NCBI RefSeq assembly: GCF_007748075.1 | Contig: NZ_CP036280.1 | Location: 90,001-122,000 of the forward strand | DNA: 32,000 bases | Direction of reading: 5' to 3' | Source of the DNA: Mucisphaera calidilacus | GTDB taxonomy: Bacteria > Planctomycetota > Phycisphaerae > Phycisphaerales > Phycisphaeraceae | In this document: one piece after another, positions 1-32,000 of the stretch | Layout of the letters: each line of letters starts with the position of its first letter | How positions within the stretch are numbered: position 1 is the stretch's first letter | Position numbers and translations under genes: made by a program | The notes under the pieces: generated by a model | What the model was told of the DNA's origin: nothing | What the model saw: the letters and a program-made list of their open reading frames with translations, nothing else | Database searches by the model: none

Positions 1-2121
1 CTGGATCATGGCGAAGTCGAACTTGAGCTCGACGACGGCGGGGTTGTCGGGTTCGAGTGCCTCGGCCTCGGCGATCGCCTCGCGGGCGTTCTCGATGTCG
101 CGTTGGCGCATGGCGTTCTGGGCCTCGGCGCGGGCGCGGGCGAAGGGTGTGGTCTGGACGAGGCCGGAGACGACCTCGCTGAGGCTGGACTCGTCGATCA
201 GGGCGCGGAGCACCTGGACGACCTTGGCGTCGCCACCCGAGGATTCGTAGGCATCGATGAGTTGGGTCTGCCGGGCCTCGTCTTCGAGCAGCGGGATGAG
301 CTGGCCGAGGATCTGGGGGTTGTTGGGCGTGAGCGCGTTGGCTTCGAGCAGGGCGTCGCGGGCCTCGTCGTTGCGGTCGAGTGCCTTGAGCAGCCGGACG
401 GCGATCATGCCGGGCGGCTGGTTGTTGGCGCGGGCGTTCTCGAGGAGCGGCTCGAGCGCGGCCTCCTTCTCGGCCCGGCTGCCATACTGAAGAACGATCT
501 GGATCAGCGCGGTGCGTGCGAGGGTGTTCTCGGGGTCGCTGGCGAGGAGGTACTCGATGTGTCGGCGTGCGTCGGCGGGGTTCTGCTCGGCCAGGTAGAC
601 CTGGATGAGTTCCTGCCGTGCCTCGGTGTAGCTCGGTCGCGCACTCAGAACGGACTCGAGGCGGGTGGCGGCCTCGCCCCACTGCTTGAGGATGGCGTGG
701 GTCTTGGCCAGGAGGTAGAGGGCCTCGAGGTTGGATTCGCCGTAGCGCGACGAGGCCTGGTCGAAGTAGATGGCGGCCTGCCGGAAGTCCTGCCGGGCGA
801 AGGCGAGCTTGCCGGCGAGCATGGTGACCTGGGGGCGGTCGGGGAAGGTGATGTTGAGTTCCTTGACGATCTCCCCGATCTGGTCGAGCACGGGCTGGCG
901 TCCCTCGGCGTCGCGCTGGTTGGCGATGAGGAAGAGGCTGGTGGCCATCTCGAGGCTGGCGACGAGTTTGACCTGTCGCGAGAGGAGGGTCTCGATGGGC
1001 GGTGCCTTGGCGTCGGCGAGGCTGCGTGCCTTCTCGGCGGCGGCGACGGCCTTCTGGGGCTGATTGGTGCCGCGGTAGAGGGTCGCGAGCTGGAGGTTGA
1101 CCGAGGCGTTGTCGGGCTGGATCTCGAGGACGGCCTCGCCGAGTCGGACGGCGCGGTCGCGGTCGGCCATGATGGCCTCGGCGCGTCCGCCGGCGAGTTC
1201 GGGGTCGCTGACGGTCGGCCCGCCGCGTGCGCCGGCGTTGAGGATGGCCATGGCGGCGAGGACCTGGCGGCGTGAGCCGCCGGAGGCGGCGAGGGAGCCC
1301 TCGATCTGACCGAAGGTTTCCTGGGCCTGGTCGCGGAGTCCGAGCACGGGGTTGAGGGCGAGCTGGACGTAGCGGAGCTGCTGCTCGATGTCCTGGCCGG
1401 CCGCGGTGCTCAGGCGTTCGAGGGCGTCGATCGCCTCGGCGCGGAGCTCGGCGATCTCGGGGTCGTCGGCGGCGAGGCGTGCGATGCGGTCGGCGCGGTT
1501 GATGTCGAGGATGGCGAGGGCTTCGAGGGCCTCGGCGTCGTCGGGGGTCTGTTCGAGGACGGCCTTGAGGTCGGCGCGGGCCTGCTCGCGCTGGTCTTCC
1601 ATGGCGGTGCCGCGTGCGATGCGTGCGGCGGTGGCGACGCCCCGGTACTTGAGGGCGACGCGGTCATCCTGAACGTTGCCGAGGCGGTCGTTGGCGGCGT
1701 CGTACATGACGTCGGCGAAGGCGGAGTCGAGTTCGCGTCGCATCTCGTTGAGGAAGCTGTAGTAAGCCCGCTGAGCCTCGGGGTCGGAGAGCTGGAGCGT
1801 GGCGACCTTGCGGCGGATGCTGCGGAGGGAGTTGAGGCGTTTCTGGGCCTGCTGGACGTCGGCGACGGGGGCCTCGCGCATGTAGTCGTACTGGATGTTG
1901 AGCAGCTCGATGTTGTTGGGGTCGTGGCTGATGGCCTTGCCGATTTCCTCGATGGCGAGCCGGTACTCGCCCTGCTCGTAGTAGGCCTGGGCCTCGGCGA
2001 TGCGTGTCTCGGCGTCGCGCTGGACGAACTGGAAGTAGAAGATCGCTGCGCCGCCCACGACAACGACGAGGGCCGCGACGAGGATGATGAGGAACGGGGT
2101 GTTGATTCGCTGCTTGGCCAT
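1..2121 (-). CDS. TPR-repeat protein with N-terminal membrane anchor (PrsT-like companion of exosortase systems); C-terminal end lies beyond the left window edge
   Basis: Absent from the ORF track because it runs off the edge. My own minus-strand translation from the ATG at 2119-2121 (MAKQRINTPFLIILVAALVVVVGGAAIFYFQF...) stays open for 707 codons down to position 1. It has one hydrophobic anchor followed by repeated helical-pair motifs typical of TPR (AQAYYEQGEYRLAIEEIGKAISHDPNN; LAKTHAILKQWGEAATRLESVLSARPSYTEARQELIQVYL). G/C third-position bias is strong. It lies 50 nt downstream of the exosortase gene on the same strand. Confidence 0.75.
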   Translation of the reverse strand, partial: MAKQRINTPFLIILVAALVVVVGGAAIFYFQFVQRDAETRIAEAQAYYEQGEYRLAIEEIGKAISHDPNNIELLNIQYDYMREAPVADVQQAQKRLNSLRSIRRKVATLQLSDPEAQRAYYSFLNEMRRELDSAFADVMYDAANDRLGNVQDDRVALKYRGVATAARIARGTAMEDQREQARADLKAVLEQTPDDAEALEALAILDINRADRIARLAADDPEIAELRAEAIDALERLSTAAGQDIEQQLRYVQLALNPVLGLRDQAQETFGQIEGSLAASGGSRRQVLAAMAILNAGARGGPTVSDPELAGGRAEAIMADRDRAVRLGEAVLEIQPDNASVNLQLATLYRGTNQPQKAVAAAEKARSLADAKAPPIETLLSRQVKLVASLEMATSLFLIANQRDAEGRQPVLDQIGEIVKELNITFPDRPQVTMLAGKLAFARQDFRQAAIYFDQASSRYGESNLEALYLLAKTHAILKQWGEAATRLESVLSARPSYTEARQELIQVYLAEQNPADARRHIEYLLASDPENTLARTALIQIVLQYGSRAEKEAALEPLLENARANNQPPGMIAVRLLKALDRNDEARDALLEANALTPNNPQILGQLIPLLEDEARQTQLIDAYESSGGDAKVVQVLRALIDESSLSEVVSGLVQTTPFARARAEAQNAMRQRDIENAREAIAEAEALEPDNPAVVELKFDFAMIQ

Positions 2122-2171
2122 GGGGGTCTCTCAATCCGTGTGCCGCGTCGGTGTTGGCGTCACGATCAGGT

Positions 2172-4253
2172 TTAGCGGGGTTCAGCGGGCGGCCAGGTCC
2201 CCTCGGTAACCTCGATCCAGTCGGGCAGGGCGGCCATCACGTGGGGGAGCATGTCGTCGAGGGCGCGGGTGACCGTCTCGACGGCCCGGTTGGGGTCGGC
2301 GACGCCGATCGGCTGCAGCTCGATCTTGCAGTAGTAGCTGTAGCGGTCGGTGGGGTTGAAGGCGAGGAGCCTAACGCGTTCGGCGGTCTCGGCGAACTCG
2401 CCGTTGGCCGCGAAGACGTAGAGGACGTGCATGTCCTGGTCGGGCCGGTCCTCGGTGCCGTAGGTGAACTGGCGCATCGTGAATTCGGCGTCGGGGATGC
2501 GCGCGGTCTGGCCGTCGGGGAGCGTGGCGAGATAGTCGCTGTTCTCGATGTCGCGGGTGAGGCGCGAGCGGTCGAGTGTCACGAGGGGGTAGCCGCCGCC
2601 ACGGGCCACGAGTCCGCCGGCGATGAAGCAGCGTTCGGGGACGTGGGGGACGGTGTCGGCGGTGCCGGTGTAGTAGGCGACGTGCAGGCGGACCATCGAG
2701 CCGACGGGCGCATCCGCCAGGTAGCGGTTGCGCTGGGTGGTGTTCTTGAAGTCGACGCCGGTGGCGTCGTGCATCTGCGTGTTGACGTAGAGGCGTGAGA
2801 CGTACTGCTCGGTGCCGAGTTCGGAGACGATGTCCTTGGGCAGCCGCTGGTCGTCGATCAGCCGCCAGGGCCCCATGGTGAAGGGGATCTTGACGACGGA
2901 CTCGCGGAGGGGAACGGCTTCCTTGAGCAGGACGACCTCGGTCATGGCCACGGCCTGCTTGAGGCCGGCGGTGGCGGTGGCGAGGGCGCCGATGATGACG
3001 ATCAGGGCCATCTGGCGTGCGGGCCGGCCTGTTGGGCCTTCGGGCAGGTTGCGGAACAGGGCCGGGACGACGGCGACAATCGCGATCAGCAGGGCGAGGG
3101 TGCAGACGACGAGGGTGGTCCACCCGGCCCAGGCGGGGAAGGACTCGCCGACGACGTCGGGCCGCAGGGCGGACAGGAAGCCGAGGTAGGCAAGACCGGC
3201 GAGCAGCGTGACGCCCGCGCCGGTGACCAGGGCGCTGAGGACGCGTGTGGGGCTGACCCATGCGGGGGGTTCGGGGGTTTCGTCGGCCTGGGCGTCGGTC
3301 TTCCTGGCGGGCGGGGTTTCGTCCTCGTCCTCGTCGGAGATGACGATGTTGTCGAGGATCCAGGTGACCAGCATGAAGATGCCGGCGGCGGGGATGAGCA
3401 TGAGCATGCCGACGAAGATGTGGAAGTCGCCGGTGGCCATCTCCCGGTTGTAGACATAGAGCACGCCGATGGTCGAGACGCGTGCGACGTTGACGAGGAT
3501 GGCGATGGGGATGGTGAGGCTGATGAGGGCGATACGCTGCCACCACTGGAGCTTCTGGATGAAGGCGAAGGCGACGCCGAGCGCGATGAACGCCATGAGC
3601 ATGCGCAGGCCGGAGCAGGCCTCGGCGACGTTGATGCTCTCGGTGATCAGCTCGCCGGCCTTGTAGAAGGTGAGGTCGATGGTGATGCCGCGGTCGTTGA
3701 CCGACTCGAGGTTGCCGTCGAAGACGGCCCAGCACTCGAGGACGATCGTGGCGGCGTTAGCGGCGATGGCCTGGAGGAGGTTGGCGATCTGCTCCCAGAT
3801 CTTGTCGCTGACCTTGACGGCGAAGACGAGGTAGGCCACGGGGAACCAGAGCCAGCGCATGGCGTGGGTGCCCATGACGAACCAGGTGATCCCGAAGAGG
3901 GCGAGGATCATCGAGTAGCCCTGGGCCATGTCGTTGCGGATGGGGTAGATGCCCAGGCCGTAGCCGACGAAGCCGGCGAGCATGAACAGCAGGCCGATCG
4001 GCGCGACGCGGGGGATCGTCTGGCGGATGTGGTCCTGATGGATGCGGATGTAGTAGAGGGAGATCAGCGGGACGATCAGGGCGTGGGACCAGTCAGAGTC
4101 GGTGGTGGCAAAGAGCCAGGTCCTGCGCAGGAAGACGTAGTGCAGCAGCCCGAAGAGGGCGATGAGCACGGCCATCAGCCCCCACGCGGAGGGGGTGAAC
4201 AGGCTGCCCGGTTGCTTCGGGCTGACGGGGTTGTTCAGGCTGGCGGTCGTCAT
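2172..4253 (-). CDS. Exosortase (EpsH/Xrt family) fused to a C-terminal EpsI-family domain
   Basis: 693-aa ORF. The N-terminal ~300 aa form a polytopic domain with exosortase hallmarks: DWSHALIVPLISLYY, the ACSGLR motif (Cys213, codon 3615-3617), PIAILVNVARV (Arg258) and DFHIFVG (His278). An acidic/Pro linker follows (ISDEDEDETPPARKTDAQADETPEPP), then three more hydrophobic helices. The last ~250 aa carry EpsI-type idioms (IPFTMGPWRL, VPHVPERCFIAGG). Confidence 0.85.
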   Translation of the reverse strand: MTTASLNNPVSPKQPGSLFTPSAWGLMAVLIALFGLLHYVFLRRTWLFATTDSDWSHALIVPLISLYYIRIHQDHIRQTIPRVAPIGLLFMLAGFVGYGLGIYPIRNDMAQGYSMILALFGITWFVMGTHAMRWLWFPVAYLVFAVKVSDKIWEQIANLLQAIAANAATIVLECWAVFDGNLESVNDRGITIDLTFYKAGELITESINVAEACSGLRMLMAFIALGVAFAFIQKLQWWQRIALISLTIPIAILVNVARVSTIGVLYVYNREMATGDFHIFVGMLMLIPAAGIFMLVTWILDNIVISDEDEDETPPARKTDAQADETPEPPAWVSPTRVLSALVTGAGVTLLAGLAYLGFLSALRPDVVGESFPAWAGWTTLVVCTLALLIAIVAVVPALFRNLPEGPTGRPARQMALIVIIGALATATAGLKQAVAMTEVVLLKEAVPLRESVVKIPFTMGPWRLIDDQRLPKDIVSELGTEQYVSRLYVNTQMHDATGVDFKNTTQRNRYLADAPVGSMVRLHVAYYTGTADTVPHVPERCFIAGGLVARGGGYPLVTLDRSRLTRDIENSDYLATLPDGQTARIPDAEFTMRQFTYGTEDRPDQDMHVLYVFAANGEFAETAERVRLLAFNPTDRYSYYCKIELQPIGVADPNRAVETVTRALDDMLPHVMAALPDWIEVTEGTWPPAEPR

Positions 4254-4571
4254 AGTGAACGTTAATCAGCGTTGCCGGTTTGACCGGATGTTTGCGAACT
4301 CGATATCGACGGAATCGGCCCCTCGCTGAGGTGGGGATTGGCGTGTACGTCCTGATCCCTCCGAGAGTTCGCCGATCCTTCGGCTGATGCACGTTCTGCC
4401 GCCTTCTCCGTGCTGGCGGTGCCCGATGGCGGAAGGTCAAGATAACAGAGATAGGCAGGCCTGAGGGTTTCTAACGCGCTTTCCATCTTTGCCGGTGGCA
4501 GGGCAAGGCGCGGATGGGGCGCTGCGTGGCGGTGAACCGGAATCAGAGATCAGCGAAACGGTGTCGTGGGA

Positions 4572-6065
4572 TCAGTTGTTCTCGCGTGGTCCGAAGACGT
4601 TCTCGTCGAAGTTCCGGTCGAGCACGAAGCCGAAGCCGTAGCTCATGCGGAAGCCGTTGCGGATGACCGCGAGGGGTGCAGCGACGAAGTTGGTGCCGAT
4701 GTTGATGCGGTCGTTGGGCTTGAGGTAGATGTCCGGCTCGGTCATGTCGAAGATGGCCCGGAGGTTGAGCCGGATGGAGGCCTGCTGGTTGTCGCTGATA
4801 CGCCGGGTGAGTTCGACACGTTCGGGGATCGCGATGGGCGAGAGGTTGCCGGCGGCGAAGATGAGCTGGCCGAGGGTGAGGTCGTTTTCGCCGGGCACGG
4901 AATAGGCACCGGGTCGGTTGATGGCGCCGCCGATGTAGACGAATCCGCCGGTGGCCTCGGGGACGCGGATGGTGTCGCCGGGGCGGACGACGATGTTGTA
5001 GCGCATGTCGCCGGCGAGGAGCTTGTCGTAGGGGATCTCGATGATGCGTTGGGTAATCATGGAGGCGAGGGGGTCTTCGGTCTGGGGTGCCTCTTCGCCG
5101 GGCAGGCTGACGGGGGCCTGGGGCTGGCCGGAACGGACCCAGCGTCCGTTGACGTAGATCCACTGGGCGCCGCCTTCTTCGGGGTCGAGTCCGCGTTCGA
5201 GTGCGGAGGGGGCGCCGGTGCCGGTGGCGGGCTGCTCCTGCATGCCCAGCTCGCCGAGGGGGTCGGCGTCGGGGGACATGCCGGTGTCGCTCGGCTCTTC
5301 GCCAAGGCCCTCGAAGACGTCGTCGATGGCGTCGGTGGGCTCCTGATCCTCTTCGGGCCGGAGGCCCGGCATCAGGGGGAGCATCGCCTCGGACTCGGGC
5401 GTGAGCGGGGCGGTGCGGAAGATGAGCAGCCGCTTGGTTCGGCCGGGGATGCCGCGTGCCTGAGCCAGGGCGTCGAGGAGCCTGAACTCCGGCTTGGGGA
5501 TCGTGTAGATGCCGATGGCGGACCCGCCCTCGATCGGTTCGCCGAAGACGGTGTAGGTGTTCTGGCGCGATTCCTGCACGATGACGCTGACGGTGGCGTC
5601 GCGGAGGATGCCACGCGCTTCGAGGGTCTCGATGACGACCTGTTCGAGCTGGCTGGGGGTCATGCCGGCGGCCTTGATGGGGCCGACGATCTGGAGGCGG
5701 ATGGTGCCGGTCTCGTCGATCCGGCGGGTCTGGACCGAGTCCTGACCGGGCAGCACGAGCTCGAAGACGGTGACGGTGATCAGGTCGCCGGAACCGATGG
5801 TGTATTCCTGGATGTCGGGCACGAGGTCGGAGGGCTGAACCTGAGTCAGGGGAAGGTCCTGGTTGTCGTCGTCCTCGATGATGTCGATGCGGTCGAGGAT
5901 CGGTGCGACGCCCGCGGCCTGCTCCCAGCGGCCGATGACGGAGGGGTCCATGTAGGAGTCGAGTTCGCAGCCGATGATGCCCACGGCGAGGGCGAGGGCC
6001 GAGACGGCGAGGAAGATCCGGCTGGTGAGGGATCGACGGTTGTGGGGACGCTCCGTGTTGCTCAC
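4572..6065 (-). CDS. Polysaccharide export outer-membrane lipoprotein (Wza/EpsA-like: Poly_export + SLBB)
   Basis: 497-aa ORF with a GTG start at 6063-6065 and AGGAG 8 nt upstream. Lipobox AVGIIGC (Cys33). Poly_export-type stretch YTIGSGDLITVTVFE...RRIDETGTIRLQIVGPIKAAGMTPSQLEQVV. C-terminal SLBB-like stretch RPGDTIRVPE...GAINRPGAYSVPGENDLTLGQLIFAAGNL. Confidence 0.8.
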   Translation of the reverse strand: MSNTERPHNRRSLTSRIFLAVSALALAVGIIGCELDSYMDPSVIGRWEQAAGVAPILDRIDIIEDDDNQDLPLTQVQPSDLVPDIQEYTIGSGDLITVTVFELVLPGQDSVQTRRIDETGTIRLQIVGPIKAAGMTPSQLEQVVIETLEARGILRDATVSVIVQESRQNTYTVFGEPIEGGSAIGIYTIPKPEFRLLDALAQARGIPGRTKRLLIFRTAPLTPESEAMLPLMPGLRPEEDQEPTDAIDDVFEGLGEEPSDTGMSPDADPLGELGMQEQPATGTGAPSALERGLDPEEGGAQWIYVNGRWVRSGQPQAPVSLPGEEAPQTEDPLASMITQRIIEIPYDKLLAGDMRYNIVVRPGDTIRVPEATGGFVYIGGAINRPGAYSVPGENDLTLGQLIFAAGNLSPIAIPERVELTRRISDNQQASIRLNLRAIFDMTEPDIYLKPNDRINIGTNFVAAPLAVIRNGFRMSYGFGFVLDRNFDENVFGPRENN

Positions 6066-6352
6066 GCCTGTTGCTCCTGCTTGCTCAACGCCCTGGGTCG
6101 GGCGGACTTCCTGTGCGATGCCACGGTCCGGCTGTTCGCGTTGCGTGCGTCATCCTAATCAAAGGCCAGCCCCGCCGCATCCTGTGGCGGTGTGGGTCTC
6201 TATCCCATCGGCTCGATCGTTCACGGGCCGTGATGGGTACGCGACTTTCCCCGAAGAAGATCGGTCGGGCCGCTGTTGTCGGACGATGGATGGATTAGCG
6301 GACGTTGCCCGGCGTGTTTGATGGCGGTCGGCGGTAGCGGTATGAAGGGTTG

Positions 6353-7351
6353 ATGAAGACAACCATTATCGGCAACGGCGCGATGGCGACGGTCTGTGCG
6401 CTGATCCTCAGCCCGCGCTATCCGGTGCGGATGTGGGGGCCGAACGCCGAGGCGCTCGCCATGCTCGCCCGCGAGCGGGTCAACGAGCGCTACCTGCCGG
6501 GTGCGCGGCTGCCCGACGAGGTGGAGTTGACGGCCGATCCCGAGGAGGCCCTGGCGGGCTGCGAGCTCATCATCAACGCCATCCCGACGCAGTACATCCG
6601 GGCGACGTGGGAGCGGTTCGTGCCGCTGGTGGGGGCGGGTGTGCCGGTGGTTTCGGTCTCGAAGGGGATCGAGCAGCAGACGCTGCTCCGGCCGACGCAG
6701 ATCGTCCGCGACGTGCTGGGCGACCCGGCCCGCGTGGTGGCGTCGCTGTCGGGCCCGACGGTGGCGGAGGAGCTGGTGCACTGCCTGCCGGCGACGCTCT
6801 GCGCCGCTTCGGAGGAGGAGCCGTTCGCCGAGGCGTTGCAGGCGATGTTCTCGACGCACTGGCTGCGCACCTACACCAACACCGACCTGCTCGGCGTCGA
6901 GCTGGCGGGCGCCACCAAGAACGTCATCGCACTCGCGGCGGGGGCGATCGACGGCCTGCGCGCCGGGATCAACGCCAAGAGCGCCCTGCTCGCCCGCGGG
7001 CTGGCGGAGATCTCCCGCCTCGGCTTGGCCATGGGCGCCCGGCAGGAGACGTTCTTCGGGATCGCGGGCGTCGGCGACCTGGCGACGACCTGCTTCTCGC
7101 CTTCGGGGCGCAACCGGACCTGCGGCGAGATGCTCGGTCGGGGCCGGAAACTCGACGAGGTGCTCGAAGCGATCCCCGGCGTGGTCGAGGGCGTGCCGAC
7201 GACACGCGCGGTCGTGGCGCTGGCTCGGCAGCATGGCGTGGAGATGCCGCTGACGCAGGCGATCCACCGGGTGCTCTTCGAGGGCCTCGACCCGATCGAG
7301 GGGATTTCGTCGCTGATGTCCCGCGACCTCAAGGCCGAACGCGTCAACTGA
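6353..7351 (+). CDS. gpsA: NAD(P)H-dependent glycerol-3-phosphate dehydrogenase
   Basis: Colinear GpsA motifs: KTTIIGNGAMATVCALIL (dinucleotide fold), SVSKGIE, LSGPTVAEE, GATKNVIALAAGAIDGL, TTCFSPSGRNRTCGEMLGRG. The track start at 6350 is TTG, so I use the adjacent ATG at 6353. The exact start is uncertain by one codon. Confidence 0.9.
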   Translation: MKTTIIGNGAMATVCALILSPRYPVRMWGPNAEALAMLARERVNERYLPGARLPDEVELTADPEEALAGCELIINAIPTQYIRATWERFVPLVGAGVPVVSVSKGIEQQTLLRPTQIVRDVLGDPARVVASLSGPTVAEELVHCLPATLCAASEEEPFAEALQAMFSTHWLRTYTNTDLLGVELAGATKNVIALAAGAIDGLRAGINAKSALLARGLAEISRLGLAMGARQETFFGIAGVGDLATTCFSPSGRNRTCGEMLGRGRKLDEVLEAIPGVVEGVPTTRAVVALARQHGVEMPLTQAIHRVLFEGLDPIEGISSLMSRDLKAERVN

Positions 7352-7365
7352 GTTTTTGATGACGA

Positions 7366-10092
7366 TCAGGGGGCGGGCGTGAAGCCGGTGCCGTCGAGGG
7401 TGCCCTCCGGCTCGTCGAAGTCGATGCCGCCGTTGACCGTCGTTGCGCCGTTGCTGACCGAGGGCGTGGCGTTCTCGAGTTCGGTGTTGACGAAGGTGTT
7501 GCCGGTGCCGCTCAGGTCGACGGTGTTGCCGCTGGCGGTGTCGTAGAAGATGAAGTCGTTGTTGTCGTCGCGGTTGGTGCGGAAGATCGTGTTGTCGAAG
7601 CTGACGGTGGCGTTGCCGACGCTCAGGTGCGTGCCGTTGCCGGGCAGGTCGGCGGCCTCGAAGTTGTCGGCGAGGTCGAAGGTGAAGTTGGTGAAGGTGA
7701 TCGGCGTGACGTTGCCCGAGTCGGTGACGCGGACCATCGAGCCGGCGAGCTGGCCGAGGGTGCGGATGACCGAGCGGTCGTCGGGGTCGGTGGCGCCGGT
7801 GAAGGTCAGGTTCTCGGAGCCGTTGCGGATGACGATCACGCCGTCGAAGCTGTCGGGCGTGTTATTGATGGAGGTCACGCGGACGCCGTCGAAGTCGAGA
7901 TTGGCGAAGGTCGAGTCGTCGACGTTATCGAGGTCGAATATCTCGCCCAACGCATAATCGTTGGTGTCGTTGTCCGGGTCGGGGTCCGCGACCGATGCGC
8001 CGCCGACGAATCCGGTGGCGTAGAACTGATCGACGGTGAGGTCGGTGACGTTGGTGGCCTGGAGCAGGCGGTTGGCGGTGACGGGGGTGGCGGGCGGGGC
8101 ACCGTCTTCCGCGACAAAGTCGAGCAGGGCGCTGTTGGTCAGGGTGATGTCGGAGACGCCGGTCAGTTGGATGGCTGTGTCCGAGTCTGCTCCGCCACGG
8201 GTCCTGAGGCTGTCCACGGTGATGTCGCTGCTGCCGTTGGTGATCTCGAGGCCGTTATTGGCGAAATCGTAGATCAGCGGGTTGGTGAGCGTGACGCCGG
8301 AGGCGTTGTCGATCAGCACGGCCGCGGCGGCGTTGCCCGGACCGACGGTGATCAGGTCATCGATGTTGATGTTGCTGCTGGCGTTGGTGACGGCGACGGC
8401 GGAGCTGTCGAAGGTACGGATGACGGCTCCGTCCACGGTGACGTCGGAGGCGTTGTCGATGCTCAGCCCGACCGTGCTGCCGGTAGTGCCGTTGAGATCG
8501 AGCCGGTTGATCGTGACGGCCGAGGCCTGGTTCTCGATCACGATGCCTTGGTTGGGGAGCGAGCGGAGGTCGAGGTTCTCAAGCAGCACGTCCGACGTGG
8601 TGTTGCCGGTGATCCGGATGCCCGCGATCGTGCCGGAGCCGGCCTCGTCCTGCACGCCGAACGCGATGATGCTCACGCCGGTCGAGCCGTTGATGATCTG
8701 GACGCCATCCCCGGAGGGCCCGAAGATGGTCGTGTCAAACACACTGACGTTGTCGGCGTCGTCGATCACGATGCCGCTGCTGCCCTCGACCAGATACATT
8801 CTCTGGATCTCGGTGTCGTCGTTGGCGTTGATGATGTCGGTGAAGATGTCGTTTTGGCGGACGACACCCCGGAAAGCGGGGACGAAGTAAGTCACCGGGT
8901 TGTTGCCCGAGGCGTCGGTGATCTGTATGGCCGACCCGCCGCCGAGCAAGCTCTGTCCGGGGTTGAGGTTGAGCGACTGACCCGGCGCGAGTTCGTAGGG
9001 AATTAGTTGGTTCGCATCATTCCGACGACCCGCGAGGATGACGATCTCAGCGCCGGAGTCGATGGAGGCGACGAGGTCGCCGGAGGGATTCTGGAGCGTG
9101 CCGGTGCCGGTGGCGGCGGTGCCGCCATCACGGACGACGTCGATGGTGCCGAAGGGCGTGCCGCCGGTGCCGGGGATGGTCGCGGGCTCGGAGCTGACGA
9201 CCGCGGCGCGGGCGCCGGTGACGATGTCGATGTCGCGTTCGACGCGTCGGACCATGCGGTCGGGCTGCCAGTCGGGCAGGGGGGTGGTGACGCCGCCGGG
9301 CCTGCCGCCGAAGCCGAGCGGGAAGCGGATTCCGATGGTGAAGTAGGTGCGGCTGCCGCGGACGTCGTCCTCGGCCCAACGGACGCCTGTCGAGAGGGTC
9401 GAGTTGGGGAGGATGGCGTCGGTGTCGATGTTCCACTGGGCGCGGACCTGCGGCCCCGCGACGGTCTCGAAGCCCGAGTCGTCGAAGCGGAAATAGCCGG
9501 CGTAGATCCAGGCGTCGATCTCGCGGACGGGCGAGCGGACGCCGGCCTCGAGGTCGAAACCGGGGAGCGGTTTTTCGACCTGCTGGTTGGTGTTGTAGCT
9601 GAGCGTGCCGCCGAGGAGTTGGCCGCTGGCGAACGAGGGGCCGAAGCCTTTTTCGTCGTCCTCGGGCAGGTAGAGGTTACCGCGGAACTCGAAGTGCTCG
9701 AGCAGGGCCTCGGCGCCGAAGGTCAGCTGGTTGAAGCCGTTGTCGTTCCCGGAGATCAGGTGGTCGAAGTAGCCGTAGCCGCCGAGGATCACCTTGTCGC
9801 CCAGGAGTCGGCGATAGCCGACGCCGAGGTTGTATTCCTGCGAAGCGTCGTCGTCGTAGCGGAAGCGGAAGTCGGCGAAGACCAGCTGATCGCGCAGCTG
9901 GGTGAGCGGGACGAACAGGTCGCCCTGGCCGATATTGCGGCCGGTGCTGAATCGCCCCTCGATGTCGAGGATGAGGTCCCAGTAGAGCCGGTCGCTGACA
10001 ACCTGATCGTCCTGGGCGAGGGCCGGGCTGACCAGCGAGGTGGCGAGTCCGAGGCTCGCGAGACAGACGGCCATCGACCCGATTTGACGCAT
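7366..10092 (-). CDS. Inverse-autotransporter-like outer-membrane protein (N-terminal intimin/invasin-type beta-barrel, C-terminal parallel-beta-helix-like passenger)
   Basis: 908-aa ORF with a signal peptide MRQIGSMAVCLASLGLATSLVSPALA|QDD. Residues ~35-292 (nt ~9217-9990) read like the intimin/invasin beta-domain: LFVPLTQ..LVFADFRFRYDD..YNLGVGYRRLLGDKVILGGYGYFDH..NQLTFGAEALLEHFEFRGNLYLP, PLPGFDLEAGV, then a linker MVRRVERDIDIV comparable to the LVQRNNNIILEY-type plug helix. The remaining ~600 aa are Asn/Thr/Asp/Gly/Ser-rich short repeats (ASDVTVDGAVIRTF, NASSNINIDDLITV, NASGVTLTNPLIYDF, NGSSDITVDSLRT, VSDITLTNSALLDF) typical of PbH1/pectate-lyase-type beta-helices. Confidence 0.7.
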   Translation of the reverse strand: MRQIGSMAVCLASLGLATSLVSPALAQDDQVVSDRLYWDLILDIEGRFSTGRNIGQGDLFVPLTQLRDQLVFADFRFRYDDDASQEYNLGVGYRRLLGDKVILGGYGYFDHLISGNDNGFNQLTFGAEALLEHFEFRGNLYLPEDDEKGFGPSFASGQLLGGTLSYNTNQQVEKPLPGFDLEAGVRSPVREIDAWIYAGYFRFDDSGFETVAGPQVRAQWNIDTDAILPNSTLSTGVRWAEDDVRGSRTYFTIGIRFPLGFGGRPGGVTTPLPDWQPDRMVRRVERDIDIVTGARAAVVSSEPATIPGTGGTPFGTIDVVRDGGTAATGTGTLQNPSGDLVASIDSGAEIVILAGRRNDANQLIPYELAPGQSLNLNPGQSLLGGGSAIQITDASGNNPVTYFVPAFRGVVRQNDIFTDIINANDDTEIQRMYLVEGSSGIVIDDADNVSVFDTTIFGPSGDGVQIINGSTGVSIIAFGVQDEAGSGTIAGIRITGNTTSDVLLENLDLRSLPNQGIVIENQASAVTINRLDLNGTTGSTVGLSIDNASDVTVDGAVIRTFDSSAVAVTNASSNINIDDLITVGPGNAAAAVLIDNASGVTLTNPLIYDFANNGLEITNGSSDITVDSLRTRGGADSDTAIQLTGVSDITLTNSALLDFVAEDGAPPATPVTANRLLQATNVTDLTVDQFYATGFVGGASVADPDPDNDTNDYALGEIFDLDNVDDSTFANLDFDGVRVTSINNTPDSFDGVIVIRNGSENLTFTGATDPDDRSVIRTLGQLAGSMVRVTDSGNVTPITFTNFTFDLADNFEAADLPGNGTHLSVGNATVSFDNTIFRTNRDDNNDFIFYDTASGNTVDLSGTGNTFVNTELENATPSVSNGATTVNGGIDFDEPEGTLDGTGFTPAP

Positions 10093-10304
10093 AAGTCCTG
10101 CACTCCGGAGCCGCGGGTTCGTCTCGCAGCGTGGTTATCGAAACTATCAGACCCCCGAGAGGGGGTCAAAGAATCAGGGATTACCCTGACTCATGTTTCA
10201 CCGCCAAATCGTTCAAATTGCGCCAAACGTCGTTCATTGGGCATGGCTATGGGTCGATATCCCCACTAGGGACATGACCGTCCCTAATTATGAGGAGCTA
10301 GGCG

Positions 10305-12449
10305 ATGCGACTTGCACAGCGTTTCGGATTACTCATCGGATTGGCGACCGGTTTTTCAGTGTTGAGTCTGGTCGTTTTCACCGGCCTGCTGTTCTACAAC
10401 CTGACCGGATCGATTACGTCTGCGATCGAAGAGGACGGCCAGAGCAGCCTGACCGCGGTGATCGAGACGATGGGAACGGTCTGCTCGACGCAGGACGAAC
10501 TGCTGCGCGTGAAGATCAACAACGACCTGAACGTCGCTCGTGACCGCATGGTCTCGGCGGGCGGCGCGTCGCTATCGGACCAGACCGAGACGTGGGACAT
10601 CGTGAATCAGTTCACGAAGGCCGGGTCGACGGTCGAACTGCCCAGGCTCAGCGTCGGCGACACCTGGCTGGGCAAGATCAGCTCGCTGGAGGCGTCGGCC
10701 CCGCTCGTGGACGAGGTCAAGGCACTCGTGGGCGGCACCTGCACGGTCTTCCAACGCGTCAACGAGGCGGGCGACATGCTCCGTGTCGCCACGAACGTCG
10801 CCAAACTCGACGGCACCCGCGCCATCGGCACCTACATCCCCGCGACCAATCCCGACGGCAAGCCCAACGGCGTGGTCGCGACGCTGCTCAGCGGCGAGAC
10901 CTTCCGCGGGCGGGCTTATGTCGTCAACGACTGGTACCTCACCGCCTACGAGCCGATCAAGGACGCGACCGGCGAGGTCGTCGGTGCCCTTTACGTCGGC
11001 GACAAGATCGAGAGCATCAACAGCATCCGCAACGCCATCGCGTCTTCGGTCGTCGGCCGGACGGGTGAGTCGTTCGTGGTGCTTGGCGACAAGTTCCTGA
11101 TCGCGCCGAGCTGGTCGTCCGACGGCAGCGACGCGGCCTCGGTGCTAGATGACCGTGGCGAGTCGCGCTACCAGGGCCTGCTCGAGACCGTCCGCGGCGA
11201 GGGCGGTGTTCAGATCGCCAAGGTCTACGACGAGCAGGGCAGCCCACGTCTGGTCGCGGCGATGCACTACGAGCCTTGGGACTGGGTGATCTTCTGCGAA
11301 CTTCCCGAGCAGGACATCATGGGCGCGGTGGCGTCGGTGGAATCGGCCGCGTCCGGCCTGGCCTTCTGGCTGCCGGTCATCGGCGTGAGCGTGGTGGTGA
11401 TCGCGGTGTTGATCGGCTACCTGTTCGCGGCCCGCTTCGCCCGGCCGGTGCAGCAGGTGGCCGCGACTCTCGCCGAGATCGCCGAGGGCGAGGGCGACCT
11501 GACCCGCCGTCTGCCCGTGGTCGGCGGCCCGGAAGAACGAGCGCTCGCCGGTGCTTTCAATAATTTCGCCAGCACGGTGCACGACATCCTCGTCGAGGTG
11601 CGTGGTCTGAGCGCGACGGTCGCGGGCGGCACCGCAGAGATCTCGTCAACGTCGAAGCAACTCGTTGACGACATGACCGAGCAGAGCAGGCTGATCGAGA
11701 GCACGTCGGCGGCGGTCGAGGAGCTGTCGCAGAGCGCCGACTCGGTCGCCGAACGCACCGAGCAGGCCGCATCGCTGGCCACCGAGGCGGGCGACGTCGC
11801 CCACGGCAGCGGCGAGACGCTCGGCAAGACCATCCGCAATCTCGAGACGATCCGTGACAGCGTGACCGCCGCGGCCGACGCCGTCGGCCTGCTGGGCCAA
11901 CGCGGCGCGCAGATCGGCGAGATCATCCAGGTCATCAACGACATCGCCGACCAGACCAACCTGCTCGCCCTCAACGCGGCCATCGAAGCGGCCCGGGCCG
12001 GCGAGCACGGGCGCGGCTTCGCGGTTGTGGCCGACGAGGTCCGCAAGCTCGCCGACCGGACGACCAAAGCGACCTCCCAGATCACCGAGTCCATCGAGGG
12101 CATGCAGTCCGAGACCGACACGTCGGTCGAGAAGATCAACCTCGGCAGCGAGCAGGCCAACGAGGGCGCCCGCGAGGCCGATCAGGCCCGAGGATCGCTC
12201 GAGAAGATTGTCGAATCGGCGTCGAGTGTCGGCACGCTGGTGACCGACATCGCGGCGGCGGCGAGCGAGCAGTCGCAGGCCTCTCGTGAGATCAGTTCGA
12301 GCGTCGAGACGATCTCGCGCACCTCCGTTCAGGCCCGGGAGTTCTCCGAGACGGTCTCGAATACCTCGGGTCACCTGGCCCAGAACGCCGAGACCCTGAG
12401 CACGCTGGTCGCCCGCTTCAAGCTCGACGAGCGCAAGCGCTCCGGCTGA
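10305..12449 (+). CDS. Methyl-accepting chemotaxis protein with periplasmic Cache-type (Cache_3-Cache_2-like) sensor, HAMP and MA domains
   Basis: 714-aa ORF with GAGGAG 8 nt upstream of the ATG. TM1 is [23 protein letters not shown]. The ~300-aa sensor contains [20 protein letters not shown]...[10 protein letters not shown]...[38 protein letters not shown]2 is followed by a HAMP domain ([23 protein letters not shown]). The signalling hairpin is canonical: [38 protein letters not shown]. Confidence 0.9.
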
Positions 12450-12477
12450 CCCTCAGCTACCTGACGACCTCTCCAGC

Positions 12478-12514
12478 CCCCCGGTCTCCCACGCGGAACC
12501 GGGGGCTTTTTGTT
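12478..12514 (+). terminator. Rho-independent terminator downstream of the chemoreceptor gene (shared hairpin between convergent genes)
   Basis: CCCCCGGT (12478-12485) pairs with ACCGGGGG (12498-12505) across a 12-nt loop and is followed by CTTTTTGTT. It sits 29 nt after the MCP stop. On the minus strand the same hairpin follows the ketosynthase stop but lacks a U-tract. Confidence 0.6.
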
Positions 12515-12520
12515 GGGCAG

Positions 12521-13822
12521 TTACGAGGCGTAGCGGCGGATGATGAGCGTGTCGTTCTGCCCGCCGAAGCCGAAGGAGTTGCTCAGGCAGATGTTGACGT
12601 CGGTCCTGCGTGCCTCGTTGGGGACGTAGTCGAGGTCGCACTCGGGGTCGGGGTTGTGGAGGTTGATGGTGGGGGGCAGGACCTGGTCGCGGAGGGCGAG
12701 GACGCAGACGATGGCCTCGGTGGAGCCGGCGGCGGCGATGAGGTGGCCGAGCATGCTCTTGATGGAGCTGATGGGCACGTCCGGAGCGCGGTCGCCGAAC
12801 ACGGCCTTGACCGCCTTCGACTCGATGACGTCGTTCTCCTTGGTCGAGGTGCCGTGGGCCGAGATGTAGTCGATCTGATCGGTGGTGACGCCCGCGTTGC
12901 GCAGGGCGAGGCGCATGGCCTGCGCGGCGCCACGCCCGTCGGGATGAATGTCGGTGATGCGGTAGGCGTCGGCGGTGGAGCCGTAGCCGGCGATCTCGGC
13001 GAGGATCTCGGCGCCGCGTGCCCGGGCGTGTTCCTCGGTTTCGAGGATGAGGATGCCGCTGCCCTCGCCGATGACAAAGCCGTCGCGGTCACGGGAGAAG
13101 GGTCGCGATGCGGTGGCGGGGTCGTCGTTGCGGTTGGAGAGGGCGGTGAGCCGGTTGAAGCCCGTGACGCCGAGCGGGTGGATCATGGTGTGTGCGCCGC
13201 CGGTGATCATCACGTCGGCGTCGCCATGGCGGAGGATGTGCATCGCCTCGCCGATCGCCTGGGTCGATGCGGCGCAGGCGGTCAGGCAGTTGTAGGCCGG
13301 CCCGCGGGCGTCGAACTCCATGGCGAGGTGGGCGAGCGGCATGTTGGGCTCCTGCTCGATCTCGCCGTCGGGCGTGAGCAGCCTGCGTGCCGCCTCGATC
13401 CACTTGACGCCGTCCACCGCGCTCGCGTCGGCCTGCCAGCCGGCGAGGTTGGCCTCGACGTAGTGGTCGAAGTCGATCAGCCCCTCGCCCGAGCCGAGGT
13501 AGATGCCCAGGCGGTCGTGATCGAGTTTGCCCTGCTCGTCGTAGGCGTCGAGCTTCGCCGATCGCCAGGCCATGGTCGCGGCGCCGAGCGCGTAGCCCAC
13601 GTTACGTCCGGTGTTGGCGTGTGCCTCGGGGTGCTTGACGAACTCGTTGTGGTCGAAGTCGGTGACCTCCGCGGCGATGGAGGTGGGGTAGGTGGAGGCG
13701 TCAAACTGCTGGATGGGCCCGATGCCGCAGTCGCCCTGAATAAGGCGTTGCCAGACGCGCTCGATGTCGTGCCCGAGCGGCGTGACCCATCCGATGCCTG
13801 TAACGACGATCTTGTCGGCCAT
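12521..13822 (-). CDS. Beta-ketoacyl-ACP synthase (KAS II/FabF-like, catalytically complete)
   Basis: 433-aa ORF. Cys-His-His triad present: GPAYNCLTACAASTQAIGEA (Cys183, codon 13274-13276), ISAHGTSTKEND (His323), KSMLGHLIAAAG (His360), and the C-terminal NSFGFGGQN. It carries an extra ~30-aa segment (LIDFDHYVEANLAGWQADASAVDGVKWIEAARRLL) relative to what I recall of housekeeping FabF. Confidence 0.85.
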   Translation of the reverse strand: MADKIVVTGIGWVTPLGHDIERVWQRLIQGDCGIGPIQQFDASTYPTSIAAEVTDFDHNEFVKHPEAHANTGRNVGYALGAATMAWRSAKLDAYDEQGKLDHDRLGIYLGSGEGLIDFDHYVEANLAGWQADASAVDGVKWIEAARRLLTPDGEIEQEPNMPLAHLAMEFDARGPAYNCLTACAASTQAIGEAMHILRHGDADVMITGGAHTMIHPLGVTGFNRLTALSNRNDDPATASRPFSRDRDGFVIGEGSGILILETEEHARARGAEILAEIAGYGSTADAYRITDIHPDGRGAAQAMRLALRNAGVTTDQIDYISAHGTSTKENDVIESKAVKAVFGDRAPDVPISSIKSMLGHLIAAAGSTEAIVCVLALRDQVLPPTINLHNPDPECDLDYVPNEARRTDVNICLSNSFGFGGQNDTLIIRRYAS

Positions 13823-13843
13823 GGAGTTGCGTTCCGGTGGAGT

Positions 13844-15163
13844 TCAGGAGGCTTGACTGAGGACGATCGCGGCGTTCTGGCCGCCGACGCTCGACCCGCA
13901 CACGAGCGCGTGGCGGAGCGGCGTTTCCCGGGCCGGCGCGTTGCCTGAGATGCCCGGGAGGGGGTTGTTGCGGTTGACGATGGCGGGCACCTTCTGGTGC
14001 GCGAGCGCCACGGCGGCGATGGCGAGGTCGATGGCCCCGCTGCCGGCGAAGCACTCGCCCAGCAGCGCCTTGTGGCCGAGCACCGGCAGCCGCGCGAGAC
14101 GATCGCCAAAGACACGCCGAAGGGCCTCGGCCTCGGCCTGATCGAAAGCGGGCGTGCCGCAGGCACCGGGGACGATCAGGTCGATGTCATCCGCCACCAG
14201 GCCGGCGTCGGCGAGCGCGCGTTCGATGGCTCGCCGGTTGGCGCTGCCCCCGGGGTGCGGCTCGCGGTTGTGCTTGGCAGGATGCACCGTCTGCGAGGCG
14301 GCGAACCCGGTGATCCGCGCGTAGGCCGGTTTGTCGGTGCGCTGTTTGTAGTCGTCCTCGGCTTCGAGGATCAGGATCGCCCCGCCCTCGCCGACCACGG
14401 TGCCGGTCGCGTCGCGGTCCATCGGCCGGACGACCTCGTCGGGCGGCGTGCTGGAGGCGTCGGTCGTGAGCCTGAGATATTCCTGCCGGAGCATGCCCAG
14501 CGGGTTCACGCGTGACTCGGCCCCGCCGCAGAAGCACAGGTCGGCGTCGTCACGCTGGATCACCCTCAGCGACTCGCCCACGCTCAGCAGGCCGCTGGCC
14601 TGCGAGCAGGTGATGGTGTTCGACGGCCCGTGGGTGTCGTGGATGATCGTGACGTGGCAGGCGAGCATGTTGGGCAGGTACTTGAGCAGCCAGAGCGGGG
14701 TCAGCCGCTGCATCCCCTCGCGGCCCCACTGGTGCATGTCGAAGGTGCCCCCGTCGTCCACCGACTCGGCCATGGCCATGGTCAGCTCGTTGACGTCGGC
14801 GGCGATCAGGCCGGCGCCGATGTGCGCACCCATCCGGGCCGAGGCGTAGGAGCGCTCGTCCCCCTCGGCGGTGCCCTTGGTCTGGAGCCCCGCGTCGCGG
14901 GCGGCCAGGTCGGCGCAGGCGACGGCGAACTCGATGTCCCGTGCCATGACCTTGGTGGCCTTGCGGTAGGTCTTGGGCACAAAGTTGCGGACGCTGAAGT
15001 CGCTGACCTCCGCGCCGTAGGGGCACTTGAAGTCGGAGGCGTCGAAGGCGGAGACGGGCGCGATCGCCGAGGCCCCGGCGCAGGCCTGCTCCCAGAGTGC
15101 GTCGATGCCGAGGCCCAGCCCGCAAACCGGGCCGAGTCCGCTGATGACCACGGGTCGTGTCAT
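13844..15163 (-). CDS. Ketosynthase-fold protein lacking the catalytic triad (chain-length-factor / KS-beta-like partner)
   Basis: 439-aa ORF, 21 nt upstream of the KS gene on the same strand. An ungapped alignment is anchored on the shared GP...GE...DAD: GPSNTITCSQASGLLSVGESLRVIQRDDADL versus GPAYNCLTACAASTQAIGEAMHILRHGDADV. This puts Gln188 (codon 14600-14602, CAG) at the nucleophile Cys position. IVPGACGTPAFD versus ISAHGTSTKEND gives His to Gly. KALLGECFAGSG versus KSMLGHLIAAAG gives His to Glu. The C-terminal GSSVGGQN is retained. Confidence 0.75.
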   Translation of the reverse strand: MTRPVVISGLGPVCGLGLGIDALWEQACAGASAIAPVSAFDASDFKCPYGAEVSDFSVRNFVPKTYRKATKVMARDIEFAVACADLAARDAGLQTKGTAEGDERSYASARMGAHIGAGLIAADVNELTMAMAESVDDGGTFDMHQWGREGMQRLTPLWLLKYLPNMLACHVTIIHDTHGPSNTITCSQASGLLSVGESLRVIQRDDADLCFCGGAESRVNPLGMLRQEYLRLTTDASSTPPDEVVRPMDRDATGTVVGEGGAILILEAEDDYKQRTDKPAYARITGFAASQTVHPAKHNREPHPGGSANRRAIERALADAGLVADDIDLIVPGACGTPAFDQAEAEALRRVFGDRLARLPVLGHKALLGECFAGSGAIDLAIAAVALAHQKVPAIVNRNNPLPGISGNAPARETPLRHALVCGSSVGGQNAAIVLSQAS

Positions 15164-15329
15164 CGGATGATCCTGAGGGGAAAAGGAGGGCGGGCCGGCC
15201 CGGGGCCGAACCTGGAGCGCTGATCGAGTCTATCCCGCGCGGGGAGGAAGCTCCACCCGGACACGCCGGCCCGTCGGTGTAGGATGGTGCGTGTAGGTTT
15301 CGCGCCCCGATTCCCGGAAGGAACGCTCC

Positions 15330-16478
15330 ATGCCGCAATCACCTCTTCGCACCCCCTGGGTCTCGGTCCTGACGCTGGCCCTGTCGCTGGGCATCACCGG
15401 CTGCCAGTCGGATTCGGGATCGTCCGACTCGATCGATGCCGCGCCCGCCGAGACGACGGAGGTCGCTGCCACGCAACCCGCCGAACCGTCGCGCGAGCAG
15501 AAGGTCGTCGAGGGCCGGCTGGGCATGCTGATGGAGGAGATCGAGCTGTGCGAGCAGCTCGGCCTGGACCCCGTCGAGATCGCGGCGCTCAACAAGCGTC
15601 CGCTCTACACCTTCAACGAGACCGAGGTGCACCGCTACCTGCAGTTCCTCCACGCGACGCAGCCCGACCTGCGCACCCGCGTCAAGACGCTCGCCCGCAA
15701 GAACCTCGGCCAGCCCTACGAGATCTACCTCCTCGGCGAGGCGCCGTTCGAGACCTACGACCCCCAGCCGCTCTACTGCCTGGACCGCAGCGACTGCGTG
15801 GTCTACGTCGAGCACATGCTCGCCATGGGCCTCGGCAGCGACTGGCCCAAGTTCTTCGGGCTGCTCCAGCGCATCCGGTACAACAGCGGGCAGATCGGCC
15901 TGGCGACCCGCAACCACTACTCCGAGGCCGACTGGGCGCCCAACAACAGCTGGCTCGTGACCGACATCTCCGAGCAGGTAGCGGGCGATGGCGTCGCCAC
16001 CTACCCCATGAAGGTCGACCGCGCGAGAATGCTCAAGCGCGTCGGCGGGCTCGAAGTGGCTATCCCGGTTGAGAGCCGTGTCGAGAGCTACGTGCCCTTC
16101 GAGGAAACCGTGCGTGCGCTGCCCGAGCTCCAGACAGGCGACCTCGCCTTCATCGTGCGCGGCACCGGACCCGAGAGCCTCTGGGTCGGGCACATGACCA
16201 TGGTCATCCGCACCGAGAACGACGCCATCCACCTGATCCACTCCACCCCGCCCGTGGTCAAGGAGGAGCCGATCACCGAGTACATCCGCCGATCGGTCGC
16301 CCAGATCCCCGACCGCGAGGCGGCGGGCAAGTCACGTTTCTACGGCTTCAAGTTCATGCGTCTCAACGAGGACGCGCTGGATCGGCTGGTGGAACTCGAC
16401 GGCCCCGACGCGCCGGTGCTCTCGCTGCCCTCGGGCGCCCGCCTGCAGATGTCCCCGCAGGCGAAGATCGCCCGCTGA
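15330..16478 (+). CDS. Lipoprotein, DUF1460-like (AmiA-like amidase / cysteine-peptidase-like fold)
   Basis: 382-aa ORF with GGAAGGA 7 nt upstream. Lipobox LSLGITGC (Cys25). Motifs resemble DUF1460 as I recall it: LGQPYEIYLLGE, LYCLDRSDCVVYVEHMLAMGL, LLQRIRYNSGQIGLATRNHYSEADW, GDLAFIVRG...LWVGHMTMVI. The family call is made from memory of the profile, not from a search. Confidence 0.6.
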   Translation: MPQSPLRTPWVSVLTLALSLGITGCQSDSGSSDSIDAAPAETTEVAATQPAEPSREQKVVEGRLGMLMEEIELCEQLGLDPVEIAALNKRPLYTFNETEVHRYLQFLHATQPDLRTRVKTLARKNLGQPYEIYLLGEAPFETYDPQPLYCLDRSDCVVYVEHMLAMGLGSDWPKFFGLLQRIRYNSGQIGLATRNHYSEADWAPNNSWLVTDISEQVAGDGVATYPMKVDRARMLKRVGGLEVAIPVESRVESYVPFEETVRALPELQTGDLAFIVRGTGPESLWVGHMTMVIRTENDAIHLIHSTPPVVKEEPITEYIRRSVAQIPDREAAGKSRFYGFKFMRLNEDALDRLVELDGPDAPVLSLPSGARLQMSPQAKIAR

Positions 16479-16479
16479 G

Positions 16480-17304
16480 TCAGCGCTGGCCCGCGTCGCC
16501 GAAGCCGTTCCAGTAGCCGTTGTCGAGGGCCTCGTCGTTGTCGAAGTCGTCGAGTGAGACGGCGGAGACCGATTCGGCGTGGCCGTCGGCGAAGGTGAAC
16601 TCGCTGGTGCTGCCGCCGCGGTCAACAGGCGTCGAACGCGTGTTGGCGTAGTAGCCCGAGGGCTTGCCGCTGCCACGCTCCGAGGGGAGCGGCGGGTCAA
16701 TGACATACTGACCCTCGGTGCCGCCGTCGGCACCCTCCGTGTCGCCGATCACCACGGTCTGCGAGGCCGCGTAGACCGTCTCGACAGCCCGGCGGAACTC
16801 AACGCCGTTGCGGGCGTTGCCCAGGTACTGATAGTTGTAGCCATAGCCGCCCCAGCGGTTGTAATCGGCGTCGGGGTCGCCCTGACCGGAGTAGTCGCGC
16901 TGGGGGTTCTGGGCCGCCTTGAGAGCATCGACGTTGCTTGCCTCGTGCCACCACGTCTTGGCGAGGATCGATTCGTCGATGTCGATGTGCGGGTTGATGA
17001 AGACGTCCGTGCTCTGGATGTAGGGGTAGAGGTAGTCGGCCCAGCGCGGCTTGGCGCCGTTGGCGGGCCGGTTGCTGCTGGGGATCGTCGACGAGTGCCA
17101 GGGGAAGCGGCCGTCCTGCTCCACGAGGAAGCTGGTGAGGGCGATTGACCCGATCTGGCGGGTGTTGGAGAGGCTCTGGGCGTCCTTGGCGAGGGTCCGG
17201 GCGCTGCCGAGGGCCGGCAGGAGGATGCCGATGAGCAGGGCGATGATCGAGATCACGACAAGCAGTTCGATCAGGGTGAAGGCGCGGTTGCGGGCTGCGG
17301 GCAT
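16480..17304 (-). CDS. Prepilin-type N-terminal cleavage/methylation domain protein (pseudopilin, H-X9-DG / DUF1559-like)
   Basis: An internal ATG at 17302-17304, with GGAAAGGA upstream, gives MPAARNRA|FTLIELLVVISIIALLIGILLPAL, the class III signal plus hydrophobic helix. The C-terminal FTFADGHAESV matches the H-X9-DG idiom. The track start at 17391 is TTG and adds 29 implausible residues. Confidence 0.8.
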   Translation of the reverse strand: MPAARNRAFTLIELLVVISIIALLIGILLPALGSARTLAKDAQSLSNTRQIGSIALTSFLVEQDGRFPWHSSTIPSSNRPANGAKPRWADYLYPYIQSTDVFINPHIDIDESILAKTWWHEASNVDALKAAQNPQRDYSGQGDPDADYNRWGGYGYNYQYLGNARNGVEFRRAVETVYAASQTVVIGDTEGADGGTEGQYVIDPPLPSERGSGKPSGYYANTRSTPVDRGGSTSEFTFADGHAESVSAVSLDDFDNDEALDNGYWNGFGDAGQR

Positions 17305-17362
17305 GGTTGGGTCCTTTCCGCGTGGGGGTAAATAACTGAGAATCAATCTCAGGAAGATCGAG

Positions 17363-17391
17363 AGCATAGGGATACTGAGAGTCAGTTGCAA
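17363..17391 (-). promoter_or_regulatory. Candidate sigma70-like promoter for the pseudopilin gene
   Basis: On the minus strand, TTGCAA (17386-17391), a 17-nt spacer and TATGCT (17363-17368) lie ~58 nt upstream of the ATG at 17304 in a locally AT-richer stretch. This is a motif match only, and promoter consensus in this lineage is not established. Confidence 0.25.
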
Positions 17392-17476
17392 ATTAGATTT
17401 ACGGGTAAACCCCTAGGCGCCCTTGGGGCGGGCACCCCGGACCCTGAATCCGGCCCGAATCCCCTAGCATGCGTCC

Positions 17477-18316
17477 ATGCTCACCCACCGCATCATCCCC
17501 TGCCTCGATGTGAAGTCCGGGCGTGTCGTCAAAGGCGTCAACTTCGTCGACCTCGTCGACGCGGGCGACCCGGTCCAGATCGCCCGCGCTTACGACGAGC
17601 AGGGAGCCGACGAACTCGTCTTTCTCGATATCACCGCCAGCCACGAGGGCCGCGGGATCATCCACGACGTCGTCCGGCAGGTCGCCGAGCAGTGCTTCAT
17701 GCCCTTTACCGTCGGCGGGGGCATCCGCACCATTGACGACGTGACCGCGCTCATCCAGGCCGGTGCCGAGAAGGTGAGTATCAACACCGCCGCCGTCGTG
17801 ACGCCGGAGATCGTGAGCCAGACCGCCCGACGCTTCGGCACCTGCGCGACCGTCGTCAACATCGACCCCAAACGCGTGCCCATCGACGATTACCTCAGCC
17901 GAGCGGGTAAGGACGCCCCGGTCACCGAGTCGACCGAGCGGCCCGGGACCTGTTTCGAAGTGCACACCCATGGCGGGCGCACGCCCGTCGGGCTGGATGC
18001 GTTGGACTGGGCCCAACGCGTCGTCGAACTCGGCGCCGGCGAGATCGTCCTGACCTCGATGGATGGCGACGGCACCCAGACCGGTTATGACATCGAGATC
18101 ACCCGGCTGGTCGCTCAGGCCGTGAGCGTGCCCGTGGTCGCCTCAGGGGGCGCGGGGAGTCCCGAGCACATCGCCGACGTGCTCGAGGAGGGCTGTGCCG
18201 ATGCGGCTTTGGCCGCGAGCATCTTCCACTTCGGGACCTACACGATCGCCGAGACCAAGGAATATCTGGCCCGGCGCGGCCTGCCGGTGCGTACAGTCGT
18301 TCCCCTCGCCTCTTGA
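17477..18316 (+). CDS. hisF: Imidazole glycerol phosphate synthase, cyclase subunit
   Basis: 279-aa ORF: [110 protein letters not shown] ~15-aa insertion precedes FEVHTHGGR. Confidence 0.92.
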
Positions 18317-18437
18317 CCATCCGGCTGGATCGGGGGAGGATGACAGGTCCGTAACCGGGCAGGGATGCCGCGGCTTTCAGGATCAACCGGATGATCCGTT
18401 CCTGCGCGAGCGCAATCCGTCGTTTCGAGGCCAGTCT

Positions 18438-19640
18438 GTGACCCAATCGTCCCCGCATTCCAGTTCGAGTGGCAGCTCCCACGGCACCTCCTTCGGCACG
18501 TCCTTCGGCGACCCGGTGCCCGTCGACCACGTCGACCAGAAGCGTTCGCTCAGCGACACGCCGCTCAAGAAGTTTTTCAAGGCGGCGATCCAGTTCGAGT
18601 CGTCCGACGTCATCATGCGCGCCGGTCAGGTCCCCAAGCTGCGCGTCAAGGGGGCGCTCAAGGCACTTGACCACCCGGCGATCCCCGAGACCCAGTTCGA
18701 ACGCTGGGTCGAGCAGGGCCTCTCCGAGGCGCAGTTCCAGTACTACGCCGAGCACGGCTCGATCGACCTCGGCATCGACGTCGAGACAGGCGGCAAGGCC
18801 CACCGCTTCCGCGTCAACGTCTTCCGGACCCGCGGACGCTCCGCCATCGCCGCACGCCGCGTCAGCGCCGAGATCCTCGATTTCTCCCAGCTCCACCTCC
18901 CCCCGGTGATGGAGAAGATCTGCCAGGTCCATCAGGGCCTCGTGCTGCTCTGCGGCGTCACCGGCTCGGGCAAGTCGACCACCATCGCCTCGATGCTCGA
19001 CCACATCGCCCAGGAACGCTACTGCCACATCCTCACGATCGAAGACCCCATCGAGTACATCTTCGCCGACGAAGACCGCAAGGCCTCGATCAACCAGCGT
19101 GAGGTCGGCATCGACGTGCCCGACTTCCCGTATGCCCTGCGTGCCATGGTTCGCGAGAACCCCGACGTCGTGCTCATCGGCGAGATGCGTGACCGCGAGA
19201 CGTTCGAGGCAGCGCTCCAGGCCGCCGAGACCGGCCACCTCGTCTTCGGCACGATCCACGCGTCGTCCGCGACCCAGGCCTTCGGGCGTATCTACGACCT
19301 CTTCCCGCAGGAAGAGCGTGAGGCGATTCGCGGCCTGCTCGCCTTCCAGCTCCAGGCGTTCGTCTACCAGAAGCTGCTGCCGACGATTAAGCCAGAGATG
19401 CAGCGCGTCCCCGCCGTCGAGATCCTGCTCCAGACCCCGCCCGTGCGCAAGTACATCCTTGAGGGACGCGAGGACGAGTTGCAGGAGGTCATCAAGGACA
19501 GCCGCGAGGACGGCATGCAGACCTTCACCGACAGCCTTGTTGACCTGGTGGAGACCAATTACATTCACCCCCGCGTGGCGCAGAGTGCAGCGCCATCGGC
19601 CGAGGAGCTCAAGATGCGGCTCCGCGGCATCACGAACTGA
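18438..19640 (+). CDS. pilT: PilT/PilU-family type IV pilus retraction-type ATPase (catalytic motifs intact)
   Basis: Walker A LLCGVTGSGKSTT, Asp box ILTIEDPIEY, Walker B DVVLIGEMRDRET, His box TGHLVFGTIHASS, C-terminal PVRKYILEGRE...GMQTF. The track start at 18195 (GTG) overlaps hisF by 122 nt. The first canonical in-frame start after the hisF stop is GTG 18438-18440, with GAGG 7 nt upstream. That start gives 400 aa with a Ser/Gly-rich N-terminal extension (SSPHSSSSGSSHGTSFGTSFG). The start is uncertain. Confidence 0.85.
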   Translation: MTQSSPHSSSSGSSHGTSFGTSFGDPVPVDHVDQKRSLSDTPLKKFFKAAIQFESSDVIMRAGQVPKLRVKGALKALDHPAIPETQFERWVEQGLSEAQFQYYAEHGSIDLGIDVETGGKAHRFRVNVFRTRGRSAIAARRVSAEILDFSQLHLPPVMEKICQVHQGLVLLCGVTGSGKSTTIASMLDHIAQERYCHILTIEDPIEYIFADEDRKASINQREVGIDVPDFPYALRAMVRENPDVVLIGEMRDRETFEAALQAAETGHLVFGTIHASSATQAFGRIYDLFPQEEREAIRGLLAFQLQAFVYQKLLPTIKPEMQRVPAVEILLQTPPVRKYILEGREDELQEVIKDSREDGMQTFTDSLVDLVETNYIHPRVAQSAAPSAEELKMRLRGITN

Positions 19641-19706
19641 CCGCGTTTTTCCCTACGGACCCACGAAGCCCGCACCCGGGCTTGCAGGACCCAACCCGAG
19701 AGAAGC

Positions 19707-21347
19707 ATGACCCCCGCGACGCTGGCCCAGGCCGAGACCGTCTTCCTGCTGAGTTGGTTCAAACCCATTGTGGTGCTCGCCGTGCTGATCGGCTGGGCAC
19801 GCATGGTCTCGACCTTCGACAAGGACCTCGAATACTTCCACCTCCCGCGGATGCTCTGGAACGGCGGGCACATGCTCGCGGCGGTCGCCGGCTTCGGGGC
19901 GATCTTCCTGATCCCCATCTTCTTCGTCGGCCTGCCCATCGGCCTGCTGCTGATGTTCGGATCGCTCTACGCCTACGCCAACTTCCGCAACCACCGCGTC
20001 CCCTTCGACGCACGCTGGGACCTCTCCTTCAACGGCCTCAAGGAGCAGATCACCGCCTGGCAGAAGGATCAGGCCGAGAAGCACGCCAGCCTCCGCATCG
20101 AGGGCAGCGACGGCGAGCACCTGCAGGTGCCCGTCGGCAACGACCCCCAGGTCGAGAGCCACGCCGTCCTCGCCGAGGTCCTCAACTTCGCCATCCCCCG
20201 CAACGCCGACCGCATCGAGATGACCATCGACAAGGAACTGGGCAAGGTCACCGCCCGGGTCGACGGCGTGCTCTACCCCCAGCCCGACATCGAGTCCAAG
20301 AAGGCGATGGGCGTGCTCGAGTACGTCAAGGGCGCCGCCGGCATGGACCTCTCCAGCCACCGCAAACGCGAGCAGGGGCGTCTGGGCGTCGACCTCGGCG
20401 AGTTCGGCACCCACCGCCTGGCCCTCGAAACGGCCGGGTCGACACGCGGCGTGCGCATGATCATGGACGTCAACCCCGCCAAGCAGACCAACATCCCCCT
20501 CAACCAGATCGGCCTCACCGAGACCCAGCACGACCAGATCCTCAAACTCGTCTCTGAGCCCGGCGGGACCGTCCTCATCTCCGCGCCGCCCCAGCAGGGC
20601 CTGACCACCACGCTCTACAGCATCCTGCAGGCCCACGACCCCTACACCTCCAGCGTCATCACCGTCGAAAGGCAGAAGCCCTTCGAGGTTGAGGGCGTCA
20701 ACCACCAGGAGTTCGGCGACGAGGCCTCACCCGACAAGATCAACGAGCGGCTCAAGGTGCTCCTGCGCTCCGACCCCAACGTCCTCATGATCAGCGAGGT
20801 CTTCGACGACAGCACGCCCAAGCTCATGGCACCGCTCGCCGAGGAGTGCCGTTTCTACGTCCCCATGAAGGCCGACAGCGGGTTCGAGGCGGCCAAGCGC
20901 TGGATGCGCATGGTCGGCGACCCCAAGCTCGCCACCGCCAACATCACCGCCGTGCTCCACCAGCGCCTCGTGCGCCGCCTGTGCAGCACCTGCCGGACCG
21001 CCTACAAGCCCGACCCCGCGGCTCTCAAGAAGCTCAACATCCCCGCCGACAAGGTCGACAAGCTCTACCAGGCCTCCGGACAGGTCGAGGTCAAGGGCAA
21101 GGCACGGACCTGCCCCGCCTGCATGGGCATCGGCTACCGCGGACGCATCGGCGTCTTCGAACTCATGATCTACGACGACACCGCCCGCTCGCTGCTGCGG
21201 CAGGGCGACTTCGACAACCTGCGCACCCACCTCCGCAAGCAGAAACTGCAGTACCTCCAGGAAGCGGCCCTCGCCAAGGTCGTCAGCGGAGAGACGGACA
21301 TCAAGGAAATCACGCGGGTACTGGGCGGATCCAAGACCGCCTCCTGA
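19707..21347 (+). CDS. Membrane-anchored GspE/PilB-family paralogue with degenerate nucleotide-binding motifs (predicted pseudo-ATPase)
   Basis: 546-aa ORF. Residues ~11-93 form three hydrophobic helices: TVFLLSWFKPIVVLAVLIGWARMV, GGHMLAAVAGFGAIFLIPIFFV, GLPIGLLLMFGSLYAYANF. The N2-like domain is present: NADRIEMTIDKELGKVTARVDGVLYP...REQGRLGV. At the Walker A position the sequence reads ISAPPQQGLTTTLYS (nt 20583-20612) instead of GPTGSGKTTTLY. The Asp box reads ITVERQKPFE, the Walker B region DPNVLMISEVFD, and the His-box region ECRFYVPMKADS. The tetracysteine motif is retained: CSTC...CPACMGIGYRGRIGVFE (nt 20982-21122). Confidence 0.75.
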   Translation: MTPATLAQAETVFLLSWFKPIVVLAVLIGWARMVSTFDKDLEYFHLPRMLWNGGHMLAAVAGFGAIFLIPIFFVGLPIGLLLMFGSLYAYANFRNHRVPFDARWDLSFNGLKEQITAWQKDQAEKHASLRIEGSDGEHLQVPVGNDPQVESHAVLAEVLNFAIPRNADRIEMTIDKELGKVTARVDGVLYPQPDIESKKAMGVLEYVKGAAGMDLSSHRKREQGRLGVDLGEFGTHRLALETAGSTRGVRMIMDVNPAKQTNIPLNQIGLTETQHDQILKLVSEPGGTVLISAPPQQGLTTTLYSILQAHDPYTSSVITVERQKPFEVEGVNHQEFGDEASPDKINERLKVLLRSDPNVLMISEVFDDSTPKLMAPLAEECRFYVPMKADSGFEAAKRWMRMVGDPKLATANITAVLHQRLVRRLCSTCRTAYKPDPAALKKLNIPADKVDKLYQASGQVEVKGKARTCPACMGIGYRGRIGVFELMIYDDTARSLLRQGDFDNLRTHLRKQKLQYLQEAALAKVVSGETDIKEITRVLGGSKTAS

Positions 21348-21372
21348 CACCCGACCGGCCGGAGCCAGCCCC

Positions 21373-23046
21373 ATGTATGTGAGTATCGCTGTCATCCTTT
21401 ACCTGCTGCTGATGGCCACCCTGTGGTCTACTCAGGGGCTCTTCTCGGCCTTCATCCACCTCGTGATCGTGCTGGTCGCCGGGACCATCGCCTTCTCGCT
21501 GTGGGAACCGATCTCCGTGGGCCTGATCATGCCCTGGCTGCCCCACATGGCCTGGTCGCTCGGCCTGCTCATCCCCTTCGCGGTCCTGCTCATCGGTCTG
21601 CGCACCATGGCCGACACCGTCGTGCCCAGCAACATCCGCTTGCCCGGCATGGTCAACACGATCCTTGGCGGCATGCTTGGCGTCATTTCCGGCTGGCTCA
21701 CCGCGGGTATCGCCATCATCGGTTTCGGCTTCATGCCCCTCTCCGCCGACCTCTTCGGCTACCAGCCCTACGTCATCAACGCCGACGGAACCACCAGCGC
21801 CAACAGCGACCTCTGGGTCGAAGTCGACACATTGACCAACGACGTCTTCCAGATGCTCTCCAACGGCGCAATGGCCTCGGCCACGCCCATGGCGGTCTAC
21901 CAGCCCGACCTCCGCGAGCAGAGCAGCGTCGTCCGCCTGAAGCTCGACGAGTACGCCTCCATGGTCGCCGGCCCCGAGGCCGTCACCGTCGAGAACGTCG
22001 TGGTGCAGGACCTCCCGACCGAGGAACTGCCCGCCGCGTCCCTGCAGGCCCTGCCCGTGCTCGCCGAGGGCGATCAGCAACTGGTCATCGTCGATCTCAA
22101 GATCGTCAAGAGCAAGGGCACGTTCGACGGCGACTCGACGCTCCGCCTGCCACCGACCCACGTGCGCCTGCTCGCCGGCCCGCCCGGACAGTCGGACTAC
22201 GTCCCCCCGATCGCCTTCTCACGCCTGACCGACCCGAGGACCGGCGAACGCGTTCTCGTCCCGATCGACAACGACCGCGTCTCCGCCGACGGCGCTCAGC
22301 AGGAGCAGGTCATCGCCTGGGCCTTCGTGATCCCCGCGCGGGACGAGGCCCGCTTCATCATGGTCCGCAACATCCGCCTGCCGCTGAACAACTCCGAGGC
22401 CGACGCGGTCCAGGCCGCCTCCCTGCTGGGCATGCCCGAGAACCCCGAACCCGAGGTGACCGAACCCGCCGGCCCGCAGACCGTCACGGAGGCGGGCGAC
22501 CGCCAGGGCATCCGCACCGGGCACGTCGCCGACCTGGGCGAAGTCACCGCCAGCCTGCCCCGACCCATCAGCCGAAACGCGGCCACCGGGCTCGACGTCC
22601 GACGCGTCGACGAGGAGTACATGATCTTCTCGGGCAACGGCAGCGTGAAGAAGCCCCAAGGCGTCCAGCTCTCGCGACGCACCCGCGTCACCAGCTTCTA
22701 CGTGCCCGACCACATGGGCATGGTCCGCGTCCGTCTCGACGACGACGGCGCCAGCTCGCTCCTCGGACGCGCCCGCGCCTCCGCCGCGTCGCTGCAGGGC
22801 ATCTGGCTCGTCGACGACCGTGGCACGCAGTGGTTCCCCCACGCCTACGTCCTCAGCTCAGGCGACGGCACCCAGAACATCAAGTGCGACCCCGAGGTCA
22901 ACATCCGCTCGGCACGCGAGCTGCCCCTCAACGAGCTCGGCGACGACGACGAACTCTACCTCTACTTCCAGGTCCCCAAGGGCACGGAGATCGTCGAGTA
23001 CCACGTTGGCCGAACCATCCAGGACCTGCGCCTGAACGTCGAGTGA
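21373..23046 (+). CDS. Polytopic membrane protein with CvpA-like N-terminal domain and ~430-aa C-terminal soluble region
   Basis: 557-aa ORF, 25 nt after the preceding gene, with GGAG upstream. There are four hydrophobic helices, and the pre-TM4 motif RLPGMVNTILGGMLGVISGWLTAGIAI is comparable to E. coli CvpA SGTDRVLGVCFGALRGVLIVAAIL. The C-terminal region has no motif I recognise with certainty. Confidence 0.55.
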   Translation: MYVSIAVILYLLLMATLWSTQGLFSAFIHLVIVLVAGTIAFSLWEPISVGLIMPWLPHMAWSLGLLIPFAVLLIGLRTMADTVVPSNIRLPGMVNTILGGMLGVISGWLTAGIAIIGFGFMPLSADLFGYQPYVINADGTTSANSDLWVEVDTLTNDVFQMLSNGAMASATPMAVYQPDLREQSSVVRLKLDEYASMVAGPEAVTVENVVVQDLPTEELPAASLQALPVLAEGDQQLVIVDLKIVKSKGTFDGDSTLRLPPTHVRLLAGPPGQSDYVPPIAFSRLTDPRTGERVLVPIDNDRVSADGAQQEQVIAWAFVIPARDEARFIMVRNIRLPLNNSEADAVQAASLLGMPENPEPEVTEPAGPQTVTEAGDRQGIRTGHVADLGEVTASLPRPISRNAATGLDVRRVDEEYMIFSGNGSVKKPQGVQLSRRTRVTSFYVPDHMGMVRVRLDDDGASSLLGRARASAASLQGIWLVDDRGTQWFPHAYVLSSGDGTQNIKCDPEVNIRSARELPLNELGDDDELYLYFQVPKGTEIVEYHVGRTIQDLRLNVE

Positions 23047-23053
23047 TGCCGAC

Positions 23054-24400
23054 GTGAACCGAACGCCTACCCCCTTGTCACGGCGACGCGTCACCGTCAT
23101 GGGACTCGGTCGTTTCGGCGGCGGCGTCGGCGTCACGCGCTTCCTCGCCGAACACGACGCCCGCATCCTCCTCACCGACACCCTTGATCAAGACCGGCTC
23201 GGCCCGAGCCTCGATTCCCTCCGCGACCTCATCGACGACGGCCGCATCGAGCTGCGCCTGGGCGAACACCGCGAAGACGATTTTACGTCCGCCGACCTCG
23301 TCGTCGTCAACCCCGCCGTCAACCCCGCGACCAACGCCTACACCCGTGCCGCCTCGAACGCCGGCGTCCCGCTGACCTCCGAGATCCGGCTGCTCATCGA
23401 ACGCCTGCCCACGCCTCACGTACTCGGCATCACCGGCAGCGCCGGCAAGTCGACCACAACCGTCATGCTCCATCACGCACTCGTCGACGCGCTCGGCGAC
23501 GAACGCGTCTGGCTCGGCGGGAACCTCGGCGGATCGCTGCTCATGGACCTGCCCCGCATCCAGCCCGACCACCGCGTTGTTCTCGAACTCTCCTCCTTCA
23601 TGCTCGACGGCCTCCGCCACGACCGCTGGTCGCCCCGCGTCGCCGTCGTCACCAACCTGCACCCCAATCACCTCGACTGGCACGGCAGCTTCGAGCACTA
23701 CGCCGACAGCAAGCAGCAGATCCTCGAACACCAGCAACCCCACGACGCCGCCGTCCTCGGCAGCTCGTGCGCCGACCGGCTTCGCCCGCGCACGCCGCGT
23801 GTGGTCTGGTCCGACACCTCGTGGGTCGAATCGCAGTGGCTGCCGCCACTCCGCGTCCTTGGCGAGCACAACCGCGCCAATGCCCGGCTTGCCATCGAGG
23901 CCGCCGGCCAGACCGGCTTCGACCGCAACGCCGCCGCCGCGTCACTCGCCACCTTCAACGGGCTGCCGCACCGACTGCGTGTCATCGGTGAGCGCGAGGG
24001 CGTGCGCTTCGTTGACGACTCCAAGTCCACCACGCCCGAGGCCGCGATCCTCGCCATCGACGCCTGCCGATCCGACTTCCCCGACGCTCGTCTGCACGTG
24101 ATCCTCGGCGGATACGACAAGGGCGCCGACCTCGCCCCGCTCGCCCGCCACGCCGCCGCGCACACCCACGCCATCTACGCCATCGGCCAGACCGGGCCCT
24201 CCATCCTCGATGCGGCACAGGGTCAGGATGCCGAGTGCGTCGACGCCCAAACCGTCGCTGACGCCGTCACCCATGCGCTGGGGCACACTACGCCGGGTGA
24301 CGTTGTTTTACTCTCGCCGGGTTGCGCTTCGTGGGATCAGTTCACCAACTACGAGCAACGCGGCAGGGCCTTTGCCGAGGCCGCCGGCTGCGCGCAGTAA
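23054..24400 (+). CDS. murD: UDP-N-acetylmuramoyl-L-alanine--D-glutamate ligase
   Basis: 448-aa ORF with a GTG start 7 nt after the previous stop. Motifs: VTVMGLGRFGGGVGVTRFL, LGITGSAGKSTT, GGNLGGSLL, VLELSSFML, TNLHPNHLDWHGSFEHYADSK, GEHNRANA, FNGLPHRLRVIGE..VRFVDDSKSTTPEA, ILGGYDKG, LLSPGCASWDQFTNYEQRGRAF. Confidence 0.9.
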   Translation: MNRTPTPLSRRRVTVMGLGRFGGGVGVTRFLAEHDARILLTDTLDQDRLGPSLDSLRDLIDDGRIELRLGEHREDDFTSADLVVVNPAVNPATNAYTRAASNAGVPLTSEIRLLIERLPTPHVLGITGSAGKSTTTVMLHHALVDALGDERVWLGGNLGGSLLMDLPRIQPDHRVVLELSSFMLDGLRHDRWSPRVAVVTNLHPNHLDWHGSFEHYADSKQQILEHQQPHDAAVLGSSCADRLRPRTPRVVWSDTSWVESQWLPPLRVLGEHNRANARLAIEAAGQTGFDRNAAAASLATFNGLPHRLRVIGEREGVRFVDDSKSTTPEAAILAIDACRSDFPDARLHVILGGYDKGADLAPLARHAAAHTHAIYAIGQTGPSILDAAQGQDAECVDAQTVADAVTHALGHTTPGDVVLLSPGCASWDQFTNYEQRGRAFAEAAGCAQ

Positions 24401-24423
24401 AAAACCCCGATAACGCATCGGGG
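24399..24423 (-). terminator. Intrinsic-terminator-like hairpin with U-tract on the minus strand, abutting the murD stop (possibly bidirectional)
   Basis: CCCCGA (24405-24410) pairs with TCGGGG (24418-24423) across a 7-nt loop. The plus-strand A6 at 24399-24404 reads as T6 immediately 3' of the hairpin on the minus strand. On the plus strand no T-tract follows. Confidence 0.4.
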
Positions 24424-24539
24424 CTCGGAGGAGAGAATCACGATGTCCACTATGAGTACGCAAAGCGGCAGGGCGGGTTCACGATTCGGGATCGTTTCTC
24501 GATCTTTTTTTTGCCCATCTTCACAGCCGCTGAGCGCAT

Positions 24540-24570
24540 AAAAAAGCGCCCCCGCCGCAAGGACGAGGGC
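24540..24570 (-). terminator. Candidate intrinsic terminator of htpX
   Basis: The minus strand reads GCCCTCG-tccttgcgg-CGGGGGC, a 7-bp stem including one G.U pair, followed by GC TTTTTT. It lies 39-69 nt downstream of the htpX stop at 24609-24611. Confidence 0.4.
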
Positions 24571-24608
24571 ACCTGGAGAAGGGAAGAGGGGAGGAAGATC
24601 ACTGAGGC

Positions 24609-25457
24609 TTACGTGCCGCTGTACCACGACGGTTCGAGATTCCGCAGCGCCTCAATGCGTTTTTCTGTTTTCGGGTGCGTCGAGAAGAGACCCGCCACGC
24701 CCTCGCCCGACAACGGCTGGACGATGAACATATGGTTCTGCGTCGATGACGAACCTTCGAGGGGGATGCGTTGGGAATAAGCCTGAAGCTTCTGCAGCGC
24801 GCCGACCAGGCCGTTCGGCGTGCCCGCGATCCGGGCCGCGTCGGCATCCGCCACAAACTCACGGCTGCGGCTGATCGCCATCTGGATCAGCGCCGCCGCG
24901 ATCGGGGCACCGATGATCATCGCCAGCATGATGAGCGGATGGACGTCCCTGCGGCCGCCGCCAAACAGGATCAGCCACTGTGCCGCGTTGAGCGTGCCCG
25001 CAATCACCGCCGCCACCGTGCTGATCAGCGTGTCGCGGTTTTTGACGTGTGCGAGTTCGTGCGCCAGCACGCCCTCCAACTCGCCGTAGTCGAGTAATTG
25101 AATCGCTCCCTCGGTCACCGCCACCGCGGCGTTGCTGGGGTTGCGGCCCGTCGCGAACGCGTTCGGCGCCTGCTGTGGGCAGACATAAACACGGGGCATC
25201 GGCAGGTTGGCGTTCTTCGCCAGCCGCTCGACCATCGTGACCAGCTCGGGATGGTTCTCCTCAGCGGGGACGCCACGCATCGTCGAGATCGCGATCTTGT
25301 CCGAGTAGTAGTAGGAGATCACCGCGCCGAAGCCGCCGAACATCGCGGCGAACATCACGCCCTGCGGGCCGCCGAGCACGTAGCCCAAGGCGATGATCAG
25401 GCCGAACATCAGCCCCAGCAGGATCGCGGTCTTGGTCTGGTTCCACATAATCGTCAT
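24609..25457 (-). CDS. htpX: Zinc metalloprotease HtpX (peptidase M48)
   Basis: 282-aa ORF with two N-terminal TM helices, NAFATGRNPSNAAVAVTEG, the zinc motif LAHELAHVKNRD, two more TM helices, SRSREFVADADAARI, and the C-terminal FSTHPKTEKRIEAL. Confidence 0.9.
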   Translation of the reverse strand: MTIMWNQTKTAILLGLMFGLIIALGYVLGGPQGVMFAAMFGGFGAVISYYYSDKIAISTMRGVPAEENHPELVTMVERLAKNANLPMPRVYVCPQQAPNAFATGRNPSNAAVAVTEGAIQLLDYGELEGVLAHELAHVKNRDTLISTVAAVIAGTLNAAQWLILFGGGRRDVHPLIMLAMIIGAPIAAALIQMAISRSREFVADADAARIAGTPNGLVGALQKLQAYSQRIPLEGSSSTQNHMFIVQPLSGEGVAGLFSTHPKTEKRIEALRNLEPSWYSGT

Positions 25458-25637
25458 ACCGGCAACTCCATTCCGCCGCCCGTCACGCGTGGCGGCACGT
25501 TACATCCGTGCAATTCATATGCCGGTTGCACGCCGTCGGTTCGCCCGACCCGTGAAAGTCGGTCGATTCACGCTTTCCTCGCGCCACGACGCCCGAAAAA
25601 CCGGATAATTATATAACCATAATCTCGTGAACAATGA

Positions 25638-26456
25638 TCACAGCTGTGCCATCCGCCACGCGCCCACCGCGAGAACCACGATCAGCGCGATCCGCACCTG
25701 CCGCACTGGCAGCTTGTGGGTCAGGCCCGCACCGATCCGCCCGCCGATCGCCGCCGTCGGCGCCAGCAGCAAGGCCAGGAACAGCCCCGACCACCAGGGC
25801 ACCCCGTGCTGGGCCAGCGTCGCGTTCTTGACGACCGAACCGATCGCCGCCGAGAAGCAGATCACCGCCGCCGAGTTCGCGATCGCGTTGCGAAGCGGCA
25901 CGCCGATCACCGCCTGCTGCATCGGCACCGCCACCGCGCCGCCGCCGATCCCCAGCAGGCCCGCCACCAGGCCCATCGCCGTGCCCGTCCCCGCCACTCG
26001 GCCCGTCCCGATCCGCGCCGGCATCGTCTCGCCGCCCGGCCGCCCGTCGTGCATCAGCCGGTGCAGGTTCAGCCCGATCACGTAGACCTGAAACACCGCC
26101 AGCAGACGCCCCAGCCAGACGCCGCCGTCACGACCCGCGAAGACCGGCAGGTTGCTCAGGATCACGCCGACCACCACCGCCACCACCGCCGCCGGGAGCA
26201 TGATGCGCAGGATCGAGGGCGTGATCGCGCCCGCCTTCCGGTGACGCAGCGCGCTCGGCACCGACACCGCCACGTTCGCGATCATCGCCGCCGCCTGATA
26301 GAGGTGCTGCTCCGGACCGTAGACAAACGTGAGCGCCGGGATGAGGATCAGCGAGCCGCCCACGCCCAGCAGACCGCCCGCCATCCCCGCCACCAGGCCC
26401 AGCACCGCGAGGATCAGCAGGCCAACAACATTCGGGTCGATCCACGGGGCAATCAT
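25638..26456 (-). CDS. TauE/SafE (TSUP, DUF81) family anion exporter
   Basis: 272-aa ORF with ~8 hydrophobic helices. It shows the family's internal duplication with Gly-rich motifs AGMAGGLLGVGGSLILIPAL and GLVAGLLGIGGGAVAVPM. Confidence 0.8.
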   Translation of the reverse strand: MIAPWIDPNVVGLLILAVLGLVAGMAGGLLGVGGSLILIPALTFVYGPEQHLYQAAAMIANVAVSVPSALRHRKAGAITPSILRIMLPAAVVAVVVGVILSNLPVFAGRDGGVWLGRLLAVFQVYVIGLNLHRLMHDGRPGGETMPARIGTGRVAGTGTAMGLVAGLLGIGGGAVAVPMQQAVIGVPLRNAIANSAAVICFSAAIGSVVKNATLAQHGVPWWSGLFLALLLAPTAAIGGRIGAGLTHKLPVRQVRIALIVVLAVGAWRMAQL

Positions 26457-26601
26457 CAGCAGAGATATCCTCGAGCAAAGGTGGGCGAGCCGGTTTCACG
26501 AGATATGATCCATAACAGATTTACGTTTGGACGGCAGTCCGCCGGCTGGTCGATCCAATCCCCAGACCTCCCCACAGACACGGGCAGGCGGAGAGCACGA
26601 C

Positions 26602-29430
26602 ATGGGTTCTGAATCAGAGCAGACACTTCTCGACAGCGCCAGCCTCGCCTACGCCGAGTCTCTCTACGAGCAGTACATCACCGACCCCGGCTCCGTCCCC
26701 GAGGACTGGGCCCGCGAGTTCGAGACCTGGCGCAACAACGGCCTCGCCGAACGCAACACCCTCAACCCCGGCTTCGAGGCCTCCAGCCTCTTCCACGCCG
26801 GACCCTCAGCGGGTGTCGCCTCCGAGCAATCCGAACTCTCCGCCGCCATCCTGCAGCACGGCATCGACCGGCTCGTCCGCAACTACCGCGTCCGCGGGCA
26901 CATCATCGCCAGCATCAACCCGCTCGGCGGCACCAACCCTCGGCCCGACGAGCTCTCCCTTGACTACTACGGCCTCTCCGAAGCCGACCTCAACCGCCAG
27001 ATCACCAGCTCGACACTCCCGGGCAAGACACGATGGCGCGTCAACGAGGTCATCGAGCTGATGGAGCACACCTACGCCCGGGCGATCGGTGCGCAGTTCA
27101 TGCACATCGACAACCTCGAGGTCCGCGAGTGGCTCCAGCGACGCATGGAGTCCACCCGCAACACCGTCGACCTCGCCCGCAAGGAGCAGATCCGCATCCT
27201 CACGCGGCTCACCGACGCCGTGATCTTCGAGGAATTCATCCAGAAGAAGTTCATCGGGGCCAAGAGCTTCTCGCTCGAGGGCGCCGAGAGCCTCATCCCC
27301 CTACTCGACCTCACGCTCGAAAAAGCAGGCGACCAGGGCATCGTCGAGGTCGTCCTCGGCATGGCCCACCGCGGAAGACTCAACGTCCTCCACAACATCG
27401 TCGGCAAGTCCGCCCAACGCATCTTCCGCGAGTTCGAGGACATCGACCCCAAGCTCTACCTCGGCGGGGGTGATGTGAAATACCACCTCGGGTACTCCGG
27501 GACCTGGCGCACCCGCGCGGGGCAGAACGTCCACCTCTCGCTCTGCTTCAACCCCTCCCACCTCGAGTTCGTCAACCCCGTGGCTCTCGGCCGACTCCGA
27601 GCCAAGCAGGACCGCGCCGACCTCGGCACCCGAGGCGAACGGAGCATGTGCCTGCAGATCCATGGCGACGCCTCCTTCGCCGGCGAGGGCGTGGTCCAGG
27701 AGACCCTCAACCTCTCCGGCCTCGAGGGCTACGCCACCGGCGGCACACTCCACGTCATCCTGAACAACCAGATCGGCTTCACCACCTCGCCCCGCGACGG
27801 CCGCTCCACCCGCTACGCCTCCGACGTCGCCAAGATGCTCCAGATCCCGATCTTCCACGTCAACGGCGAGAACCCCGAAGCCGTCGCCCAGGTCGTCCGC
27901 CTCGCCATGGACTTCCGCATGGAGTTCAAACGCGACGTCGTCATCGACCTCTACTGCTACCGACGCCGAGGCCACAACGAGTCCGACGAGCCGGCGTACA
28001 CCCAGCCCAAGCTCTACCGCGGCATCCGCGAGCGACCCTCCCTGCTCACCTCCTACACCGACGAACTCGACAAGCTCAACGGCATCTCCAAGAGCGACGC
28101 CGAACGCATCTCCAAGCGACGCACCGAGCTGCTTGAAAAAGACCTCCACGAGTCCTGGAACGCCACCTCCGCACCCACCCACGAGTTCGAACTCACCGGG
28201 TTCTGGGGCGGGTACCTCGGCGGATCCGAGAAGGCCGTCGCCGACGTCGAGACCGGGCTGCCCCTCGAAGACCTCCAACGCCTGATGACCCTCCTCAACT
28301 CGGTCCCCGAGGGTTTCACGCCGCATCCGAAGCTCCGTCGCTTCCGCGAGGCCCGCGACGAGATGGCTCAAGGCAAAAAGCCCCTCGACTGGGCCTCCGC
28401 CGAGGCCCTCGCCTTCGCCTCCGTCGCCGCCGAGGGACACCCCGTTCGGCTTTCGGGACAGGACTGCCAACGCGGCACCTTCTCCCACCGCCACGCCGTC
28501 CTCCACGACGCCGAGACCGACCAGGAATACTGCCCGCTCCAGCACGTCGCCGAGGGACAGGCACCCGTCGACATCTACAACAGCCCGCTCTCCGAGGTCG
28601 CCGTACTCGCCTTCGACTACGGCTACTCCCTCGATTACCCCACCGCGCTCGTCTGCTGGGAGGCACAGTTCGGCGACTTCGTCAACGTCGCCCAGGTCAT
28701 CATCGACCAGTTCATCGCCTCCGCCGAGGACAAGTGGCGACGGCTCTCGGGCATCACCGTGCTCCTGCCCCACGGCTTCGAAGGCCAAGGGCCCGAGCAC
28801 TCCTCCGCGCGGCTCGAACGACTGCTCGTCCTCACCGCCGAGCACAATATCCAGGTTGCCATGCCCTCGACGCCGGCCCAGTACTACCACCTGCTCCGCA
28901 GGCAGGCCGTCCGGCCCTGGCGCAAGCCGCTTTTTGTCCTCACCCCCAAGAGCCTGCTGCGCAACCCCGCCTGCACCAGCCCGCTCGAAGACCTCACCAC
29001 CGGCACCTACCAGCGCTTCATCCCCGATGACCCCGCGATCAAGCCGAAGAAGGCCCGCCGCGTCCTCCTCTGCGCCGGCAAGATCTACTACGACCTGATC
29101 GCCCGCCGGGAGGAACTCAAGTGCAAGGATGTCGCGATCTGCCGCGTCGAGCAGTTCTATCCCTTCAAGGACGACATGCTCCGCGAGCTGCTCGAGGCCT
29201 ATCCCGCCGAGACGCCCGTCTTCTGGGTCCAGGAAGAGCCCGAGAACATGGGCGCGATCATCTTCATGAAAAACCGCTTCTACAACCGGCTCTTCGACCG
29301 ACACCCGCTCGCCTACATCAGCCGACTCGCCACCGCCAGCCCCGCATCCGGGTCCAAGGCCGCCCACGAGATCGAGCAGGAGGAAATCCTCGCGCAGGCC
29401 TTCGCCGGCGGCGAGGAAGAGACTGCATAA
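26602..29430 (+). CDS. sucA: 2-oxoglutarate dehydrogenase E1 component
   Basis: The ATG at 26602 gives 942 aa starting MGSESEQTLLDSASLAYAESLYEQYITDP. Motifs: RVRGHIIASINPLG, KRFSLEGAESLIPLLD-type stretch (GAKSFSLEGAESLIPLLD), MAHRGRLNVL, IHGDASFAGEGVVQETLNLS, NNQIGFTTSP, YCYRRRGHNESDEP, RLSGQDCQRGTFSHRHAVL, WEAQFGDFVN, LLPHGFEGQGPEHSSARLER. The track start at 26527 adds a non-homologous leader. Confidence 0.92.
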   Translation: MGSESEQTLLDSASLAYAESLYEQYITDPGSVPEDWAREFETWRNNGLAERNTLNPGFEASSLFHAGPSAGVASEQSELSAAILQHGIDRLVRNYRVRGHIIASINPLGGTNPRPDELSLDYYGLSEADLNRQITSSTLPGKTRWRVNEVIELMEHTYARAIGAQFMHIDNLEVREWLQRRMESTRNTVDLARKEQIRILTRLTDAVIFEEFIQKKFIGAKSFSLEGAESLIPLLDLTLEKAGDQGIVEVVLGMAHRGRLNVLHNIVGKSAQRIFREFEDIDPKLYLGGGDVKYHLGYSGTWRTRAGQNVHLSLCFNPSHLEFVNPVALGRLRAKQDRADLGTRGERSMCLQIHGDASFAGEGVVQETLNLSGLEGYATGGTLHVILNNQIGFTTSPRDGRSTRYASDVAKMLQIPIFHVNGENPEAVAQVVRLAMDFRMEFKRDVVIDLYCYRRRGHNESDEPAYTQPKLYRGIRERPSLLTSYTDELDKLNGISKSDAERISKRRTELLEKDLHESWNATSAPTHEFELTGFWGGYLGGSEKAVADVETGLPLEDLQRLMTLLNSVPEGFTPHPKLRRFREARDEMAQGKKPLDWASAEALAFASVAAEGHPVRLSGQDCQRGTFSHRHAVLHDAETDQEYCPLQHVAEGQAPVDIYNSPLSEVAVLAFDYGYSLDYPTALVCWEAQFGDFVNVAQVIIDQFIASAEDKWRRLSGITVLLPHGFEGQGPEHSSARLERLLVLTAEHNIQVAMPSTPAQYYHLLRRQAVRPWRKPLFVLTPKSLLRNPACTSPLEDLTTGTYQRFIPDDPAIKPKKARRVLLCAGKIYYDLIARREELKCKDVAICRVEQFYPFKDDMLRELLEAYPAETPVFWVQEEPENMGAIIFMKNRFYNRLFDRHPLAYISRLATASPASGSKAAHEIEQEEILAQAFAGGEEETA

Positions 29431-29510
29431 GCCGTCGCCCAGCGGTACCCTAAGCGTGCAGGCGACACGACACCCATCAGACGGAGCCCTCCACCACGAG
29501 GGAGCGACCC

Positions 29511-30845
<1,335 letters not shown>

Positions 30846-30911
30846 CCTCAGGGCATCGGTCTCGCGATCGTTCCGGTGAAACCTCCCGCGTAATTCGGAG
30901 CCCTTGTCGAT

Positions 30912-32000
30912 ATGGCCAACAAGAAACATGACCTCCTCATCATCGGCGCAGGCCCCGGCGGGTACGTCGCCGCCATCCGCGCCGCGCAACTCGGCCTCGA
31001 CGTCGCCTGCGTCGACGAGAACGACGCCCTCGGCGGAACCTGCCTCCGCATCGGCTGCATCCCCTCCAAGGCACTGCTCGAATCCTCCGAGCACTACGAG
31101 GTCGCCACCAAGCACCTCAAACAGCACGGCATCAAGACCACAGGCGTCGAACTCGACCTGCCCACCATGCTCAAACGCAAGGACAAGGTCGTCACCAACC
31201 TCACCAAGGGCATCGCCGCGCTCTTCAAGAAGAACAAGATCACCCGCTACCACGGCCGCGGCAGCTTCGCCGAAGACCGGTCCGTCAAGATCACCGGCGG
31301 CAAGGACGACGGCACCACCGTCAACGCCACCAGCGTCATCATCGCCACCGGCTCCGTGCCCGTCTCTCTCCCGGGTGTCGACCTCGAGCACCCGCGTATC
31401 GACACCTCCACCGAGGCCCTCGAGTACGACGCCGTCCCCGAGAAACTTGCCGTCATCGGCGCCGGTGCTATCGGCCTCGAACTCGGGTCCGTCTGGCGAC
31501 GACTCGGCGCCGACGTCACCGTTATCGAGTTCCTTGACTACATCATGCCCGGGGCCGACCGCGAGATCGCCGACGAGGCCCAGAAGATCTTCAAGAAGCA
31601 GGGCATCAACTTCATCCTCGGCGCACGCGTCACCGGCGCGACCGGCAAGCCCCACAACGTCACTCTGGAGATCGAAGACCACGACCCCATGACCTTCGAC
31701 CGCGTCCTCGTTGCCGTCGGACGCAAGCCCAACACCGACGGCCTGGGCCTTGAGCACGTCGGCGTCACCATGGACGACCGCGGACGCATCAAGACCGACA
31801 GCCACTTCGAGACCTCCGCCGACCACATCTTCGCCATCGGCGACGCCGTCGCCGGCCCCATGCTCGCCCACAAGGCCGAGGAGGAGGCGGTCGCCTGCGT
31901 CGAGCACATCGTCAACGGCGCCTCCCACATCGACTACGCCGCCATCCCCTCGATCGTCTACACCGAACCCGAGATCGCCTCCGTCGGCAAGACCGAACAG
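30912..32000 (+). CDS. lpdA: Dihydrolipoyl dehydrogenase (E3), 3' end beyond the window
   Basis: Not in the ORF track because it runs off the right edge. My translation from the ATG at 30912 is open for 363 codons to 32000: MANKKHDLLIIGAGPGGYVAAIRAAQLG, the redox disulfide GGTCLRIGCIPSKALL, the NAD fold LAVIGAGAIGLELGSVW, VAVGRKPNT and IFAIGDAVAGPMLAHKAEEE. Confidence 0.9.
   Translation, partial: MANKKHDLLIIGAGPGGYVAAIRAAQLGLDVACVDENDALGGTCLRIGCIPSKALLESSEHYEVATKHLKQHGIKTTGVELDLPTMLKRKDKVVTNLTKGIAALFKKNKITRYHGRGSFAEDRSVKITGGKDDGTTVNATSVIIATGSVPVSLPGVDLEHPRIDTSTEALEYDAVPEKLAVIGAGAIGLELGSVWRRLGADVTVIEFLDYIMPGADREIADEAQKIFKKQGINFILGARVTGATGKPHNVTLEIEDHDPMTFDRVLVAVGRKPNTDGLGLEHVGVTMDDRGRIKTDSHFETSADHIFAIGDAVAGPMLAHKAEEEAVACVEHIVNGASHIDYAAIPSIVYTEPEIASVGKTEQ

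Follow-up and report, generated by a model that had tools for sequence, protein, structure and literature searches.

The window analyzed here is a 32,000-nucleotide stretch of the genome of Mucisphaera calidilacus (class Phycisphaerae; contig NZ_CP036280.1, positions 90,001 to 122,000), in which three consecutive plus-strand genes code for a PilT-type ATPase (18438..19640), a membrane-anchored GspE/PilB-like protein that is catalytically degenerate in the Mucisphaera lineage (19707..21347), and a CvpA-like protein of the inner membrane whose large C-terminal region is predicted to be periplasmic (21373..23046). The three genes are separated by 66 and 25 nt, and murD (23054..24400, plus strand; TIGR01087, 340 bits; GTG start at 23054, alternative ATG at 23099) follows after 7 nt, exactly the spacing given in the first-pass annotation of this DNA. 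Upstream lies hisF, coding for the cyclase subunit of imidazole glycerol phosphate synthase (17477..18316, plus strand; PF00977, 268 bits), which we regard as genomic context, its membership in the triad system being putative at most. A scan by consensus only found no terminator-like site on the plus strand between hisF and the end of murD; the first one downstream of hisF is a hairpin with a T-run at 24486..24506, a position compatible with a single transcript ending there, and murD is possibly cotranscribed with the triad. The pilin-like gene annotated in the first pass at 16480..17304 (minus strand), 1.1 kb upstream, does contain an N_methyl domain according to Pfam, and its synteny is not kept in the other genomes compared. 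An AmiA-like amidase-family gene is found at 15330-16478 (Pfam). The large ORFs of the window gave no Pfam match to T2SSF/PilC (PF00482), PilMNO/GspLM, secretin, or prepilin peptidase, in agreement with the earlier reading that these partners are missing. Among the PADLOC defense-system models, the second and third genes matched none and PilT gave weak P-loop matches only.

The first gene, pilT, has a GTG start and codes for a hexameric ATPase of the PilT/PilU family, scoring above the TIGR01420 cutoff (375.4 versus 319.1 bits) and aligning to the Aquifex PilT 2ewv with an E value of 2.5e-79. Compared with 2ewv, the Walker A (GVTGSGKST, 18954-18980), Asp (LTIEDPIEY, 19032-19058), Walker B (NPDVVLIGEMRD, 19158-19193), and His (TGHLVFGTIHAS, 19230-19265) boxes are all intact, as had been claimed from the sequence, and the protein is predicted to be catalytically competent. 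The C-terminal AIRNLIRE-like motif reads PVRKYILE (19440-19463), agreeing in three of eight residues (R, I, and E). Walker A is likewise intact in all 42 linked PilT orthologs. Triad PilTs are 44 to 48% identical to each other across classes and only 34 to 39% identical to the PilTs of the conventional GspE-PilT-GspE operons of planctomycetes, which argues that the triad PilT is a dedicated paralog.

The product of the second gene contains PF00437 (142 bits) and falls far short of the equivalog models of both GspE (TIGR02533, 172 bits, cutoff of 630) and PilB (TIGR02538, 149 bits, cutoff of 676); a catalytically intact ortholog from Gemmataceae reaches just 408 and 391 bits, respectively, also below both cutoffs. 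In the AF2 model (pLDDT of 81), its N2E and CTE domains have the fold of PilB/PilF/GspE (EpsE), with Foldseek TM-scores of 0.84 to 0.86 and E values around 1e-32. The catalytic site is a different matter. Walker A, canonically GPTGSGKTTT, reads APPQQGLTTT (20583..20612), with the Lys changed to Leu and the first Gly to Ala; the Asp box (20658-20696) is degenerate, Walker B (DPNVLMISEVFD, 20772-20807) is partly kept, with its Asp and the next Glu, and the His box (EECRFYVPMKADS, 20841-20879) has lost both His residues. A tetracysteine Zn-binding motif of the CM type (CSTC...CPAC, 20982..21122) is retained, and C426, C429, C469, and C472 are invariant in both family alignments (A1 and A2). The Walker A Lys is missing in 64 of 64 metagenome orthologs, and its position varies among the sequences P0001 to P0120.

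At the N terminus, hydropathy and the AF2 model place three transmembrane (TM) helices (about aa 18-38, 48-68, and 72-95; anchor at aa 18-95, 19758..19991) where N1E would be expected. The PDB profile alignment begins at aa 144, corresponding to EpsE residue 114, and Pfam gave no match within aa 1-143, neither a soluble N1E nor an MshEN domain. The first-pass description of this protein, as having lost the P-loop Lys and the His box and gained three N-terminal TM helices, was therefore accurate. The anchor loop, predicted to be cytoplasmic, is conserved with the family consensus LDKDAxFYYLxRxxWN, and TM3 is followed by the motif (Y/F)RNxxVP (19983-20003). N-terminal TM segments occur in the triad orthologs only, among 92 GspE-like sequences, and the anchor is homologous across classes, in intact and degenerate forms alike (hhalign, 98.7%, E=3.4e-16). 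In alignment A1, 64 columns are invariant although identity is 40 to 50%, and the protein is 38 to 47% identical to its orthologs, close to the 43 to 50% of MurD in the same genomes, both of which point to purifying selection on a degenerate ATPase. Gemmataceae and two other planctomycete lineages code for anchored orthologs in which the Walker A, Walker B, and His boxes are all intact, from which we conclude that this protein was originally a membrane-anchored motor and not a pure dock. The dead state is derived and lineage specific, and catalysis of the PilB-type ring has been lost repeatedly while the ring stayed conserved.

The third protein is modeled by AF2 as four N-terminal TM helices, a disordered linker, and two beta-rich domains. 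The helices (aa 2-119) make up a four-TM CvpA-type domain (21373..21732). In the PF02674 search proposed by the first-pass annotation, the window protein fell below the gathering threshold (19.2 versus 29.3 bits) and its orthologs L004 and L013 passed it with 31 bits; precomputed PF02674 assignments are carried by 6 of 11 close homologs. The positive-inside rule predicts a protein that crosses the inner membrane four times and has its C terminus in the periplasm, in agreement with the published topology of CvpA (bioRxiv 10.1101/2020.09.25.314492). The TM3-TM4 loop (RTMADTVVPSNIRLPG, 21601-21648) contains the invariant residues R77, D81, and N87 and is predicted to be cytoplasmic, on the same side as the conserved anchor loop of the second protein. 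These cytoplasmic loops are short and devoid of the helical-bundle domains with which PilC/GspF proteins meet the ATPase ring, an observation that counts against a complex with the ATPases. The two beta-rich domains (aa 204-340 and 386-556; 21982..23040) are predicted to be periplasmic; neither Foldseek against the PDB (E<=1e-3) nor Pfam, even at E<=5, gave a match. This large extension is confined to the Phycisphaerae-type proteins (a long-type family of 805 cluster representatives at E<=1e-30), while elsewhere the CvpA-like proteins are mostly about 190 to 250 aa long, with exceptions at L009 (385 aa) and L020 (497 aa). The polytopic protein with a large C-terminal region described in the first pass is thus found in the window but does not hold as a general feature. 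With CvpA (PF02674) it shares the four-pass inner-membrane N-terminal domain, the predicted periplasmic variable C terminus, and an Asp and several Gly residues that are invariant; it differs in its score under the Pfam cutoff, in about 430 extra residues with the two beta-rich domains, and in its genetic tie to secretion-type ATPases, a linkage of which we found no report in the literature.

The order pilT, GspE-like gene, CvpA-like gene, with short gaps, is found in Phycisphaerae (L001 to L008 and L012, with pilT exceptions at L002 and L006), Pirellulales (L009 and L013), Gemmataceae (L010 and L011), and unclassified Planctomycetota (L020 and L021). A metagenome survey anchored on the third gene placed a GspE-like gene immediately upstream of it in all 74 evaluable loci, so the co-occurrence in fixed order that the first-pass annotation had proposed to check holds for the second and third genes, and PilT was upstream in all evaluable loci but one. 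As far as sequences have been sampled, the triad is kept across the Planctomycetota and restricted to that phylum. That dozens of mutually independent genomes and contigs have the same triad puts the arrangement far beyond chance, and since the flanks change by lineage (hisF/murD, accB/accC, rplI/rpsF, or guaB), the triad alone is kept together. The three genes could be mere neighbors, with PilT serving pili, the GspE paralog a decaying duplicate, and the CvpA-like protein an ordinary housekeeping membrane protein. Gene order may indeed last without joint function, as hisF, with no obvious functional tie, is a frequent neighbor (directly upstream of pilT in L001 to L005, L008, L010, L011, L013, L014, L020, L021, and L072, although missing at most metagenome loci), and CvpA occurs widely across bacterial phyla. 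We consider this explanation highly improbable, because order and tight spacing are kept across classes while all flanks change, hundreds of lineages keep the "dead" protein at full length and strongly conserved, and the anchor and the CvpA-like gene disappear together. The latter is seen in L014 and L072, where both are absent and PilT is still linked; these two cluster with L013, and the co-loss may represent a single evolutionary event. Conversely, L002/L082 have a pilT with an internal deletion, L006 has a pilT that is not adjacent, both with the second and third genes intact, and in L093 pilT and the second gene are separated by an inserted restriction-modification pair, so that PilT linkage is looser than the linkage between the other two.

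The linkage to murD is restricted to the closest Phycisphaerae subclade. It raises the alternative that the triad, in place of pilin fibers, acts on the envelope or peptidoglycan, powered by PilT and functionally linked to murD, with the periplasmic extension of the CvpA-like protein touching the wall or outer membrane. The absence of a terminator-like site in the 7 nt before murD, the persistence of this neighbor (L001 to L005, L081 to L088, and others), the amidase-like gene in the window, and the genetic ties of Escherichia coli CvpA to envelope stress and lipopolysaccharide transport (bioRxiv 10.1101/2020.09.25.314492) would all fit. We nevertheless find it quite improbable, as murD does not follow the triad at most loci, the amidase-like gene is not kept nearby, and the periplasmic domains match no wall-binding family or fold (Foldseek versus PDB, Pfam).

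No fourth conserved gene or recurrent T4P/T2SS partner was found near the triad across loci, with the exception of one Pirellulales locus (L009), where the triad divergently adjoins a pilB (MshEN plus T2SSE)-pilC (T2SSF)-x-pilin cluster; PilC/GspF (PF00482) lies beside the triad there only. The case considered in the first-pass annotation, that the second and third genes are always embedded in T2SS/T4P loci, applies to L009 alone, and the comparison supports the view that the three genes are a conserved unit and not a piece of a conventional T2SS/T4P locus. We found no published description of the triad. L009 also fits the idea that a conventional machine is served by the triad, which speaks against a complex of its own. 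The corresponding alternative is an accessory or regulatory submodule of a conventional machine of the type IV pilus or T2SS-like kind, with its genes at another place, in which PilT would be the retraction motor, the anchored GspE paralog, as a regulator residing in the membrane, would hold it near the PilC/GspF platform or compete with PilB for that platform, and the CvpA-like protein would have a modulating part in this. In other bacteria pilT is commonly unlinked from pilBCD, and here it satisfies the type IVa PilT/PilU model; the nearby pilin-like gene points the same way. Planctomycetes also carry conventional GspE-PilT-GspE(-GspF) operons, of which the one in P. limnophila is essential (PMC10632474), but those operons have their own, more distant PilT paralog. 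Conventional genes adjoin a single locus among the genome loci examined and about 74 metagenome loci, the pilin-like gene of the window has no conserved synteny, and a pure regulator would not need the active site found in the intact anchored versions, all of which makes this alternative somewhat unlikely.

Among the known systems closest to the triad is the type IVa PilB-PilT-PilC set (pilB-pilT-pilC in Myxococcus, pilB1-pilT1-pilC operons in cyanobacteria), in which both ATPase genes likewise precede a polytopic inner-membrane protein. The folds match those of the triad ATPases, the catalytic boxes match for PilT, and the Gemmataceae triad also has two apparently active ATPases. However, the membrane protein of the triad is of the four-TM CvpA type and not PilC/GspF (no PF00482), its PilB-like protein has its own three-TM anchor in place of soluble domains at the N terminus and is catalytically dead in the Mucisphaera lineage, and no pilin, peptidase, PilMNO, or secretin accompanies it. 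In the GspE-GspL pair of the T2SS, with which the second protein shares the N2E and CTE core with its Zn motif (aligning to EpsE residues 114-499), the ring likewise needs a tether to the membrane; there a second protein, GspL, serves as the tether and is bound by N1E, whereas in the triad N1E is absent and the three-helix anchor is covalently fused.

Our preferred reading, which we hold tentatively and at slightly less than even confidence, is that the three genes are Mucisphaera's copy of an ancient triad whose products form one inner-membrane complex made of an anchored GspE-like hub, a PilT motor, and a CvpA-like periplasmic transducer. The identities of the genes, their folds, motif states, and predicted topology, and the way in which the gene set is conserved and covaries are what the analysis shows; we infer the physical complex, its division of labor, and the direction of force. 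The second protein would be a PilB/GspE-type ring ATPase held permanently at the membrane, since its own three-helix anchor replaces the N1 domain. In Phycisphaerae the catalytically decayed ring would act as a nonhydrolyzing hub or stator, recruiting the active PilT hexamer, the sole motor, on the cytoplasmic side and pairing within the membrane with the four-helix CvpA-like protein, through whose beta-rich C-terminal region conformational work or a signal could reach the periplasm; candidate substrates include pilin-like fibers and the envelope. Lineages with an intact anchored protein, such as Gemmataceae, may have two opposed motors, comparable to PilB and PilT in type IV pili. A hub role for the GspE paralog fits the linkage pattern, because PilT remains in loci lacking the CvpA-like gene (L014 and L072) and the CvpA-like gene remains in loci where pilT is missing or has a deletion (L002/L082 and L006). 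The dock proposed in the first pass agrees with this pattern as a present role, but not as a pure dock in origin, given the intact anchored orthologs.

Almost all understanding of PilT/PilB-class motors concerns the driving of pilin fibers through PilC/GspF platforms. The triad departs from this scheme in three ways: a self-anchored PilB-type ring, a catalytic activity that was lost while the protein stayed conserved, and a CvpA-type partner in place of a platform protein. This suggests a putative new membrane machine assembled from components of the type IV pilus. If the three proteins do form one complex, it would be a new architecture among type IV filament ATPases; its ring, active in some lineages and dead in others, would amount to a natural experiment on how pseudo-ATPases scaffold active motors, and CvpA, which is conserved across bacterial phyla, would gain its first concrete set of partners. 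A stronger version, that the triad is a self-contained, pilin-independent, Planctomycetota-specific machine of the inner membrane in which a CvpA-family protein replaces PilC/GspF and is driven by PilT via a membrane-embedded, PilB-derived ring, seems unlikely to us. Were it true, it would provide the first mechanistic context for the widespread and functionally obscure CvpA family and a role for PilT beyond pilus retraction, possibly in the dynamics of the unusual planctomycete envelope or membranes. The triad is also a candidate for planctomycete-specific envelope biology, open to tests in genetically tractable species.

In concept, an active hexameric motor of the PilT/VirB11 class combined with a nonhydrolyzing partner and a polytopic membrane protein is known from the archaellum (FlaI-FlaH-FlaJ) and from Tad pili, where TadZ is a partner of a secretion-type ATPase that binds nucleotide and is noncatalytic, and the triad may be analogous to both. 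FlaH is RecA/KaiC-like and TadZ is ParA/MinD-like, whereas the inactive partner in the triad is a membrane-embedded PilB/GspE paralog. The PilT-PilU tandem offers another likeness, in that a further member of the family comes after PilT and may need PilT in order to function, as one report describes for the accessory ATPase PilU (PMC6762196). PilU is a soluble, active PilT paralog, while the second gene of the triad codes for a PilB/GspE-type protein that is anchored and, in the Mucisphaera lineage, inactive.

The triad is encoded on the forward strand of the Mucisphaera calidilacus window behind hisF (17477-18316), from which pilT (gene 1, 18438-19640, with a GTG start) is separated by 121 nt. 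The GspE/PilB-like gene (gene 2, 19707-21347) follows after 66 nt, the CvpA-like gene (gene 3, 21373-23046) after a further 25 nt, and murD (also on the + strand, 23054-24400, with an alternative ATG at 23099) after 7 nt; the ORF map and the junction sequences thus match the order and spacing described in the first-pass annotation. In a terminator scan, the first hairpin of terminator type on this strand lies 3' of murD (24486-24506). An Rfam scan of the whole window found no RNA elements, and a scan for sigma-70 promoters, whose consensus is uninformative for Planctomycetota, gave no match.

Synteny of the three genes holds across classes. A search anchored on gene 2, with one genome per species, recovered full-length orthologues only in Planctomycetota. 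Phycisphaerae loci (L001-L008 and L012) have the order (hisF-)pilT-gene 2-gene 3(-murD), and a CvpA-like gene likewise stands after pilT and gene 2 in Pirellulales (L009 and L013), Gemmataceae (L010 and L011), and unclassified Planctomycetota (L020 and L021), where the CvpA-like product is mostly of ~190-250 aa, with exceptions in L009 (385 aa) and L020 (497 aa). Anchoring the search on gene 3 gave 80 loci in metagenome contigs, 74 of them with at least 400 nt upstream and so evaluable for gene 2. A GspE-like gene lies directly upstream of gene 3 in 74/74, and PilT precedes it in every evaluable locus save L082. The flanks of the triad differ (hisF/murD, accB/accC, rplI/rpsF, guaB, or gatA/gatB), and no recurring fourth gene family was found in its neighborhoods. 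The proximity of murD makes a role tied to the wall or envelope possible, but this link draws its support from a single subclade.

The pilT product scores 375 bits against the PilT/PilU family model (cutoff, 319). Its alignment with Aquifex PilT spans the full length (E=2.5e-79) and shows the four catalytic boxes (Walker A, Asp box, Walker B, and His box) to be preserved. The linked PilT copies are catalytically intact by motif in 42 of 42 cases.

The gene 2 product, annotated in the database as a "GspE/PulE family protein" (Mucisphaera calidilacus, 100% identity), contains a T2SSE domain (142 bits), confirming the superfamily assigned at first pass, and falls far under the GspE and PilB equivalog cutoffs. 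Residues 144-540 of its family profile align to EpsE 114-499, that is, N2E and CTE including the Zn motif. Structural superposition of its AF2 model (pLDDT 81) gave TM-scores of 0.84-0.86 with PilF, PilB, and EpsE. Hydropathy and the AF2 model agree on three hydrophobic helices within the first ~95 residues, so that the protein carries its own membrane anchor in place of N1E, the domain that binds GspL. This anchor has no Pfam match, even at E<=5. K/R residues are concentrated between TM1 and TM2 and behind TM3, as expected if the N-terminus faces outward and the ATPase domain lies in the cytoplasm. Among 92 GspE-like sequences, N-terminal TM segments are confined to triad members, and the Phycisphaerae- and Planctomycetia-type anchors are homologous (hhalign 98.7%, E=3.4e-16).

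The window protein has APPQQGLTTT at Walker A, a degenerate Asp box, and neither of the two His-box histidines; the Walker B Asp, the next Glu, and four cysteines are kept. Its description as a dead GspE/PilB paralogue therefore stands as far as the lost boxes are concerned, but the dead state is, judged by sequence, a derived one, as anchored proteins with canonical boxes [GPTG(A/S)GK(S/T)TT, DPDVIxVGEIRD, and GHxVFTTLHAN] are present in L010, L011, L020, and L021. Degenerate GspE-like proteins occur in Phycisphaerae, L009, L013, L014, and L072. The Walker A Lys is absent from all 64 metagenome orthologues, where its position holds R, L, M, T, A, I, V, G, or S, and each of the 64 lacks the His box as well, while a subclade within the set of gene 2 homologues (P0001-P0120) keeps the Lys and has lost the catalytic Glu and the His box. 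Conservation rules out a decaying pseudogene: the family alignment (A1) has 64 invariant columns, and the gene 2 product is 38-47% identical to its orthologues, nearly as much as murD in the same genomes (43-50%). Such strong conservation of the degenerate proteins points to a functional pseudo-enzyme.

In the AF2 model of the gene 3 product (mean pLDDT 71), four TM helices at the N-terminus are followed by a disordered linker and then by two beta-rich domains. The assignment of this product as CvpA-like is carried by its orthologues, which score above the Colicin_V cutoff, whereas the window protein itself is sub-threshold (19 bits versus 29). By its positive-inside pattern, the protein is predicted to have its C-terminal region in the periplasm; this region matches no Pfam family (even at E<=5) and no PDB fold. 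For E. coli CvpA, whose function is obscure, predictions give a four-pass protein with a periplasmic and variable C-terminus (bioRxiv 10.1101/2020.09.25.314492), in agreement with the topology predicted here for gene 3. Proteins of the long gene 3 form are numerous (805 representatives at E<=1e-30); the size of this family is visible only by exhaustive profile search, as word-indexed searches, even with a profile, returned 11 proteins.

In L014 (Planctomycetaceae) and L072 (Pirellulaceae), the GspE-like proteins are soluble, anchor-less, and degenerate, with two in tandem in L072; their genes still lie behind hisF-pilT, without a CvpA-like gene, and a conserved DUF4190-like two-TM protein takes the place of the CvpA-like one. 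The soluble form is also the one present in Planctopirus limnophila. This variant module is located at L072:6424-10133, L014:7881-10165, and L013:10114-11058, and in L013 the CvpA-like and DUF4190-like genes are found together. The membrane anchor of the GspE-like protein goes with the CvpA-like partner. The adjacent pilT is missing in L006, and L002 and L082, the same contig of one Phycisphaerae MAG, retain, between hisF and the GspE-like gene, no more of pilT than stretches corresponding to residues 27-72 and 326-400 (L002:3752-4389, equal to L082:3667-4304), with genes 2 and 3 and murD intact. Either a triad that naturally lacks PilT or an error of assembly could account for this. As the GspE-like gene keeps PilT without CvpA and CvpA without PilT, it is the hub of the gene linkage. 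In L093, pilT and gene 2 are separated by an insertion that codes for a D12-class adenine methyltransferase and a SacI-like restriction endonuclease (L093:2018-4079). An unannotated 162-aa ORF occupies the same site in L085, and ~1 kb of non-pilT sequence lies upstream of the GspE-like gene in L084.

Gene linkage, co-variation, topology, and what is known of the families together best support a reading in which the triad products would form a single inner-membrane complex. PilT would be the active motor, the anchored PilB/GspE-derived ring a membrane-resident hub, acting as a second motor where catalytically intact and as a stator or adaptor where dead, as in Mucisphaera, and the CvpA-like protein the membrane and periplasmic transducer. 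The first-pass proposal of a dead membrane dock coupling PilT to the CvpA-like protein was partly right and needs the correction that the dead state is derived; the underlying observation is real, and the evidence is now stronger than that given by the sequence alone. No account of this architecture, or of any link between CvpA and a secretion ATPase, turned up in literature searches. A reading of the triad as a defence system was rejected: against PADLOC models, genes 2 and 3 had no match and PilT matched weakly at its P-loop.

The main rival to this reading makes the triad an accessory module that would serve a conventional type IV pilus or T2SS-like machine with its genes at another site. 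It is favored by L009, a low-GC Pirellulales MAG with an upstream neighbor other than hisF, where a divergent pilB (MshEN+T2SSE)-pilC (T2SSF)-unknown-pilin cluster (L009:92-5093, - strand) lies 1.7 kb upstream of the triad; this is, however, the sole locus of this kind, in line with the earlier view that the triad is not embedded in known machinery. A conventional GspE-PilT-GspE arrangement recurs in Planctomycetota, Omnitrophota, and Opitutaceae (L015, L018, L028, L051, L054, L061, L074, and L080). Its PilTs share 34-39% identity with the window PilT, versus 44-48% for triad PilTs of other classes, and by this measure the conventional-operon PilT is a distinct paralogue. NJ trees, used as a test of the triad as a duplicate of the PilT-GspE2-GspF part of these operons, grouped the anchored proteins with neither of the two conventional GspE clades, in topologies without usable support values. 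An operon of the conventional kind, Plim_0410-0401 of Planctopirus limnophila, is reported as essential (PMC10632474), and the recurrent arrangement appears to correspond to its essential Plim_0410-0407 genes. For the R. baltica transcriptome, co-induction of pilT RB12773 and pilB RB12774 by salt is reported, a pair that may come from the triad or from a conventional system. The triad represents a variant form among type IV filament ATPases, and there is a modest chance that it is a distinct kind of machine.

As first noted, T2SSF, secretin, PilMNO, and prepilin peptidase are absent from the other large ORFs of the window in Pfam and NCBIfam scans. These ORFs code for an exosortase, a Wza-like exporter, an inverse-autotransporter-like protein, a chemoreceptor, two ketoacyl synthases, an AmiA-like protein, HtpX, TauE, and sucA/sucB. 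The pilin-like protein at 16480-17304 (- strand) carries a prepilin-type methylation motif (N_methyl) at its N-terminus and FADGH at its C-terminus. It resembles the abundant planctomycete DUF1559/H-X9-DG type, and its gene is not conserved beside the triad in other genomes. Between 14000 and 18000, the + strand GC skew turns from positive to negative, with a cumulative maximum at ~17-18 kb, and the main gene orientation switches from minus to plus at the same place; the skew seems to track the coding strand and is not necessarily a sign of a replication landmark. At 12521-15163 (- strand), two beta-ketoacyl synthase genes stand in tandem (433 and 439 aa), and the family match is much weaker for the second. 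The region at 2172-10092 (- strand) codes for the exosortase (EpsH plus DUF3485), the Wza-like polysaccharide exporter (Poly_export plus SLBB), an unannotated 348-aa ORF, and a 908-aa protein with an inverse-autotransporter beta-domain and a beta-helix, and may be a PEP-CTERM/exopolysaccharide locus.

Follow-up and report, generated by a model that had tools for sequence, protein, structure and literature searches.

What can a member of the GspE/PilB/PilT family do once the residues that make it an ATPase are gone? This question is raised by gene X, which lies in the 32,000-nucleotide stretch of DNA analysed here (the window) and whose product, 100% identical to sequence P0001 of our collection, carries the NCBI label "GspE/PulE family protein". 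The family is viewed as one of obligate enzymes, and the X lineage is a natural exception, which has discarded the catalytic residues while keeping the fold and the zinc subdomain fused to a predicted membrane anchor, so that the scaffold must have a non-catalytic function. Labels of this kind, including "general secretion pathway protein E", can lead automated reconstructions to infer an absent type II secretion (T2SS) ATPase.

Fold and catalytic motifs of X

The gene starts at the first ATG downstream of a stop codon, and its predicted cytoplasmic body can be divided as follows:

19707..21347, + strand: gene X, encoding a 546-aa, predicted membrane-anchored GspE/PilB-like pseudo-ATPase of Mucisphaera calidilacus
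20151..20501, + strand: N2D-like domain (aa 149-265), aligned to the N2 domain of EpsE
20502..21326, + strand: CTD (aa 266-540), comprising a RecA-like core, the zinc subdomain and C-terminal helices, from Foldseek matches to PilB/EpsE and the HMMER alignment
20583..20606, + strand: degenerate Walker A (aa 293-300), APPQQGLT instead of GPTGSGK[ST] in the HMMER alignment
20634..20654, + strand: family-specific motif HDPYTSS (aa 310-316), directly after the Walker A helix
20667..20687, + strand: degenerate Asp box (aa 321-327), ERQKPFE instead of EDPxE
20772..20807, + strand: degenerate Walker B (aa 356-367), DPNVLMISEVFD instead of DPDhhhhGExRD
20844..20879, + strand: degenerate His box (aa 380-391), ECRFYVPMKADS, with Arg382 at the site of the first His
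20982..21122, + strand: tetracysteine, putatively zinc-binding motif CxxC-X39-CxxC (aa 426-472), with a strongly conserved inter-Cys loop (PDPxALKKxN, SGKVxVK)

X keeps the N2D+CTD fold of GspE and PilB. Alignment to the Pfam T2SSE profile (PF00437), which an earlier note made from the sequence alone had suggested, placed aa 154-537 on profile positions 11-370 of 370 (E=2.3e-41, 142.1 bits versus a cut-off of 24.9), and the homology with GspE begins at aa ~115 in the HMMER alignment. The scores against the NCBIfam GspE/PilB equivalogs TIGR02533, NF007755 and TIGR02538 (172, 162, and 149 bits) are far under their cut-offs (630, 617, and 676). That the protein is folded, as the earlier note had proposed, is supported by its AF2 model (mean pLDDT 92.5, pTM 0.79), for which Foldseek retrieved EpsE (E=5e-33) and PilB (TMt 0.84-0.86 at 21-27% identity). 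With HMMER, X matched GspE (4pht) at E=1.8e-40; its match to PilT4 is weak (~16% identity in the Foldseek alignment, E=6.6e-07 with HMMER). The tetracysteine motif is found in GspE/PilB-type assembly ATPases and is lacking in PilT-type retraction ATPases (PMC5061722, PMC5424180); judged by its sequence, X, which has this subdomain, belongs to the GspE/PilB branch and not to the PilT/PilU branch.

Catalytic motifs were assigned from the HMMER alignment of X to solved GspE/EpsE, and their family-wide state was assessed on ~180 full-length relatives at 28-76% identity. These include 113 close relatives (40-76% identity), free of frameshifts and with many residues invariant among them, and 65 further representatives that extend down to 28% identity. 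All the motif strings quoted in the earlier note occur in the translation of 19707-21347 (+ strand) and lie where it had placed them once aligned to GspE/EpsE. The Walker A region pairs GPTGSGKSTTLY with APPQQGLTTTLY over aa 293-304, nt 20583-20618; the previously proposed interval, 20583-20612, had the correct start and an end 6 nt short. The motif is destroyed and its Lys lost, as had been claimed, and no P-loop pattern [AG]xxxxGK[ST] exists elsewhere in the whole protein. This Lys is missing from 98 of the 113 close relatives, in which position 299 is T43/K15/G11/V9/L8, and from all 65 more distant representatives. GK[T] is retained in 15 of the 113, two of which match [AG]x4GK[ST]. Directly downstream, the HDPYTSS motif, not present in the canonical GspE of the alignment, has D311 and Y313 invariant and H310, P312, and T314 conserved in at least 90% of the 113 sequences, with S315 and S316 also at 90% or above in a 19-sequence alignment.

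The remaining motifs are altered in the way the earlier note had read them. In the Asp box, where EDPIEF aligns with ERQKPF, E321 persists in 108 of the 113 sequences, position 322 is D44/E36/K17, and the position of the second Glu (325) is A, L, or P. In Walker B, GEIRD aligns with SEVFD; the window protein (ISEVFD) has lost the Gly and kept the Glu, and across the 113 relatives position 363 is S, T, E, or D, not G, and the catalytic-Glu position 364 is R55/Q18/K17/H10/E6. The Glu of the window protein is thus atypical, being found in just six of the 113 relatives. The His box ECRFYVPMKADS, aligned to TGHLVMSTLHTN, is also destroyed: R382 occurs in all 113 sequences, Y384 in 109, and the second-His position (389) is A54/Q34. 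Both arginine-finger positions of the N2D-like domain are lost at the family level, position 225 being R in the window protein and K21/L17/S15/R13 across the 113, and position 239 being A in the window protein and D30/E24/Q11 across the same set; by contrast, D186, G187, K208, and R219 of this domain are invariant. The Walker A and B, Asp-box, His-box, and Arg-finger residues are described as completely conserved in PilT-like ATPases (McCallum et al. 2017, PMC5424180); of these residue classes, nearly all are absent across the X family and only one Asp-box Glu is left. None of the ~180 relatives has the full catalytic set, and 15 have the Lys but nothing else. The alignments indicate that X has lost the residues for productive Mg-ATP binding and for hydrolysis, and this family-wide loss strongly implies that it does not hydrolyse ATP, in agreement with the non-hydrolysing protein that had been postulated.

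Membrane anchor, conserved surfaces, and selection

The N1 domain is missing from X, and residues 1-95 consist instead of predicted TM helices:

19707..19754, + strand: N-terminal tail/helix, predicted periplasmic (aa 1-16), mean K+R 0.11 in 113 relatives, AF2 helix 3-12
19755..19817, + strand: predicted TM helix 1, out to in (aa 17-37), from hydropathy and AF2 helix 18-43, with K19, P20, and W30 conserved
19818..19856, + strand: predicted cytoplasmic loop with D38-K39-D40 (aa 38-50), mean K+R 2.82
19857..19982, + strand: predicted TM helices 2 and 3 (aa 51-92), a hairpin with a short uncharged periplasmic turn at P70/G75, AF2 helices 48-68 and 72-95
19983..20150, + strand: juxtamembrane motif (Y)RNxxVPxxxxW and helical linker (aa 93-148), occupying the place of the GspE N1 domain

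The earlier suggestion that three hydrophobic helices replace N1 and tether the protein is upheld by prediction from hydropathy, AF2 helices, and charge bias. Kyte-Doolittle peaks cover aa 11-33 and a 39-aa stretch at aa 53-91, with no hydrophobic segment beyond aa 110, and AF2 models long helices at 18-43, 48-68, and 72-95 (pLDDT 91-96 at aa 21-100 and 75 at aa 11-20). Mean K+R counts over 113 sequences are 0.11 for the N-terminus, 2.82 for the first loop, 0.01 for the TM2-TM3 turn, and 2.75 after TM3. The loop charge places the DKD loop inside, and the whole pattern fits an N-out/C-in topology with three spans. A two-span arrangement was disfavoured by P70/G75 and a six-residue turn without charge, a break in the AF2 helix, an N-terminus poor in charge, and extensions resembling signal peptides in some relatives (P0098, P0100, P0134). 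With two or three spans alike, the C-terminal body stays cytoplasmic.

This anchor is itself conserved. The DKD loop is the most conserved piece of the membrane region (pairwise identity 0.56), D40 being invariant and D38 present in at least 90% of the 113 sequences, and D38, K39, and D40 all being invariant in the 19-sequence alignment. P70, G75, and Y90 are conserved in and around the hairpin; in the juxtamembrane motif, N95 and V98 are invariant in the 113 sequences, and W104 is invariant in the 19 and at 90% or more in the 113, followed by an AF2 helix at 108-126. Among the best 150 of 496 profile matches in 1.84 billion proteins, the N-terminal domain was seen on no other architecture.

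The most conserved part of the protein in these alignments is the zinc subdomain with the C-terminal helices. The zinc subdomain ranks first among regions (0.67) and the linker last (0.30), C426, C429, C469, and C472 are invariant in the 113 sequences, and all four are found in 62 of the 65 distant representatives. As the earlier note had recognised, alignment to GspE/EpsE shows that the QRLVRRLC segment, CxxC...CxxC, and GYRGRIGVFE are retained. In active EpsE, the corresponding zinc loop is freely exchangeable (PMC5061722).

Selective maintenance, likewise anticipated, is supported by the 113 and 65 relatives and by a dN/dS of 0.35 against Mucisphaera sp. (0.23-0.44 across domains, with minima of 0.23 in the Zn/C-terminal part and 0.29 in the TM region), compared with 0.53 for murD, 0.63 for the cvpA-like gene, and 0.09 for pilT in the identical pair; these pairwise NG86 values come from a single pair with dS of just 0.5-0.7 in a high-GC genome and are meaningful only in comparison with the genes nearby. 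A recent pseudogene is excluded by the conservation across the family together with dN/dS. On sequence grounds, X is an ancient, family-wide pseudo-ATPase derived from the GspE/PilB branch and under purifying selection, not a one-off, and it is retained throughout the class Phycisphaerae.

Gene neighbourhood and candidate role

X is flanked on the same strand by genes that recur with it:

18516..19640, + strand: pilT, upstream partner, a PilT-family ATPase with every catalytic motif intact, starting at GTG 18516 (374 aa) or GTG 18438 (400 aa)
21373..23046, + strand: cvpA-like gene, downstream partner (557 aa), with four TM helices (aa 1-123) and a ~430-aa β-rich C-terminal part, predicted periplasmic
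23054..24400, + strand: murD (UDP-MurNAc-L-Ala:D-Glu ligase), starting 7 nt past the cvpA-like stop
24486..24506, + strand: first terminator-like hairpin and T-run after pilT, 86 nt past the murD stop, from a consensus scan only

The order pilT, X, cvpA-like, murD recurs in ~80 Phycisphaerae genomes, with intergenic gaps in the window of 66, 25, and 7 nt; the co-oriented trio of the first three is found in most of ~80 species-level genomes and persists where X identity falls to 28-30%. PilT lies immediately upstream of X in most loci with sufficient upstream flank, four loci (L033, L049, L063, L071) excepted, and the cvpA-like gene follows X in all loci with flank except one. The consensus scan found no + strand terminator-like site over 17300-24485, hence none inside the cluster; a sigma-70 promoter scan of 17300-24700 returned nothing, the sigma-70 consensus being uninformative for a planctomycete. 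hisF, htpX, tauE, and sucA are often near X too, and gene order could partly reflect general regional synteny.

The PilT product scores 374.5 bits against TIGR01420 (cut-off 319) and matches Aquifex PilT (2ewv) at E=2e-79, with GVTGSGKST, EDPIE, GEMRD, and TGHLVFGTIH aligned. For the CvpA-like protein, word-indexed searches gave just 11 sequences, with a single query and with a profile alike, and Pfam Colicin_V matches all 11 family members tested (best E=4e-7). It has four hydrophobic spans, and its invariant D81 and G99/G103/G107 correspond to the conserved Asp and three Gly of CvpA, which also has a periplasmic C-terminus (bioRxiv 10.1101/2020.09.25.314492). Its AF2 model contains two β-sandwich-like domains and is shallow (pLDDT 71) because the homologue set holds only 11 sequences; Foldseek found no PDB match for it under E=1e-3. 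Evolutionary distances of PilT, X, and the CvpA-like protein correlate with one another (r 0.83-0.88, partial r 0.71-0.80; PilT-CvpA-like 0.88, PilT-X 0.83) more than with those of HisF or MurD (r 0.51-0.65), although the pairs are not independent and relatedness inflates r. MurD homologues in L001, L002, and L004 carry Pfam MurD-like_N, Mur_ligase_M, and Mur_ligase_C. As a core component, murD was down-weighted: the deepest-branching loci do not have it beside the other three genes, and the correlation of its distances with those of the trio is weak (0.56-0.65), no better than for hisF. It is linked at the family level only and probably lies outside the core module.

Neither the window nor the ~80 loci encode, together with X, a platform protein (GspF/PilC), pilins, a prepilin peptidase, or a secretin. 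A single prepilin-like gene is present 2.3 kb upstream on the opposite strand, but was not called in L001, L002, or L004. PADLOC matched neither X nor the CvpA-like protein to a defence system, and its hits to PilT were trivial P-loop ones. The literature that we searched on Walker-less or membrane-anchored GspE/PilB homologues, a PilT-CvpA link, and planctomycete pilus or cell-division genes yielded no description of X or of the module; the three-gene module and its recurrence in ~80 Phycisphaerae genomes are new here.

Since X is kept throughout the Phycisphaerae beside a working PilT and a CvpA-like protein, it is probably part of an undescribed envelope machine. We consider it somewhat probable that X is a non-catalytic membrane scaffold or adaptor coupling PilT to the CvpA-like protein. 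With its N-terminus outside, the DKD loop inside, and the ATPase-like body in the cytoplasm, the soluble N1 docking domain having been replaced by three TM helices, X would probably form an oligomeric ring, as its relatives do. It would hold the neighbouring competent PilT hexamer at the membrane and transmit its ATP-driven movements to the four-pass CvpA-like protein with its large β-rich periplasmic domain. Contacts would most likely be made by the surfaces that selection has constrained most: the zinc subdomain, including the loop specific to this family, together with the C-terminal helices, the HDPYTSS motif loop, and the membrane segments with the DKD loop.

X may instead function with the CvpA-like protein alone, serving an envelope process as its membrane scaffold or its sensor, the adjacency of PilT being an inherited and uncoupled gene order. 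The X-cvpA-like link is indeed the tightest, with its 25-nt gap, and persists both in L049, L063, and L071, which have no adjacent pilT, and in L084 and L085, the most divergent loci. We nevertheless regard this as unlikely, since the great majority of loci have PilT immediately upstream, among them the divergent L074, L077, L078, L081, and L082, and its distances track those of the CvpA-like protein and of X above those of HisF or MurD.

Rather less likely still is a single mixed hexamer of X and PilT, for instance one whose dead and live subunits alternate like those of the α3β3 ring of F1-ATPase, in which X would tether the motor and set its symmetry. Such a hexamer would suit two adjacent, co-oriented genes whose products share the N2D+CTD packing-unit architecture and have correlated distances (r=0.83), but X comes from the zinc-bearing GspE/PilB branch and matches solved PilT only weakly, its most conserved surface is precisely the zinc subdomain that PilT lacks, and the closer paralogues PilT and PilU form homohexamers according to PMC6821130.

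We give a similarly low probability to X binding a nucleotide or another phosphate-bearing ligand without hydrolysis, as a ligand-controlled switch or regulator of PilT. G298, T300, and T301 of the P-loop and E321 of the Asp box are retained, so that ATP could still bind, the site is now lined by polar residues that are invariant and new to it (R382, H310, D311, Y313), and a subclade has GK[T]; against this, most members have lost the Lys, the two Arg fingers, and the two His, and where the loop should have glycines it carries two prolines and bulky residues that vary. Finally, a decaying, functionless leftover of a GspE gene, which the destroyed catalytic motifs might evoke, is extremely improbable given that the ORF stays intact and constant in length across ~180 full-length relatives, even at 28% identity, that dozens of positions never vary, among them new motifs peculiar to the family, that dN/dS is 0.23-0.44 in all domains, under that of murD, and that AF2 confidence is high.

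Our favoured scaffold, coupling PilT to the CvpA-like protein, can be extended to a bolder and quite improbable picture, in which the three proteins would form a hitherto unrecognised, Phycisphaerae-specific trans-membrane machine, neither pilus nor secretion system, with a live PilT ring on a dead, membrane-embedded GspE-like ring driving conformational work in the CvpA-like protein, whose large periplasmic domain would act on the envelope. The tight family-level linkage of murD fits an envelope role, and binary fission in members of the class proceeds without FtsZ (PMC8882080), so that such a machine could serve cell division or the growth of peptidoglycan. X offers a natural "dead ring" to study docking and force transmission in these motors, and the module a handle on two poorly understood subjects, what CvpA-family proteins do and the unusual envelope and cell biology of the Phycisphaerae.

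Comparison with known systems

The nearest known counterparts of X are GspE/EpsE of the T2SS and PilB/PilF of type IVa pilus extension, with which it shares homologous N2D and CTD domains, the tetracysteine zinc subdomain, and the QRLVRxLC and GYxGRxGxFE segments. It differs from them in lacking the Walker A Lys, the Walker B Gly-Glu (at the family level), the His-box His, and the Arg fingers, and in a zinc loop that is 10 residues longer (X39 versus X29) and strongly conserved rather than interchangeable. The GspL-binding N1 domain of GspE is replaced by three predicted TM helices, and none of the loci seen encodes pilC/gspF, pilins, or a secretin together with X. Its pairing with PilT recalls PilT/PilU pairs, where two paralogous genes of the secretion-ATPase family also lie side by side, one of them a bona fide PilT, and by analogy the accessory ring would depend on PilT. 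However, PilU is active, soluble, and from the PilT branch, whereas X is of the GspE/PilB branch, predicted to be catalytically dead, and membrane-integral.

A functional parallel may be FlaH/ArlH of the archaellum, a RecA-superfamily protein that hydrolyses little or no ATP and partners FlaI, the motor ATPase of this type-IV filament, at the membrane platform; in both cases, a non-catalytic ATPase-like ring would modulate or anchor a live motor. FlaH differs in being soluble and KaiC-like rather than GspE-like, and it keeps a Walker A and binds ATP. GspL and PilM-PilN also tether an ATPase-family body to the inner membrane, but as a separate bitopic protein that binds N1, whereas the anchor of X would be three helices fused to the body itself. 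As for the partner, the four-pass inner-membrane core, conserved Asp, GxxxGxxxG, and periplasmic C-terminus of variable length are those of CvpA (bioRxiv 10.1101/2020.09.25.314492); the Phycisphaerae protein differs in its predicted ~430-aa periplasmic extension with two β-sandwich-like domains of no matching PDB fold, and in a linkage to PilT and X that is not reported for CvpA.

A secretion-ATPase fold with a degenerate active site

The gene analyzed here is a single open reading frame, initiated by the first ATG that follows a stop codon:

19707-21347, + strand: GspE/PilB-like pseudo-ATPase, 546 aa

Its product is 100% identical to the NCBI entry "GspE/PulE family protein [Mucisphaera calidilacus]". 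This spherical, motile planctomycete divides by binary fission and belongs to the Phycisphaerae, a class described as devoid of FtsZ, as are other planctomycetes (PMC8882080). Residues 154-537 match the Pfam T2SSE family (E=2.3e-41), and a HMMER search against all PDB sequences retrieved GspE/EpsE as the top match (E=1.8e-40), ahead of PilF and PilB. An AlphaFold2 model based on an alignment of 113 relatives was very confident (mean pLDDT 92.5, pTM 0.79) and Foldseek aligned it with EpsE (E=5e-33) and with PilB chains (TM 0.84-0.86, rmsd about 3.1-3.4 Å), in agreement with the claim of an earlier note, based on the sequence alone, that the protein is folded. That note had also listed several destroyed catalytic motifs, a list that the residue-by-residue alignment with solved GspE/EpsE reproduces exactly. 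The elements that it considered to be kept (QRLVRRLC, both CxxC pairs, and GYRGRIGVFE) are present in the alignment, and the pattern [AG]x4GK[ST], sought across the rest of the protein, was not found, so that there is no displaced intact P-loop. These Pfam and PDB matches, the motif alignment, and the modeled structure together identify a folded homologue of the N2D and CTD domains of secretion ATPases with a wrecked active site.

Catalytic motifs in the HMMER alignment (canonical; pseudo-ATPase)
Walker A: GPTGSGKSTTLY; APPQQGLTTTLY
Asp box: EDPIEF; ERQKPF
Walker B: GEIRD; SEVFD
His box: TGHLVMSTLHTN; ECRFYVPMKADS

Within the T2SSE homologous superfamily, the tetracysteine motif places the protein in the GspE/PilB branch. 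It fell outside the GspE and PilB ATPases in every catalytic and contextual membership test, and its scores are far below the NCBIfam equivalog cut-offs (172 vs 630 bits for GspE and 149 vs 676 bits for PilB). Its relatives are publicly annotated as GspE, PilB, and even "Flp pilus assembly complex ATPase". A word-indexed search yielded more than 120 full-length relatives (40-76% identity), and every one bearing an organism name comes from Phycisphaerae or Planctomycetota. We also scored a profile of the 148 N-terminal residues against 1.84 billion representative proteins and obtained 496 matches (192 at E≤1e-10); the full-length matches among the best 150 of these 496 all share an architecture of ~540-600 aa. 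The substitutions at the catalytic positions were counted in an alignment of 113 of the full-length relatives.

Residues at catalytic positions in 113 relatives
Walker Lys, position 299: T43 K15 G11 V9 L8
Walker B catalytic Glu, position 364: R55 Q18 K17 H10 E6
First His-box His, position 382: invariant Arg
Second His-box His, position 389: A54 Q34
Arg finger 1, position 225: K21 L17 S15 R13
Arg finger 2, position 239: D30 E24 Q11

The Walker B Glu is kept in the M. calidilacus protein itself and is rare among the other family members. Lys is absent from the Walker position in all of 65 further full-length representatives (28-44% identity), of which 62 retain the four cysteines. All 15 members with GK[T] among the 113 (P0053, P0054, P0060-P0063, P0065, P0072, P0075, P0077-P0079, P0081, P0082, and P0094), which form a subclade, are devoid of the Walker B Glu, the His box, and the Arg fingers. 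The Lys of these members either persists from an ancestor or has reappeared by reversion, and the subclade may still bind nucleotides to some extent. Its Walker A region reads, for example, SAPQQGKTTTLYS, and two of the 15 match [AG]x4GK[ST]. McCallum et al. list a set of catalytic residues as completely conserved in PilT-like ATPases (PMC5424180); the family studied here lacks essentially all of them, the exception being one Asp-box Glu, E321. Judging from these alignments, the catalytic loss is family-wide and ancient, and the protein most likely does not hydrolyze ATP. In the full-text literature we found no account of a GspE/PilB homologue that lacks the Walker motif or is anchored in the membrane. 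The protein is a pseudoenzyme that branched off from the secretion ATPases; both its architecture and its conserved gene partnership are new.

The membrane region

Homology to GspE starts only at ~aa 115 in the HMMER alignment and the GspL-binding N1 domain is absent, as anticipated by the earlier note, which had proposed its replacement by three transmembrane (TM) helices tethering the protein to the membrane. Three lines of evidence agree with such a tether. Hydropathy reveals hydrophobic segments at ~aa 11-33 and in a 39-residue stretch (53-91), with none after aa 110; AlphaFold2 predicts three helices (18-43, 48-68, and 72-95), with pLDDT values of 91-96 for aa 21-100 and 75 for aa 11-20; and the distribution of positive charges is strongly biased. 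The mean number of Lys plus Arg residues in the 113 sequences is 0.11 in the N-terminal tail, 2.82 in the loop 38-50, 0.01 in the six-residue turn, and 2.75 after TM3, from which the positive-inside rule gives a predicted topology with the N-terminus out, the loop carrying the DKD motif in, the turn out, and the ATPase-like body in. Some relatives (P0098, P0100, and P0134) have signal-peptide-like N-terminal extensions before TM1, which fits a periplasmic N-terminus. The extension of P0134 (727 aa) comprises about 190 extra residues and suggests that a periplasmic domain has been added to the pseudo-ATPase. Conserved polar landmarks dot the membrane region (S16, K19, P20, W30, D38-K39-D40, P70, G75, Y90, R94-N95, V98-P99, and W104), which is therefore not just a greasy anchor.

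A conserved gene partnership

The gene lies downstream of hisF and pilT and upstream of a gene for a CvpA-like protein and of murD, with gaps of 66 nt (pilT to the pseudo-ATPase), 25 nt (pseudo-ATPase to cvpA-like), and 7 nt (cvpA-like to murD). The first terminator-like site on the + strand after pilT is located 86 nt past murD. The PilT-family protein scores 374.5 bits against TIGR01420 (cut-off 319), matches Aquifex PilT with E=2e-79, and has all its motifs intact. Its frame is open for ~107 codons upstream of the PilT-homologous region (18195-18516), overlapping the end of hisF, and only the candidate GTG starts at 18438 or 18516 would produce a PilT of the size found in relatives (383-386 aa).

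We studied synteny through look-ups of three homologues and by scanning the species genomes of GTDB, from which we retained the 80 best loci, all from Phycisphaerae or Planctomycetota, with a flank of about ±7-8 kb on each hit. Nearly every locus with enough flanking sequence keeps the order and strand of pilT, the pseudo-ATPase gene, cvpA-like, and murD (identity to the window proteins of 47-92%, 28-75%, 23-55%, and 41-64%, respectively). In the divergent loci, where the pseudo-ATPase is just 28-33% identical, PilT is found upstream in L074, L077, L078, L081, and L082, a CvpA-like ORF downstream in L077, L081, L084, and L085, and murD no longer follows the other genes. L049, L063, and L071 lack a PilT next to the pseudo-ATPase, and in the single genome of L033 (7001-8617) none of pilT, cvpA-like, and murD lies within 7 kb of it, which makes this locus a natural test case for whether the partners were relocated or lost. 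In 26 genomes, pairwise protein distances correlate at 0.83-0.88 within the trio of PilT, pseudo-ATPase, and CvpA-like protein, in contrast with 0.51-0.65 between its members and HisF or MurD. Partial correlations controlled for HisF and MurD are 0.71-0.80, and this co-variation within the trio is suggestive rather than a formal test. Our search of the full-text literature found no description of a PilT-CvpA link.

The CvpA-like protein (557 aa) has four N-terminal TM helices and an invariant D81 together with G99/G103/G107, in line with what has been described for CvpA, which has a conserved Asp, three Gly, GxxxG, and a periplasmic C-terminus (bioRxiv 10.1101/2020.09.25.314492). The C-terminal part of ~430 aa is therefore most likely periplasmic here as well. 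AlphaFold2 predicts two β-sandwich-like domains there (pLDDT 71, shallow alignment), and the model had no fold match in the PDB. In one Phycisphaerae subgroup the protein is ~100 residues longer (667-668 aa; L004 at 9654-11660, and also L021, L026, L030, L048, L058, and L060). One such protein was aligned (P0297, 668 aa), and in it the extra residues are inserted behind the TM core; the tblastn match at these loci is limited to the N-terminal third. The periplasmic part therefore evolves fast and in modules.

Several other genes occur in the window, whose G+C content is about 66% throughout:

2172-4253, - strand: exosortase (EpsH) fused to a DUF3485 region
4572-6065, - strand: Wza-like protein for polysaccharide export (Poly_export and SLBB domains)
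7366-10092, - strand: 908-aa protein combining an inverse-autotransporter β-domain with a right-handed β-helix region
12521-15163, - strand: two tandem β-ketoacyl synthase genes
15330-16478, + strand: AmiA-like (N-acetylmuramoyl-L-alanine amidase-like) protein
16480-17391, strand opposite to the AmiA-like and pseudo-ATPase genes: protein with a prepilin-type N-methylation motif

The adjoining exosortase and Wza-like genes (2172-6065) probably represent an exopolysaccharide/PEP-CTERM-type system, in keeping with the report of a dense slime matrix in M. calidilacus, and the 908-aa protein is a candidate surface adhesin. The second β-ketoacyl synthase has a much weaker match (E=2e-25 vs 4e-44), and the pair resembles a KS/chain-length-factor arrangement. 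L001, L002, and L004, three loci of relatives, have neither the AmiA-like nor the prepilin-like gene among their called genes. The prepilin-like protein is of the type IV pilin-like kind that planctomycetes encode in large numbers. A strong GC skew (about ±0.2) reverses its sign at ~15-18 kb, where genes switch from mostly the - to mostly the + strand; the coding strand is C-rich on either side, and the cumulative skew peaks at ~17-18 kb although genes diverge there. This looks like a strand-composition effect of transcription direction rather than a simple origin/terminus signature.

Selection and possible role

We compared the genes with their Mucisphaera sp. orthologues (75% amino acid identity for the pseudo-ATPase); as dS is 0.5-0.7 in this single GC-rich pair, the dN/dS values are best compared between genes.

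Pairwise dN/dS (NG86, one pair)
pilT: 0.09
hisF: 0.15
pseudo-ATPase: 0.35
murD: 0.53
cvpA-like: 0.63

The value of the pseudo-ATPase, below 0.45 in every domain, supports in this pair the selective maintenance that had been proposed from its sequence. Its interpretation as a decaying pseudogene was excluded. The lowest values within it are those of the zinc subdomain and C-terminal helices (0.23) and of the TM region (0.29). Across the 113 sequences, the zinc subdomain (aa 419-485) and the C-terminal helices are also the most conserved parts (mean pairwise identity of 0.67 and 0.64, respectively, against 0.46 for the N2D and CTD core and 0.30 for the linker). The loop between the CxxC pairs (aa 430-468) is X39, compared with X29 in EpsE, and contains the near-invariant motifs PDPxALKKxN and SGKVxVK. 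In the active EpsE, zinc coordination is essential and the loop residues are interchangeable (PMC5061722). Further family-specific invariants are HDPYTSS (310-316), R354/D356/P357, R382/Y384, and W399. The pattern is one of selection on surfaces rather than on the active site, the candidate contact surfaces being the zinc subdomain, the C-terminal helices, HDPYTSS, and the DKD/TM region.

The pseudo-ATPase is a folded, membrane-integral protein that lacks catalytic residues and is under purifying selection, and throughout the class its gene sits between those of an active PilT and a CvpA-like protein. We infer a mechanism in which it would oligomerize like its relatives, via N2D-CTD packing, and, fixed in the membrane as an adaptor, would hold the PilT hexamer in position and transmit PilT movements to the CvpA-like protein and thus to the periplasm. 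As rival explanations, it may instead enter a mixed hexamer with PilT, work with the CvpA-like protein alone, or be a ligand-binding switch. That the module works as a machine for the envelope or for division, driven by PilT and having nothing to do with pili, seems to us rather improbable. The module offers a concrete way to study what CvpA does and how the Phycisphaerae envelope works, and its pseudo-ATPase will likely surprise pilus and secretion specialists. As an adaptor, the pseudo-ATPase would resemble in function an anchor such as GspL or PilM/N fused covalently to an inactive motor body. It is also similar in concept to FlaH, the poorly hydrolyzing RecA-like partner of the archaellum motor FlaI.
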